In this document: one piece after another, positions 1-64,000 of the stretch | Numbering within the stretch: the stretch's first letter is position 1 | How the letters are laid out: every line of letters begins with the position of its first letter | DNA from: Candidatus Kapaibacterium sp. | GTDB taxonomy: Bacteria; Bacteroidota; Ignavibacteria; Kapaibacteriales; UBA2268 | DNA length: 64,000 nucleotides | Assembly: GCA_963664875.1 (NCBI GenBank) | Contig: OY761611.1 | Location: 1,824,001 to 1,888,000 of the forward strand | Direction: 5' to 3' | The notes under the pieces: model-generated | The model's input: the letters and a program-made list of their open reading frames with translations, nothing else | The model's database searches: none | What the model was told of the DNA's origin: nothing | Program-made: the position numbers and the translations under genes

Positions 1-436
1 GAAAACTACTGTCATCATACAAAGGCTGTCTGAGGATAGGTGAATCTATGCCAAACTCCTTAAATACGGGAACTTCTTTGTCAAACCTGATGATTGTATC
101 GTCAGTAATGTAATCTATACCAAAATTATACCTTGCAAGTGCTGAATGTTTGGTAAAGTTAATTACTGACTCACAATTTGCCTGACTTGACCACTTTGTG
201 TATCTTATTGTATCCTTACCTCTTACTATCTCATCCACATGCCAGGTAGTATCGCCCGATGGTGGAATTATCCAAAATCCTCTATCTGTTCCTACCCAAA
301 GATTCCCGGTAGAGTCAAACGAATGTTGAGTTAATACCACACCTTTTATATATTCAAAATATACGGGGTCGTTCCAGCGTTCTGCTTTGCTGCTGATTGC
401 TGTAATCAGGAGGAGTAAATATATGGTGTATTTCAT
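1..436 (-). CDS. Partial (runs off window edge) 4th paralog of the tandem T9SS cargo array
   Basis: ATG at 436; my translation MKYTIYLLLLITAISSKAERWNDPVYFEYIKGVVLTQHSFDSTG...DSPILRQPLYDDSSF is near-identical to the N-termini of 478..1905 and 1946..3370. Confidence 0.9.
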   Translation of the reverse strand, partial: MKYTIYLLLLITAISSKAERWNDPVYFEYIKGVVLTQHSFDSTGNLWVGTDRGFWIIPPSGDTTWHVDEIVRGKDTIRYTKWSSQANCESVINFTKHSALARYNFGIDYITDDTIIRFDKEVPVFKEFGIDSPILRQPLYDDSSF

Positions 437-477
437 AGTTTGCCTCTTTGATTGGATTGTTTGGGTAATTATCATTA

Positions 478-1905
478 CTACTCTACCGCGAAACCTATGC
501 TACGCTTCTCGCTGCCATTGTCTATCACAAGGTAGTAGATTCCGGTACTTATATCCTCAACATCTATCTGTTTACTGCCGAATGCCTCCGAGGCGTTGTA
601 ACTGTAACTGCCGTCAAGCTCCTTAATTTTGCAGCCCATATAGTCATATATTTCAAATTTTACTTTCTCGCGGTAATTTGGATTCAAAAAGAAGTTTACC
701 GTTACCATACGTTTCGCAGGATTTGGGTATAGCTTAGTAGGCAGTACCGTTGGGAAACCCTCTGTTTCTTCAGCTACTGAGGTAGTGTCCTTATAGATAT
801 TATAACTTACTGCACCCTGATAATGCCACTTGCCGTCTTTGCCCTTTATTCCATCACTCCAATAAAAGAAAAACCACAAGCACTTTTTATCCGGTGACAT
901 ATATAGTCGCTCAGGGCCTTCGTATTCCCTTATTGGATCATTTGGTCTGTCAATCAATTCCCAATCTTTGCCTTTGTATTTGATAAAAAAACCATAGTGT
1001 TCATGAATATAAGTAATGTGTGCGATACTGAAATCTTCATTTACTTCTCTGATATTAAATTGTGCATCAGGATTTACGTTTTTACATGTATCGTGCATCG
1101 CAGTAGTCGATAAATCTTCGACTGTATAGTCCATAGTGTATAAATTCAATGTAAACATCTGCCATTTGTTATTCGTAAAATATAGCAGACTGTCTTTAAA
1201 CAAATATGATTCTATTTTTTGATTAGTGTCCTGAACCAATTCTCTCAAATTTACCGCATATTTCCCTTTTTCATCAAAATATGTGATATTGTAATAATAG
1301 GATGGATATACATAATTATCTTTTAGTTTATGGAGTTTATAATCTTCATATTTTATCTGTGGGACATAAGGCACACTATCATAACTAATCAAAAATTCCC
1401 ATTCTAAGGTTCTTTCCGAAAATTTGAATACTCCCGGATATTTATATACATAATTTTCTATCTTGCACAGAAAACTACTATCATCATACAAAGGCTGTCT
1501 GAGGATAGGTAAATCTATGCCAAACTCCTTAAATACAGGAACTTCTTTGTCAAACCTGATGATTGTATCGTCAGTAATATAATCTATGCCATAATTATAT
1601 CTTGCAAGTGCTGAATGTTTGGTAAAGTTAATTACTGACTCACAATTTGCCTGACTTGACCACTTGGTGTATCTAATTGTATCCTTACCTCTTACTATCT
1701 CATCCACATGCCAGGTAGTATCGCCCGATGGTGGGATTATCCAAAATCCTCTTGTAGAACCAACCCACAAATTCCCGGTAGAGTCAAACGAATGTAGGGT
1801 TAAATTTACGCCTTTCAGGTATTCAAAATATACGGGGTCGTTCCAGCGTTCTGCTTTGCTGCTGATTGCTGTAATCAGGAGGAGTAAATATATAGTGTAT
1901 TTCAT
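478..1905 (-). CDS. Secreted protein with T9SS type A C-terminal sorting domain; probable beta-propeller body
   Basis: Signal peptide; FDSTGNLWVG blade-like motif; C-terminal LYPNPA...GIYYLVI...FAVE typical of a T9SS CTD. Confidence 0.85.
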   Translation of the reverse strand: MKYTIYLLLLITAISSKAERWNDPVYFEYLKGVNLTLHSFDSTGNLWVGSTRGFWIIPPSGDTTWHVDEIVRGKDTIRYTKWSSQANCESVINFTKHSALARYNYGIDYITDDTIIRFDKEVPVFKEFGIDLPILRQPLYDDSSFLCKIENYVYKYPGVFKFSERTLEWEFLISYDSVPYVPQIKYEDYKLHKLKDNYVYPSYYYNITYFDEKGKYAVNLRELVQDTNQKIESYLFKDSLLYFTNNKWQMFTLNLYTMDYTVEDLSTTAMHDTCKNVNPDAQFNIREVNEDFSIAHITYIHEHYGFFIKYKGKDWELIDRPNDPIREYEGPERLYMSPDKKCLWFFFYWSDGIKGKDGKWHYQGAVSYNIYKDTTSVAEETEGFPTVLPTKLYPNPAKRMVTVNFFLNPNYREKVKFEIYDYMGCKIKELDGSYSYNASEAFGSKQIDVEDISTGIYYLVIDNGSEKRSIGFAVE

Positions 1906-1945
1906 AGTTAGCCTTTTGGATTGGATTTTTGGGTAATTATCATTA

Positions 1946-3370
1946 CTACTCTACCGCGAAACCTATGCTACGCTTTTCGCTGCCATTGTCTATCACAAGG
2001 TAGTAGATTCCGGTACTTATATCCTCAACATCTATCTGTTTACTGCCGAATGCCTCGGAGGCGTTGTAACTGTAACTGCCGTCAAGTTCCTTAATTTTGC
2101 AGCCCATATAGTCATATATTTCAAATTTTACTTTCTCGCGGTAATTTGGATTCAAAAAGAAGTTTACCGTTACCATACGTTTCGCAGGATTTGGGTATAG
2201 CTTAGTGGGCAGTACCGTTGGGAAACCCTCTGTTTCTTCAGCTACTGAGGTAGTGTCCTTATAGATATTATAACTTACTGCTCCCTGGAAGTGCCACTTG
2301 CCGTCTTTGCCCTTTATTCCATCGCTCCAATGAAAGAAAAACCACATACGCTTTTTGTCAGGGGAAATATATATTCGTCCCGGTGAAACATATTGTCTGA
2401 CTGGATCGTTAGGTCTGTCTATCATTTCCCAATCTCTATCTTTATATTTGATGTAAAACCTTGCGTAATCAATATCTGCAACAAAAGCAATGCAGAAATC
2501 TTCATTTACTTCTCTGATATTGAACACTATATTCTCACTTGCTTTTATACTTGTATCGTACATCGCAGTTGTCGATAAATCTTCGACTGTATAGTCCATA
2601 GTGTATAAATTCAATGTAAACATCTGCCACTTGTTATTAGTAAAATATAGCAGACTGTCTTTAAATAAATATGATTCTATTTTTTGATTTGTGTCCTGAA
2701 CCAATTCTCTCAAATTTACCGCATATTTCCCTTTTTCATCAAAATATGTGATATTGTAATAATAGGATGGATATACATACTTATCCTTTAGTTTATGGAG
2801 TTTATAATCATCATAACTTATCTGCGGTACATAAGGCACACTATCATAACTCATCAAAAATTCCCATTCTAAGGTTCTTTCCGAAAATTTGAACACTCCC
2901 GGATATTTATATACATAATTTTCAATCAAGCACAGAAAACTACTGTCATCATACAAAGGCTGCCTGAGGAGAGGCGAATCTATGCCAAACTCCTTAAATA
3001 CGGGAACTTCTTTGTCAAACCTGATGATTGTATCGTCAGTAATATAATCTATGCCATAATTATACCTTGCAAGTGCTGAATGTTTGGTAAAGTTAATCAC
3101 TGACTCACAATTTGCCTGACTTGACCACTTGGTGTATCTAATTGTATCCTTACCTCTTACTATCTCATCCACATGCCAGGTAGTATCGCCGGATGGTGGG
3201 ATTATCCAAAATCCTCTATCTGTTCCTACCCAAAGATTCCCGGTAGAGTCAAACGAATGTTGAGTTAATACCACACCTTTTATATATTCAAAATATACGG
3301 GGTCGTTCCAGCGTTCTGCTTTGCTGCTTAATACTGTAATCAGGAGGAGTAAATATATGGTGTATTTCAT
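1946..3370 (-). CDS. Secreted protein with T9SS CTD; tandem paralog
   Basis: Near-identical to 478..1905 outside a variable patch; identical CTD. Confidence 0.85.
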   Translation of the reverse strand: MKYTIYLLLLITVLSSKAERWNDPVYFEYIKGVVLTQHSFDSTGNLWVGTDRGFWIIPPSGDTTWHVDEIVRGKDTIRYTKWSSQANCESVINFTKHSALARYNYGIDYITDDTIIRFDKEVPVFKEFGIDSPLLRQPLYDDSSFLCLIENYVYKYPGVFKFSERTLEWEFLMSYDSVPYVPQISYDDYKLHKLKDKYVYPSYYYNITYFDEKGKYAVNLRELVQDTNQKIESYLFKDSLLYFTNNKWQMFTLNLYTMDYTVEDLSTTAMYDTSIKASENIVFNIREVNEDFCIAFVADIDYARFYIKYKDRDWEMIDRPNDPVRQYVSPGRIYISPDKKRMWFFFHWSDGIKGKDGKWHFQGAVSYNIYKDTTSVAEETEGFPTVLPTKLYPNPAKRMVTVNFFLNPNYREKVKFEIYDYMGCKIKELDGSYSYNASEAFGSKQIDVEDISTGIYYLVIDNGSEKRSIGFAVE

Positions 3371-3410
3371 AGTTTGCCTCTTGGATTGGATTTTTGGGTA
3401 ATTATCATTA

Positions 3411-4850
3411 CTACTCTACCGCGAAACCTATGCTACGCTTTTCGCTGCCATTGTCTATCACAAGGTAGTAAATCCCGGTACTTATATCCTCAACATCTAT
3501 CTGTTTACTGCCGAATGCCTCGGAGGCGTTGTAGCTGTAACTGCCGTCAAGTTCCTTAATTTTGCAGCCCATATAGTCATATATTTCAAATTTTACTTTC
3601 TCGCGGTAATTTGGATTCAAAAAGAAGTTTACCGTTACCATACGTTTCGCAGGATTTGGGTATAGCTTAGTGGGTAGTACCGTTGGGAAACCCTCTGTTT
3701 CTTCAGCTACTGAGGTAGTGTCCTTATAGATATTATAACTTATTAAAAATTTATACATTTCTCTTCCATTAATCACAGTATCCGGAATTACTGTGTAGAA
3801 GAAATAAAACCATACCTTATCTTTATCAGGAGAAAATACCGGGTACTCAGGCCCGTCAACTGAGTATTTACCTAAGAAAGATCTGTCTATTACCCGCCAA
3901 TCTCCACCTTTATATTTAATATATATCGAGCTGTCTATTTTTTGATAGAGATTATTAGTCATCATAAAGTCGTCATTAATTTCCCAAATTGATATGTATA
4001 AATTTGGATTTGCATCAATATGGTTTTTGTACATAGGAGTAGCTCTCAAATCTTCGACTTCATAATTAAAAGTATTCAAGTTGATTTTATACCACAAATT
4101 AGAAGGAGTTGTGTAATGTAAGATACTATCTTTGAAATAGTATGATACTGACATCAGAGAAGTATCTTCTGTCAATTCGAGAAGATTCACTCCATATCTC
4201 TTACTTTCGTTAAAAAAAGTAATCCCGGAATTGTAATTAGCGTATATATAGAAATCATTCCATTTGTAAAATGGAAATGCATACATCGCCAAATTAGGTA
4301 CAGTGTAAGTTGAATCAAATTTACAAAGTCGAGTCCATTCTTTGGTTTGTTCAGAATATTTAAAAAAACCTAAATACTTATGAAGACCATCTGCAATTAG
4401 GCATATATATGAGCTATCATAATAGAAAGCACTCTGAATGTTTAGTTTTAAGATATTAAATTGACTGAAAAATGGGTAGGTATTATCAAATCGAACTAAT
4501 TCATTAGATGTCAGATAGAATATTGTGTCATTGCAATGCCCCAAAGCAGTCTCCTCATGCCATAGAATATAGGCTTTTTTATTAGTAGGGTCATTTGCAT
4601 ATTGATTGTACCAGAGTGTATCATTGTTTCGCGCTAAGAAAGGTATATATTCTGCAGTATCTTTCCCATCAGCAACTACCCAAAAGCCTTTGTTAGTCGC
4701 AAACCACAAGTTGTCTTCATAATCGTAGCTCGAGACAGTACTTTCAACCCAAACATAATCATAGCCATCTAAATATATTTTTTTACTCCATTCACCGGAA
4801 GTAAGATTAATAGAATACATTATACTTATGATAATAAAAAACAGTCTCAT
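3411..4850 (-). CDS. Secreted protein with T9SS CTD; divergent paralog
   Basis: Likely start ATG 4850 (MRLFF, preceded by AAGGAAA); body divergent but colinear; C-terminus from SYNIYKDTTSV identical to the other copies. Confidence 0.85.
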   Translation of the reverse strand: MRLFFIIISIMYSINLTSGEWSKKIYLDGYDYVWVESTVSSYDYEDNLWFATNKGFWVVADGKDTAEYIPFLARNNDTLWYNQYANDPTNKKAYILWHEETALGHCNDTIFYLTSNELVRFDNTYPFFSQFNILKLNIQSAFYYDSSYICLIADGLHKYLGFFKYSEQTKEWTRLCKFDSTYTVPNLAMYAFPFYKWNDFYIYANYNSGITFFNESKRYGVNLLELTEDTSLMSVSYYFKDSILHYTTPSNLWYKINLNTFNYEVEDLRATPMYKNHIDANPNLYISIWEINDDFMMTNNLYQKIDSSIYIKYKGGDWRVIDRSFLGKYSVDGPEYPVFSPDKDKVWFYFFYTVIPDTVINGREMYKFLISYNIYKDTTSVAEETEGFPTVLPTKLYPNPAKRMVTVNFFLNPNYREKVKFEIYDYMGCKIKELDGSYSYNASEAFGSKQIDVEDISTGIYYLVIDNGSEKRSIGFAVE

Positions 4851-4877
4851 AGTATTTCCTTTCAAAATAGTATATGG

Positions 4878-4908
4878 AATCGGAACCAATCTAAGATTGA
4901 TTCCGATT
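4878..4908. other. Intra-operon stem-loop
   Basis: Minus strand AATCGGAATCAATC-TTA-GATTGGTTCCGATT just after the stop of 4915..5592; U-tract only on the plus strand. Confidence 0.6.
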
Positions 4909-4914
4909 TTTTTA

Positions 4915-5592
4915 TTATTGACATTTTACATCACATTCGATTTCAATGGGCTCTTCACCTCTAATAGAATCTTCTGGATAGTAATAAGATGTGCCTGGAC
5001 AGGTATTTCCTATATTTGCTTTTCTGCTTATTAAAGTTTGCGATAGCTCTAACTCTTGAGTTACAGGATTCCAAGTCCAACAGTCTTCATAAATGCTCAA
5101 GCATGTGGCATCTTCATCACATCGTACATATTCGAAAACCGGACGAAGCCAAGTTTCGTCGCCTTCAGTTCTTACATAGCACTCATTTACAGATGTGCAG
5201 GCTGCAGAAATTAGATGGACTGTGATTTGCCTACCTACATTACAAAAGATATAAGGTATTTCCAAATCTTCAGTTAGTTTCTTAACAAGAAGTTTGTTCC
5301 ATTCGTCTATAGACTCCCAATAGTTCTCTTTGAAACGACGCATAGCTTCTTTGGTTTCTTCCTCACATTCCGGACTTTTTGCTACGAACTCAACATGATG
5401 AAATTCGACATTTAAAACAAAATTTTGATTATCATAAAGATAACAAGCAACTACCCTGATTTGGTAGCAATCAGTTTCTTCAACATCAATAGTTATAGCT
5501 GTATATCCGGGTTCGCACTGTGCTTGTGCTTTAGAAGAAAATGCCAGGATGGCAAATAACATTAAAGATACAGATAATATGAAATGTTTCAT
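4915..5592 (-). CDS. Secreted cysteine-rich hypothetical protein
   Basis: Signal peptide ending AQA-Q; 13 Cys in the mature part; acidic; RBS AAGGAAG. Confidence 0.8.
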   Translation of the reverse strand: MKHFILSVSLMLFAILAFSSKAQAQCEPGYTAITIDVEETDCYQIRVVACYLYDNQNFVLNVEFHHVEFVAKSPECEEETKEAMRRFKENYWESIDEWNKLLVKKLTEDLEIPYIFCNVGRQITVHLISAACTSVNECYVRTEGDETWLRPVFEYVRCDEDATCLSIYEDCWTWNPVTQELELSQTLISRKANIGNTCPGTSYYYPEDSIRGEEPIEIECDVKCQ

Positions 5593-5836
5593 GTGTATCT
5601 TCCTTTACTAAAATTAGAAAATATATTTAATACACATGACAAGTACTTGGATACTCGTCTATCCAATATGCACCGGCCTTTTAAATGTTTTGACTGCAAT
5701 TATTGTCCGGCGTTAAGTGGAGGTCGGGCATTTTTACCCGGCCTCTGCTATTTCTAACTTACCATTAGAAATTAGCACCTAAAAGTGTCATTAAGTAACC
5801 ATATCGTCTTTCCTGTATATGTTATTGATTTATCTT

Positions 5837-5864
5837 AATATAGAAAAAAAAAAAAACATAGCAA
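5837..5864 (-). promoter_or_regulatory. Putative sigma70-type promoter with T13 tract in the spacer
   Basis: TTGCTA-[TG T13 C, 16 bp]-TATATT on the minus strand, upstream of the 5592 operon. Confidence 0.5.
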
Positions 5865-5944
5865 AGGAATTTTTGCAAATCTTAAAATAAATATTGATTT
5901 TACGTATAAACCCTTAATTTCCATTTCTACGTGTTTTCCGCAAT

Positions 5945-5983
5945 AAAAAACCGCACTACTCCACTATTTGGAATAATGCGGCT
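5945..5983 (-). terminator. Intrinsic terminator of aconitase gene
   Basis: CCGCATTATTCCA-AATAG-TGGAGTAGTGCGG followed by T6. Confidence 0.8.
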
Positions 5984-6004
5984 ATGTCTATTTATATATA
6001 CAGT

Positions 6005-8266
6005 TTAGGCGTTTTGCTGCTTGATAAGATTCAATGCAGATCCGGCTTTAAACCAAGCAATTTGCGACTCATTATAAGTATGAATTGTTTCAATTTCGTC
6101 TAAGCTTCCGTCAGAATGTTTAAGAATTACCTTAACTTTTTTACCCGGAGCAAAGTCTTTAATTAATACATCTATGGTATCATCTTCCAATATCTTGTTA
6201 TAATCGTCTTTATTATCAAATGTAAGAGCCAACATTCCCTGCTTTTTAAGGTTTGTTTCATGAATTCGGGCAAAAGATTTGGTAAGCACTACTCTTACGC
6301 CAAGATGACGAGGTTCCATAGCAGCATGTTCGCGTGAAGAGCCTTCTCCGTAGTTTTCATCACCCACAACAATAGAGCCTATGCCCTGAGCTTTGTATGC
6401 TCTCTGCACTTTAGGCACTTCGTCGAAGCTACCATCGAGCTGATTTTTAACACTATTGGTTTCTTCATTGAAGAAATTAACAGCACCTGTCAGCATATTG
6501 TCAGAAATATTATCCAAGTGACCTCTAAATCTCAACCAAGGCCCGGCCATAGAGATATGGTCAGTAGTGCATTTTCCTTTTGCTTTTATTAGGAGCTTCA
6601 AGCCGGTCATATCCTTGCCGTCCCAAGCACTGAAAGGCTCTAATAATTGTAGTCTGCTCGAAGCAGGATCTACCAATACTTCTACATTAGAGCCATCTTC
6701 TGCAGGTGCCTGATAGCCGGCATCTTCTACTTCAAAGCCTTTTTGCGGAAGTTCGTCGCCTGTCGGCGCATCAAGCATTACTTCCTGCCCGTCTTCATTT
6801 ATCAGTTTATCAGTAAGCGGATTAAAGCTCATACTTCCTGCAATAGCTAAAGCAGTTACAATTTCAGGAGAAGCAACAAAACCATGTGTATTAGGGTTGC
6901 CGTCGTTTCTTTTCGCAAAGTTTCTGTTGAAAGAAGTAATAATAGAGTTTTTCTCTTTTTTATCAGCACCATGGCGAGCCCACTGGCCAATGCAAGGTCC
7001 GCAGGCATTAGCAAGCACTACGCCGCCGATTTTAGCAAAATCATCAATAAACCCGTCACGTTCGATAGTGTATCTAACAATTTCCGAACCCGGAGTGATG
7101 GTATATTCCGATTTGACTTTCAAATTTTTTGCAACAGCCTGCTTAGCTAAAGAAGCAGCTCTTGAAATATCCTCATAAGATGAGTTTGTACAAGAACCAA
7201 TAAGACCAACTTCTAATTTTTCAGGCCAGTCGTTTTCTTTCACTGCTTCAGCCATTTTGCTGATAGGAGTTGCAAGGTCAGGAGTAAACGGACCATTGAT
7301 ATGTGGCTCTAATTCAGAAAGATTAATTTCGATAACCTGATCAAAATATTTTTCAGGATTAGCATAAACTTCTGCATCGCCGGTTAGATACTCGGCATTA
7401 GCCTGAGCCATATCTGCTACTTCTTTTCTGCCCGTAGCAGCGAGGTAATCATACATTTTTTGGTCGAATCCAAAAGTAGAAGTAGTAGCTCCGATTTCAG
7501 CACCCATATTGCAGATAGTACCTTTACCGGTACAGGAGAGTGACTGAGCACCTTCTCCGAAGTATTCTACAATAGCTCCCGTACCGCCTTTCACGGTAAG
7601 GATACCTGCTACTTTGAGTATAACGTCTTTTGCGGCAGTCCATCCACTCATTTTGCCTGTCAATTTCACGCCTATAAGTTTAGGATACTTCAACTCCCAA
7701 GGCATTCCTGCCATTACGTCCACTGCGTCAGCACCACCAACTCCGATAGCAATCATGCCAAGTCCGCCGGCATTTGGCGTATGCGAATCGGTACCAATCA
7801 TCATCCCGCCCGGGAAAGCATAATTTTCCAAAACGACCTGGTGGATAATACCGGCACCCGGTTTCCAAAAACCTATGCCATATTTATTAGATACAGATGC
7901 AAGAAAGTCGTAAACTTCTTTGTTAGTATCTTTAGCAACTTCCAAATCTTTATCAGCTCCGACTTTCGCCTGTATAAGGTGGTCGCAGTGCACAGTAGAT
8001 GGCACGGCAGTGCGGCTTTTTCCTGCCTGCATAAACTGTAGTAGTGCCATCTGAGCAGTAGCATCCTGCATTGCAACTCTATCGGGGCTAAAGTTGACGT
8101 AATCTTCGCCACGTTTAAAATCATTCAAATCATTTTGCTCATAAAGGTGAGCAAGAAGAATTTTTTCCGCTAAAGTAAGCGGTCTGCCTGTTACTTCCTT
8201 TGCTTTGTTCACTTTAGCAGCAAAAGAAGCATAGTGCCTTTTAAGCATCTCAAGATCAAAAATCAT
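6005..8266 (-). CDS. acnA: Aconitate hydratase (mitochondrial-like type)
   Basis: [60 protein letters not shown] motifs. Confidence 0.95.
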
Positions 8267-8455
8267 TACATTGCACCTATATATATAGAAAGAAACCTAA
8301 TTACTAAATTATAAGAAGTAGGCTGTACCTATTAATCCTTATTCAAATTATGATTTTCACCCTGAATTAGCTCACAATTAACACAAAGATTGTATTTTTC
8401 ATTCGAAATCTTAAATCCAATCCAGTACTTGTATCATTATTTTATCGGAGCAGTA

Positions 8456-10927
8456 ATGCCAAAACTCCGTCTTAATCTATTTAGCAAAGTATTCGGCTTT
8501 GCAGCCCTATTAGAGCTAATTATGGTCGTTATTGTACTTTTTTCAGTTTTTGCTTTCAATACACAAAAAGAACGAGACGATTTCCGGGAAATACAATCTC
8601 TGATGTTAGAAGCTAATCACCAGAGAAGCGACTTTTCAAAATACAGAGACTCCGCTTCAGTTTCAAAATTCAATCAAAAAATTGCTTCGATCGACAGCAT
8701 TTTGTTAGATTATAGAGACGACAATACTATATCTTCATTTCTACTGAAAAAGAAAGATTATAAAAAAATCTTTGAAAATTATGAAAATGAGATGGCAAAA
8801 CGCGGACTCGACGAGGAATCCGGAATAGAAGGAGCGTTTAGAAAATCGGTACATGAGCTGGAATCCAAAATAAAAGAACTCGATTCAAAAGACATGATGA
8901 TTGCCATGCTTCAAGCTCGAAGAAGTGAGAAAGATTACCTTATGCGTAAAGACGACAAATACGTAAAAAAAGTAAATATGGCTATCAGCTCTGTAATCAA
9001 ATTAGCAGAATCTAAATCAATAACACCATCAGACTTTGCTTCAATCAAATTGCTTGCCGACAATTACCTTTCAACATTTTCTTCCACGGTAGAAGTATTT
9101 AAAAAGTTAGACGAACTCGAAACTGCAATAATCGAAGACGAAGCAGAAATCTTAGCAATAGTTAAAGACATTTGCCTTCAAAAAACTATAAAAGCAGAGC
9201 AAATGAAAAATATACAGTACATTGCCGCAGGTCTTTCTATTCTTCTTGGTCTCATACTATCTTATATTATTGCTAAAGGAATCACAAAACCGGTAAACAA
9301 TTTGCAACAATTAGCAAAACAAATAGAAGCAGGTGACTTTTCAATTCCTGAAAAGATAACGGCAAGTGACGAAATCGGCGAACTCTATAATTCATTTACG
9401 GATATGACTTCCGTTCTCTCAGGATTGATCACAGAAGTAAACCATCTGACTCACTCTGCAGCGGAAGGTAAGTTAAGCATCAGAGGCAATTCTTCTAAAT
9501 ACAATGGAGGCTTCAAAGAAATTATTGAAGGCTTGAATCTGACTATGGATAACCTCCTAATACCTACAAATATCACTGCTGAATACATAGACAGAATATC
9601 AAAAGGCGATGTGCCGCCCAAAATCGAAAAAGAATTCATGGGCGATTTCCGTGAATTGAAAAACAACATGAACACTTGCATTGATGCAATAAATATGCTT
9701 ATCAAAGATACAGATATGCTGGCAGGTGCTGCACAGACCGGTAATCTTAGCACACGTGCAGATGCTTCATTACACAAAGGCGACTTCAAAAAAATTGTTC
9801 AGGGGGTAAATCTTGCTCTTGATTCAATAGTAGATCCAATAAGCGAAGCCGGCGAAATTTTGAAAGATTTATCCAATGGCGATTTGACTGTGCAGATGAC
9901 CGGCAACTACCAGGGAAGAATGGATTTGCTAAAACGAGACATAAACAGCTTAGCCAGTACATTCCGTGCATTGATTAAACAGGTATCAACTTCTGTATCT
10001 ACAGCTGTGGCTGGTTCCCACCAAATTAGAATGTCCACCGACGAATTCCTTGTGGCTTCTAAAGAAACAGAACAACAAACAGAATTAGTCGCTAATTCTA
10101 TTGACGAAATGAGCAGAACGCTACAAGAAAATGCACAAAGCACTCATCAGGCAACTGTAATGGCTGAAACAAATCGGGAAATCGCAACTGCAGGATTCGA
10201 AATAGTTGGCAAAACTGTAAACAAAATGAGAGATATAGCCGGTTTGGTGAGAAACTCTGCTGAGGAAATCGAAAAACTTGGAGATTCTTCCAAAAAAATT
10301 GGAGAAATAATTTCAGTAATCGATGAAATCGCTGACCAGACCAATCTTCTTGCTCTAAATGCTGCCATCGAAGCTGCCAGAGCAGGCGAACAAGGCAGAG
10401 GTTTTGCAGTGGTAGCTGACGAAGTAAGAAAGCTTGCCGAAAGGACTACCGACGCTACTAAAAGTATCACTAATATGATACAGGGAATACAACAGGAAAC
10501 ACAAAAAGCTGTAAACGAAATGGTACGTGGTACTTCTGAAGTTACAATTGGTATCGAGCTTGCAGATCAGGCAGGTGATTCGCTGAATAAAGTAGTCAGC
10601 AGCTCTGAAGAAGTACTCGATATGATTAACCAAATTTCTGCTTCAAATGCTGAGCTTTCTGCGACAGGTGATGAAATTGCAAAACATGTGGTCTCCATTT
10701 CCAAAATGACTAAAGACTCTGTCAATAGTCTTCAGGAAATTGCTGACTCTGCTAATAATCTTGACAAGCTAAATAGCAAAACAAGTAAGTTTATGACTAA
10801 TTTCAAAATATCCAAGCATAATGGACTAAATATGCAAAATCAGGATTTATTCGACGATGAAGATGATTATTATTCAGAGCAGCACGAAATGATAGCTCTA
10901 AGCGACGGTAACTCTTATGAAATGTGA
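8456..10927 (+). CDS. Methyl-accepting chemotaxis protein with periplasmic sensor and poly-HAMP
   Basis: Two TM segments, repeated HAMP units, [40 protein letters not shown]; ATG 8456 preferred over TTG 8390. Confidence 0.95.
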
Positions 10928-11158
10928 TAGCTGATAGCTTTTCTTTCAAAATATCATTACATATATTAATGTATAGGCAAGGTGTGCGAGGCATATACTT
11001 GCCTTTTTTTTCTATGATAATCCGTAATGTCCTTACTGATTGAAAATCGCACTTCACAATAAGCTATATCGATATACGCCTAAATTGAAATCAAAACATA
11101 TTTGTTTATAATCAAATATGACAGATAATACTTTAATAATAATTTTGGATTTATAGAG

Positions 11159-11578
11159 ATGAAAGCTAATCTTAAATTAGACAGAAATATGCGGATTATC
11201 GGAACAAACGAAAAAGGGTTGGAAACTATTTTTGATACTTCTCCCAAGGTAGGAGGAGAAGATACGGCTCCGACACCAATGGAAATTATGCTACAATCTG
11301 TTGCTGCCTGCTCATTTATGGATACTATCAGCATTCTTCGTAAAAAAAGAAAAACTATAATAGATTTACAGATAGATATCGAAGGCGAAAGAACAGAAGA
11401 GCATCCAAAAATTTTTAAAACGATAGTTCTAAAATACACTCTTACAAGCCCCGATGCTGAATTGAATGATTTAGAACGAGCAGTCGAACTCTCACAGGAT
11501 AAATACTGCGGTGCTTCTGCGATGATGAAGTTAGCAGGAGCAGATGTCAGCTATCAGGTTGATTTGAAAAGACCTTAA
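11159..11578 (+). CDS. OsmC/YhfA family protein
   Basis: PTPME...AACS...D, R.EEHPKIF, LSQDKYC motifs. Confidence 0.9.
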   Translation: MKANLKLDRNMRIIGTNEKGLETIFDTSPKVGGEDTAPTPMEIMLQSVAACSFMDTISILRKKRKTIIDLQIDIEGERTEEHPKIFKTIVLKYTLTSPDAELNDLERAVELSQDKYCGASAMMKLAGADVSYQVDLKRP

Positions 11579-11590
11579 AATAAATATGCA

Positions 11591-11639
11591 AGCACTCTCA
11601 AAATAGTTTCATTTTTTACTAAAATGATTTTGAGAGTGC
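11591..11639 (+). terminator. Stem-loop after OsmC gene
   Basis: GCACTCTCAAAAT...ATTTTGAGAGTGC inverted repeat; long loop and weak U tract. Confidence 0.5.
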
Positions 11640-11689
11640 CTTATATATCTTTATCTTTGTTGTTTTTTACCCGAACCGAGAACAGCACC

Positions 11690-12979
11690 ATGAAACCACC
11701 ATTTTCTGATAAAGAAATTGTATTTGAATTGCCTCCTTTTGAATCTGGTATTCTGAAAAACGGCACTGAATACTATCTAATAAATGATTCTAACCAGACT
11801 ATTACTACTATAAATATAATTGCCCCTGCAGGTGCTTATTTTGACAAAAAAAACGGAACAGCAGCATTTGCTGCAAAGCTAATGCAACGAGGCACTATCA
11901 AACACAACGCCACTGAATTGAGTAGATTAATCGAAAATATGGGGCTCAACCTTTCGGGGTCAGCTCTTTGGGACGAAGTTTCATTCAATCTGACAGGGAT
12001 GCCTCAGTTCATAGAAGATGGTCTGGATTTACTTGGCGATATATTATTTCATCCTACATTCGAGGAAAAAGAACTTGAGTTTCTGAAATCCAAAACTATT
12101 TCTTCGATTGAACAAGACTTGGTAAACCCTGCTTACTTGGCTCAAGTTGCTTTCAATACTAACCTTTATAAAAATCACCCTTATGGCAGATCACGTGTCG
12201 GCACAATAGAAGAAGTTACTCTTATTGATAGGAATGATTGCATTGAGTGGCATAATAGTTTGCTAAAATCTAAGATGTCAATTTTTGTAGCCGGCAATTT
12301 TGCCAAAGATAGAATCCTTTCAAAATTAGAAACCATATTTTCATCCGCTAATTTAACGGATAATCAACCGGTTTATTCTCAAGTAGCATACTCTCTATCA
12401 GCAACTCCAATACTTGCCGAAAAAAAAGAAGCTCCACAAGTTACTGTCAGATATGGTTTCCCGACGATAAACAGAAATGATGCCGATTACCCATATCTGC
12501 AGTTAATCAATACAATCCTTGGAGGATACTTCCTCTCTCGATTGAATAAAATTATTCGTGAAGAAAAAGGTTATACTTATGGGCTACATTCGACTATAGA
12601 AAATAGAAAAGCTTCGTCGGCTTTTTATATTTCGACGGATATAAATGCAGATAAAGTAAAAGAAACATTAGCAGAAATTGATAAGCAAATTGATATAATT
12701 GCCTCAAACAAAATACCTCACGAAGAACTCTTGCAGGCACAAAGATACATTCTCGGCATTTTTCTCAGATCTACTGAAACTCCTCAGCAAGCTGCCTCAC
12801 TTATTAGAACTACAAAAATCTATGGGCTGCCGATAGACTACCACAAGCAGTTAGTTTCTAAAATCAGTAAAGCAACGCCTGAAATGCTCATGCCGTATCA
12901 AGCTAAATTTTTTGGTAAGGTTCCAAAAACTATAGTACTTTGTGGTGACATAGATAGAATAAAAGCACAATTAGGCTAA
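11690..12979 (+). CDS. M16 family peptidase, non-catalytic (clamp-type) subunit
   Basis: LKNG start, RGT motif without HxxEH, HPYG, ILGG...SRL...IREEKGYTYG. Confidence 0.85.
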   Translation: MKPPFSDKEIVFELPPFESGILKNGTEYYLINDSNQTITTINIIAPAGAYFDKKNGTAAFAAKLMQRGTIKHNATELSRLIENMGLNLSGSALWDEVSFNLTGMPQFIEDGLDLLGDILFHPTFEEKELEFLKSKTISSIEQDLVNPAYLAQVAFNTNLYKNHPYGRSRVGTIEEVTLIDRNDCIEWHNSLLKSKMSIFVAGNFAKDRILSKLETIFSSANLTDNQPVYSQVAYSLSATPILAEKKEAPQVTVRYGFPTINRNDADYPYLQLINTILGGYFLSRLNKIIREEKGYTYGLHSTIENRKASSAFYISTDINADKVKETLAEIDKQIDIIASNKIPHEELLQAQRYILGIFLRSTETPQQAASLIRTTKIYGLPIDYHKQLVSKISKATPEMLMPYQAKFFGKVPKTIVLCGDIDRIKAQLG

Positions 12980-13100
12980 ATGCAACATTTCGGCATAAAG
13001 ATTGAACTAAATCATATAATTAATTATATTTTCCATTATACTAATTATCCGATAAGTTTGTCTTTATATTAGGTTCTGCAACTCATAAGGAAATATTGAA

Positions 13101-14957
13101 TTGGCAGTCAACAATCAAATACTTGCATTTATGCCTGATAAATATAAAAATGAAGTCTCGTCCGCTTTAGCTGGCTTTTCAGTTGTTTTTTTTGACAAGA
13201 TGTTGGATTTCATTGAAGGACTTTCTGAGTCAGACGCCTCGGCTGCTCTAATTATGTCTGATGAAATCAGTTCACTAAGCAGTGCAATCTCGCATAGTGC
13301 TAATTCTGATATTCCTATCATCCGGATTATAGCAAATTACACGGAAGAGCATATTGTAAATTCTATAAAACTTGGATTTGACGAATGTGTAAGCTTATCA
13401 AATATTATACGACTCCCCAGAGCCATCAGAGCGTTTGAAAACTCATACAGCAATAAGAGGAAAAGCTCAAAAATAAAAATAGCCGGAATTAAAAAAGAGC
13501 TTCTTGAGATTTTTGATTTGATGCCAAATATGGTTCTTCTAAAAGATGCAGATACATTTAACTATGTATATATTAATAGGAAAGGCGAAGAGCTCCTCGG
13601 TGTTAGTCTGCCAAATATTATAGGAAAAAATGTATTCGACCTCGTCCCCGAAAAGTATGCGGAAATATTCCATCAAAAAGATTTGCTAACACTCAAATCC
13701 ACATCCCCTGTTTTAGTTGAAGATACTTTGCTTCCAACTAAAAGGGGTGAGATAAAGTGCTTTGAAAGCGTAAAAATTCTTATACAAAACGGTGACAAGA
13801 ACAAAAAATATATTTTGGAATTTTCGCTTGATAATACACTAAGACGAAGCATCAAAGAAGAACTTGAAACCACGCAATCAAGATTCGACAAAATATTTGT
13901 AACAAGTCCAAATATTCTAATCATTGAATCTTTGCAAACAAGGACATTAATGAATGCCAACCCCGCTTTTGAAAAACTAACCGGCAGGTCAAAATCTGAA
14001 CTTATTGGTAAATCTTTCAAAGACTTAGGAGTTTGGATTGATGATTATAAAATAGAAGAAATGCTCTCTGCTGCTATCGATACAGGCAAGGCTCACAATC
14101 ATTCCGTTCGCCTTATGGATGCAAACGGCGAATTGAAATATTACCTTATCTCCATTGATTATCTATCTATCGAAAACAAAGAATGTATGCTTTACACTGG
14201 TCAGGACATCACTGACAAAAGCGAAGGTGAAATTGAGCTCAAAAGACTTCTACAGAAACAAAGAAATCTTGCTCAGCTCAAAAACAGATTCATTTCTCTT
14301 ATCTCTCATGAGTTTCGAACTCCACTAACTACTATCATGCTGTCTGCTGATTTGCTCAAAAGATACTCACAGGCTTGGGACGATAATGAAAAAACGAAAC
14401 ACTACGACCGTATAAAACAAACAATCCTGAGTATGACAAAAATGCTCGAGAACGTTACTATACTTAGCAAAATAGAAAGTAAAGAAATCGATATCTTCCC
14501 TGAAAGAATCAATCTAACACAATTTGCTCAGGCGATGGCTGAAACCGCAGCTCTGAATATGCCGTCAGCTAATGTGATTCAAGTGACTAACCTCAATCAA
14601 AATATTGAGGAAATAGTATCAGACGAAAACCTGCTTGGGCTTTCGTTGATAAATGTCATATACAATGCTATAAAATTTTCAGATAGCGACAAAGGAATAG
14701 AAATCGAAACTGAAGTAAAAGAAAAAATAGCCAATATTAAAATTAAGGATTCCGGCAAAGGAATCAAAGAGCAAGACTTACCTTATGTTACTCAAGCTTT
14801 TTACCGCGGCGATAATACAGTCAACGTTCCAGGCTACGGGCTTGGTCTCGCAATTACTAAAAAATCAATAGAAATGCTCGGAGGCACTTTGTATATTAAT
14901 AGTACTCAAAATCTTGGGACTGTTGTTTCGATTAGCATCCCGAGATATTTTTTATAA
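13101..14957 (+). CDS. Cytoplasmic PAS-PAS sensor histidine kinase
   Basis: Two PAS domains; ISHEFRTPLTTI H-box; NAIKFS, DSGKGI, FYRG, GYGLGL boxes; TTG start with AAGGA. Confidence 0.9.
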   Translation: MAVNNQILAFMPDKYKNEVSSALAGFSVVFFDKMLDFIEGLSESDASAALIMSDEISSLSSAISHSANSDIPIIRIIANYTEEHIVNSIKLGFDECVSLSNIIRLPRAIRAFENSYSNKRKSSKIKIAGIKKELLEIFDLMPNMVLLKDADTFNYVYINRKGEELLGVSLPNIIGKNVFDLVPEKYAEIFHQKDLLTLKSTSPVLVEDTLLPTKRGEIKCFESVKILIQNGDKNKKYILEFSLDNTLRRSIKEELETTQSRFDKIFVTSPNILIIESLQTRTLMNANPAFEKLTGRSKSELIGKSFKDLGVWIDDYKIEEMLSAAIDTGKAHNHSVRLMDANGELKYYLISIDYLSIENKECMLYTGQDITDKSEGEIELKRLLQKQRNLAQLKNRFISLISHEFRTPLTTIMLSADLLKRYSQAWDDNEKTKHYDRIKQTILSMTKMLENVTILSKIESKEIDIFPERINLTQFAQAMAETAALNMPSANVIQVTNLNQNIEEIVSDENLLGLSLINVIYNAIKFSDSDKGIEIETEVKEKIANIKIKDSGKGIKEQDLPYVTQAFYRGDNTVNVPGYGLGLAITKKSIEMLGGTLYINSTQNLGTVVSISIPRYFL

Positions 14958-15030
14958 ACTCCTGTATAATATCTTTTTCTTATCTTTATATTTTAAGATT
15001 AAGATATTTATAAATATATAGGAGTTATAA

Positions 15031-16446
15031 ATGGCAGCAAATACTGCAAAAAGAACACCTTTCCCGTTTAATTACTGGGTTGCCATCATTTTCGAGTTTT
15101 TCGAACGTGGCTCATACTATGGTGTAATGAGTATTCTTTCAGTTTATATGACTGACCAGCTTGGCTTTAGTAAAGAAGGCGTAGGTGCTCTTAAATCAAC
15201 CATTCAACCTATACTTTACTTCCTTCCTATTCTTACCGGAGCAATTGCCGACAGAATGGGTTACAGAAAAACACTACTCGCTGCGTTTTCACTTTTAGGT
15301 TTGGGATATTTCCTAGCTGCAGGGACTACTGAGTATGTTCCCATCTTTTTGTTCCTTGTAGTGATGGCAGTTGGTGCGGGTACATTCAAGCCAATTATCT
15401 CCGGCACAATAGCTCGGGCGACAGATGAAACTAACTCAACTATTGGATTTGGCATTTTTTATTGGTCTATCAATCTTGGAGCGTTTTTGTTCCCATTGAT
15501 AGTAGTACCATTCTTAAAATCCATCGACCAGGCTTATGTCCTTTATGCAGCTGCAATAGGAACAGGAGCAATGATTATTCCTACCATCTTCGTTTTTAAA
15601 GAACCTGAAAGAGGCGAAGGTGAAAATACAGCTCGCGAGCCGCTTGGCAAAATGATAAAAGATGTTTTCGAAAAAGTTTATATCGTTTTCCTCGATTTCA
15701 AATTTATTCTGTTTATTGCACTTTATTCAATGTTTTGGATTTTATATTTCCAAATGTTTGACACAGTGCTTTGGTATGTCAGAGACTTCGTTGACGCCAC
15801 ACCATTAAATAATTTTGTCTCAGGCGTGTTAGGTTTTGACTGGAAATTTGACGTAGAACACGTTACTGTTATCAATGCTTTCACAATAATTGTTTTGCAG
15901 CTGTTTATATCCTCGATAGTAAAAAACACAAAAGCCCTGCCTACCATCATTACGGGAATCTCTATCGGCACAATAGGTATGGCTATTCTTGCTTTAAGCT
16001 CCAATATTTGGGTTTTTATGGCTGGTATCACTATTTTTTCTATTGGCGAAATGACAGCTCATCCAAAATATATCTCTTACCTCGGTCTAATTGCTCCGGC
16101 TGACAAAAAAGCAACATATATGGGATTTGGATTTCTATACGGATTCTTTGGTTCGCTAATTGGTGGCATTTTGGGTGCAAAACTCTATGTATGGTTTATA
16201 GATAATCCTATGATAGGATTTGTAAAAGCAAAAATGGCAGAGCTTCAGGCAGGTTCGCCTTCAGCTACGATGACAGTCGAACAGGCATTATCTAAAGCAA
16301 ACGAGCTCGGAATTGCAAAAGAGCAGGTCGCCTCTGCTGCTTACACATCTGAGCTTTGGCTTCTGTTTTCGGGTATAGGAGTGCTTTGCATAATTTCCTT
16401 ATTACTTTACGACAAATTTATCGGCACCAGAGAAAAAGCTCAATAA
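15031..16446 (+). CDS. MFS transporter (POT/peptide transporter-like)
   Basis: EFFERGSYYG (ExxERxxYYG), GAIADRMG, FKP, FYWSINLG motifs; many TM helices. Confidence 0.85.
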   Translation: MAANTAKRTPFPFNYWVAIIFEFFERGSYYGVMSILSVYMTDQLGFSKEGVGALKSTIQPILYFLPILTGAIADRMGYRKTLLAAFSLLGLGYFLAAGTTEYVPIFLFLVVMAVGAGTFKPIISGTIARATDETNSTIGFGIFYWSINLGAFLFPLIVVPFLKSIDQAYVLYAAAIGTGAMIIPTIFVFKEPERGEGENTAREPLGKMIKDVFEKVYIVFLDFKFILFIALYSMFWILYFQMFDTVLWYVRDFVDATPLNNFVSGVLGFDWKFDVEHVTVINAFTIIVLQLFISSIVKNTKALPTIITGISIGTIGMAILALSSNIWVFMAGITIFSIGEMTAHPKYISYLGLIAPADKKATYMGFGFLYGFFGSLIGGILGAKLYVWFIDNPMIGFVKAKMAELQAGSPSATMTVEQALSKANELGIAKEQVASAAYTSELWLLFSGIGVLCIISLLLYDKFIGTREKAQ

Positions 16447-16454
16447 CAATTCGC

Positions 16455-16498
16455 AATCCCCTTCTTATAAAAACAAAAATCAGAAGGGGATTTTGTTT
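16455..16498 (+). terminator. Intrinsic terminator
   Basis: AATCCCCTTCT...AGAAGGGGATT then T-rich. Confidence 0.7.
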
Positions 16499-16684
16499 CT
16501 CTGTTATTTGTCATTAAAACTGTAAACAAGCTTTGTATAATGCATTAGGACAAGGGAGTATGCTCCATTGTTCCGGTAGCTAAGATTACTTTATTACTAA
16601 TGGACTAGGGGTTTTAACCCCTCCTCATCATAGCATTTAACTACAATGCTATATTTTCTAATGCTATTTTTAGGTTTATATGAT

Positions 16685-16725
16685 AAAAAAAAGGATAAAC
16701 CTTACTTATCATAAGATTTACCCTT
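16685..16725 (-). terminator. Intrinsic terminator of dapA
   Basis: Minus strand AAGGGTAAATCTTA...TAAGGTTTATCCTT followed by a T run. Confidence 0.65.
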
Positions 16726-16762
16726 AATATTAAAATTTATTTGTGCAGAAATCTGATTAAAA

Positions 16763-17656
16763 TTAGCCTACCATGCCTGCATCTTTTAGTGCTTTAGCAA
16801 TTAGTTCTTTATTATGAGGCAAAATCGGAACAAGCGGCAATCTGAAATTTTCTTCGCAGTATCCGAGCATTGCCATAATAGTTTTAACAGGAACAGGATT
16901 AGTCTCTACAAAGTTATAAGCCATCAAATCCAACAGCTCATACTGAGTTTTAACTGCTTTTTTGAAGTTCCCGTTCAAGGCAGCTCTTATAGCATCGCCA
17001 AACTTTTTAGGTGCGTAGTTTGCAATTACAGACATAATACCTGCAGCACCTAACATAATAGCAGGTAAAGCAAGCGAATCATCACCACAGTATAGCAAAA
17101 AATCTTTAGGTGCATATTTCATAATCTGCATCATTTGCTCCAAATCGCCGGAAGCTTCTTTGGTAGCATATACATTTGGAATTTCTTCTGCAATTTTTAA
17201 TTGAGTATCAACTTCAATATTTACTCCGCTGCGTGATGGCACGTTATAAATTATTAGAGGTAAATCCACAGATTCGGAAACAGCAAGAAAATGCTGAAAA
17301 AGACCTTCCTGCGATGGTTTATTATAGTATGGAGTAACAAGAAGAGCAGCAGCGGCTCCATGCTCTTTTGCTATGAGAGTCATATCTATCGTTTGCTGAG
17401 TATTATTAGAACCCGTGCCGGCAATGATCGGTACTCTGCCTGCAGAATATTCAACAGCTTGGATAATAAGAGACATTTTCTCTTTTGCGTTCAAAGTAGC
17501 ACTTTCGCCTGTAGATCCGCCCACTAAAATAGCTTCAACTCCACTGTCGATTTGGAAATCAATTATTTTTTTCAGTGCATCAAAATCAATTGATAAGTCT
17601 TTTTTGAAAGGTGTAATTAAAGCAGGTATAGTCCCTTTCACTTGCTTAATATCCAT
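16763..17656 (-). CDS. dapA: 4-hydroxy-tetrahydrodipicolinate synthase
   Basis: GSTGES, PYYNKP, YNVPSR, KEASG, ETNPVPVK motifs. Confidence 0.95.
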   Translation of the reverse strand: MDIKQVKGTIPALITPFKKDLSIDFDALKKIIDFQIDSGVEAILVGGSTGESATLNAKEKMSLIIQAVEYSAGRVPIIAGTGSNNTQQTIDMTLIAKEHGAAAALLVTPYYNKPSQEGLFQHFLAVSESVDLPLIIYNVPSRSGVNIEVDTQLKIAEEIPNVYATKEASGDLEQMMQIMKYAPKDFLLYCGDDSLALPAIMLGAAGIMSVIANYAPKKFGDAIRAALNGNFKKAVKTQYELLDLMAYNFVETNPVPVKTIMAMLGYCEENFRLPLVPILPHNKELIAKALKDAGMVG

Positions 17657-18068
17657 GCTTTTCCCCTGTAAAAAATTTATTTTGTTTCAAATTATGTCTA
17701 AAATAATATCAGCAAAAGTTGCTTTCGGTATATATAAGTCCTTAAAGTACAATTTAATCAATCATTGGGTAAATAAAAACACATTTTTAAAATATATTAA
17801 CGTATAATTTGAAATATTGACTAAAATTAGACAAGCCTCGTCTCAAATATATATAGACTTATGCACGCTATTTAAATTGTACTGTATTGATAAATAGAGA
17901 CTTACATAGCTTTTTGCCATGCCGTATTTTCTTTGTGGCATGATATTTGGACTTTGGCAAAAAAATCTATTTCAGAAAATTTTTTTTTGGTCGAGAAATA
18001 GATTAGCTAGCGCTATTTAAAACAATAGAAAATAAGTACTTAAAATAATAAATACCTCGGAGGTATCG

Positions 18069-21000
18069 ATGAGTTATTCTTCTACCCGACAAGCAGGCAG
18101 AATTTTTCTTGCCTCTTTGTTCTTCTTACTCTTCGCCGGTTTAGAACTGAGCGCTCAGTATTACGAATTTTCCTTGCTCCAAAGGAGAAGATTTGACCAA
18201 ATTGATGTTGAAGTCTGGGCGAAAGCTCTTCAGCAGGGTGCTCCTGCTCTGGGTAATTCGTCTTTGGTTTTAGAGTATAACACTGCTTTTTTGTCTCCTG
18301 CAGCTACTCAAAACCTAAGTTCGACTGACAGTATCACTTTCAATGTGAACCAAAGCAATCCTATTGCGACGGTTAGCTCTTCTTTTAGTCAATCGGCTAA
18401 CGGATACAATCCGCTCAGCTCTCGCTCTTACGGTATGGGATATTATGCTCTGGAGCTTAACCTTGCAGCCCTCGGTCAAGGTGGTGTATCACCGTCTTCT
18501 TCAGGTAAAGGTAGCTTCCTTGGCAAACTTACTTTTGACATATCGGGTAGCCCTACCGAAAGCTCTTTGACTAACATTGCTTGGAGCAGCAACGTACTTC
18601 CGGGTGAAATTCAGGTATTTGATAAAGATTCTAATAGCATAAAAAGCAATATCACTTTTAGCAATCCGGGCGATTACAATGTACTCGGTGTAACTATCCT
18701 CTCCCCTAATAAATACGGTCAGGTAGTCGATAGAGATGCTGATTATGCAGCTCTTTCAGGAGAATACACAAGCGGTGGCTATCCAATCTATTTCGAAAGA
18801 AGTATCAATCCTTCTCAATATACTGCCCCTATAGATGAAGACTTGGCTTATATGTTCCAATATTCTCTCAATAATGGCAGCACTTGGACTGAGATTGGCA
18901 GAGTGGCTGAAACTGACCAGCCTTCTACAACAGTGGGTATAAATGCTTCTTATACGGCTGGCGAAATATTCAATCCTAACACCGGTACTTCATTTACAAT
19001 CACAACACAAAAAGGTGAAAAGATTGACAATTCGAACTACCGTCAACCACTTAGAGTTGTTTGGGCTAAAAATCCTTTCTTTGTTGAACGCTCAGAACAG
19101 GCAAGATTGAAAATAATAAAATTGTCAGGTGCAGTGAGCACGCCTCTGAGCAATCGCAATCAAGATGTATATAATGATGTAAATGACCAAAAATTTGTAC
19201 TTGGCAGACTTTTCTTCTTGCAGTTGGACGGTAACAGCCAGTACCTTGTTACTAATGATAATTTTAGTAACTCTACACAGCTAACAGTAGAGACTTGGAT
19301 AAATTTGAATGAATATCAAACAAGCGGTACCGAACCGGGTATAGTAGTTTCAAGCGGAGGTGCTAATGCTGCACCTATTCACGGTTCTAATGAAGGTGCA
19401 TGGATGCTTTACCTGAAAGATGGAAGGATTCCTGCCTTCCGTGCAAGAGAAATCGAAGGCAGAGGAGATAACGGCTACATAGGTACAGTACAAGCTTATT
19501 ATCTCGACTCACTGCTCGCTGCATCCGATGCTGAACCTCTTGATAACACCCATGCTAATAACTGGGTACATCTTGCAGCTACTGTAAATAATAACACGCT
19601 TAGATTATATGTGAACGGCGAGCTTGCCGATCAGGTAGTTAATAACAATGCTACTAATATCAGAATGCTGACTACCAACCACCCAGTTTGGATTGGTGTC
19701 AATCCTAATGGCGGAATCGAAGCAAACGACTATCTCCATGCAGGAATTAAAAGCGTTCGGGTTTGGAGAATAGCCCTAACTCAAGACGAAATAAGAGAAA
19801 GAGTTAGCGGCATATTAAACCCTGAAGATGTTAGCACTTACGGTGATGTAAGACGCGGTTTGCAGATGTATTTCACATTCGAGGGCGAACACGCAGATCA
19901 GGCAACAGAAACTACCTACCAAGGTGGCGCAGAAAGTCCTGACTTTTACACTCAGGGCACAGTTGACAATTTCGGAATGACTTACAGACCTGACCAGCCA
20001 CACATTACTCTTACCAGTCCTGTGGCAGGAGCAGGTGTCTCTAATAGAGCAGGTTCTACTTTTGGAATCCGTTGGGTTGCTTATGGTTTGGGCGATCTTA
20101 CAGCTACCGGTACAAACGATGTCGAAATTGAATACTCATTAGACGGCACTAACTGGTACTATGCAGAAGACGCAAGCGGAGCTCAAATCGGTGGAATTAA
20201 TGCTCCCGATGTAGAACCCGGCTCAGCGATATGGGAACCTTACGAAAATGAAAACAGTGCTGCTAATCTAAGAACTATTAATCCATATTCAAGATCGGTA
20301 TATCTCAGAGCTCGAGGCACTGCAGCGAACACTCAGGATAATTTGATGGATGTTGTAGGTCCTTTCACTGTTGCTCCTTATTTTGCAATCAAAAAAGAAG
20401 AAGGTGCGATACTACTTCTCGAAGATAATGCAGGTATGAATATTACAGGCGATAAAGTCTTCATGGAAGCATGGATCAGACCTTATAGATTCCCGACAGA
20501 GGCAGAAGAATTCTTCCCAATTATTACAAAAGCTGATAGCACTGCTGATATGTTGCACTATAGCTTCGATTTGAGATATGATGGACGACTTCAGCTCAAA
20601 CTTTCAACAGAAGACGGCAAGGTCAGAACAGCTATAAGTGACGCATCTTTTGCTCTCGAAAGACCTAATTCGGTATCTGCTGATTCCGTATGGTCTCATG
20701 TGGCAGTTTATGCTAATATCAATGGCGGAAGCGGTCAATCTGAAGTAATATTTTATGTTGATGGTATCGCCCAAAGAGCTGATTCCATTACTACTCAGCT
20801 TGGTACAGATTTGACGCTCAACAGCTTAAACTCCTACCCTACTTATATCGGATATTCTCCATATATGAATGTTACTAACGATGGGCAGAGCGTAATCAAT
20901 GCTAAGCAGACAGAAAACATTGTCCTCTCAGGCAACATCAATTCCGGTACTCCTGCTAATACAGAAAGGAACTTTACCGGCACAATTTACGACAAAGATT

Positions 21001-24000
21001 ACAACACTCATACATTCGACTTTAACCTTCTTAAAACGGATAATGCTAGAGAATTTACTATAGCAACGTTGGTCGATGGTAATCAAATTCCGAGGGCTAC
21101 ACAAAATGTATCGCTTACAGGAAATATCAATAACACTCAAGCTGAAAACGATACTTATTCTACTCAGGTGCTTGTTTACGATGAATCAGATGCGGAATTG
21201 ACCTTAGGATTCACTTTTACAAAAACAGCTAATAATAGCGAATTTAATCTTGCTATCAATTTAGGGAATAATAATGTCAATTTGCAGCAGCTTTCTTTCG
21301 CAAGCGGTGTAGCAAATCCTTCGTCGATAACTTTAAGTGCTACTGATTTGAATAATGCAGGTGGTAATTTTAATACAACTATCCCTAAAGATCTTATCAT
21401 AAGTCTATCAGGCTTGACTTACACTGCAAACGCAAATGATGCAGCAGCAAGTACTATAACATACAGAACTTTAACATTCAACTCTGACGGCAGTGTAAAC
21501 TCTCCGGCTACACTTACTTTTAGTGCAGCTGACATGAATACAGCTGCAGGCAATCCGGTATTTACTTCTGATGTAAAACTTTGGATTGGTCCTGCGTCAA
21601 GTCAGGCAACCGGAGTTACATATCTACCGTCAGGCAATACATTTACTTTCGCTTCACAAGATGGCGGCACAGGTCAGTCTATTGTAGTCAATGATACACT
21701 TAATGCAGCATACTTTATTGGCGAACTACGTGAATTACGTATGTGGCAAGGTTCTCCGAATAACACTTCCACAACAGGAAACGAACCAACAGCACAGAGT
21801 TTGTTTGTTCAAGGTGCTCAGGCAGTTAGAGCTGCTTCACTTGCATCTTCCTATGTAAATAATCTAAATATGGCATTCTCCTTCGATGGAGGCTCCTTTA
21901 TACAAAATGGTTACAACAGAGCAATTGACGTTTCGACAACTGACTCTCAGATTCTTGTCAGAAACTTTGGTCAAAAGGTAGAATATGCAGCAACAGAACC
22001 TTATATCAAAGTTGTAGAACCTGCATTCAACGACCGTGTAGCTAATACAAAAGAAGATGTCAGAGTAAGATGGGTTGGCTTTGATTATCTACCTACGGGA
22101 TTCCCTACGGGTGATGCAGCACCTACAGCTCCTGCATTGGAATTTTCTATCCGCGGCGGCGGTGGTAAGCTTATTCAGCCATACCAATACGTAGGTAGCG
22201 ATTACTACACAGGCAACACCCAAGACGCAATGAGCTTCCCAAATACAAGCTCGTACATATTCAAAGGTACAGGTTCAGATATTTATTATGCTACTCAGCT
22301 AAATGCTTCAATTTCTGATCCGGACGAAGATAATAACGGAACATTTACAGACCAGGGGCCTTTGTCTGCATCGTTAACCAACGCAAGACTTAGACTTTCC
22401 GGCAGATATACTATCAATGGCGAAACTTCTTATATCAATGACGAAGGTCCGCTATTTACTATCACTCCTGCTTCAAACTTTACCATCAGGGTGCTTTTAG
22501 AAGGATACCATAACGGTTCGACAAGTGGCAATCAGATTCGCGAATTAGCTTCTTCATACGAAGCTGGCGGTCTGATGATAAAACTTTACACTGACAATAG
22601 TGGTGCTTTGGGAGAACTAATCGGAACTGCTGAATCTCTCGAAGGCTACGATGAGCTTGACCCTGCTAACAGAAACAATGGTAACAACCGATTTGCAAAT
22701 GTCAATTTTGTATTTACTGACTTAACAGATGGCAATTACTGGGTTGTAGTTTACCATAAAAATCACATGCCTATTATGTCTCGTTTCGCAGTTCCTTTCC
22801 AATACGAAGGAGATGACAGAACAACATGGGCTATCGAATCCGGTTGGGATTTCCATACATGGAACGGCACAAACAATAATGCTTTGGTCAATGCCTCCGG
22901 CGATGCATGGAGCTTAGGTGCATTTACTGCTTACGGTGATGTCATCTCTACAACAAGTAATCCACTATTTACTACTACAGGGCTAATCAACAATAACGGT
23001 GTTGGCGGTGGCAGCGAAAACGCAATGTCTGCTATGGTTGCAGGCGACGTAGATCGCTCAGGTCAGATAGACGCTGCTGACAGAATTAGAGTTAGATTAG
23101 ACGAAGGTACTTCTATAGTGGGATCTGACGTTACAGGCGATGGATTTGTCAATGCTGACGACAGAACAATAGTTGATAGAAACCACGGCCACATTGCTTC
23201 AATTTATAATGTCAATTTCCCTGACGGTGATTTCAAAGCTCCAATGGTAAGAAAATCGCCTCTCTCTGCGAAAGGCCCTTATGAAACAGAAGTAGCAGGC
23301 TACGAAGCACTTTCAAAAATTTACAACAAAACAGCTCAAAACTATAAAGCAGTTGAGAAATATATTAAAACTAATTCTGACCGCTTACTTGCAGGTTTGA
23401 ATTATAAAGTTTCTGCAACTCCTGATATTCATGATGGAGTGGTTGATCTTAATGTTTATATCGAAAATATCGGTGATGACTTTGCACTCGCTAATTGTAC
23501 TTTCGCTTTCGAATACAACGAAGCAGATATGAAATATGCTTCTTTAGTTGGTACAGGCGATGTAATTTTCAACAATAACCCTTCTATCGGTTATGTAGAA
23601 ATGAGTAGTGCACCAGATGCAGATGTGATAAATCCTTTGGAAAGTGTTAGAACTATCGAAGTGGATTATATCACAACTTCAGGATTGCCGGGCGAAATAG
23701 TTCCTCGTCAAAAAACATATTTAGGTACATTGCGTTTCAAACTTACCAATCCGGTTGGCAGAGTATTCTTCAAATGGCATACTTCAACTTCGCTGCATTC
23801 TGTTGATGGCAAGATTGTGACCAAATACGGAAAGTTCGAAACAATTACCCCAATCATTCTTTTCAACGCTTCGCTTACAGCTCCTAATGGCGGTGAGCAG
23901 CTTAGCCAAGATAGACCTTACGATATAACTTGGAGCTCTAACGGTACTTCAGGTGCATATTTAGAATTCTCTTATGACGGCGGTGTCGAATGGGAACGAA

Positions 24001-24998
24001 TAAATGACGAACCTATATTACTCAGCGACAAATCATACACATGGACTACTCCTGTTATTCATTCACGCTATTGCTTAATTAGAATGATTGACGCTGACAC
24101 TGACGAAGAACTTGACAGAAGTGACGCCTTATTCTCTATCTTGCCTAATCATGCTCAATTGATTAAACCGGCTTCCGGAGACCCTGTCTATACAGGCGGT
24201 TCCACAAGCCAGATTAAATGGGTAGCAAGAGGCTACGATAAACTAAGATTTGAGCTCACAACTGACGGCGAAAAAACTTGGACAGTAGTAAGCGATAACG
24301 TAAACGGAGCACTTGAAACTATTTCATGGAAGCTACCTAAAGTTACTACTAAACTTGCCAAAATGAAAATGTATGATGCTGTAACAAATGAAATGCTTGG
24401 CGAAAGCGGATTTTTCAAAATACTTGACGGTTCTCTTACTTTCCTTACTCCTCGTGCGAATGAAAAGCTAAGAGTAGATATGATTAGCCGTATCCGTTGG
24501 ACTTCCTCAAATATTCAGGTATTTGATTTAGAACTCAGCACAGATGGAGGTGCTAACTGGCAAACATTAGTGCCTAATCAGAATGCAGTGCAATCATTTA
24601 TCAACTGGACTGTACCTGACTATCCAACAGACAATGCTATACTTAGAGCAATCTATCAAGGCGATCCGGAAATGGAATATAACAGAACCGATCAGTTCGC
24701 AATTATTCCAAAAACAAGCATAGTAGAGCTTCCATCAGGCTCAGCTATAAAAGGAATATATCCAAATCCTGCTCGTAACGAAATAAATATTGAATTTGAT
24801 CTCAGCCAAGCTGTTACCACAACTCTTAAAGTTGTTGACATAAATGGTAAAGAGATTATGGATTTAGGAACAAGAGCTCTTAACTCAGGTATGAATAAAC
24901 TCAATCTCGACATAGAGCAGCTTAGTTCTGGCACTTACTTCTTAGAATTGAAAGGTGATAATTTCTATGTAGTCAAGGACTTCAACGTAGTCAAATAA
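18069..24998 (+). CDS. Giant T9SS-secreted modular surface protein (cohesin-like, 2x LamG, FlgE D2-like inserts, dockerin-like, Ig-like repeats, CTD)
   Basis: Signal peptide; LTVETWIN...WVHLAAT...LYVNG (LamG); GDVDRSGQIDAAD / DVTGDGFVNADD Ca-loop pair; LTAPNGGE-type repeats; IYPNPA...GTYFL...K CTD; RBS GGAGG. Confidence 0.85.
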   Translation: MSYSSTRQAGRIFLASLFFLLFAGLELSAQYYEFSLLQRRRFDQIDVEVWAKALQQGAPALGNSSLVLEYNTAFLSPAATQNLSSTDSITFNVNQSNPIATVSSSFSQSANGYNPLSSRSYGMGYYALELNLAALGQGGVSPSSSGKGSFLGKLTFDISGSPTESSLTNIAWSSNVLPGEIQVFDKDSNSIKSNITFSNPGDYNVLGVTILSPNKYGQVVDRDADYAALSGEYTSGGYPIYFERSINPSQYTAPIDEDLAYMFQYSLNNGSTWTEIGRVAETDQPSTTVGINASYTAGEIFNPNTGTSFTITTQKGEKIDNSNYRQPLRVVWAKNPFFVERSEQARLKIIKLSGAVSTPLSNRNQDVYNDVNDQKFVLGRLFFLQLDGNSQYLVTNDNFSNSTQLTVETWINLNEYQTSGTEPGIVVSSGGANAAPIHGSNEGAWMLYLKDGRIPAFRAREIEGRGDNGYIGTVQAYYLDSLLAASDAEPLDNTHANNWVHLAATVNNNTLRLYVNGELADQVVNNNATNIRMLTTNHPVWIGVNPNGGIEANDYLHAGIKSVRVWRIALTQDEIRERVSGILNPEDVSTYGDVRRGLQMYFTFEGEHADQATETTYQGGAESPDFYTQGTVDNFGMTYRPDQPHITLTSPVAGAGVSNRAGSTFGIRWVAYGLGDLTATGTNDVEIEYSLDGTNWYYAEDASGAQIGGINAPDVEPGSAIWEPYENENSAANLRTINPYSRSVYLRARGTAANTQDNLMDVVGPFTVAPYFAIKKEEGAILLLEDNAGMNITGDKVFMEAWIRPYRFPTEAEEFFPIITKADSTADMLHYSFDLRYDGRLQLKLSTEDGKVRTAISDASFALERPNSVSADSVWSHVAVYANINGGSGQSEVIFYVDGIAQRADSITTQLGTDLTLNSLNSYPTYIGYSPYMNVTNDGQSVINAKQTENIVLSGNINSGTPANTERNFTGTIYDKDYNTHTFDFNLLKTDNAREFTIATLVDGNQIPRATQNVSLTGNINNTQAENDTYSTQVLVYDESDAELTLGFTFTKTANNSEFNLAINLGNNNVNLQQLSFASGVANPSSITLSATDLNNAGGNFNTTIPKDLIISLSGLTYTANANDAAASTITYRTLTFNSDGSVNSPATLTFSAADMNTAAGNPVFTSDVKLWIGPASSQATGVTYLPSGNTFTFASQDGGTGQSIVVNDTLNAAYFIGELRELRMWQGSPNNTSTTGNEPTAQSLFVQGAQAVRAASLASSYVNNLNMAFSFDGGSFIQNGYNRAIDVSTTDSQILVRNFGQKVEYAATEPYIKVVEPAFNDRVANTKEDVRVRWVGFDYLPTGFPTGDAAPTAPALEFSIRGGGGKLIQPYQYVGSDYYTGNTQDAMSFPNTSSYIFKGTGSDIYYATQLNASISDPDEDNNGTFTDQGPLSASLTNARLRLSGRYTINGETSYINDEGPLFTITPASNFTIRVLLEGYHNGSTSGNQIRELASSYEAGGLMIKLYTDNSGALGELIGTAESLEGYDELDPANRNNGNNRFANVNFVFTDLTDGNYWVVVYHKNHMPIMSRFAVPFQYEGDDRTTWAIESGWDFHTWNGTNNNALVNASGDAWSLGAFTAYGDVISTTSNPLFTTTGLINNNGVGGGSENAMSAMVAGDVDRSGQIDAADRIRVRLDEGTSIVGSDVTGDGFVNADDRTIVDRNHGHIASIYNVNFPDGDFKAPMVRKSPLSAKGPYETEVAGYEALSKIYNKTAQNYKAVEKYIKTNSDRLLAGLNYKVSATPDIHDGVVDLNVYIENIGDDFALANCTFAFEYNEADMKYASLVGTGDVIFNNNPSIGYVEMSSAPDADVINPLESVRTIEVDYITTSGLPGEIVPRQKTYLGTLRFKLTNPVGRVFFKWHTSTSLHSVDGKIVTKYGKFETITPIILFNASLTAPNGGEQLSQDRPYDITWSSNGTSGAYLEFSYDGGVEWERINDEPILLSDKSYTWTTPVIHSRYCLIRMIDADTDEELDRSDALFSILPNHAQLIKPASGDPVYTGGSTSQIKWVARGYDKLRFELTTDGEKTWTVVSDNVNGALETISWKLPKVTTKLAKMKMYDAVTNEMLGESGFFKILDGSLTFLTPRANEKLRVDMISRIRWTSSNIQVFDLELSTDGGANWQTLVPNQNAVQSFINWTVPDYPTDNAILRAIYQGDPEMEYNRTDQFAIIPKTSIVELPSGSAIKGIYPNPARNEINIEFDLSQAVTTTLKVVDINGKEIMDLGTRALNSGMNKLNLDIEQLSSGTYFLELKGDNFYVVKDFNVVK

Positions 24999-25028
24999 GC
25001 AAACTATCACAAAGATTCTAAACTATGT

Positions 25029-25069
25029 AAAACAGACAGTTCCAAAAAACGGGACTGTCTGTTTTATTT
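25029..25069 (+). terminator. Intrinsic (bidirectional) terminator
   Basis: AAAACAGACAGTTCC-AAAAAAC-GGGACTGTCTGTTTT. Confidence 0.8.
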
Positions 25070-25298
25070 GTGGGGATGTTGCTTCTTCGATTTTCACATC
25101 CTTTTGTTTCAACTCTTTTTGAGACGGGGCAAAAGAATTAAGTGTGATACTATTGATATCAGTTACATTTTAAATATTTACGCTTCATAATAATCGATTT
25201 ACAAGTAGAATATTTAACACTCAATAGGAGATAAACTGCCGTAATGCTGCATCTGGAATTCTACATTATCGGGACTCGTACCAGATAAAAAAATTCAA

Positions 25299-25880
25299 CT
25301 ATTCAGATTTTAAATGGATTGTCGGTTTTTCAAGTTCAATCATTTCTTTTAAATACTTTAATCGATTTTCTTTCAAATCTTGGAAAAAAGGAATAATATC
25401 GTCTCTATATGCTCTCTTTGAGTAAGCAAAAACTGCAACAGCATGTTCATCATTGACTTCAACTTCTCTGTAATGATAAATGTTAAATTCCACTACAGTC
25501 ATTAAGCTGTCTTCTTTCTCACCTAATGTAAAATCCAATATGATTTCTTTCTTGTCAGGACTATGCCGAACTTGATAATGGCATGTCCCGTCATAAGTTT
25601 TTCGAGCTTCAAGTTCTTTTATCTTACTTCCTACAGTTTCCATTACAGACTTGTCAGCCAAAAATAGATTTATATGCATCATCTGGTTAAAATGATCTAA
25701 AGTTTCACCTTTGGGCAAATATTCCTGAACATAGGAATGTAGATGAGGTTGAGCGGACCAAGCTAAGTAGTATTCTGTTTTGTTAAACATAAGAGGAGTG
25801 TCAAGATGCATGTAATCAACAACTATAGTGTCTGAGAAAGATAACAATAGAGATGCAAGGGCTATAAATAATATTTTCAT
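25299..25880 (-). CDS. Conserved-looking exported hypothetical protein
   Basis: Signal peptide; YYLAWS...YVQEYLPKGE...EFNIYHY pattern of an uncharacterised family. Confidence 0.7.
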   Translation of the reverse strand: MKILFIALASLLLSFSDTIVVDYMHLDTPLMFNKTEYYLAWSAQPHLHSYVQEYLPKGETLDHFNQMMHINLFLADKSVMETVGSKIKELEARKTYDGTCHYQVRHSPDKKEIILDFTLGEKEDSLMTVVEFNIYHYREVEVNDEHAVAVFAYSKRAYRDDIIPFFQDLKENRLKYLKEMIELEKPTIHLKSE

Positions 25881-26183
25881 GTGAATAGGTCAAAAGTTCT
25901 AAAAAAACTATCATAATTTAATCAAAACCAAAAGGATTACCAAAGAAAAACGCTTTAATAGATAATATTTCTCCACTATCTTTTTCATCTGCTCTAACAC
26001 AACATAAGCAAGCAAATACCCTTTAAATCCTCTATATTATATAGAGAGTTATCTAAATTATGACTATTTTAAAATGTTAAATGCAATACTACCATTAAGC
26101 AATATTTATCTTTTATTTGCTATGTGGTTAATTATTACTATATTGTTCTGTGTTGTATGGCTTATACTATAGAGAGGTCCACC

Positions 26184-27335
26184 ATGAAAAGTTTAAAATC
26201 ATTGCTTTTCCTATTCCTAATGTTTTCTTTGGTTTCCTGCGAAGAGGAAGACAGTATTACTAATCCTGATGGCTCCGGTAGTTCGGGTACTACTTTTATT
26301 GTAATTCAAAATATTGGAAATGAAAGTGCTAAGGAATATGCTATTTCAAAAATGTCGTTTTCAGGTGAAACGGCTAAGCTTGAAACACTAATTAGCTTGA
26401 AAATGTCAGCTTATCCTTATGATTTTATCAAGGATGTACGAATCGACGGCGACAAGCTTTATATCTATAGCTTACTCCCGGATTACAAGTCCAAGTTGGT
26501 TGCTTTTGATATCAATACTAAGCAGGTAGATACCTTGCCTTGGGCTAAAACTAATAATGATAATACTTGGTCTGCTTACAGCAGAAGTTTTGATGTTAAA
26601 AACTCTTATGTTCACTACATTATGACTGAAACCAGCACACATTATAATGACTGGCCGGGCTCTTATTTATGTCGCTATAATATATCTACAGGTGATTTTA
26701 CTCAGATGTCTAATCCAATTGATTTTACTTTAGCTCAACCTGAGAAGGGATGGGACACAGAAACCGGCAACTGGTCAAGCGTTCATGCGACCGGCGACGG
26801 TAAGGGCTGTGTGGGTAGTATCATGGCATGGGGGGTTGACGGAGGTTCAAACCACTATGACTATAATTTTCTTTATAGATACAATCCTGATAATACAAGT
26901 GACAGACTTACTCGCATAGGCTCTGAAACAATGAAAGTTTACGGAGCTACAAACGGTGCAAAATACCTATATCAATACAATCAGCTAATGAATACTGAAA
27001 CGGATACCTACTTCGAACTTTCAACAATATCAAGTATAGGAGCGGATTACACAGGCTACCATAACACAAACGGCGTGCTAAGACTCAGTAACTACTACGG
27101 TAAAAATATCTATATTTATTATCAAGACCTTGAAAATGATGTAGAGACACTTGTTGTAGAAACAAATCCTGAAATCCAGTTTGCACAAATGGATAAATCA
27201 GGTAGCTTCATCTGGTTCGGTATAGAAGGCAACGAAGAAAATATTCTATGCAAAACACAAGACCTCTCCGAAGGCTCAGTAGTAGATACAGTTGCAAAAT
27301 ATCCTAAATCAGTTTACGCTGCTATTCTCAAATAA
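26184..27335 (+). CDS. Hypothetical lipoprotein, probable beta-propeller
   Basis: RBS GAGG, ATG 26184; lipobox LVSC followed by acidic EEED export signal. Confidence 0.75.
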   Translation: MKSLKSLLFLFLMFSLVSCEEEDSITNPDGSGSSGTTFIVIQNIGNESAKEYAISKMSFSGETAKLETLISLKMSAYPYDFIKDVRIDGDKLYIYSLLPDYKSKLVAFDINTKQVDTLPWAKTNNDNTWSAYSRSFDVKNSYVHYIMTETSTHYNDWPGSYLCRYNISTGDFTQMSNPIDFTLAQPEKGWDTETGNWSSVHATGDGKGCVGSIMAWGVDGGSNHYDYNFLYRYNPDNTSDRLTRIGSETMKVYGATNGAKYLYQYNQLMNTETDTYFELSTISSIGADYTGYHNTNGVLRLSNYYGKNIYIYYQDLENDVETLVVETNPEIQFAQMDKSGSFIWFGIEGNEENILCKTQDLSEGSVVDTVAKYPKSVYAAILK

Positions 27336-27356
27336 TCTTGCACTTAAGTAAATGTT

Positions 27357-27397
27357 AAAAGCTATCCTCAGAGATTATTTGAGGGTAGCTTTTTCTT
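27357..27397 (+). terminator. Intrinsic terminator
   Basis: AAAAGCTATCCTCA...TGAGGGTAGCTTTTT. Confidence 0.75.
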
Positions 27398-27492
27398 TGC
27401 GATTTGCAGTCTATTTATAATCAGAAGAGGCTTTATGAATAGACTATTTTGTATATTGCTACACTTCAATTATAACAACTTTAATCCAACAT

Positions 27493-28051
27493 ATGAAAAT
27501 TTTGAGCTATATTATACTATCAGGACTAATAGTTCTGTTGTATTTTTTTATTGTGGATTTTTTTTTACCACACGCTGGTGTCAATTTTAATTCTCTAGAA
27601 GTTGAAGTAGAAGCTCCTTTAGATAAGAACAAGTTAGTAATAGAAAAGGGTGTTTTTACTATAAACCGAGACTCTGACTTAGAACTGTTCTTAGGAAAGC
27701 ATAGTTTGGGATATGAACATAAGCAAATGATTTTCCAAGGTAAAAAATTAAATAGGTTAGAGACAGATTATGGAGAGAATGATTTTCTTTTTTGTTTATA
27801 ATGATTCTTGTTATTATCAATTTCGACATTTTAAGACACATTGCAATCAAGTAGATTCATATTTCTTTAAAGTTTTTGTAAAAGAAAAGAAAATTTATCT
27901 GAATGCTGAGATTGATGGCACTGACCCTATGATATTTGAGCGACCATTCAATCTAATAAGTAACGCAGAAATTTTACGCTGTAATTCGCCAATAAATGAT
28001 GATGCATATATGTATAATATGCTTGAATTAGTTGAGCCCAAGAAGAAGTAA
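27493..28051 (+). pseudogene. Frameshifted membrane-anchored hypothetical protein (two ORF pieces)
   Basis: ORFs 27493..27801 and 27770..28051 join (YGENDFLF-VYNDSCYYQFRHFK) if one T is removed from the T6 run at 27788-27793. Confidence 0.65.
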
Positions 28052-28115
28052 ATAATCAAAATTGCAAATACATTAGTTGAGCAAAGCGTTAGTATATTGT
28101 TAGTTGCAAGCAAGC

Positions 28116-28152
28116 AAAAGCCTTGTAGAACATGATTTTACAAGGCTTTTTT
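28116..28152. terminator. Inverted repeat / bidirectional terminator
   Basis: AAAAGCCTTGTA...TACAAGGCTTTT. Confidence 0.6.
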
Positions 28153-28460
28153 GCAATTAGCGCTCCTCCCGGGGGGAACTAGGAGGAGCTAATCCCGGCG
28201 TTTCCGCCAAAATAGCATGGTGGGCATGCTAAGTGTTAGACACATCTTTTATATCTTTAAAGAGCGGTGGAGCTGTATTTCTTGGGGGGAAACGATTGAT
28301 TTTGCCCCACAGCTCTTGTTAGATACTAATGGTATTTATATAGACTATGCTTTGTGAGCGGCAATCATTGCGTCTCTACAAATAGGAATCCGGGGGGAGA
28401 TTCCATTTTGCACCAAAGCTTTTCTAAATTGTTACAGAACTAATGGTATTTATATAGACA

Positions 28461-29000
28461 CTAATTATTCAGAGAGATACCGCGAGGGTTGTGGTAAATT
28501 GAATTTGCCACTACGCCCCATATTTCAAATTTATCGTCACTTTTCACTTTCAAAGTAGGATATTTATCATTTTCAGGTTTTAGGAAGATGCCTTCTTCTG
28601 TTTTTTGAAAAGTTTTTAGTACTAATTCGTTATTGATTTTTGCGACTACTATATCGTTATTTTTTGCTTGCTTATTTCTATCTACAAAAACAAATCCACC
28701 GTTTTTGATGCCCGCACCAATCATAGAATCGCCCGACACTCTCATCATGAAATAGTTGGCATTTTTATCCACTATCATTGCATTTAAGTTGCCTGTTCTC
28801 GATTCGAGGTTTGTCGCTTCTCCGGTGAAAGTAATGTAGTTTTGCTTGCAAACCGATTTATTAAAATATTTCGAAGCTATAGATACCTTATCACTAATCG
28901 TGCCTATTTTTTGTTTTTCCGGCACTTCTTGATTTGTTACAGCGTTGTAATTAGTCTTGTGAAATCTCTTATTAAGTTTAGTACTGATATTCATAGTCAT
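28461..29000 (-). CDS. UmuD/LexA-like S24 peptidase-domain protein
   Basis: MRVSGDSMIGAGI (Ser), VDR...NDIVVA, LVLKT (Lys), LKPENDKYP, IWGVV. Confidence 0.85.
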   Translation of the reverse strand: MTMNISTKLNKRFHKTNYNAVTNQEVPEKQKIGTISDKVSIASKYFNKSVCKQNYITFTGEATNLESRTGNLNAMIVDKNANYFMMRVSGDSMIGAGIKNGGFVFVDRNKQAKNNDIVVAKINNELVLKTFQKTEEGIFLKPENDKYPTLKVKSDDKFEIWGVVANSIYHNPRGISLNN

Positions 29001-29226
29001 TCCCTTTACAAAATCTCTTTATGCTTGTACCAATATACTATCATTTACCGTGCCATTTTTACACATACGCTAATAGTCTTACATTTCAGAGATTTACCTT
29101 AAGCTGAATCTATTTCCTGTCAGGAAGTATTTAAATTGTCGCATTGTTAAGTATTTTGTATCAGTATAGTTTGTTGTTCTGATGTGCTTGCGGTGTTGTG
29201 GTTAGATATATCGTTTAGAGCTTTGC

Positions 29227-30099
29227 TTATAAACTACTCTGTAAAGCAGTCTCCAAAACTTTCTTTATTCGCAAATAGTCTTCTTTATTTACCAGGTTTG
29301 TCATCAGAGACAATTCTAAAGTAGCAAGTGAGGAGTAACAATAAATTCGTATAAGCTGTGGGTCTTCTAACGCTATTATATGCTGACTTACTGCAGCTGC
29401 ATCTGCTCTGGCGATAGGCCCGGTCAGTGGTATGTGGCTATCAGCAAATGCCGTTATATTATTCTCTAATGTTTTGCGAGTGATAGGAGCTATAAACTCT
29501 GTTGGAGGTATCCCGGCTTTCTCGGCTATAAGTTTGCCGGACTGCAGCGAAGTAGTCATATTGTTAGAACTCATGACAGCAGAGCAATGATAAAGTGCCT
29601 TTTGCATCGCATCATCCAATCTAAGTCTGCAATGCCCACCTCCGAGTACTTCGACAAATCTAACACATTCAGCATAGATTACATCTGAACATTCGACTCC
29701 CCATTGCACATCTTTTAAGTTAGATTTATCAGCATAAGCAAAAGTCTGAAACGGATGAATTGCAGCTACACCTCGGCTAAGCTGCGACAAAGCCGAAAGA
29801 GAATTAGCAGATTTTACACCTGATGAATGTGCAAATATAGATTGTGTTGCAAATGGATAATTTAAAGCTAAATCTTCTGCCAAAGTTGCCAATGCAGTGT
29901 CAGCTATTGCAATATATATGAATTGGGTTTCCGGAAGATCGCAAAGGCTGCTAAAAGCTAAGCCATTATATTTGGAGGGTATATTTTCGATATCTATATC
30001 AAATATAAAAGCGAGCTTCCCCTCATCGAAGAGAAGCTCAGCTATACTAAGTCCTACTTTTCCTGCACCTATGATTCCATATTTCAAGGTTTCAGTCAT
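29227..30099 (-). CDS. Rossmann-fold / DUF2520 domain oxidoreductase
   Basis: IIGAGKVG, HSSG, HPFQTF, YH..AV..SN, LTGPIARAD. Confidence 0.85.
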   Translation of the reverse strand: MTETLKYGIIGAGKVGLSIAELLFDEGKLAFIFDIDIENIPSKYNGLAFSSLCDLPETQFIYIAIADTALATLAEDLALNYPFATQSIFAHSSGVKSANSLSALSQLSRGVAAIHPFQTFAYADKSNLKDVQWGVECSDVIYAECVRFVEVLGGGHCRLRLDDAMQKALYHCSAVMSSNNMTTSLQSGKLIAEKAGIPPTEFIAPITRKTLENNITAFADSHIPLTGPIARADAAAVSQHIIALEDPQLIRIYCYSSLATLELSLMTNLVNKEDYLRIKKVLETALQSSL

Positions 30100-30110
30100 G
30101 TAGTTACATT

Positions 30111-31565
30111 TTATATTTTGATAATTTCGTAAGTAAACTTATTATCTTTTATGATGTAGCCAAGGTCTTGTATTCTGTCTCTTAGCTCATCAGCCAAAGC
30201 CCATTCCTGGCTTGCTTTTGCTTTAAATCTTCTGTCTGCCAATTCTTTTACTTCGGTAGGGATTTCTTCCACGATTGAAGCTTTTGAAGTTATCAGCCAA
30301 ACACCAAAAATGCCATTCAATTCTCTAAACAAATCGATTAGTGCTTTTTTGGAAATTTGAGAAAGCTCGTTAGCCGGGTTATCGTTTATAAATGTAAATA
30401 TTGATGCAAGAGCTTTAGGAGTATGCAAATCTTCAGCTAAGTGACCGAATACTTCTTCTCTGAGCATATTTACTTCGATAAACTCATCGCCGTCAATATC
30501 TTCGTGCAATTCGTAGATGTAATCCTGAATACGAAGTCTTGCTTTTTTAGCAGCTTTGATACCGTCAAAAGTGAAATTGAATTTGGTGCCATAGTGTGCA
30601 GAAAGCATAGAGAATCTAATATCGAGCGGATCGATTCCTTTGTTGATTAAATCACGCAAAGTAAAGAAATTACCTGCTGATTTGCTCATTTTTTTGCCTT
30701 CTACTTCAAGGAATTCGTTGTGGCACCAGAAGTTATTAGGGTCAACGCCGTAGCCGGCTTTTGACTGTGCAATCTCATCTTCGTGGTGAGGGAATTTCAA
30801 ATCTACGCCACCTGTGTGGATGTCAAAAGGAATACCAAGTATTTCGTATTCCATAGCTGAACACTCGATGTGCCAACCCGGACGTCCCGGACATGGCATG
30901 CCATATACGCTGAAATTCCAGAATGGCTCGCCGTCTTTTCTGCCTTTCCAAATCACAAAGTCATGAGCTGTTTCTTTTTCGTACTCATCAGAATCAACTC
31001 TTTCGCCCGGCTTGAAGTTTTCGAAATCGATTTTTTTCAATTTGCCGTAGATGTCTGAGTTACGCCACTTAGTTACATCAAAATATACAGAGCCTTTAGA
31101 AACATAAGCATAACCATTATCAATGATTCTGCGAATCAAATCCTGCATATGAGGAATGTATTCCGTTGCTTTTGGCATAGAATGTAAGTCAGAGCTTCGG
31201 ATTCCAAGAGCTTCGATATCTTTGACAAATTCTTCGAAATAAAACTCTGTAAAGAGTTTTAGATTTTCCTTAGGATCATTGGTTTGAAATCCCATTTCAG
31301 GTTTCCAGGCACCGCTGCCTTTGGCACTGTCTCTGATGGTCTTGTCGTCAATATTAGTGATATTCATCACCCATTGGACTTTATAGCCACCTACAGTTTT
31401 GAGCACTCTTTGCAATAAATCTGCAAAAAGAAACGAACGCATATTGCCGATGTGAGCGTAGCTGTACACAGTCGGACCGCAAGAGTATAATTTAACCTCT
31501 TCGCCATATAAAGGCTTGAAGGGTTGCACTTTCTGTGAAAGCGAGTTGAATAGTTTTATTTGCAT
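30111..31565 (-). CDS. cysS: Cysteine--tRNA ligase
   Basis: [44 protein letters not shown]. Confidence 0.97.
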
Positions 31566-31754
31566 GGATATTAATATATAGTGAACCAACAAAACATTGC
31601 ATATAAAATCGGAAAATATTTTGATTGAAACAAAAATATTCCTTTCATAATTGATAAAAAATGCAGATAATGCTATCTTTTAGCAAAAATATTTTATACA
31701 TAGACTCTTATTTCAAGATTTATTGCAATTTGTTGACTAAAAGGGCTTTGAAAA

Positions 31755-32513
31755 GTGCATAAAACCACATATAATGAATATGAACTTCGCTATTTACTTC
31801 ATGATAATATTCATTTTACAGATGCAATTTATCTGCATGAAGGGTTAGGTAGCATAAAGTCTTGGGGCGATCTACCCATAACTTTGTACAAACAACTACC
31901 TATCAATTCTGTTTTGTACAACCGCATTCCACATGGACAAACTAAAGCCACTTTGCCTTCCAAATATCATTATTTTGACTTCCAAGTCGAAGAACTTTCA
32001 AACATAATTGACAGGTTAAATGTAAAATCCCCAATTCTCATAGGGCATAGTGACGGTGCAACTATTGCATTGCTTTTCGCTGCCAAATATCCTGAAAAAG
32101 CTAAAGCTATTGTAGCAATAGCAGCTCACATTTACTCTGAAGAAAAAACCGAACAAGGCATTGCAGAAACTTATATTCGATACTCAAAAGGAAATCTAAA
32201 AGAAAAGCTTGAGCGACAACATGGCTTGAATACAGACCCTGTTTTTTACAAATGGCATAATTTCTGGTCACGAGCTCGAAAAGAAAACTGGAATATAAAA
32301 AGCACACTTGCAAACATAAATATACCTGTACTCGCTATACAAGGCGAAAAAGACGAATATGCAACAGAACAGCACCTATTCGACATCAGAGACAATTTGC
32401 CATGTTGCCAAGCAAATATTATCTCCGCCGCAGGGCATTTCCCCCATATCAGCCATAAAAACCAGGTATCCTCACTAATCAGGGATTTCCTGAACTCACA
32501 TTTTGGTATTTAA
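31755..32513 (+). CDS. Alpha/beta hydrolase
   Basis: LHEGLGS, GHSDG nucleophile elbow, QGEKDEY, GHFPH. Confidence 0.88.
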   Translation: MHKTTYNEYELRYLLHDNIHFTDAIYLHEGLGSIKSWGDLPITLYKQLPINSVLYNRIPHGQTKATLPSKYHYFDFQVEELSNIIDRLNVKSPILIGHSDGATIALLFAAKYPEKAKAIVAIAAHIYSEEKTEQGIAETYIRYSKGNLKEKLERQHGLNTDPVFYKWHNFWSRARKENWNIKSTLANINIPVLAIQGEKDEYATEQHLFDIRDNLPCCQANIISAAGHFPHISHKNQVSSLIRDFLNSHFGI

Positions 32514-32550
32514 AAAAAACTGTCTCCCTTCGCAAAAAAGAGAGACAGCC
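32512..32550 (-). terminator. Terminator between hydrolase and dnaK
   Basis: CTGTCTC...GAGACAG stem with A run on plus strand (T run for dnaK). Confidence 0.7.
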
Positions 32551-32581
32551 TTTAGAGTGAGTGTAGTAAAGAGAATTTTTA

Positions 32582-34489
32582 TTATTTATCATCAACTACA
32601 GTGTAATCAGCTTCTTCTACTCCGCCATCATCTTTTTTAGAATCATTCGGTTGTTGTGCACCACCTTGTGCTTGACCTTGGTCAGCACCCGGTTGTTGGT
32701 AGATATGCTGAGATGCAGCACTCCAAGCTGAATTGAGCTCATCGATCGCTGCCTGCATATTAGGGCTGTTTTCTTTGATTGCAACCTCTAATTTTGCTTT
32801 TGCATCTTCAATTTTTTGTTTCGCATCCGCCGGCAGCTTATCTCCCAATTCTTTAAGCTGTTTGTCAGTCGAATAAACAAGAGCGTCAGCCTGATTTCTA
32901 CGGTCGATTTCTTCCTTGTGTTTTTTATCTTCTTCAGCGTGTTTAGCTGCTTCAGATTTCATTTTTTCTACTTCATCTTTAGCAAGACCGGAAGAAGATT
33001 CGATGCGAATATTCTGCTCTTTGTTTGTTGCTTTATCTTTAGCCGCAACAGACAAAATACCGTTTGCATCTATATCAAAAGTAACTTCTACCTGAGGAAC
33101 GCCTCTTGGTGCAGGTGGAATGCCATCGAGATGGAATCTGCCGAGAGATCTGTTGTCTCGTGCCATTGGTCTTTCACCTTGAAGTACATGGATTTCCACT
33201 GTGCTTTGGTTATCCTGCGCTGTAGAAAATATTTCTGATTTCCTTGTAGGGATAGTTGTGTTTGCCGGTATCATTGGAGTCATTACGCCACCCAATGTTT
33301 CGATACCTAAAGTCAGAGGAGTAACGTCCAAAAGCAATACATCATCAACATCGCCTGACAAAACACCACCCTGTACTGCAGCACCAATTGCTACTACTTC
33401 ATCAGGGTTTACTCCTTTTGATGGTTCTTTGCCAAAAAAGTTCTTTACTAATTCCTGAATCTTAGGGATACGTGTAGAACCACCTACCAGGATTACTTCA
33501 TCAATTTGGCTCGGAGTAAGCTTTGCTTCTTTCAATGCTATTTCGCAAGGTTCCAAAGTTTTTTCGAACAAATCACCGCAAAGATTTTCAAAAGTAGCTC
33601 TCGAAATTGTCATGTTAAAGTGCTTAGGACCGTCTGCAGTTGCAGTTATAAACGGCAAATTGACATCAGTCTGCATCATCTGCGAAAGTTCAACTTTTGC
33701 TTTTTCTGCAGCTTCTCTTAATCTCTGCAATGCCATAGCATCTTTGCGTAAATCAATACCTTCTTGCTTTTTAAATTCATCTGCCAAAAAGTCAATCAAT
33801 TTGTGATCGAAGTTATCACCTCCAAGGTGCGTATCGCCACTTGTAGATTTCACTTCAAATACACCATCGCCAATTTCAAGGATAGAAATATCAAAAGTAC
33901 CACCACCAAGGTCATAGACAGCTACTTTCATATTTTTGCCTTTTTTGTCAAGACCATAAGAAAGTGCAGCTGCAGTTGGCTCGTTGATAATACGACGAAC
34001 TGTCAGCCCAGCGATCTCACCTGCATCTTTAGTAGCTTGTCTTTGAGCATCGTTAAAGTAAGCAGGTACAGTGATAACAGCTTCGGTTACCTTTTGACCC
34101 AAAAAGTCTTCAGCAGTTTGTTTCATTTTTTGAAGAACCATAGCTGAGATTTCCGGTGGAGAGTATAGTTTTCCATCAATATCTACTCTTACAGTATCAT
34201 TGTCGCTCGAAGTAGTAACTTTGTAAGGTACCATTCTCGATTCTTCGTTTACTTCACTAATTCTGCGACCCATGAAACGCTTGATAGAATAAATAGTATT
34301 ATTAGGGTTTGTAATAGCCTGACGTTTTGCAGCCTGCCCTACTAATCTTTCACCATTTTTGGCGAAACCAACCATAGACGGGGTTGTTCTTTGTCCTTCT
34401 GCGTTTGCTATCACCGTAGGTGTGCTACCTTCCATCACTGCAACGCAGGAGTTGGTAGTTCCTAAGTCAATACCAATAATTTTTCCCAT
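32582..34489 (-). CDS. dnaK: Chaperone DnaK (Hsp70)
   Basis: [32 protein letters not shown] motifs. Confidence 0.98.
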
Positions 34490-34856
34490 TTCGTAAACTC
34501 CTAAATATAATATGTCATTTTGTCAAACAATTTATTTGTTACTTTGCATTTCTGTCAGTCTTTCTCAGACTGTGACATTATGGCTTATTTAATGTCAAAA
34601 TTGCATTGTTTGTTATGTATATATAACATTTACCAATACCGTGCCAAATTGCAAACGCTAAGTATTATGACATTTTATTACCAAAAACAATTAGAAGCAC
34701 TTCAACTTTCAAATAAGCAAAAATTCTTGCAACTATAGCATTTCTATTACGTTTAAAATTGGTATTGAAATATAATATTTCTTATGTATATTGTTTTTTA
34801 TAAACTTACATTGCAAATACACCATGTACGGCATTATTACTTTAGAAACCTGCGAT

Positions 34857-35729
34857 ATGAAAACTCAAATCAAATCAACTCTGAGCTACCCTGACAGCGA
34901 AGAAGGATTTAACCGCTACCGCTTGGATTCGCTCGACAACTTGTGGGATAAATATCAGGAAAAACTCGCAAAATGCAGAAAAGAGTTTTCGGAAGACAGT
35001 GTGCATAAATTTAGAATCAGTGCGAGAAAGTTTCTTGCCATGATAGACATGGTTGATAATCTATACGAATCTAAATATATCGATGAGCTTAGAAAGTTGC
35101 TCAAAAAGCAGCTTAAAATATTTGCAAACCTGAGAGACACTCAGGTAATGATAAATGCCATTAATGAAATACGTAAAGAGTTTTCGGTATTCGATTTCTT
35201 TTATTATGAGCTACTTGCCCATGAGCAAACATATATCAAAAAGATTGAGAAAAAAATAAAAAGAGTCAGCAAAAAAGAAGTTGAAGCTCTTATTTTCTTT
35301 CTTCGTATGGATCTTGACGATACCTTTAAAAAGGACGATGCTACATTCAATGACGCATTGGCTGTCATAGACTCTGTTTTTGCGGATATGTCGGCAAAGC
35401 TTAAGCTTGTTGATCCTGAAAGACCTCAAACAATACATGATATTAGGTTGATGTTCAAAAAATTCAGATATATGATTGAAGCCTTTGCCATTTCTCTTGA
35501 CATTCCTGAACCATATCTGAAAAGTTTATCTGACTACCAGACTTTGATGGGCGAAGTGCAGGATGCTGAAGTTTTGATTTTGCGTTTCAAAGAATATATA
35601 CTTACTCAAGACAATCCAAATGATATAATTTGGTCGAATGCGATCAAAGTTTTGGAAGAAAGATTGGCTGAAAAAATTCGTAAGTTTGTGAATAACAAAG
35701 AGAGGTTGTTTACATTCTGGACTATATAA
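34857..35729 (+). CDS. CHAD domain protein (polyphosphate-binding family)
   Basis: VHKFRISARK, LRDTQV, IHDIRLMFKKFRY, YQTLMGEVQD. Confidence 0.85.
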   Translation: MKTQIKSTLSYPDSEEGFNRYRLDSLDNLWDKYQEKLAKCRKEFSEDSVHKFRISARKFLAMIDMVDNLYESKYIDELRKLLKKQLKIFANLRDTQVMINAINEIRKEFSVFDFFYYELLAHEQTYIKKIEKKIKRVSKKEVEALIFFLRMDLDDTFKKDDATFNDALAVIDSVFADMSAKLKLVDPERPQTIHDIRLMFKKFRYMIEAFAISLDIPEPYLKSLSDYQTLMGEVQDAEVLILRFKEYILTQDNPNDIIWSNAIKVLEERLAEKIRKFVNNKERLFTFWTI

Positions 35730-35730
35730 T

Positions 35731-37512
35731 TTGCTACCAATTTTTGATATAGAGCAGACAGACCGTATTAAGAAATGGCTTGACCGTTTCCTAATCATGC
35801 TAAGTATCTTAGCTATAGTTTCTTTGCTTATGATACTGGGTTACAATTTACCCGATTATCTATTCAACGTTCTTGTTTTCTCGACAGATGCTATCGTTAT
35901 TCTGTTCGCAGCTCAAGAGGTGTTTCGTTGGTTTCTGGTAAAAGATCACAAAAGGTACCTACGAGAAAGATATTTAGAGAATTTCTTTACTTTCCTGATT
36001 ATCACAGGAGTGATTTTTCCACAAGAAATTTACTTCTTTTTCGAGTTTCTTTTCCCGGAATTCAATCCGAAAAAGATTACAATCCTTTACCTTGCAACAT
36101 TTGAGCTTAGTGTACTCATCATCTCTTTTATAAAAGTGCTGCGGCACAATCATTTAATTTCAAAAATCAAGCTACACCCCGGGTCGCTTTTCGCTTTAAG
36201 CTTTTTCTTCCTTATAGCGATAGGAACTCTTTTACTTTCATTGCCTAAAGCAACTGTACCCGGTCAGGAATTAAGTTTTACCGATGCACTTTTTACTTCT
36301 ACCAGTGCAGTTTGTGTTACAGGACTTTCCACTATAATTGTACCCGAAACTCTTTCTACATTTGGCAAAGGAGTTCTGTTTTTGCTGATTCAAGTCGGCG
36401 GTCTGGGAGTTATGACGCTTACAACATTTTTTGCAGCTCTATTTGCCGGAGGATTATCATTTAGATTTAGGGTACTTATGCGCGATATGCTAAGCCAAGA
36501 CAATATAAGTCAGGTTTGGACAATTCTTTCAAAAATTATATTATTCACTGCTATTTTTGAAATTGGTGGTTCGATATTCCTATACTTATCACTTGGAGGC
36601 AGCTTCTTTGCATTTGACCGTACATTGTTTTATGATTGCTTTTTCCACAGTGTTTCTGCCTTTTGCAATGCAGGTTTTTCTCTCTATAGCGAAGGATTCA
36701 TGCAAGCAGACGTATCGAACAACTACACTTACCTTTCTACAATTATGGTACTTATTGTTGCAGGCGGGCTCGGATTTGGTCTTTTTGCAAATCTCATAGC
36801 AAAACGCCCGTGGCAATCAAAAATAAAACGAAATACATTGCGACTTACAATGCAATCCAAACTGGTGCTTTATACCACCATAGTGCTTATTATTGCAGGC
36901 ACTATACTGATTTATTTCTCTGACACAAATCATACCTTAGCAGGTCTAAATGAGTTCGAAAAGTTGTTCCACTCCCTGTTTTGGTCAGTAACTTCAAGGA
37001 CTGCAGGATTCAATGCAACCGACACTGCAGGATTAGCACCTGCTACCATGATGTTGATGATAATTCTGATGTGGATAGGTGCGTCTCCAGGTTCTACAGG
37101 CGGTGGTATCAAAACGACTACTATAGGCATTACATTTTTGGCATTGATCAATCAAATACGTGGCAATGAAAAAATAAGGCTGTTCAATAGGGAGCTTGCT
37201 CCGGAAAGTGTGAAGCGTGCATTTCTTGTTGTAATTTCTTCACTTTTAGCACTTGGCATTGGTTCAACTGCGCTAGTCTGGGTAGAACCCGGGAAAGATG
37301 CCATGGATCTGATTTTTGAAACTACTTCGGCTCTTGGCACTGTCGGACTCAGCAGAGGCATAACTGCCGATTTGTCAGTTGCCGGAAAATATATTATTAT
37401 CTTCCTTATGTTTATAGGAAGAATCGGCGTGCTTGCTTTCTTATTATCTTTCCATAACCCGGGCATGCCACCTAAATACAATTTACCTACAGAAAACATA
37501 ATAGTGGGATAA
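35731..37512 (+). CDS. ktrB: Ktr/Trk K+ uptake membrane subunit with N-terminal extra TM domain
   Basis: FTSTSAVCVTGL, IQVGGLG, SAFCNAGF, RTAGF, GASPGSTGGGIK, SALGTVGLS, GRIG. Confidence 0.88.
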   Translation: MLPIFDIEQTDRIKKWLDRFLIMLSILAIVSLLMILGYNLPDYLFNVLVFSTDAIVILFAAQEVFRWFLVKDHKRYLRERYLENFFTFLIITGVIFPQEIYFFFEFLFPEFNPKKITILYLATFELSVLIISFIKVLRHNHLISKIKLHPGSLFALSFFFLIAIGTLLLSLPKATVPGQELSFTDALFTSTSAVCVTGLSTIIVPETLSTFGKGVLFLLIQVGGLGVMTLTTFFAALFAGGLSFRFRVLMRDMLSQDNISQVWTILSKIILFTAIFEIGGSIFLYLSLGGSFFAFDRTLFYDCFFHSVSAFCNAGFSLYSEGFMQADVSNNYTYLSTIMVLIVAGGLGFGLFANLIAKRPWQSKIKRNTLRLTMQSKLVLYTTIVLIIAGTILIYFSDTNHTLAGLNEFEKLFHSLFWSVTSRTAGFNATDTAGLAPATMMLMIILMWIGASPGSTGGGIKTTTIGITFLALINQIRGNEKIRLFNRELAPESVKRAFLVVISSLLALGIGSTALVWVEPGKDAMDLIFETTSALGTVGLSRGITADLSVAGKYIIIFLMFIGRIGVLAFLLSFHNPGMPPKYNLPTENIIVG

Positions 37513-37515
37513 ACT

Positions 37516-38202
37516 ATGTCAGTTAAAAAGTTCTGTATAATTGGTCTCGGATATTTTGGAGCTAACCTTGCATTAGACTTGACAGAAGAGGGTGCAGAGG
37601 TTGTTGCTGTCGATATTGATGTAGATAAAGTTGCTCCTTTGAAAGACAAAGTAACCATGGCAGTCCAAGCAGATGCAACTGACCCAAGAGCTCTTCAGGG
37701 GCTTGGGATTAGTGAAGTTGATGCTGTAATCGTAGCCATCGGCGAAGGATTTGAAAGCTCAATCACCACTACAGCAGCTTTACAGGAAATAGGTGTTAAG
37801 AAAATTATTAACCGCATCATCTCACCGGTACACGAAAGGCTACTGAAACTTATGGGTATTAAAGACCTAATAGTTCCGGAAGCTTATGCTGCCAACAAAA
37901 TGGCTGAAAGACTTATGATTCCCGGACTAATCGAATCCTTCGAAATCACTAAAGAATATGGTATTTTCGAAGTCGCTGTGCCTGAATATCTTATTGGAAA
38001 ATCTCTAACTGAAGTAGAATTACGCCAAAAATTTGATCTCAATCTTGTAACGGTCAAACGCAAAGCTATCGCTAAAGGCATTTTTACTTCCAAAGAAGAG
38101 TATATTGTAACCGGCGTACCGGAGCCAACTCTGATTTTCCAAAAACACGATATCTTAGTTCTCTTTGGTAAAGAAAAGAATTTTATTAAGCTCTTGGATT
38201 AG
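37516..38202 (+). CDS. ktrA: Ktr/Trk K+ uptake RCK subunit
   Basis: IGLGYFG Rossmann motif, TrkA-N plus TrkA-C, adjacent to ktrB. Confidence 0.88.
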   Translation: MSVKKFCIIGLGYFGANLALDLTEEGAEVVAVDIDVDKVAPLKDKVTMAVQADATDPRALQGLGISEVDAVIVAIGEGFESSITTTAALQEIGVKKIINRIISPVHERLLKLMGIKDLIVPEAYAANKMAERLMIPGLIESFEITKEYGIFEVAVPEYLIGKSLTEVELRQKFDLNLVTVKRKAIAKGIFTSKEEYIVTGVPEPTLIFQKHDILVLFGKEKNFIKLLD

Positions 38203-38222
38203 TAAACTCAAACCCATGTAAT

Positions 38223-38250
38223 AAAAAAGCCGGAATTTGAGTTCCGGCTT
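38223..38250. terminator. Bidirectional terminator
   Basis: AAGCCGGAA-TTTGAG-TTCCGGCTT between convergent genes. Confidence 0.75.
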
Positions 38251-38254
38251 CAAT

Positions 38255-39649
38255 TTATGAGTTAGCTTTTTTTTCTGATTCGGCTATGGGTGCATTATTG
38301 TCCCTTTGGCGTTCTCTATTATTTCCGCCCTGCCTACCGTTCGATTTTTGGTATTTCCCGTTGCCGCCGTTTCTGTTATTATTGAAACGTCTTTGCTGAT
38401 TATTCCCGTTTCCGTTGAAATGCTTTTTGTCATGCCTTTGCTTATTGTCGCCAGACAACAGATGATCAGTAAGTTCGCTGTTGCTCTGGCTGTGATTAGA
38501 ATCCTGCATCCTATTCATGATTCTTTCAACCTGTTGCTGCATAGCCGGTCTGCGTTTTTGCTGTTCGCCACCCTCAGGAGCATCTTCAAGTGCTTTGAGT
38601 TCAGCCAAAGCTCGCATTTCTTCTTCGTCGTACTCATAATTTCTAAATACTTTGCCCTTTTCCATGATGGCAAGTACTTCTGCTTTTTCCAAGGTCATAT
38701 ACTTCTTATGAGTCTCATTATAGACATGAGCCAAATCTTTGAAAACATCTACTTTTAGCAACTTCGCTTCCGAACCATCTTCGAGTATTAGTTTTGAACG
38801 CAATTCCGGATATTCTTCGAAGGCTGCTTCATAAGTGTCGTATTCGTAAAGCAGGCAACATTTCAATCTTCCGCAATAGCCACTTAGCTTTGCTACGTTA
38901 TTAGAAAGTTGCTGTTTGCGTGCGTGGTCTAATGTAACATGATTGAACTGTGGCAAAAACGAATTGCAACACAATTCTAATCCACAAGCACCGAAACCAC
39001 AGCCGATTCGCTTAGTTTCTTCTCTCGACGATATTTGACGCAATTCGATGCGTGTTCTAAAAGTGCGCGCCAAATCCTTTACAAGCTCACGAAAGTCGAT
39101 ACGCTGAGCAGCAGTAAAAAAGATAGTCAGTCTCTGCCTGTCAAACTGCCATTCCGCTTCGGTTATTTTCATGTCAAGATTGTATGACTCTACCATTTCT
39201 TTAGTTTTTTCGAGAGTCAGCTGCTCTTCTAATGAGATATTTTGCCTAATCTCATAGTCCTCAGCAGTAGCGTGTCTGATAACGATATAGTTTTCTTTTG
39301 CTTCGTCTTTGTAAATATTTTTTAGTTTGTTGGAAGCTACCTGTCCATTACAACATACAGATCCCATTTCGGTGCCGTTATCAGTTGATACAATAACGTC
39401 GTCGTAAAGTTCTATGTGTAACTTACTGGGATTCCTGAAAATATGCTTCCTATTGCCCTTGAATAAAACTTCTACAAACTCTGATTCGCCGGCAATATTA
39501 TAAGCCGGATGCACAGCACTGTTTTCTTCTATTCCAAGTCTCAGCGGAGCTTTTAGGATACGAAATTTTAAAGAATCTTTGTTAAATGGCTTTAGCTTCT
39601 CTCCTGTATTAGTGTTATCGTTATATGTGTCAGATCTATAGTCATTCAT
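38255..39649 (-). CDS. ricT: PSP1-domain protein (RicT/YaaT family)
   Basis: RIDFRELVKDLA...TRIELRQI, G.CG.ELCC, KLSGYCGRLKCCLLYE; downstream of holB. Confidence 0.88.
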   Translation of the reverse strand: MNDYRSDTYNDNTNTGEKLKPFNKDSLKFRILKAPLRLGIEENSAVHPAYNIAGESEFVEVLFKGNRKHIFRNPSKLHIELYDDVIVSTDNGTEMGSVCCNGQVASNKLKNIYKDEAKENYIVIRHATAEDYEIRQNISLEEQLTLEKTKEMVESYNLDMKITEAEWQFDRQRLTIFFTAAQRIDFRELVKDLARTFRTRIELRQISSREETKRIGCGFGACGLELCCNSFLPQFNHVTLDHARKQQLSNNVAKLSGYCGRLKCCLLYEYDTYEAAFEEYPELRSKLILEDGSEAKLLKVDVFKDLAHVYNETHKKYMTLEKAEVLAIMEKGKVFRNYEYDEEEMRALAELKALEDAPEGGEQQKRRPAMQQQVERIMNRMQDSNHSQSNSELTDHLLSGDNKQRHDKKHFNGNGNNQQRRFNNNRNGGNGKYQKSNGRQGGNNRERQRDNNAPIAESEKKANS

Positions 39650-39747
39650 AGTAATTCCTTAGAGTAAAAAATCAAATCTATAATAGTCGATTTTATAGAA
39701 TATGTAGCAATAGGCTTACCTTTAGCCTATTTATGCAATTTAAAAAA

Positions 39748-40899
39748 TTATATCGTTTTATCAAGGAAAATATCTCTCAATTCTAAAAATAAAGTAACCA
39801 AAGCTAATTGTGGATTTATGTTTTGCCTAATTCTTTTTATAGCCTCTTCTATCTTTAGTATTGCAAGTGAAAAATCGCTGCCGTTATAATGAGCTGCAAA
39901 TTTCTGTATTACTTCCTTTTGGTCTATATTTATTACTTTAGGTTCGTTAGTAAGCGACGCCAGAGCCACGTCTCGCATCCAGACAAGTAATATATTCAAA
40001 GCTCTGTCTAATTTATTTTTATCCCGAGCTGCTGTCAGCTCATCTATTTTGTCTAATAGTTCTACTCTGAAGATATTTTTTTTCATAGCACTACGCAGCA
40101 AATCTATGATTCCAAAACGCATTTCTTTCATATCTTCATCTAACATATCTTTTGCAAGGCTCAGCGATCCCTGACCGAAAACAGCAGCTATGCGTGCATT
40201 TATCTCATCAAACTCATAGAATTTTTGTAGGCCTTCTACCACTTCATCGTCAGACAGGCGGCTGCATTTAATCTGCTGACACCTTGATTTGATAGTTTGA
40301 AGTATTTGGTCATGCCGAGAAGTGATTAGAAAAATGGTAACATTGCTGTGAGGTTCTTCTAGGTTTTTCAGAAACGCATTCGCAGATTCGACGCTCATCT
40401 CGTCTGATGCTAATATAATCAATATGCGTCTGCCTTTGCCGATACCTGAAAGAGCAAGATTTCTGTTAGCTTGTCTAATAGATGCAATCTTGATTTGGTT
40501 GGCATTTGTTATAGATAATTTATGGTATTTGTCTTTTGCTTTTAGTGCCAATTGCTCTTTGATTTCTTCGATTTGTTCGTCTGATAAAGTAGATAGCGGA
40601 TCTTCATCTTTCTTGGAAGAAGCTTTGCCAGCCGGCATAGAGTGAACAAACTGGAGATTATTATGACTTAGGGCATCCATTTGCCTGCAGCTTTTACATG
40701 AATCGCAGGCGTTGATAGTATCGGATTCTATTACAGGGCTTTCACAATTTACGGTTTTTGCAAATTCTATCGCAAGAGCATCTTTGCCAATTCCTTCGGG
40801 GCCCCAAAGTAGGTAAGCATGTGCCACACGCCCCTCAAGGATAGCTCTCTGCAATATTTTTTTTTCTCGTTCGTGCCCTAATATCTGATACCAAGCCAT
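39748..40899 (-). CDS. holB: DNA polymerase III delta' subunit
   Basis: HAYLLWGPEGIGK, C...ACDSCKSC, ANAFLKNLEEP, TIKSRCQ. Confidence 0.92.
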   Translation of the reverse strand: MAWYQILGHEREKKILQRAILEGRVAHAYLLWGPEGIGKDALAIEFAKTVNCESPVIESDTINACDSCKSCRQMDALSHNNLQFVHSMPAGKASSKKDEDPLSTLSDEQIEEIKEQLALKAKDKYHKLSITNANQIKIASIRQANRNLALSGIGKGRRILIILASDEMSVESANAFLKNLEEPHSNVTIFLITSRHDQILQTIKSRCQQIKCSRLSDDEVVEGLQKFYEFDEINARIAAVFGQGSLSLAKDMLDEDMKEMRFGIIDLLRSAMKKNIFRVELLDKIDELTAARDKNKLDRALNILLVWMRDVALASLTNEPKVINIDQKEVIQKFAAHYNGSDFSLAILKIEEAIKRIRQNINPQLALVTLFLELRDIFLDKTI

Positions 40900-41002
40900 A
40901 ATAAAATTTTAATAGTTTATAAAAGGCTAAATTTTCCAATTTCAGTCTAACAAATTAGCAAATAAATATGTTTAACTCAAATAAATTGTAAGAGATATTG
41001 AT

Positions 41003-43186
41003 ATGTCTAAGAAAAAAACAGAAAACGATTCGCAATTAGTGAACTCTTACGAAAGAGTAGTAGAATGGGAAATAATTCAAGACCAACCTATTGGCTCTAC
41101 ATGCCACCATGGCAGAGGTGACTCTTGTAATGTTGACAGAACTAAACTTGACAGATCTAAACCGCCACACGAAACTTTGAATCTTACTAAAGAAGATATG
41201 ATAGCAGCCCTCAAAAACATGATGATGGCTCGATACACTGACGAAAAACACCTAACATTAGTAAAACAAGGCAAATCTTTTTTCCATATTGGCGGTAGCG
41301 GTCACGAAACTGTACAAACTGCAGTAGCTTTAACTCTTCAGAAAAAGAAAGACTGGGGTTGGACTTATTATAGAGATATAGCATTCTCTTACGGTATGGG
41401 CTTTACTCCTAAAGATTACTTCTTACTCGCATTTGGAAAAGCAGATGATCCGGCAACCGGTGGCCGTCAGATGCCGGGACACTTCGGTCATCCGGAACTA
41501 AACCTGCCGACTCAATCTTCTTCCACAGGTACTCAATATTTGAATGCAGTTGGTACCGCACTTGCTTCACGCAAAAACGGAACTGATGAGATTACTTATG
41601 TTGCATCCGGCGAAGGTACTACTTCTCAGGGTGAATTTTATGAAGCAGTTAACTGGGCTACAAGACAGAAACTTCCTGTACTTTTCACCATTCAGGATAA
41701 CGGCTACGCTATTTCTGTACCAAGGGCTGACCAGTCTATGGGTTCAAGCGTCGTGCATTCTTTCTGTTGCTATCCTAATTTATTGATGAAAGAATTCGAC
41801 GGCACTGATTATTTCGAATCTCTCGCAGCTGCACGCGATGTCGCTGAATATATCAGAGCCGGCAAAGGCCCCGCACTTTTACATGCTGTTGTAGAGCGTT
41901 TGCTGCCTCACTCATCTTCTGATGATCAAAGAAAGTATAGAGATGCTGAAGAACTCGAACACGCGAAGGACAAAAAAGACGGTATTAAAAGATTATCAAA
42001 TTATCTTATTGAACATAATTTTGCCACAAAGGAAGAATTAGACAATCTTTGGGAATCAGTTAAAAATGATATAAATGAAGCAGCTGATCAAGCATGGAAT
42101 GCTCCTGATGTAAAAGCAGAAGATTCCACTAAGCACGTTTTTGCTGCTGACGAATCGCGTAACTTACCTTATGCTACTTCGGAGCCTACAGAAGGCGAAC
42201 CTATCGTACTTGTCGATGCAATAAACCATGCCCTCAAAGAAGAGATGGCAAGAAACGACAAAATGCTGATTTTTGGTGAAGATATTGGCGATCCAAAAGG
42301 TGGTGTGTTTACTGCAACTCGCGGCCTGACTGATATGTATGGAAAAGAAAGAGTATTTAACTCCCCATTGGCAGAGGCATCTATCATGGGTGTTGCTCTT
42401 GGTTTGGCAGTAAGAGGATACAAACCTGTAGTCGAAATTCAGTTTGCTGACTATATCTGGCCTGCATTTATGCAGTTTAGAAATGAAATTTCTACAATGA
42501 GATACCGCTCAAATGGCGGATTTAAAGCTCCTGTAGTTACTCGCGTAGCTACTGGTGGTTACATTCATGGTGGCTTGTGTCACTCTCAAAATATCGAAGG
42601 ATTTTTCTCGCATATACCGGGGATTATGATTGCATATCCTTCTAACGCTGCTGACGCTAAAGGCTTACTGAAAACTGCAATCAGAATGGACGACCCTGTA
42701 TTGTTCTTAGAGCATAAAGGTATGTACCGTCTCCCGTTTGCGAGAACTATCGAACCGGATGAAAACTATTTGATTCCGTTTGGTAAAGGTAAAATTATTA
42801 AAGAAGGCACAGATGCTACTGTCGTTACTTGGGGCATGGGAGTTAAAGATTCACTAAATGCTGCTAAGAAAATAGAAAAAGAAACCGGCAAATTAGTTGA
42901 AGTAATTGACTTAAGAACCATCATCCCTTGGGACAAAGAAATGGTACTCGAATCAGTCAAAAAAACCGGTAGAGTTCTTATTCAACACGAAGACACCCTA
43001 ACCGGTGGGTTCGGTGGAGAAATTGCTGCAGTGCTCGCTAAGGAAGCTTTTACTTACTTAGATGCACCTGTGATGAGAAACGCTGCTAAAGATACACATA
43101 TTCCATACGCACCTGTGTATGAAGATGATGTATTACCATCTGAATCTAAAATTTACGCTGATTTGATGGAATTATTGAACTTCTAA
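41003..43186 (+). CDS. 2-oxoacid dehydrogenase E1, fused alpha and beta subunits (probably branched-chain)
   Basis: TYYRD, GRQMPGH, GEG...DNGYAIS TPP motif, PHSSSDD, FGEDI, EIQFADY, HSQ. Confidence 0.92.
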   Translation: MSKKKTENDSQLVNSYERVVEWEIIQDQPIGSTCHHGRGDSCNVDRTKLDRSKPPHETLNLTKEDMIAALKNMMMARYTDEKHLTLVKQGKSFFHIGGSGHETVQTAVALTLQKKKDWGWTYYRDIAFSYGMGFTPKDYFLLAFGKADDPATGGRQMPGHFGHPELNLPTQSSSTGTQYLNAVGTALASRKNGTDEITYVASGEGTTSQGEFYEAVNWATRQKLPVLFTIQDNGYAISVPRADQSMGSSVVHSFCCYPNLLMKEFDGTDYFESLAAARDVAEYIRAGKGPALLHAVVERLLPHSSSDDQRKYRDAEELEHAKDKKDGIKRLSNYLIEHNFATKEELDNLWESVKNDINEAADQAWNAPDVKAEDSTKHVFAADESRNLPYATSEPTEGEPIVLVDAINHALKEEMARNDKMLIFGEDIGDPKGGVFTATRGLTDMYGKERVFNSPLAEASIMGVALGLAVRGYKPVVEIQFADYIWPAFMQFRNEISTMRYRSNGGFKAPVVTRVATGGYIHGGLCHSQNIEGFFSHIPGIMIAYPSNAADAKGLLKTAIRMDDPVLFLEHKGMYRLPFARTIEPDENYLIPFGKGKIIKEGTDATVVTWGMGVKDSLNAAKKIEKETGKLVEVIDLRTIIPWDKEMVLESVKKTGRVLIQHEDTLTGGFGGEIAAVLAKEAFTYLDAPVMRNAAKDTHIPYAPVYEDDVLPSESKIYADLMELLNF

Positions 43187-43207
43187 TTACTGCTTTGAAT
43201 TATATAC

Positions 43208-43249
43208 AAAAACGGGTAATGATTTTGCTTAATCGTTACCCGTTTTTTT
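43208..43249. terminator. Bidirectional terminator
   Basis: AAAAACGGGTAATGATT...AATCGTTACCCGTTTTTTT. Confidence 0.8.
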
Positions 43250-43293
43250 GATTATTTATTTTACCCAAAGGATAAAAATCCAAATCACAGTGC

Positions 43294-44541
43294 CTAATTA
43301 ACAGACGCAGAAAGCTTAATCTTTGTAGCCACATCTTCAAACTTAGTTGTTTCTTTACCAACTAACTTGACATCAGCTTTGCGACCTTGGAAGTCACCTT
43401 CGTAACCGCCTTTGTATTTTTCAACTACTTTTTGAGTTTTATCATAGCTTACGATTTTTTCCTGATTGTAAGAGTAAGCTCTTGCTCCTGCGCAGTAGTG
43501 CTCAGCTACTTTTGCATTTGCTGTGAAAAGGAATTTTTGTTTGCCACTAACAAAATCTACTTCGCGGAAATCAAAATTCTGAGCGTCGTGGAATCTGTCA
43601 AACTCTTTAGTTTCGGCATTGTATCTGTGCTCTTCGATTTTATTTAGTTTCCCGTTGGCATCGTAGCTATATGTAAACTTCATATTTTTTGGAGTCAAAG
43701 TTTCCATCTTGTCGTCATTGTAGCCAATAATACTCACTACTCTACCTTTATCATCTTTTTCAATTTTGTACCATTCTTCTTTAGCGTGGTGTTCGCATTC
43801 TGCTTCGCCGGCTACCATGTGAGTAGGGATGCCTTGTTCGTCGAAATCAGTGTGAGCAACCCATTGCAAATCACCGACTTTAAACTCTTTCTCAGGTTTT
43901 TCGCCGGATTCTTTGATTTTTTCCTGATCTTCTTTTGTGAAATATGCTTTTATTTCATCTACGAAAAATGCAGCATCCTGAGGCCCTTCATGTCTGTATT
44001 CTGGTGCAGGGAAGTATCTGTATTTACTAACCATTTCAACATTTCTTCCCTCAACATTCTTGAACTCAGGGTCTTTGCTGAATTTAGTATATTCTTCAGA
44101 AATAAGATATCCTTTTTCAAAATGATAAACCAATGTATGTGATAGGTTTTCAGAGGCTTGCTCGCCATCGTAAACTGTTTTTTCTAATAAGAAATAGCTA
44201 TGAGGGCAGTATTTTGTAACTACTGTTTCTGTTATAGTTTCGAGTTCTTCTGTTATTTCTTTGATAGGCAGGCGATCTTCACCTAATTCTCTTTTGACAA
44301 CTTTATTGATAGTGCCGTCTTCTGCTTTATATTCTGCTTTAATCCAGAAGAAATCTTCCGGTTTTTCGTAAGTGTATTCAATGATTTCTTTCTCAGTGCC
44401 GTCTTCATTGATAGTTTCAACGATTTTTGTAATAGGTCTGATTTGAGTAATTGTCTCTTCTTCGACCTTAGTTTCCATATTGCCACAAGCAGAAATAAAT
44501 AGCATAGCTGCTAAAAATGCAAGTGATAAATACTTTTGCAT
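43294..44541 (-). CDS. Hypothetical lipoprotein
   Basis: Lipobox ISAC; Y(T/S)Y/D..G beta-hairpin repeats; RBS AAGGGG. Confidence 0.75.
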   Translation of the reverse strand: MQKYLSLAFLAAMLFISACGNMETKVEEETITQIRPITKIVETINEDGTEKEIIEYTYEKPEDFFWIKAEYKAEDGTINKVVKRELGEDRLPIKEITEELETITETVVTKYCPHSYFLLEKTVYDGEQASENLSHTLVYHFEKGYLISEEYTKFSKDPEFKNVEGRNVEMVSKYRYFPAPEYRHEGPQDAAFFVDEIKAYFTKEDQEKIKESGEKPEKEFKVGDLQWVAHTDFDEQGIPTHMVAGEAECEHHAKEEWYKIEKDDKGRVVSIIGYNDDKMETLTPKNMKFTYSYDANGKLNKIEEHRYNAETKEFDRFHDAQNFDFREVDFVSGKQKFLFTANAKVAEHYCAGARAYSYNQEKIVSYDKTQKVVEKYKGGYEGDFQGRKADVKLVGKETTKFEDVATKIKLSASVN

Positions 44542-44617
44542 AAATAACCCCTTTGTAAAAAGTATGATTTGAATAATAACTAAATTTACACATTAGACTT
44601 GTAAGAAACAAAGAATT

Positions 44618-45973
44618 ATGATAAAAAATAGAATCTTTTGCCTAAATAGTATTCCTGTTCGAAAGGGTACTGTGATTTATCTTATGAGCAGAGACCAAAG
44701 AGTTGCTTATAATCATGCCCTACTGTATGCTATCGAAATCGCAAATTCGACTAAATCTGATTTGATTGTCTGCTTCAATTTGATGAGCAATTTTCTGAAT
44801 GCACCCCTTAGACATTTTGACTTTATGCTGCAGGGATTAAAGGAGACTGCAAAGGAGCTGGAGCTACTTAATATTCCTTTTACGATACTCTTTGGCGATG
44901 CAGGATCTAATATTCCATCCCTAATAGAACAAGCTCAGGCAGGGCTTCTTATTACAGATTTTGATCCGCTTAAAATCAAAGTTGAAAGAAATAATAAGAT
45001 TTTGGCAAAGATAAATATTGCTTTCCATGAGGTGGATACCCATAATATTATTCCTGCAAGATTCATTTCTCAGAAGGAAGAATTTGCGGCTTACACTTTG
45101 CGTCCTAAAATAAACAAGCTCAAAGCTGACTATCTCGAAAAAATGCCGGTTGTTGAAAGGTTTGACTTCGCTCGTAGTTCTGATTTAAATAACATTCAAC
45201 AATTCGATAAGATTGATTATTCCAAATTTGATAATTCAGTTTCCACTTTAACAACTATTAAGCCCGGGAGAAATGCAGCACTCGCAACCCTCGACGAATT
45301 TGTAAAATACAAACTAAAACACTATCACACATTAAGGAATCACCCTGAAACTGACTATCAGTCAGACCTGTCCCCGTATTTACACTTTGGAAATATATCT
45401 TCCCTTGAAACAGTACTTCGAGTCATGGAGGCAGATGCACCACAAGAAGCTAAGGATTCTTTTATAGAAGAAATCTTTGTTCGTAAAGAGCTTGCTGATA
45501 ACTTTTGTCTTTACAATAGCAATTACGACAACAGCCTCGGTTTCAAGGACTGGGCAAAACAGACACTTGCACAGCACCAACAGGATAGACGTGATTATCT
45601 CTATACTCTAAGTCAACTCGAACATGCAACTACGCATGATGTGTTTTGGAATGCAGCACAGATGGAAATGGTAACTAATGGAAAAATGCACGGCTATATG
45701 AGAATGTATTGGGCAAAAAAAATATTAGAATGGACTGAGTCTCCGGAGCAAGCTATGAGCTTTGCTATCTATCTCAATGACAGATATAGTATTGACGGCA
45801 GAGACCCTAACGGATACACAGGCATTGCTTGGAGCATTGGCGGCATACATGACAGAGCCTGGCAGGAACGCCCCATCTTTGGGAAAATACGTTATATGAA
45901 CGATAAAGGACTTACACGGAAATTTGATATGGAAGCATATCTCAGAAAAGTAAAACTAATAAAACTTATATGA
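44618..45973 (+). CDS. phr: Class II CPD DNA photolyase
   Basis: MSRDQR..NHAL, EVDTHN, SDLSPYLHFG, RKELADNFC, GKMHGYMRMYWAKKILEW, DGRDPNGY. Confidence 0.93.
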   Translation: MIKNRIFCLNSIPVRKGTVIYLMSRDQRVAYNHALLYAIEIANSTKSDLIVCFNLMSNFLNAPLRHFDFMLQGLKETAKELELLNIPFTILFGDAGSNIPSLIEQAQAGLLITDFDPLKIKVERNNKILAKINIAFHEVDTHNIIPARFISQKEEFAAYTLRPKINKLKADYLEKMPVVERFDFARSSDLNNIQQFDKIDYSKFDNSVSTLTTIKPGRNAALATLDEFVKYKLKHYHTLRNHPETDYQSDLSPYLHFGNISSLETVLRVMEADAPQEAKDSFIEEIFVRKELADNFCLYNSNYDNSLGFKDWAKQTLAQHQQDRRDYLYTLSQLEHATTHDVFWNAAQMEMVTNGKMHGYMRMYWAKKILEWTESPEQAMSFAIYLNDRYSIDGRDPNGYTGIAWSIGGIHDRAWQERPIFGKIRYMNDKGLTRKFDMEAYLRKVKLIKLI

Positions 45974-46612
45974 CCAATTGATCCCAAAAATGCTGACAGT
46001 TTTATCTCTATGCAGCATATCTTCGAACATATAGCTTAGTTCTATATCGGAAAATCGGGTGATTTCTACCTGAGCACCTATTGCATAGCGTGCTTTATAG
46101 ATTCTTCCTTTATCTTCTCCGAGAGAGCTGTAAAATAAATCAACTGACACGAAAGGTTCCAACTTTTTGTCGTATTTGTATGCAATTTCAAACTTATTTC
46201 TATACTGCTCGGGCGAATCCGTGAGTTCGGAGTATTTCCTGTGATAGCGCAATCTATACGAAAAGTCAAAATCGCCTAATTCAAAACCAGTCGAGATGTT
46301 CCCATACAGCTCATGTCGGGCGTAAGAGCTGAATGATCTATATCTATAAGCACTGCTAATCTTTAAAAAGTCAAACAAATCATAGGACAAAGAAAAATCT
46401 GTTACACTTTGCCCAAAAGAATTGATATTATTATCAAATCGAAATTCCTGTGCTACTGCAAATTCAAAATCATTGGATATAACATAAGACAACTCCACGC
46501 CTGACCATAGCTCAGAATCAGTATTTGCTTTTTCGATGGGTTGCGAAAACGCAGGCACAGCCATCATTAGCAACAAAAAACTAATTATACCTGTTAACTT
46601 TTTCATCTTCAA
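45956..46612 (-). CDS. DUF2490-like outer-membrane beta-barrel protein
   Basis: Signal peptide, alternating beta strands, RNK.EI.Y...PF.S.D/ELFY, aromatic C-terminus; in VTC/DUF4956 operon. Confidence 0.7.
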   Translation of the reverse strand: MKMKKLTGIISFLLLMMAVPAFSQPIEKANTDSELWSGVELSYVISNDFEFAVAQEFRFDNNINSFGQSVTDFSLSYDLFDFLKISSAYRYRSFSSYARHELYGNISTGFELGDFDFSYRLRYHRKYSELTDSPEQYRNKFEIAYKYDKKLEPFVSVDLFYSSLGEDKGRIYKARYAIGAQVEITRFSDIELSYMFEDMLHRDKTVSIFGINWSYKFY

Positions 46613-47210
46613 AATAGAATATCTTGATTTGTGCTACATCTCTAAGAAAATCAATTTTACCAACTTCTGCACGGTGTATCTTCAACCCTGTTCTTTCTCT
46701 GAGATCTTCGATAAGTTGGTCATAATTCTCAGGTTTTATCAGATCGATTTTCTCATACAGCACTTCTCTTTTATACTCGTTTTTGACCCATGTTTTTTCC
46801 AATACAAAGGCAAACGAAATCAAAGCTATATTTGGAAAAAGCAGCTCCGCAAAGCTAATGCTTCCTGCAGTGAGCGAATTGATAATAGCCACACTTAAAG
46901 AAATAAACATATAGGTCATTTCTTTGATAGGCACGGTAGTTGTTCGATATCTCAAAATAGAGAATATAGCAAAAACACCAAAAGCAAAACCAATGGATAT
47001 TTTGGCACTGCTTAGCAAATAGCAGACAAAAAATACGACAAGATTGAAGATAAACAAAGTAAACAGATAATCTCTGTTTTGACGCAGCTTATAGTATATC
47101 AGCCTTGCTATTATATAAATCACTATTAAATTGAAAAAGAAACGAAATGCTAAACTGCCAAAGCCGGCAGCGTTAAATATATCCATCCCAATTAAGTCGC
47201 TAAAATTCAT
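46581..47210 (-). CDS. DUF4956 membrane protein
   Basis: GFAFGVFAIFSILRYRT...IKEMTY, YEKIDLIKPE, DLRERTG, IDFLRD. Confidence 0.88.
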   Translation of the reverse strand: MNFSDLIGMDIFNAAGFGSLAFRFFFNLIVIYIIARLIYYKLRQNRDYLFTLFIFNLVVFFVCYLLSSAKISIGFAFGVFAIFSILRYRTTTVPIKEMTYMFISLSVAIINSLTAGSISFAELLFPNIALISFAFVLEKTWVKNEYKREVLYEKIDLIKPENYDQLIEDLRERTGLKIHRAEVGKIDFLRDVAQIKIFYFEDEKVNRYN

Positions 47211-47985
47211 AGTTTGAATCGCAAAGTTGGTTAATATAAAGTATCTTTTCTTTAAAACGATTGTATTTCACACCCGGAGTAGTCAAAACTATTCCCAGAC
47301 AGTATTTACTGATTTTTACAGGGCGAATGCCTTGCTGTTTCAAAATATTCGTAAATACTGTATGTGGTTTTAGTCTATCTAACTTTATTTCTATAATTGC
47401 CAAATCTTCCAGATGCTTTGTATTATTATAATTGTCAAAATTTAGATTATAGTCCAGAGTAATTTTTTCTTTTGATTCTAAATTCATCAAAGTTATTCTA
47501 TTGTAAGATATATCCAAAGTTGGGAACAGATTGTCTGCACTAATACCCAGTGAGTTTAGTATTATCTGATCTGCTCCTCCATTTATGCTTGTTTCAAAAC
47601 CCTTTTTGTTCATCCTTGTTTTTTCAGTCTTACTTTTGTTGGTCTTGAATTTCATCTCAAAAAAGTATCTGTCTATATCTACATAATGTCTGTATCTTAC
47701 TTTGTATCTATTGAGTTTGCCACTATGATGGATATTATACAGCATCAAATCTTTCGTATCAAAATATTGATTTTGGTACTCAAAATCACGTTTACCATCT
47801 ATATCTAAAACCTTATAATCAGATACAACAGAGGTAAGGACATCAATCAGTTGAGACTTTTTGACAATATATTTCGAATCATACCTATTGAGAAGCTTCA
47901 GGTTTTCCAAATCACCCAAAGAAGCAGGCTCAAAATCGGAATACAGTTTATCGTGTAACTTATTATTTAGTATATCTTTTTCCAT
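47200..47985 (-). CDS. VTC-domain (polyphosphate polymerase-like, CYTH fold) protein
   Basis: LLNRYDSKY, YFDT, R.KVRYRHY, EMKFK, RITL...ITLD, IIEIK, SKYC. Confidence 0.88.
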   Translation of the reverse strand: MEKDILNNKLHDKLYSDFEPASLGDLENLKLLNRYDSKYIVKKSQLIDVLTSVVSDYKVLDIDGKRDFEYQNQYFDTKDLMLYNIHHSGKLNRYKVRYRHYVDIDRYFFEMKFKTNKSKTEKTRMNKKGFETSINGGADQIILNSLGISADNLFPTLDISYNRITLMNLESKEKITLDYNLNFDNYNNTKHLEDLAIIEIKLDRLKPHTVFTNILKQQGIRPVKISKYCLGIVLTTPGVKYNRFKEKILYINQLCDSNYEF

Positions 47986-48201
47986 AAATCTCTTAAAACA
48001 GCTCAAAAATCATGTTGGTGTTTATTGTAATCTATCATCCTGAAAATTTTTCCGTCATTTATTCTCACATCAATATAAACACCCCAGAGGCTAAAAGGTT
48101 TAGCTGAATTGCTAAAATAATTTTACAATTTACAAAATTTGAACATATAAATCTATAATATGCCAATAATTCGTAAAATTACTTGCTTTGTGTATTTGTG
48201 G

Positions 48202-48579
48202 TTAAATAATTTTGGAGCTTTGAAATCCGAGGTAGGCTAAAAGGATTCCACCAAAAAGAGAGAGGGACATATTCATAATTGCCTGTAATATTTGCCCGTC
48301 TATAAGCAGTTTGAGATTATCCAGACTAAATGAGGAAAACGTAGTAAACCCTCCTAATACTCCTACTATGAGAAACAAAGTAAATTTCTCATCAATATTA
48401 GGATTGTTGCTAAAGATACCCCAGAGCAAACCAATCAGATAAGAACCTGACAAATTTGCAAGCAGCACTCCAAAAGGGAATCTGTCGTTAGATAGCAGTC
48501 CGGATACAGCCAAGCCAAGCAAATACCTTGCTATTGCACCAAAAAAGCCACCTAAACCTACTAATAATATATTCATCAT
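48202..48579 (-). CDS. crcB: Fluoride channel Fluc/CrcB
   Basis: GGFFGAIARY, FPFG..LANL.GS..IG, GVLGGFTTFSSF. Confidence 0.95.
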   Translation of the reverse strand: MMNILLVGLGGFFGAIARYLLGLAVSGLLSNDRFPFGVLLANLSGSYLIGLLWGIFSNNPNIDEKFTLFLIVGVLGGFTTFSSFSLDNLKLLIDGQILQAIMNMSLSLFGGILLAYLGFQSSKII

Positions 48580-48664
48580 TGACAATATTGAACTTTGTTT
48601 TACGATATAAATATTTTATCTTGTATAGACGCAAATATAAGGAAATTTACCAAAAGGAGACATC

Positions 48665-49228
48665 ATGCTGAAAAGATACCTGATTTTAGCTTTACTATGT
48701 TTTGTTTCATTGCCCGCATTTGCTCAAAAGGGCGAAACATATAACGAGGACGTACCAAGCCTTTACGGAATCCATGCAGAACTGGGCTACGGTGCACCCG
48801 GCTTAGGTGCAGGACTCGGCTTTAGATACGAGTTTTTTAGCTTTACAGTAGGGCTTTCTGGATTTGCCAATTCTATTCCTAATTATCTTTCTTACAAAGA
48901 AGGAGAAAACTTGCAGCTCAATCAACCTTTGCCCGGAGGCTATGTCCAAGAAGAATATGAAGCTATCGTAGTTTCATTTGATGCTGCATATAATCATGAA
49001 TTTGATTGGGGTAATGTTTATGCCGGAGTTGGTTTTTATTCGCAGCAGGATACCGTTCTGGCAAAAGAAGTCAAAACAGGAGATTACTACACTCGAGGCG
49101 TTATCAACTCCAGCGGTATTTGCTTCAACTTTGGAGCAGATTATTACTGGTCTGAAAATATAGGTATTGGTTTAGCTATTCACACCAAAAAAGGTATCTT
49201 GGCGAGATTTTCTTACTATTGGTGGTAA
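48665..49228 (+). CDS. Small outer-membrane beta-barrel protein
   Basis: Signal peptide (AFA-Q), amphipathic strands, aromatic C-terminus; RBS AGGAG. Confidence 0.7.
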   Translation: MLKRYLILALLCFVSLPAFAQKGETYNEDVPSLYGIHAELGYGAPGLGAGLGFRYEFFSFTVGLSGFANSIPNYLSYKEGENLQLNQPLPGGYVQEEYEAIVVSFDAAYNHEFDWGNVYAGVGFYSQQDTVLAKEVKTGDYYTRGVINSSGICFNFGADYYWSENIGIGLAIHTKKGILARFSYYWW

Positions 49229-49265
49229 GCTTCTTACCTTACTAATGATTAGTGGAATATGTACC

Positions 49266-49303
49266 AAAAAGAGGCACCCTTTGCTGTAGTGTCTCTTTTT
49301 TTT
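49266..49303 (+). terminator. Intrinsic terminator
   Basis: AAAAAGAGGCAC...GTGTCTCTTTTTTTT. Confidence 0.7.
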
Positions 49304-50053
49304 ATATATATCAACATCATAAAAATAAGTTATCCACAATTCGACACCTATAAGTTCTTTGAATGTTTACCTGATTCCATTTTTCCTGTTTATCTAAGTT
49401 TTGCTTTTATAAGCCATTCTGACAACAAAATATCCATTATTTTTATATTTTTTGATGTTACTTTTAGAATTTTACAATATATTTTGTCTTCAAACGATTG
49501 TTAATTTTTTTAACTTTTTAGCACATTCTAAGGCAGACCTAAAATGAATGAGAATTCAAGCCGAAATATTATTTTGAAAGAACTGAATAACAGCTCTATT
49601 TTCTTGTATATCAGTCATTTATAGGTATATTTACTTTCTGATACTCAAAATTCTTTGCCCTCAGAATATATTTTATTTGTAAATTGAGTATTAAGAAAAA
49701 GCCGCATTCTTAAGCGATTTTCGCAAGGCGTTGAAATAAAGAAGGATAAGTAAATGTGGAAAAATGCAAGAAAAAAAAGTTTCTTTTAGAATATTTTTTT
49801 CTTGTCAAAGTCAAAAAAAAATCCCATTTTGGAAACCATGATAATGAGATTGCCAAGAAGGCTTTGCTATTATCTGTTGGCTATATTTGATACAAAAGCA
49901 TAACAACGTTTTACAAAAAAATCTAAACAAAAGCTTTCCCCCATAAAAAAGTTTTTGTATGGATTTTTAACCCCCAATATTTAAAACGGTTTGCTTTTAT
50001 ATCAAACTAAAAAAAATTGTGTGTGTCTGTAAACCAAATTAAAAGAAGTAAAA
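49304..50053. other. Probable replication origin (oriC) / dnaA promoter region
   Basis: Long AT-rich non-coding region upstream of dnaA; perfect DnaA box TTATCCACA at 49330-49338; TGTGGAAAA at 49755-49763. Confidence 0.55.
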
Positions 50054-51511
50054 GTGAAATCTATTGATACTTTATCACTGTTCCCAAAAGCAGAGGTCAG
50101 GAATACTCGCATTAAACCCAAAAGCCAGATTGTACCTGACAAAGAGGCTGTTTTATATTGGGAAAAATGTTTAAACATTATCCAAGATAATGTTTCACCT
50201 CATATTTTTGACACTTGGTTTAAACCTATACAAGCCCTCAAATGGGAAAACAATACATTGACGGTGCTTGCACCAAGTACTTTCTTCTACGAATGGATAG
50301 AAACCAAGTTTAATAATCTTTTGAGAGTTACTATTGACAAAGTTATCGGTCATAATGCTAAACTTAATTATGACATCGTAGTTGATAACAGCTCTCAGGC
50401 TCCTGATAAATTGACTTTAAAAATTCCTGCATTTCAGCATGGCAAAGAGTCTGCGGATTTGATTAAACCTGTAAAAGAGTCTTTCGAATCTAATCTGCAC
50501 CACCGCTATTCGCTTGATAATTATATTACCGGTGATGCTAACCAATTGGCAGCTTCTGCAGCAATGGCTGTAAGCCAAAATCCTGGAGGCACCCGTTTCA
50601 ATCCTTTGGTTGTCTATGGCGATACAGGATTAGGCAAAACTCACCTCGTGCAGGGTATTGGCAATAAAATAATTCAAAGTCGCCCTGATGCTAAGGTACT
50701 TTATACTAATTCAGAAAAATTTACAATGGACTTTATCAGTGCTATCCAAAACAATAGCACAACTGACTTCATAAATCACTACAGAAGCGTTGATGTCCTA
50801 ATTGTAGATGATATTCAGTTCTTTGCCGGCAAAGAGAAAACTCAGGATAATTTCTTCCATACTTTCAATGCTTTGCACCAGGCAGGCAAACAGCTTATTC
50901 TGACTTCAGACGTAGCTCCTAAAGAGCTTAAAGATGTTGACGATAGACTTATTTCAAGATTCCAATGGGGATTGACTGTGGATATTCAGTCGCCTGACCT
51001 TGAAATGAGAATGGCGATTCTTCAGAAAAAATCCTTAGACGAAGGTCTGGAGCTTCCTGTTGAAATCTTAGAATTTATAGCAAGAAACATTACCAGTAGC
51101 ATTCGCGAACTCGAAGGCGTTCTAATCAGCCTAATTGCGAAAGTTACTTTGGACAAACGCCAGCTTAATATGGATGTTGCTAAAGAAGTAGTGTACGGTG
51201 TTGCTAACGTAAGACCAAAAACTCTAACTATAGACGACATCAAAGACGTTGTCTCAGCTTATTATAAATTGCCTGTCGAGATTTTAGAATCAAAATCAAG
51301 AAAGCATGAAATAGCTTTGGCTCGCCAAATGTCTATGTATCTGACCAAGCAGCTTACTCAGATGTCGCTCAAATCAATTGGCCAGAGCTTTGGCGGTAGA
51401 GATCACTCTACAGTGCTTCACTCTTGCCAAACCATTGAAAACTATCTCGTTACAGACAAAACTGTCAAAAACTCTTACGAGATGCTTTTCAGACAGCTAA
51501 AAGGTGAGTAA
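50054..51511 (+). CDS. dnaA: Chromosomal replication initiator DnaA
   Basis: FNPL.VYGDTGLGKTHL, LIVDDIQF, FFHTFN, RL.SRF.WGL, FGGRDHSTVLH. Confidence 0.98.
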   Translation: MKSIDTLSLFPKAEVRNTRIKPKSQIVPDKEAVLYWEKCLNIIQDNVSPHIFDTWFKPIQALKWENNTLTVLAPSTFFYEWIETKFNNLLRVTIDKVIGHNAKLNYDIVVDNSSQAPDKLTLKIPAFQHGKESADLIKPVKESFESNLHHRYSLDNYITGDANQLAASAAMAVSQNPGGTRFNPLVVYGDTGLGKTHLVQGIGNKIIQSRPDAKVLYTNSEKFTMDFISAIQNNSTTDFINHYRSVDVLIVDDIQFFAGKEKTQDNFFHTFNALHQAGKQLILTSDVAPKELKDVDDRLISRFQWGLTVDIQSPDLEMRMAILQKKSLDEGLELPVEILEFIARNITSSIRELEGVLISLIAKVTLDKRQLNMDVAKEVVYGVANVRPKTLTIDDIKDVVSAYYKLPVEILESKSRKHEIALARQMSMYLTKQLTQMSLKSIGQSFGGRDHSTVLHSCQTIENYLVTDKTVKNSYEMLFRQLKGE

Positions 51512-51676
51512 ATCTTATAATTTTTGCTATTGACTTCTTGTTGTCATTTGGCAGCATATTTGATTTTTTAACTTAAATAGCAAAATAAAGCTCTTTTCAA
51601 TCTCAAACATGACATAATATGTCATAATCAAAAGTATATTTGTATATTCTTAACAACCATCAGATATGGAGCGAAT

Positions 51677-53062
51677 ATGGAAATATACTCAAGCTTAGTA
51701 ATCATTGTATTGATTGTAGTGCAAATCCTACTGCTTCTTTTTAAAAAGCAGCAAGCCGGATTTGACACTACTTCTTTCAATGAGCGCCTAATCAGATTTG
51801 AAGCAGAATTAGCTTCTATCAAAGAAAATGTAGCTTCGTCTGCAGCAACAGGCAGACAGGAAATTGCCGAAAACAACAAAATTATACTTGAAACTCTTCT
51901 CGCTAACCTAAAACGTGCTGATGATTCTATGCGTTCAGGTTTTGACACCTTTTCTGCAAGAATTTCTGATTTTAGTGCCTCTCTCAATACAAACTTTATG
52001 ACTTTTCGCGAGATTATTGAAAACAGTAACTTCAATAGCCGCAATGAAATAAACTCTTCTTTCAAAACTTTTGAAGAAAAATTTTCTTCGTCCACTGCCA
52101 AATCATTAAAAGAAATTGCCGAAGTATTGCAATCAAGCATTGCCCTACTCAGCACTGAAAATGCAGGAAAGCTCGAACAAATGAGAATTGTAGTAGAAGA
52201 AAAGCTACAATCTACATTAGAAAGGAGACTCGGCGAATCTTTCAGACTTGTGAGCGACAGGCTGGAAAAAGTACAGCAGGGCTTAGGCGAAATGCAAAAT
52301 CTTGCAACCGGAGTTGGCGATTTAAAAAAAGTACTCTCTAATGTCAAAAACCGAGGAATGATAGGTGAGTATCAATTAGAAAATATTTTGGCACAAATCC
52401 TTTCACCCGAGCAATATGTCAAAAATGCTCACATCAATAATTCAAGCAAAGTTGTTGAGTTTGCTGTCAAACTTCCCGGCAGACTTTCAAATTCAGCGGT
52501 TCTACTTCCAATTGATTCAAAATTCCCTATCGAAAGCTATCAATCTCTTTTAGATGCCTACGACTCTGCAGATACGATCACAATAGAAACCAATAGGAAA
52601 AAGCTTCTTAGCTCTATTAAGAGTTTTGCAAAAGATATCTCAGATAAATATCTCCAACCACCTTTTACTACAGACTTTGCAGTTATGTTTCTTCCTGTGG
52701 AAGGTCTTTATGCTGAAGTATTGCGTAATGCAGGCTTATTCGAACAGCTCCAGACAGAATACAAAATAATTGTAGCTGGCCCAACTACACTTTCAGCATT
52801 GCTAAACAGCCTTTCTATGGGCTTTAAAACTCTTGCTATCGAAAAAAGAAGCTCTGAGGTCTGGGAAGTATTGAGTGGTGTCAAATCCGAATTCAACAAA
52901 TTTGAAGAAATACTCGAAAAAGCAAAGTCTAAGATTTTCCAAGCCGGCGATGAAATTGAAAAATTGGTGGGTACACGCACAAGAGCAATTAGCAGAAAGC
53001 TGAAAGATGTAGAAATAACTGACTACACTTCCGGGTCGGAACACTATCTCAAGGGAGATTAG
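51677..53062 (+). CDS. rmuC: DNA recombination protein RmuC
   Basis: N-terminal TM and coiled coil; LEKVQQGLGEMQ, VK.RG..GE.QL, LPIDSKFP, TTDFAVMFLPVEGLYAE, GPTTL. Confidence 0.93.
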   Translation: MEIYSSLVIIVLIVVQILLLLFKKQQAGFDTTSFNERLIRFEAELASIKENVASSAATGRQEIAENNKIILETLLANLKRADDSMRSGFDTFSARISDFSASLNTNFMTFREIIENSNFNSRNEINSSFKTFEEKFSSSTAKSLKEIAEVLQSSIALLSTENAGKLEQMRIVVEEKLQSTLERRLGESFRLVSDRLEKVQQGLGEMQNLATGVGDLKKVLSNVKNRGMIGEYQLENILAQILSPEQYVKNAHINNSSKVVEFAVKLPGRLSNSAVLLPIDSKFPIESYQSLLDAYDSADTITIETNRKKLLSSIKSFAKDISDKYLQPPFTTDFAVMFLPVEGLYAEVLRNAGLFEQLQTEYKIIVAGPTTLSALLNSLSMGFKTLAIEKRSSEVWEVLSGVKSEFNKFEEILEKAKSKIFQAGDEIEKLVGTRTRAISRKLKDVEITDYTSGSEHYLKGD

Positions 53063-53316
53063 CGAAACTCAACATTTTTATTAATGTTTTGTTTATAGTG
53101 GGATTTCTTGTATATTATATTTCTATTTGGCACAAGTGAAGAGCATGAAACAACGGCAGTTAGCTTAGATGCTCCTTTTTTCTTGCCAAATAGATTATCA
53201 TTCCTTGACAAAGCCGGATTGAGCAGAATATTTTGCTAATTGAATTTAGACAATTGCCGGTTTTGAAAGAAAGTATATCTAATATCAATTTTCTATAACA
53301 AATAATTGAAATTGCC

Positions 53317-53862
53317 ATGAAAAGACCAAGCTGGGACGAACTATATATTACTATGTGCTATTTAGTTGGCATGCGAAGCAAAGACGAACACACTCATGTT
53401 GGATCAGTTATTGTCGATTCGGACAATATACTTGTTTCTACGGGATACAACTCTTTACCTCGCGGTGTCGAACCCGACCCAAACCGCACAAGACTTTCCA
53501 GAGATGGAGGAGAAAAATATTTTTGGGTTGAGCACGCAGAAAGAAATGCAATCTACAATGCAGCCAGAAGAGGAATTAATCTCAAAGGTTGCAAACTTTA
53601 TGTGCCTTGGACTCCCTGCAATGACTGTGCAAGAGGAATAATTCAAAGCGGAATAGCAGAGGTAGTTATTCATCAAAATGGGCAGGATTTTTACGACGAA
53701 CTTACCAATAATAAGTGGTCAGACGCCTACGAAAGAACATACACTATGTTCAGAGAATCGGGAGTAAAGCTCAGATTCGAAAAATGTGACGTCATAGTGC
53801 CCGAAATATACATGAATGGCAAAATGCACGATGCATTGGTTCATCTCAATCATAAGGAATAA
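53317..53862 (+). CDS. dCMP deaminase (ComEB/dCMP deaminase family)
   Basis: RPSWDE, RS.D...VG, GYN, HAERNA, PCNDC. Confidence 0.9.
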   Translation: MKRPSWDELYITMCYLVGMRSKDEHTHVGSVIVDSDNILVSTGYNSLPRGVEPDPNRTRLSRDGGEKYFWVEHAERNAIYNAARRGINLKGCKLYVPWTPCNDCARGIIQSGIAEVVIHQNGQDFYDELTNNKWSDAYERTYTMFRESGVKLRFEKCDVIVPEIYMNGKMHDALVHLNHKE

Positions 53863-53919
53863 TAAAAAAATGGTATATCTACCACAACAGAGAAGTCTAA
53901 GGTTAGATATACCATCTTT
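53863..53919. terminator. Bidirectional terminator
   Basis: ATGGTATATCTA...TAGATATACCAT between convergent genes. Confidence 0.65.
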
Positions 53920-53933
53920 CTTATTATATCAAA

Positions 53934-54539
53934 TCATCTTTCCGATTGATTTCCAAATAGAGCAAAATCTTTTTTGTGTTTGCTAAGAATCAAACAGGCA
54001 ACTATTGTAATTAAAGCTTTTATCAACAAAGGATCGCTTGGCAATACAGCAAATAAATAAATTGCGGAATCAGGAAGTACCCAAATCAAAAACAATGTGA
54101 AGGTAGCTATAATATTTGCTTTATTTATGTCTCTGAAAATAAGTTTGTAAGATAAAAGCCAGATTGCAACCCACAAAACAATAGGCAAAAGATTGAAAAA
54201 TGCAAAAATACCAACTGCAGTAGCAAGCCCTTTGCCTCCTTTAAGCTTTAAGAAAGCAGAATAATTATGTCCGAATATCAAAGCTATAGCTGCAAGTGCC
54301 ATTTCAATTTCACCTGCATTAAGAAAGCTAAGTAGTAGCATAGGCAGCAAGCCTTTTAGGAAGTCTGCAATAAAAACCAGCACACCTATATACTTTTTGC
54401 CTGTACTTTCATAACTGTTCATGGCTCCTACATTCCCACTACCCACTTCTGTGATATTCTTGCCGGCTAATACTCTGACAAGAATAAAAGCAGAAGGAAC
54501 TGAACCAATTAGATAAGCAGCAATAACTATTAGAATCAT
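53934..54539 (-). CDS. plsY: Glycerol-3-phosphate acyltransferase PlsY
   Basis: AYLIGS, GSGNVGAMN, DFLKG, GHNY...GGKGLAT. Confidence 0.92.
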   Translation of the reverse strand: MILIVIAAYLIGSVPSAFILVRVLAGKNITEVGSGNVGAMNSYESTGKKYIGVLVFIADFLKGLLPMLLLSFLNAGEIEMALAAIALIFGHNYSAFLKLKGGKGLATAVGIFAFFNLLPIVLWVAIWLLSYKLIFRDINKANIIATFTLFLIWVLPDSAIYLFAVLPSDPLLIKALITIVACLILSKHKKDFALFGNQSER

Positions 54540-54636
54540 AATTATACCAAAATCATTATCTTGATTATTTATGCTCAAGTTCGAGATAGAAATCATCTAA
54601 ACCAAACAATATTTGAGTAGCTATCAGATAGAATCT

Positions 54637-55800
54637 TTACCATTTAATTGCTTGTGCAGCAGATTCTGCAATCTGGTGGGCTTCGGCAGCACTTGGTGCT
54701 ACAGCCGTAATATGCCCCATTTTTCTGCCTCGGCGGCTCTGTTTTTTGTTGTATAAATGAAGCCAGACTTTTTTGTGTCGCATTAGTTCAATTATACTTT
54801 CAGGCACTCCCGCACCATCTCGCTCTCCTAAAAGATTAACCATCGCTGCTCCACCAGCAACTAATTTAGAAGAACCAAGCGGAAGGTTGCAGACAGCTCG
54901 AATGCCGTTTTCAAATTGCGAAGTATAACAACCTTCAATAGTATAATGACCGGAGTTATGAGGACGGGGAGCTATCTCGTTAATCAAAATTTTGTTGTCT
55001 GAAGTCAAAAAGAGTTCAACACCAAAAACACCAATGCCGTTTATAGATTCTACTGCTTTCAGAGCCATTTCTCTTGCATTTTGTCTCAATTCATCGCTAA
55101 TCTCTGCCTCTGCAATTACGGCATGGCAAATATGCTTGTACTGTATTGTCTCCACACAAGGATATACTTCTGTTTCGCCGGATACGTTCCGAGCTACTAT
55201 TACAGCAAGCTCTTTAGTAAAATCAACAAACTTTTCTGCCATCAAATCTCTTTTTTGATTGTCTCCTTTGAATCTTTCCCAAGCAGTATCCACATCTTCA
55301 GCTGAAAAAACGGTTGCATTTCCGTATCCGTCATAGCCATATTTTCTTGCTTTAATGACATAGGGATAACCGTTCGCAGCACCAAAAGCCTTAGCTTCTT
55401 CTGCAGTATTTATCTCTGCAAATTTTGGAACAGGAATGCCTGCATTTTCGAAAGTCTGCTTTTGGATATACTTATCCTGAACTAATCGCATTGTTGCCGG
55501 AGAGGGATATACAGGTTTTTTTTGAAGAATATAATCAAGAATTTCGGGATCTATAAACTCATTTTCTAAAGTAATGATATCCGATGCTTCTATAAATTTA
55601 TCCAAATTAGCTCTATCCGACCATCCGCCGGGGAAGTCTTGTTTTGTCATATCACCTGCCGGTGTATCAGTATCGTTTTCAATTACAGCTACATTAAGTC
55701 CCATTCTGTATGCGTCCAAAGCAAGCATTTTAGCAAGCTGACCTCCGCCAAGTATGCCAAGTGTCAAAGGTTTTTCGGGGTTAGTATATGAAAAAAGCAT
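54637..55800 (-). CDS. purK: N5-carboxyaminoimidazole ribonucleotide synthase
   Basis: GILGGGQLAKM, GYDGYG, NEIAPRPHNSGH, TSQFE, RKMGH. Confidence 0.95.
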   Translation of the reverse strand: MLFSYTNPEKPLTLGILGGGQLAKMLALDAYRMGLNVAVIENDTDTPAGDMTKQDFPGGWSDRANLDKFIEASDIITLENEFIDPEILDYILQKKPVYPSPATMRLVQDKYIQKQTFENAGIPVPKFAEINTAEEAKAFGAANGYPYVIKARKYGYDGYGNATVFSAEDVDTAWERFKGDNQKRDLMAEKFVDFTKELAVIVARNVSGETEVYPCVETIQYKHICHAVIAEAEISDELRQNAREMALKAVESINGIGVFGVELFLTSDNKILINEIAPRPHNSGHYTIEGCYTSQFENGIRAVCNLPLGSSKLVAGGAAMVNLLGERDGAGVPESIIELMRHKKVWLHLYNKKQSRRGRKMGHITAVAPSAAEAHQIAESAAQAIKW

Positions 55801-55913
55801 AGAGCCTCAACTAATTTTTTACATCACATATTTATCCATATTCTCAAAGATACGGTATTTTTACTTTAGTAAAAAGTATATTCAATTCTACGGTAGAAAA
55901 CACTAAATATTTC

Positions 55914-55940
55914 GTAACCTTTTGGCTGCTTAAGCGTCTA
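55914..55940 (+). promoter_or_regulatory. Putative ECF sigma factor promoter
   Basis: GTAACC-N15-CGTCTA; near-copy at 56334. Confidence 0.5.
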
Positions 55941-55992
55941 TATATTGAGAAACAAATCCATGTTTTTGACTCATCATTTTGAGGTAAGCGTC

Positions 55993-56208
55993 ATGTCAAC
56001 ATTTAATTTCAAATATCCGCTATTGACTTCTCTTTTTGGAATAGGCTGCATCTTACTACTCACAGGTAGAGTATTTGAAACCGAAATATCTGAATTTATG
56101 CTCGGATTTTTGGATGGTATGTCTGCAGTTTTTATCTTCTGTGGAGTTTCATACCTCTCCTATTGTGCATTCAAAAGAATTAATCCTCTAACTTTTGACA
56201 AAAATTAA
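55993..56208 (+). CDS. Small two-TM membrane protein
   Basis: RBS GAGGT, ATG 55993; two hydrophobic helices. Confidence 0.6.
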   Translation: MSTFNFKYPLLTSLFGIGCILLLTGRVFETEISEFMLGFLDGMSAVFIFCGVSYLSYCAFKRINPLTFDKN

Positions 56209-56333
56209 TACTACAAATTCTCGTAACAACTTGGGAATCATCCTCTCAAGCAGATTGTATCTGGAATGCTTGAAGGCACAATTCTGATTATTTGCACCCC
56301 TCCCCATATTGAATATTTTTTACAATACTAAAT

Positions 56334-56361
56334 GTAACCTTTTGTACTTTTGAAGTGTCTA
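56334..56361 (+). promoter_or_regulatory. Putative ECF sigma factor promoter
   Basis: GTAACC-N16-TGTCTA upstream of the S8 peptidase. Confidence 0.5.
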
Positions 56362-56606
56362 ATGGGTGTATTCACATTTACAATTATCACTAATATATAC
56401 TTTGAGAGCAGATGTTTGCTTCTCATAGCTTCGTTCTATTCAATTAAATAATCCGGGCTTGTCTTGCTATGTGTTTAAAGGGAAAAGCGACAAGGTGTCG
56501 CAAAACAAAGCAAAATAAGATTTTCGCTTAGATAGTAGAGATTACCTTATTATCGGTATGCCTAATCTGCTATCGAAGCTATCAAAAACAGAAAGGATCA
56601 TTTATT

Positions 56607-59600
56607 ATGAGATTCCCAATTGCAATGAAAGCAGTTATTATTCTAATAATCGCTGCATCATACTCAGGCATGGCGAATATAAACAACGAAGCCGAATTCT
56701 ATACTTTCAAAACAAGAACTGTACAAACAAACAAAGGAGTATTCGGAGCAGCATCAATTAAAATTGAGCGCGCTCCCGAGCAATATTTTGAAAACGCAAT
56801 AATAATTAAAACTATTGAAAATACAGTAGTTAGCAGCAATCAAAAATCATTTTCGGGGACATCCCTAACTCAGGCTATAATTGATTTGAATATCAAATCA
56901 ATAAGGAATCCTATTGCTTCTTCTCTAAAGGCAGAAGACCCATTTGCATTGTCAAACATCTACGAGGTCTATTTTGACTCACCTGTAGATCCTTATGATG
57001 TATGTCGAGAGCTTATGAAAAATCCTGAAATTGAGTATGCTTCTCCTATTTACAAGAGAGAAATACATAAGGCAGTCAGCGATCCTCAGGCAGGTGTCCA
57101 ATATCATCTGAAAGAAATGAATGCTGAAGCCGCATGGGACATCACAACTGGTGATAAAAATGTAGTGATTGCTATTGTTGATTCCGGAGTTCAGACCGAT
57201 CATCCGGATTTAGCTGCTAACATTTGGACTAATCCCGATGAAATTGCAAATGATGGCATAGACAACGATGGAAACGGTAAAATTGATGATATTCATGGAT
57301 GGGATATGGTAGGCAATATTAGTCAGTCTGATATTGCTTACGGCAGATGGGCAGAAGACAACAACCCAAGCCCCGGAGTAACAACTCTCAACCACGGCAC
57401 TCATGTGGCAGGTTGTGCTGCTGCGGTTACTGATAATGCTATCGGTATTGCTTCGCTTGGTTTCAATTGTAGTATTTTGCCGGTAAAATGCTCTTCCGAA
57501 TCATCTTCGAGTGGCATCTATCGAGGTTACGAAGGTATTGCTTATGCTGCTGATTTAGGTGCTGATATAATTAACTGCTCATGGGGTGGCTTAGGTCAGG
57601 CTGCTTATGAACAGGAAATTATAGATGATGCAACATCAAAAGGCTCACTTGTTATTACCTCTGCCGGCAACGAATCATCTTATATTGATTTAAGTCCGAC
57701 TTACCCTGCCAATTACAAAAATGTTCTTACTGTGGGTGCTACTAAAGCCGGTGGGGATGTTACATTCTTCTCAAACTATGGCATTAGAGTTGATGTCTAT
57801 GCAGCTGGTAATGATATTTATTCCACTTTGCCAGGCAGCAAATATGGAAAGGAAAGCGGAACTTCTATGTCATCTCCGATTGTTTCGGGTTTGGCAGGTC
57901 TTATCAAATCACTTCACCCTGATTGGGAAGCTATGCAGGTGGCTGCTCAAATCAGAGCAACTGCAGACTTAGTAAGTAAAGAAAAAAATATGGATAATAA
58001 ATTTTATTGCATTGCAAATGCATATAAAGCCCTATCTGTGAATAATCCTATCAATAATAAGAACGGTGAAACAACACCCGGACTTAAAATCTTTACTTAC
58101 AACCAAGGCAATAACATGGATTTTGTTTTTGATGGATATGCGGAGAAAAATCTAAATATTTACGTCATCAATTATCTGTCTGATGCTACAAATGTTACTG
58201 TTGAGCTCGAACCCTTAGATAACTTTATCAAACTTTCGGAGACTTCATTCAAGTTCAGCGATATAGAATCACTGTATGATGAGAAAATCAGCTTGAAAGC
58301 AACTTTGCTCGATAACTGTCCTTGGTCTGAAGGCTATGCGTATGTGCTGGTCAAATACAAAGCAGATAATTACGAAGATTTTGAGCTTATGAAACTTGAT
58401 ATTAAAACAAATCAAAAAACAACATTTTCAAAGCTATCTACCAAAGGAGATGCTCCTGATTTTACAGATTGGACAGATATTGCAAGTGCAGACGGCTCTA
58501 ATTTCTGGTGCGTAGGAGCCGGCGAGGAAGCATATTACGGCTACCTTCTGAAGTATAACAAAGTAGGTGGTATAAGTGCTTCTTATTTGCAAACTCCGGC
58601 TTACGATATTGAAGTAATTAACTCAAGTACAGCGTTTGTAGCTTCAAACGGAAGATATGATATTTCCAAGGTTTCTAAAACTACTAATGGTGGTACTTCC
58701 TGGACTAATTGCCTGACAGATTCTCTGACTGATTTTATCAATCAAATTCATTTTTATAGTGCTAAAAACGGCATTTTCCTGGGAAACCCCAAAGACGGTA
58801 AGTGGTGCGTGGCATCAACTACTGACGCAGGAGAGACATGGCAAAGATATTCATCGTTTGAAGCACTAAGCGATGAAATAAGCTATCCAAAATCAAATTG
58901 CTTCAATTTCGGAGATATTTATTTTGGAACTTCTGAAGGAAGGTTATTCTTCTCTGAGGACGCTGGAGCAGCGTGGTCTGTAAAAACAGTATTGCCCGGC
59001 AAAGAGATTCATTTTGTGGAATATATAGATAAAAACAGGGGCATTATAATATATTCGAACAAAGGAGATGCTTCTCGTCAGTTTATAGCTAAAACTAACG
59101 ACGGTGGCAATAATTGGACAACTGAAATTAAATCTTTCTCTGGTGATAATAAGATTATAAATACATTCAGGGCTCAAGACGGAGATGAAATATATGTAGT
59201 TAATCACAAGGGTGAAGTATTTTCTTCGAATAACTTATTTGATTCGATGCAGCCAATATTGTCAAAAAGAACTCAACAAGTTGCTGTAAATGGATTGTAT
59301 GCTAAATCAGGCAAGGGTACTCTACTTCAATTTGGAGATTTTATCACAAGCCTTGAGTTCAACTACGACAAGAAAGATGCAAAATCAGATTTGTCAGTTG
59401 TTACTTCCAGAGATTTGAATTTTGGATATGTAGCACCGGGAACTTCATCTTCGCAGCAAGTCATACTACTTGCTTCAGGTAACCAAAACTCTTACATTTC
59501 AACGTCTGAAATAGAAAATGTAGATTGCGAAGACGGAGAGTTTTCTATAGAGTCTAACTTCCCAATAAATATGAATTCAGGAACTTATGCAGCAGGTATA

Positions 59601-59993
59601 ATTAAATTTACTCCTAATAGCAAAGGTTTGAAGACTGCGAGACTAATCATAAATAACAATTCCGACGAGAGTAGGATTGTTGTTAATCTCAAAGGTGCCG
59701 GTGACCCTATTTCTTCAGTGGATAGAGGGGTTGCTCTCAAAAAAGCAATTTCTGTTTTCCCAAATCCTGCTAAAGAAAAAGTTAGCTTCAAATTTGAAAT
59801 TGCTCTTCTATCTGAAACAGCAAATGTTAAAATCAATGACATAAAAGGACAAAATGTCTTGACATTTGACAATCTTCAGCTGAATGATAAGCAAATTACT
59901 GTAGATTGCTCCGAGTTGAATTCAGGAACATATTTTGCTGATTTCGAAATTGGCGGCAAAAAATACTTAACGAAATTTGTTATTTCGAAATAG
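56607..59993 (+). CDS. T9SS-secreted S8 (subtilisin-like) serine peptidase with BNR-repeat propeller and Ig-like domain
   Basis: IAIVDSG, HGTHVAG, SAGN, GTSMSSP catalytic motifs; T.DGG..W repeats; VFPNPA...GTYF...K CTD. Confidence 0.92.
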   Translation: MRFPIAMKAVIILIIAASYSGMANINNEAEFYTFKTRTVQTNKGVFGAASIKIERAPEQYFENAIIIKTIENTVVSSNQKSFSGTSLTQAIIDLNIKSIRNPIASSLKAEDPFALSNIYEVYFDSPVDPYDVCRELMKNPEIEYASPIYKREIHKAVSDPQAGVQYHLKEMNAEAAWDITTGDKNVVIAIVDSGVQTDHPDLAANIWTNPDEIANDGIDNDGNGKIDDIHGWDMVGNISQSDIAYGRWAEDNNPSPGVTTLNHGTHVAGCAAAVTDNAIGIASLGFNCSILPVKCSSESSSSGIYRGYEGIAYAADLGADIINCSWGGLGQAAYEQEIIDDATSKGSLVITSAGNESSYIDLSPTYPANYKNVLTVGATKAGGDVTFFSNYGIRVDVYAAGNDIYSTLPGSKYGKESGTSMSSPIVSGLAGLIKSLHPDWEAMQVAAQIRATADLVSKEKNMDNKFYCIANAYKALSVNNPINNKNGETTPGLKIFTYNQGNNMDFVFDGYAEKNLNIYVINYLSDATNVTVELEPLDNFIKLSETSFKFSDIESLYDEKISLKATLLDNCPWSEGYAYVLVKYKADNYEDFELMKLDIKTNQKTTFSKLSTKGDAPDFTDWTDIASADGSNFWCVGAGEEAYYGYLLKYNKVGGISASYLQTPAYDIEVINSSTAFVASNGRYDISKVSKTTNGGTSWTNCLTDSLTDFINQIHFYSAKNGIFLGNPKDGKWCVASTTDAGETWQRYSSFEALSDEISYPKSNCFNFGDIYFGTSEGRLFFSEDAGAAWSVKTVLPGKEIHFVEYIDKNRGIIIYSNKGDASRQFIAKTNDGGNNWTTEIKSFSGDNKIINTFRAQDGDEIYVVNHKGEVFSSNNLFDSMQPILSKRTQQVAVNGLYAKSGKGTLLQFGDFITSLEFNYDKKDAKSDLSVVTSRDLNFGYVAPGTSSSQQVILLASGNQNSYISTSEIENVDCEDGEFSIESNFPINMNSGTYAAGIIKFTPNSKGLKTARLIINNNSDESRIVVNLKGAGDPISSVDRGVALKKAISVFPNPAKEKVSFKFEIALLSETANVKINDIKGQNVLTFDNLQLNDKQITVDCSELNSGTYFADFEIGGKKYLTKFVISK

Positions 59994-60042
59994 CATGCTA
60001 TATGCAAATTAAGTATATCTAACGATATTTATTACTTAAACT

Positions 60043-60083
60043 ATCAAACTGAGGGGGACTTTGAGTCCTCCTTGTTTGATTTT
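60043..60083 (+). terminator. Intrinsic terminator
   Basis: ATCAAAC.GAGGGGAC...GTCCTCCTTGTTTGATTTT. Confidence 0.65.
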
Positions 60084-60239
60084 CACCACCCATCCTCTAA
60101 TTATTCTCACTCCGCATTATATCCAACTATCTCAGACGGCATCGAAATACTCTATCATATTTTGTGTCTTTGTATGTTTTTAGTATAAAAAATACTTATA
60201 TTCGTAAATTCTAAAAAGAGTTAACGGAGAGTAAATAAA

Positions 60240-61127
60240 GTGAGTGAATTAGTAAAAAGAATTAGCGTTGCTTTGGTGGGTATTCCTTTATTCATAGGGA
60301 TGTTATATATGGGTGAATGGTGGTTTACGGCTTTTGTAACACTAATTTCGCTCGGTGCGCTTATCGAATATTACAATATGGAAAAGCACAAAGACGCTCA
60401 GGCTGTCAAGCGACCATCTATAGCCATTGGTGCCTTACTACCAATTTCTTTTTATTACTCGCTGGTAAATATTTCTGCTACTGCCTCTTTTGCAATAGTT
60501 ATCGCATTATTGTTTGCTATTCCTGCATTATCTCTGATATTTGAAATTTTTTCCGGCAGAAAAAATTCTGTTTTGAATTTTTCCGCATCGCTCTCAGGCA
60601 TATTTTATATCTCGCTTCCTATGGTTTCAATGATTATGTTGCGAAATTTTAACGGAGTTACTTCAATATTCCCTGAGGGAACTTATTCTTATTTTGCTTC
60701 ATGGGCGTATTCCGATTTCGCTTGGTTGGTCTTGCTTGTGCTTTCTGCTATCTGGATTTGCGACTCTGCAGCTTACTTTGGCGGTATGGCTATGGGCAAA
60801 CACAAATTATTTGAAAGAGTAAGCCCAAAAAAAACTTGGGAAGGTGCTCTATGGGGCTTTGTCGGAGCCGTTGCAGGTTCATACTTTCTTGGTGAAGCTA
60901 TTTTGCCGGAGCACCCTTCATTCCTGACTATAATAATCGGAATTGTTGCGGGAGTTTTTGGGCAAATAGGTGATCTTGGAGAATCCCTTTTAAAAAGAGA
61001 CGCCGGCATCAAAGACAGTTCCAACTTTTTCCCCGGCCATGGAGGATTTTTAGATAGATTTGACAGTGTCCTTTTTGTTTTTCCGATACTTACAGCAGCA
61101 TTGATTTTGTTCGGCTATTTTCTTTAA
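60240..61127 (+). CDS. cdsA: Phosphatidate cytidylyltransferase
   Basis: WICDSAAYFGG, VSPKKTWEG, GDLGESLLKRDAGIKDSS..PGHGG.LDRFDS. Confidence 0.95.
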   Translation: MSELVKRISVALVGIPLFIGMLYMGEWWFTAFVTLISLGALIEYYNMEKHKDAQAVKRPSIAIGALLPISFYYSLVNISATASFAIVIALLFAIPALSLIFEIFSGRKNSVLNFSASLSGIFYISLPMVSMIMLRNFNGVTSIFPEGTYSYFASWAYSDFAWLVLLVLSAIWICDSAAYFGGMAMGKHKLFERVSPKKTWEGALWGFVGAVAGSYFLGEAILPEHPSFLTIIIGIVAGVFGQIGDLGESLLKRDAGIKDSSNFFPGHGGFLDRFDSVLFVFPILTAALILFGYFL

Positions 61128-61162
61128 TTAGTTACTAGATTTTTTTTTAAATGCCGAATTTT

Positions 61163-62056
61163 TTATTCGCAATCAAGCATATTTTTAATACCTGTTTGTA
61201 AATCTGACGGAGCAAAATCTATTTCTCGGAGAGTTTTAATATTTGTAAGCCCACCGCTTTCAGGTCGTTGTGCTTTTTGAACAAGTGAAGAAGACGGCAC
61301 AGGACTAATAAGAGAACTATCCAAACCGATAGCCCGAGCTGTTTCAAGTGCAATATTGTACCTATCAGCAAGAAATGAGCCTGCTACATTAAAAATGCCC
61401 ATACTGTTTTTTTGAATAAATCTCAGAACTGCCTCGGCTATATCCTGCGAATAAGTTGGATTGCCTGATTGTCCTGTGATAATATTCAATTTCCTGTTCT
61501 GTCTAAGGTTATCAATTATCCAGCGTATGAAATCACTTTTCCCATAGCTTGAATTACCATATACGATATTGGTACGGATAATCAGAAAATTCGTGTGATT
61601 AGCCCGAATTAGATTTTCACCTGCAAGTTTCGATTTACCATAAAAAGACAAAGGATTGGGCAATTCATCTTCTGTATAGGGACCATTTTTACCGTCAAAA
61701 ATGTAATCCGTAGAAAAATGTATGAGTTTGCTGTCGAGTGATCTTGAAATTTTTGCTAATGTTTCCGGCAACTCAGCATTGATTGACATTGCTTCGTGTT
61801 TGTTATCCTCACATGCATCTACATTAGTATATGCAGCTGCATTTATGATTATAGATGGAGTGAACTCTCGTATAGTCTGACGTAAAGACTTTTTGTCTGT
61901 AAGGTTTACATTTGCTATTGATACATTAGGCAAAAAACTATGCTCAGAACGATTGCTGATTATTAAAATTTCGCTTTCTGTTCTCGATTTTAATACTTTG
62001 CAAACGGCTTCACCTACTTTTCCGGTAGCACCCAAAAGCACTATTTTGTGTTTCAT
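61163..62056 (-). CDS. rfbD: dTDP-4-dehydrorhamnose reductase family SDR
   Basis: GATGKVG, NAAAYTNVDACE, HFSTDYIFDG, YGKSK. Confidence 0.88.
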   Translation of the reverse strand: MKHKIVLLGATGKVGEAVCKVLKSRTESEILIISNRSEHSFLPNVSIANVNLTDKKSLRQTIREFTPSIIINAAAYTNVDACEDNKHEAMSINAELPETLAKISRSLDSKLIHFSTDYIFDGKNGPYTEDELPNPLSFYGKSKLAGENLIRANHTNFLIIRTNIVYGNSSYGKSDFIRWIIDNLRQNRKLNIITGQSGNPTYSQDIAEAVLRFIQKNSMGIFNVAGSFLADRYNIALETARAIGLDSSLISPVPSSSLVQKAQRPESGGLTNIKTLREIDFAPSDLQTGIKNMLDCE

Positions 62057-62206
62057 CTCAAGTCAGACCCAATGATTCAGAAAAAAGTCAACTCACAAAC
62101 TTAGTAAAACTTTACTAAAAATTGGCCTCGAAATCAGTAAAACCGGTATTTAACGTTGTACGTAGGGCAATATCAGTTTTTTGGATATTCCCGGATTTGC
62201 TGCTTA

Positions 62207-62974
62207 TCAAAACGTACTTACATATTCAAATACTAAACTCCTTCTAAAACCTGCTGCATGTTGATAATGTTCCAAAACGTCTCTTGCCTGAAGCTCTACA
62301 GTAATGCCGTTATAGATTGACCAACGTAATGATAGATTGAGCATCCCTTTTTTATTCATTACTTCTGTATTATATTCATCCATTGTCGGATTGAACTCCA
62401 AATTAAGCGAACCTTTGCTACCGAGAGATTGCTCCATACCGACATAGAAGTTTGGTGAGCGATTGTCTGAGGGAGGATCAAAAGAATAGTTGATGCCACC
62501 GTGAAAAGCAATATTGCCAAGAGCCCAAATATAGTTTTTACTTAACGCAAGATAAATTCCTGCTGAGTTAGTCATAAATCTTTCCGAGCCCTTCAGATAT
62601 GATTCTCTGCCCTGAGTATTGACCCCAATTAATATAGCAGGTAAACTAACTCGTTCATCAAACAGGCGAAGTTTGAGCTGAATCCCGGGTATATTTTGCC
62701 ACTCGACACTTCCCATTCCGATAATGTTAGTACCGCTGTAGCTAAAGCCCATATTGAAATTTGTAAAAGGAGCAGCACTCAGAGCAACCATCACTCCACC
62801 TTGAGGATAGGTTTGAGTATAAATCGAAAAATCCCCTTTGCGAAGCACGCCGGCTGTTGCTTGATCAATTATGTATATGGACTCGTAGCTCGCACCGTCA
62901 CCTGCTGAACCTTGAGCAAAAGATATCGGCAGCGAAGTCAAAAAGATAAGAATACAAGTTAATATTAAACGCAT
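62207..62974 (-). CDS. Outer-membrane beta-barrel protein (YjbH-like)
   Basis: Signal peptide; TAG.L motif; KLRLFDE...PAI.IG; terminal Phe. Confidence 0.65.
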   Translation of the reverse strand: MRLILTCILIFLTSLPISFAQGSAGDGASYESIYIIDQATAGVLRKGDFSIYTQTYPQGGVMVALSAAPFTNFNMGFSYSGTNIIGMGSVEWQNIPGIQLKLRLFDERVSLPAILIGVNTQGRESYLKGSERFMTNSAGIYLALSKNYIWALGNIAFHGGINYSFDPPSDNRSPNFYVGMEQSLGSKGSLNLEFNPTMDEYNTEVMNKKGMLNLSLRWSIYNGITVELQARDVLEHYQHAAGFRRSLVFEYVSTF

Positions 62975-63136
62975 TTTCCCCCCGTTGTAGCTTGTTTTAT
63001 TCTGAATTTTAAAAATATCAAAAAATATTGAAAATTTTATGCCAATTATCTTATTTTATTTCTTTGGTTTTTTTTATATTCTATAATATTATGATGCAAT
63101 ATCAGATGTCTTTTAGAAAGAGGGGGAAGAAAAGAG

Positions 63137-63952
63137 ATGAAACTTAGAAAAATAGCATTATTGTTTGTCCTATTTTCGTTTTTTGCAGGTTGTGGTGGAG
63201 TCAATTTCAATTCGATTGATAATATACCTTTGCCGCCGGATATAACTATTCATTCTGAAGGCAAATCTGCCAAAATCACTATATCATGGCTATTCGAAGG
63301 CAATAAAAATAACGAGCTATATAGAGCTGTTCGCTCATTTAATAAAGTTGAAGCTGCAATCGGCGAATGGACAGACGGCAATATAAAAGAAATCAAACCT
63401 GTAAAATCTTCTTTTGCTCCCGGCAAAGATGAAAAAGAACTTGTGTCATATTTTGCACAGGGTACTCTACCTAAGTCTGAAAATTTTTCTGCTGAAACAC
63501 CGATTTTTATAAAATTTACGGCGGGGGAAAAAGTCTATAAATTTATATCAACTGTAAAAGATGCAACTCCGGATAAAGAAAATAAGCCGACAGCTCTTAC
63601 TCTCATTCCATACTTTGAAAAGACGCTACGCGGTTTGAATATTTATACTTTAGTATTCCGCAAATTTACAGTTAAAGATGAGTACCACCCCGACGGTGAA
63701 AAATATAGAGTTCGCATTTACAATCAAAAAGGCAAAATGGTTTGGGCTTCTGATTACAATGCAGATTTTACTCAGGCATTAGAAAAAGTTAAACCTGAAG
63801 AGGAAGGTGCTAACTATTTGTACAACCAATATTGGGACGGTAAAGATATCAGTGGCGAAAAAGCTGAGCCGGGTCTGTATGAGTTTAGAATAACTATACC
63901 TGCTTTCCCTATTCCTTACCAGACATCAGTTTATTACCAATGGGGTAAATAA
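63137..63952 (+). CDS. Lipoprotein with C-terminal Ig-like (BsuPI/FlgD-like) domain
   Basis: Lipobox FAGC; IYNQKGKMVW...FTQAL...WDGKD.SG...PGLY. Confidence 0.7.
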   Translation: MKLRKIALLFVLFSFFAGCGGVNFNSIDNIPLPPDITIHSEGKSAKITISWLFEGNKNNELYRAVRSFNKVEAAIGEWTDGNIKEIKPVKSSFAPGKDEKELVSYFAQGTLPKSENFSAETPIFIKFTAGEKVYKFISTVKDATPDKENKPTALTLIPYFEKTLRGLNIYTLVFRKFTVKDEYHPDGEKYRVRIYNQKGKMVWASDYNADFTQALEKVKPEEEGANYLYNQYWDGKDISGEKAEPGLYEFRITIPAFPIPYQTSVYYQWGK

Positions 63953-64000
63953 TGTCCGAAATTGAAGCTATGCGTCGTGCGATTATGCTCGCTCTCAAGG
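63952..64000 (+). CDS. ribD: Partial CDS, probably riboflavin biosynthesis protein RibD
   Basis: ATG overlaps upstream stop (TAATG); MSEIEAMRRAIMLALK resembles the RibD N-terminus (MRRAL.LA.KG); only 16 codons visible. Confidence 0.55.
   Translation, partial: MSEIEAMRRAIMLALK

Follow-up and report, generated by a model that had tools for sequence, protein, structure and literature searches.

Type-A cargo proteins of T9SS (Por_Secre_tail, PF18962/TIGR04183) are built from a signal peptide, a functional domain, a linker and a C-terminal beta-sandwich sorting domain. The tandem paralogs described here follow this plan; they differ from described cargo in an acidic linker, an apparently family-specific subtype of sorting domain and a cargo domain belonging to no described family. 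The best structural matches to their bodies are PorZ and the periplasmic sensor propellers of Bacteroides HTCS proteins, with which they share a Reg_prop-like blade motif; according to the title of its PDB entry, PorZ also bears a T9SS sorting domain. However, those proteins comprise two propellers in about 740 residues, whereas each paralog has a single predicted propeller and neither a Y_Y_Y domain nor a kinase part.

Surface genes of Neisseria, Haemophilus and Mycoplasma include phase-variable contingency loci in which a homopolymer tract lies in the promoter spacer. Here, too, a T13 tract separates -35-like and -10-like hexamers, almost filling the 16 nt between them, ahead of a predicted surface-protein operon, and tract length varies among relatives (7, 8, 13 and 14); unlike in those loci, switching here is a candidate, and the hexamers may not be the consensus of this phylum.

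Gingipain/HagA-type surface proteins of Porphyromonas gingivalis have C-terminal segments in common as a result of domain rearrangement and gene conversion (PMC5266723). These T9SS-exported proteins resemble the present ones in a diversity shaped by recombination of paralogous or allelic segments. They are encoded by dispersed virulence genes with adhesin modules, whereas the present genes form a tight tandem propeller array in an environmental FCB bacterium and the homogenized part is exactly the linker, sorting domain and spacer. Polymorphic toxin systems include the TANFOR class of Bacteroidetes, for which PMC7073777 reports a proposed T9SS link. Shared features are secretion, a constant trafficking part joined to a variable part, arrays of related genes that follow, and strong divergence between strains. 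Polymorphic toxins keep their N-terminus constant and vary the toxin tip at the C-terminus, and small immunity genes, cytoplasmic or periplasmic, follow downstream; the present proteins, in contrast, show no detectable toxin domain and are constant at the C-terminus, and array members are full-length and predicted to be exported.

A literature search for this locus type found no description in print, in line with the first-pass annotation, which did not recognize a described system. We regard the locus as real, undescribed, fast-diverging and encoding predicted surface proteins. Our best full explanation, which we hold to be somewhat probable, is a contingency-type operon of predicted surface proteins, chromosomal and restricted to a lineage of Kapaibacterium-like (FCB group) bacteria.

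Organization of the locus and its two protein types

All genes of the locus lie on the minus strand of the window, that is, the whole 64-kb stretch of DNA analyzed. A Cys-rich gene (4915-5592; 225 aa, 13 Cys) is followed by paralogs A (3411-4850), B (1946-3370; 474 aa) and C (478-1905; 475 aa), all complete, and by the partial paralog D (2-436), of which the first 145 codons (145 aa) are visible before the left edge of the window truncates it; propeller copies of the B type thus number at least three. The Cys-rich gene, the divergent T9SS cargo gene and the paralog array of the first-pass annotation were all found again. Paralog A can also be called from a TTG codon (3411-4889), and the ATG at 4850, giving 479 aa, was chosen because the N-terminus then aligns with other family members; the open reading frame of D spans 2-475, with a family-type start at 436. 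The paralogs had been called near-identical, and B, C and D are indeed close, but not uniformly so: B and C have 100% identical tails and bodies with 87% protein identity. The locus is chromosomal, plasmid and phage searches of the locus gave 0 matches, and no T9SS core genes were seen within the window.

The AlphaFold2 model of B (pLDDT 78.3, pTM 0.69) comprises a beta-propeller of about 28 strands (residues 35-368), a disordered linker (373-396) and a 7-strand sorting domain (399-473). Foldseek placed the Bacteroides HTCS sensor propellers 3ott, 4a2m, 3va6 and 3v9f and PorZ (5m11) on top, with E-values of 5e-9 to 4e-8 and TM-scores of only 0.36-0.43 for the propeller body. The body has no relative in PDB by sequence, and its Reg_prop match in Pfam is below threshold (13.7 vs 20.4 bits); it contains one Reg_prop-like blade motif, DSxxNLWxGTxxGxW, and Atlas clusters of Reg_prop/PorZ_N match the propellers at 0.87-0.90. 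Taken together, the model and these matches indicate that each body adopts a single beta-propeller fold of the Reg_prop/PorZ-like kind. The sorting domain is preceded by a conserved acidic linker, S-[VI]-E-E-T-[ED]. The C-terminal domain had been read as a T9SS sorting signal, and A, B and C score above the curated cut-offs for both PF18962 (42.6-42.9 bits; cut-off 27) and TIGR04183 (25.3-25.6 bits; cut-off 23). An HMM of the family tail gives 130-178 bits on nine complete members, three from the window and six from L001, L002 and L003, the three other genomes holding the propeller family that form our comparison set; on any other sorting domain it gives at most 66 bits (33 and 20.6 on the two other T9SS cargoes of the window), which points to a distinct, family-specific subtype. 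Each propeller gene would thus encode a signal peptide, one seven-bladed Reg_prop/PorZ-like propeller, an acidic linker and a type-A T9SS sorting domain, and, given this signal peptide and sorting domain, the proteins are presumably sent to the cell surface or medium.

The Cys-rich protein begins with a signal-peptide-like segment ending AQA/QC, its mature part is acidic (pI about 4.4), and 12 of the 13 Cys positions are conserved among family members, suggesting a Sec-exported, acidic, disulfide-rich protein. Lacking a T9SS sorting domain, it would be expected to stay in the periplasm unless carried out. No Pfam or NCBIfam family scored above cut-off, and searches of PDB and BFVD with its model found no similar fold at E<=0.001; AlphaFold2 predictions were unstable across five models, with a best pLDDT of 80.6 and values of 46.9-68.6 for the other four. 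Neither protein type matched a known enzyme family in these family and fold searches. Both families are tiny: 4 Cys-rich proteins among 5.8 billion and 11 propeller representatives among 1.84 billion.

Constant cassette and variation between copies

The final 109 residues of A, B and C, covering the linker and the type-A sorting domain, are identical, in accordance with the roughly 110 aa noted at first. In each gene the last 330 nt (109 codons and stop) form, together with the following spacer, a constant cassette on the minus strand: 3371-3740 in A, 1906-2275 in B and 437-807 in C, with spacers of 40, 40 and 41 nt, respectively, which differ at 1-3 positions. All variable sites inside the cassette (8/8) are synonymous. 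The bodies of A and B/C are 30-63% identical in DNA (33-34% at the protein level), the last 330 nt and spacer 96-100%, and identity jumps precisely at the S codon of SYNIYKD; a repeat search independently recovered units of 1465-1469 nt. Body and tail identities within a genome are 33/100% for A and B in the window and 58/98% in L002, where the DNA boundary is abrupt as well, in contrast to 34/48% in L001 and 21/46% in L003. This pattern argues that the constant tail arose by gene conversion, independently in a second genome (L002). Gene conversion or unequal crossing-over, rather than a dedicated design, would account for what had been presented as a constant export cassette.

B and C differ in 133 of 1558 columns, 68 of them within 232 columns of a mosaic patch in the last propeller blades (B 2336-2565, C 868-1100, minus strand); a second, small patch lies at B 3197-3299 and C 1732-1834, also minus. 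Overall dN is 0.057 and dS 0.261 (dN/dS about 0.22), while in the patch both are raised (dS 1.1-2.0, dN 0.15-0.30); because dS is raised as well as dN, the patch would be an imported older segment rather than a product of positive selection. D is nearer B than C (dS 0.113 for B-D vs 0.237 for C-D). All copies are under purifying selection, and this, with the older mosaic origin of the patch, speaks against the first idea that the downstream copies are selected alternative specificities. A DGR origin of the patch was rejected, as there is no adenine bias.

We propose that tandem amplification of the second propeller gene produced at least three copies here (B, C and D), likely by unequal homologous recombination across the cassette of linker, sorting domain and spacer, the most conserved stretch. 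Gene conversion would keep this cassette nearly identical in all copies, the old and divergent A included, and the copies may swap segments and become mosaic, yet all stay under purifying selection.

Promoter-like site, leader and hairpins

A terminator-like hairpin with a T-run (5949-5983, minus strand), 3' of the upstream aconitase gene (6005-8266), probably delimits the transcription unit of the operon at its 5' end. Next comes a promoter-like site, TTGCTA - 16 nt - TATATT (5837-5864, minus), found by a consensus scan. The T13 tract (5844-5856) fills nearly its whole spacer and is the sole homopolymer of at least 10 in the window; homologous sites carry T7 in L001 (with the same two hexamers), T14 in L003 and T8 in L002. 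The region contains 34 promoter-like matches vs 26.8 +/- 4.6 in shuffled sequence, which is not above expectation, and the scan consensus excludes the promoter type of this phylum. The poly-T tract is a candidate slipped-strand phase switch. A leader of about 245 nt (5593-5836, minus) runs from this site to the start of the Cys-rich gene and includes a GC-rich hairpin at about 5720-5745; alignment reveals blocks conserved in L002 and L003, with weak covariation (3 sequences). Its Rfam search returned no family, just an 18-bit chance match.

In the spacer between the Cys-rich gene and A (4851-4914, minus), a perfect 14-bp stem-loop at about 4878-4908 precedes an SD-like AAAGGAAA. Its energy is -18.7 kcal/mol (z -4.36; 0/200 shuffles as stable), and equivalent hairpins occur in L003 (z -5.58; 0/200) and L002 (z -2.25; 6/200); spacers between propeller genes are unstructured. 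The first-pass annotation described a single minus-strand operon; this is plausible, with the strong hairpin lying between the Cys-rich gene and A. The order would be a promoter-like site with a long poly-T spacer, a structured leader, the Cys-rich gene, a stem-loop and two or more propeller genes. We propose that the Cys-rich protein is made in excess over the propellers because the hairpin attenuates read-through, and that it is most likely their binding partner: a ligand, a periplasmic holder or inhibitor, or a co-exported subunit.

The hairpin could also be a full terminator and the Cys-rich gene a separate unit. A rather unlikely reading that builds on this takes the two gene types as mere neighbors: a Cys-rich protein with an unrelated periplasmic role, and propellers that are ordinary T9SS cargo (such as adhesins or binders of glycans or ligands) and were duplicated by chance. 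It is favored by the strong stem-loop that immediately follows the stop codon of the Cys-rich gene in 3/3 genomes having that gene, though these hairpins lack a clear U-run. Further evidence on it comes from the related genomes.

Related genomes and divergence

Tandem propeller pairs are present in all three other genomes, and in two of the three (L002 and L003) the Cys-rich gene precedes them. Co-occurrence of the two gene types, expected from the first-pass annotation, therefore holds in these two and fails in L001, the closest relative, which has two propellers and, within the 21 kb examined, no Cys-rich gene; its partner would therefore be dispensable or encoded elsewhere. The block adjoins aconitase in the window, whereas mraY lies downstream of it in L002 and upstream in L003, i.e., the Cys-rich and propeller genes were kept together while their neighbors changed. 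With mraY 94-96% identical, the four genomes are closely related, so that a gene order common to them says less about function than it would among distant taxa. L001 and this kinship, under which adjacency may be inherited rather than selected, suit genes that merely adjoin; the survival of the block through at least 2 rearrangements of its surroundings, the confinement of both families to a tiny sequence set and the same unusual divergence in both speak against it.

This divergence is large: between genomes, Cys-rich proteins share 31% and propellers 27-37% identity, vs 77% for a flanking M16 peptidase, 94% for OsmC, 94-96% for mraY, 82% for a 312-aa neighbor and 67% for a kinase. Both gene types thus appear to diverge far faster than their flanks (27-37% vs 67-96%), and the label of a diversifying secreted system is fair between lineages. 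The tree of propeller bodies is a star in which the A/B split is not ordered before or after the lineage split (p-AU 0.289); therefore the contrast in rate fits fast divergence and replacement by non-orthologous paralogs alike.

The first-pass mechanism took the Cys-rich protein for a toxin, signal or ligand, A for its cognate partner, and the downstream copies for alternative specificities. Spelled out, A would be an immunity protein or receptor for a secreted Cys-rich protein, and B, C, D and further copies would correspond to the orphan immunity arrays of polymorphic toxin/immunity or kin-recognition loci. Such a scheme would explain the extreme divergence of both gene types between otherwise similar genomes, the order of a Cys-rich gene first and an array after it, and the 12-Cys framework conserved amid variable loops; L001 would resemble a toxin-less "immune cheater", and the Cys-rich relative P0002 matches the signal peptide of the window protein in 16/16 residues but is only about 36% identical in its mature part (78/217 overall), as if a cassette had been exchanged behind an unchanged leader. 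However, neither protein has a toxin, immunity or defense family or fold, the Cys-rich protein has no evident route out of the periplasm, and the polarity is opposite to that of polymorphic toxins, with a varying body and a constant C-terminus. The array members are complete, co-oriented genes, 87-95% alike, each with its own signal peptide and no dN excess, rather than orphan cassettes; the other genomes have just two propellers, and the locus is not on mobile elements. We consider this scheme improbable, and the mechanism first suggested is only partly supported. That strain variants of one gene were assembled head to tail is hardly credible: B, C and D are highly similar and the array runs to the window edge, but the units are regular with conserved spacers and SD-like sites, copies differ by dS 0.11-0.26 with only synonymous changes in the cassette, A joins the common cassette to a different body, tandem pairs recur in three independent assemblies, and the contig on which the Cys-rich protein is recorded has 3,827,814 bases.

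For the contingency-type operon of predicted surface proteins that we prefer, fast divergence is as expected of exposed binding proteins pressed by phages, grazers, competitors or partner recognition.

The putative operon and its constant cassette

Upstream of the operon lies an aconitase gene (6005–8266, Pfam assignment), behind which a terminator-like hairpin (5983–5949) precedes the first operon gene. This gene, transcribed after the aconitase gene on the minus strand (4915–5592), encodes a 225-aa cysteine-rich protein. Tandem propeller paralogs follow on the same strand: A (ORF 3411–4889, with the start taken at the ATG at 4850, giving 479 aa that align with the N-termini of all relatives), B (1946–3370; 474 aa), C (478–1905; 475 aa) and D (2–436), whose first 145 codons are present before the gene runs off the window; the boundaries of the Cys-rich gene, B and C are those of the ORF list. 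A, B and C each possess a start codon, a signal-peptide-like N-terminus and a Shine–Dalgarno (SD)-like site, D opens likewise, and SD-like sites stand in front of every operon gene. Re-checking confirmed the first-pass annotation in its coordinates, the 13 cysteines of the first protein, the common C-terminus of the paralogs and the spacers of 40, 40 and 41 nt.

A repeat search recovers 300-nt repeat families of 94–97% identity with a period of 1465–1469 nt. Sliding and codon-by-codon comparison of A with B and C gives 30–63% DNA identity in the body versus 96–100% in the cassette, the constant stretch formed by the linker, the sorting-domain tail and the 3′ spacer. The jump is sharp: it starts at the S codon of the SYNIYKD motif, 330 nt from the gene end including the stop, and the high identity runs on through the stop codon and the entire spacer. 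The last 109 aa are identical across A, B and C, and every variable DNA site of the cassette (8/8) is synonymous. As synonymous sites make up about one fifth of the cassette (67.5/330), this pattern argues that all three tails have been under purifying selection since homogenisation.

B and C differ in 133 of 1558 aligned columns. Sixty-eight of these differences fall inside one 232-column patch (B 2336–2565, C 868–1100), and a second patch holds another 19. By Nei–Gojobori counting, overall dN is 0.057 and dS 0.261, while both are raised in the main patch (dN 0.15–0.30, dS 1.1–2.0). Positive selection is rejected there because dS rises alongside dN; by this substitution pattern, the patch is an older segment imported by recombination. 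D is nearer to B (dS 0.113) than to C (dS 0.237), again indicating a mosaic. The patch is not the target of a diversity-generating retroelement, as no reverse transcriptase was found among the window ORFs scanned and its 71 differences involve every base (A 18, C 14, G 14, T 22) with no adenine bias.

A dnaA gene is located at 50054–51511, preceded by about 800 nt with no long ORF (region 49229–51511). This stretch is probably the replication origin, which would place the array some 45–50 kb from it. The window also encodes a CHAD-domain protein (34791–35729) and a VTC/DUF4956/DUF2490 trio (45956–48006), polyphosphate-related by Pfam name.

Predicted products of the two gene families

The paralogs A, B and C possess a T9SS type-A sorting domain (PF18962, 42.6–42.9 bits against a cut-off of 27; TIGR04183, 25.3–25.6 bits against 23); D ends before this region, so the scores cover the three complete copies. 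Apart from the sorting domain, no Pfam or NCBIfam family exceeds its cut-off in A, B or C. Reg_prop reaches 13.4–13.7 bits, below the Pfam cut-off of 20.4 and on one blade only, and a Ycf48-like stretch is likewise sub-threshold. The hydrophobic N-termini, which by eye resemble signal peptides, end in SKA|E, TSG|E and AG|KW.

An AlphaFold2 model of B, built on a 12-sequence family alignment (pLDDT 78.3, pTM 0.69), contains a signal-peptide helix (residues 2–18), about 28 strands at residues 35–368, a disordered linker (373–396, pLDDT below 50) and a sorting domain of seven strands (399–473, pLDDT 74–83) that forms a small beta-sandwich after the flexible linker. From the strand list we infer that the modelled body comprises seven four-stranded blades. 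Its top Foldseek matches in PDB are the periplasmic propellers of Bacteroides hybrid two-component sensors and PorZ (E 5e-9 to 4e-8); their TM scores are 0.36–0.43, with generic WD40 propellers close behind. An Atlas search returned Reg_prop/PorZ_N clusters at 0.87–0.90, which we treat as a lead only. No PDB relative was found at the sequence level. Most family members keep an acidic S-[VI]-x-E-E-T-[ED] motif in the linker (B residues ~374–385) before the sorting domain, and it may mark the point where cargo of this subtype is processed or attached.

Two further T9SS cargo proteins are encoded in the window: a 2309-aa Laminin_G_3 protein (18069–24998) and a 1128-aa S8 subtilase with a BNR/Ycf48-like propeller (56607–59993). 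An HMM of the array tail scores 177–178 bits on the window's own copies versus 33 and 20.6 on these two cargoes, which sets their sorting domains clearly apart from it. No component of the T9SS core (GldK/L/M/N, SprA) was found among the 36 window ORFs of at least 150 aa that were scanned.

The Cys-rich protein has an N-terminus that by eye resembles a signal peptide ending in AQA|QC, and the mature protein is acidic (pI ~4.4). Twelve cysteine positions are conserved in the family, ten in invariant columns and two shifting by a few columns. The protein lacks a sorting domain and exceeds the cut-off of no Pfam or NCBIfam family; DUF6520 and XAC2610 were considered and discarded, both matches being sub-threshold and that of DUF6520 sitting on the signal peptide. 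A sequence match in PDB is likewise absent. The best of the AlphaFold2 models has a pLDDT of 80.6, the other four 46.9–68.6, and no fold match was found at E ≤ 0.001 in PDB or BFVD. The modelled protein possibly represents a new six-disulfide fold.

Distribution, divergence and possible regulation in related genomes

Both families are rare. An exhaustive profile search with three propeller bodies yielded 11 representatives at E ≤ 0.001 among 1.84 billion sequences, nine of them at E ≤ 1e-10; one of the 11, P0013, is a mere Reg_prop protein matching a single blade. A word-indexed search queried with B's body returned no family member. The Cys-rich family comprises four proteins in a profile search of 5.8 billion: the window's own, P0016 (exactly the Cys-rich gene of related locus L002), P0017 (226/227 identical to that of L003) and P0002. 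The last, on a contig of 3185 bases and the sole Cys-rich homologue not tied to a locus, shares an identical signal peptide with the window protein (16/16), while the identity of the mature part is only about 36% (78/217 overall). This pattern suggests that, in a very close relative, the allele has been replaced downstream of an unchanged leader. Plasmid and phage collections gave no match to either family, so a mobile-element origin was rejected. PADLOC also matched neither, and assignment to a defence system was dismissed, a ZorA match at E 0.034 being attributable to chance. In the literature searched, no paper describes the Cys-rich/propeller gene pair, and we therefore call it undescribed.

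Related loci were sought in 185,579 species genomes with two peptide patterns from the tail and a 6-sequence alignment. The 525 pattern matches resolved into 35 confirmed stretches and 29 loci, the window's own genome not being among them. A full-length match occurs in just three, L001, L002 and L003; the other 26 have only the generic sorting domain in common with the array, and six ORFs sampled from L004, L005, L007, L016 and L027 encode cargo of other kinds, BNR propellers and Omp28 among them, that is unrelated to the family. HMMs of body, tail and Cys-rich protein, applied to every ORF in the window and the 29 loci, bear this out: the body HMM detected the family only in the window (four copies) and in L001–L003 (two each), and the Cys-rich HMM only in the window, L002 and L003.

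The arrangement noted in the first-pass annotation recurs in part. L002 reads 312-aa gene, Cys-rich, propeller, propeller, mraY, and L003 reads 312-aa gene, mraY, Cys-rich, propeller, propeller, flagellar genes. In L001, the window's closest relative, the order is OsmC, M16 peptidase, propeller, propeller, mraY, with the Cys-rich gene absent within 21 kb. Since gene order around the block differs between the window, L002 and L003, the Cys-rich gene and the propellers have stayed together there through rearranged surroundings. In L001, OsmC and M16 (7863–9683) directly precede the propellers, whereas the window copies (11129–12979) lie on the strand opposite to the operon, separated from it by the aconitase and chemoreceptor genes; this displacement and flip indicate that an inversion or rearrangement touches the locus. 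The chemoreceptor (8390–10927), a methyl-accepting chemotaxis protein of 845 aa that carries a HAMP array, adjoins the locus, and flagellar genes flank L002 and L003. Taken with the sorting-domain cargo, these genes indicate an organism that combines flagellar chemotaxis with T9SS cargo.

Neighbouring proteins are conserved to a degree that the operon's own are not. Protein identity between the window and L001 is 77% for the M16 peptidase (329/428) and 94% for OsmC; mraY is 94–96% identical among L001–L003, and L002 and L003 share 82% in the 312-aa neighbour and 67% in a large sensor kinase. In contrast, the Cys-rich protein is 31% identical in every genome pair and full-length propellers are 27–37% identical between genomes (bodies alone 23–32%, window versus others), making the operon an island of extreme divergence. 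The body tree is a star except for the pairs B/C of the window, p1/p2 (first and second propeller) of L002 and P0009/P0011, and the AU test does not reject A, B and C as one clade (p 0.289); the tree is therefore compatible with rapid divergence of orthologues as well as with paralog turnover.

The tail behaves differently from the body. No other part of the family is as well conserved (42–67% identity, window versus other genomes), and the tail is family-specific as well, which would make it the natural substrate for unequal crossing-over and gene conversion. Window A and B share 33% of the body and 100% of the tail, and p1 and p2 of L002 share 58% and 98%; the corresponding values are 34% and 48% in L001 and 21% and 46% in L003. 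In L002, DNA identity between p1 and p2 jumps from 50–78% to 97–100% over the last ~300 nt, and the 3′ spacer is not common to the two genes there. Window and L002 tails are only 65% identical to each other, which indicates that homogenisation occurred independently in two of the four genomes. Unequal crossing-over at the tail would generate tandem copies and gene conversion would keep their tails alike. For Porphyromonas gingivalis, recombination has likewise been described as shaping T9SS surface proteins (PMC5266723).

Two candidate regulatory features recur among the loci. The 64-nt spacer 3′ of the Cys-rich stop forms a stem-loop of 14 perfectly paired bp (−18.7 kcal/mol, z −4.36, 0/200 shuffles). 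Its equivalent in L003 has 15 bp (z −5.58, 0/200 shuffles) and that in L002 is weaker (z −2.25, 6/200), the structure recurring though the sequences differ; the three propeller-to-propeller spacers folded show no structure. We infer that the stem-loop acts in attenuation or transcript stabilisation, which would yield more Cys-rich protein than propellers.

The second feature is a promoter-like TTGCTA-16-TATATT element found by consensus scan on the minus strand (5864–5837), whose spacer is nearly all a T13 tract (5844–5856), the sole homopolymer of at least 10 nt in the 64-kb window. Promoter-like matches are not enriched in the region (34 versus 26.8 ± 4.6 in shuffles), and the consensus may not be that of this phylum. 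Homologous sites read TTGCTA-a-T7-gat-TATATT in L001, TTTGTAG-T14-g-TATAAA in L003 and TTTTGC-T8 in L002. In phase-variable contingency genes, promoter spacing depends on the length of such a tract, which varies between close relatives. Lengths of 7, 8, 13 and 14 in four genomes resemble this layout, and by this analogy the operon may be phase-variable.

The leader that links the poly-T site to the Cys-rich start codon (window 5593–5836, minus strand; L002 7400–7628; L003 8975–9217; L001 ~9900–9950) includes blocks whose conservation far exceeds that of the coding regions, such as the invariant ACTTGTCATGTG. The leader also contains a GC-rich hairpin; on the opposite strand, a T-run comes after it in L001, L002 and L003 (weaker in the window, ~5720–5745). 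The hairpin may belong to a small RNA, either antisense or divergent, or may be a structure of the leader itself; an Rfam assignment was rejected, the 18-bit match being due to chance.

Candidate roles and significance

The evidence best supports a surface-protein operon that is lineage-restricted and whose propellers are predicted to be exported by T9SS. Single-propeller binding proteins would be secreted by this route, amplified and homogenised via the sorting-domain cassette, and would diverge quickly between lineages, while the first gene would supply a disulfide-rich partner, either periplasmic or co-exported. It is possible that the Cys-rich and propeller genes are mere neighbours.

The toxin/immunity or kin-recognition model, in which the first-pass annotation had cast the Cys-rich protein and the propellers, is also possible. 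In line with it are the rapid divergence that the two gene types show in parallel, the signal peptide of P0002, identical to that in the window, and the propeller-only state of L001, which would correspond to a toxin-less one. However, the signature that such a role implies did not emerge, as no recognisable toxin or immunity domain was found in Pfam, NCBIfam or PADLOC families, nor a fold of the Cys-rich protein in PDB or BFVD at E ≤ 0.001, and the best fold matches of the propeller are sensors and scaffolds rather than toxins. The polarity also runs the other way. In the array it is the body that varies and the C-terminal 109 aa that are constant, opposite to polymorphic toxins, the TANFOR class included (PMC7073777); an unchanged signal peptide before a variable mature part occurs in the Cys-rich family in one pair only (P0001/P0002). 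Furthermore, the array copies are complete genes rather than orphan cassettes, with no truncated or startless unit among A, B and C, and show no excess of non-synonymous change.

A more ambitious proposal, which we consider unlikely, is that the locus forms a phase-variable module for recognition or antagonism, linked to T9SS and specific to Kapaibacterium-like bacteria. Here a rapidly diversifying, disulfide-knotted protein of new fold and a matching surface propeller would co-evolve as a ligand–receptor or toxin–immunity pair, with whole specificity cassettes swapped by recombination between constant flanks and the array storing extra specificities. Such swaps would be flanked on one side by the first gene's signal-peptide end and on the other by the propeller sorting-domain cassette.

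Known T9SS cargo consists mostly of enzymes, adhesins and gliding proteins of Bacteroidota, and to our knowledge little has been established about what T9SS exports in the sister lineages. Against this background, the surface-protein operon described here is a compact, conserved two-family module. It offers a clean natural example of a sorting domain serving as a recombination handle, leading to tandem amplification and concerted evolution independently in two genomes, and it bears candidate signatures of a contingency locus, namely extreme divergence amid conserved surroundings and a poly-T tract of variable length at a promoter-like site. Should the two proteins not bind each other, the locus would be an ordinary, well-documented family of fast-evolving surface-protein genes; should they bind, it would offer a tractable model for secreted pairs that diversify together without belonging to the classical toxin systems.
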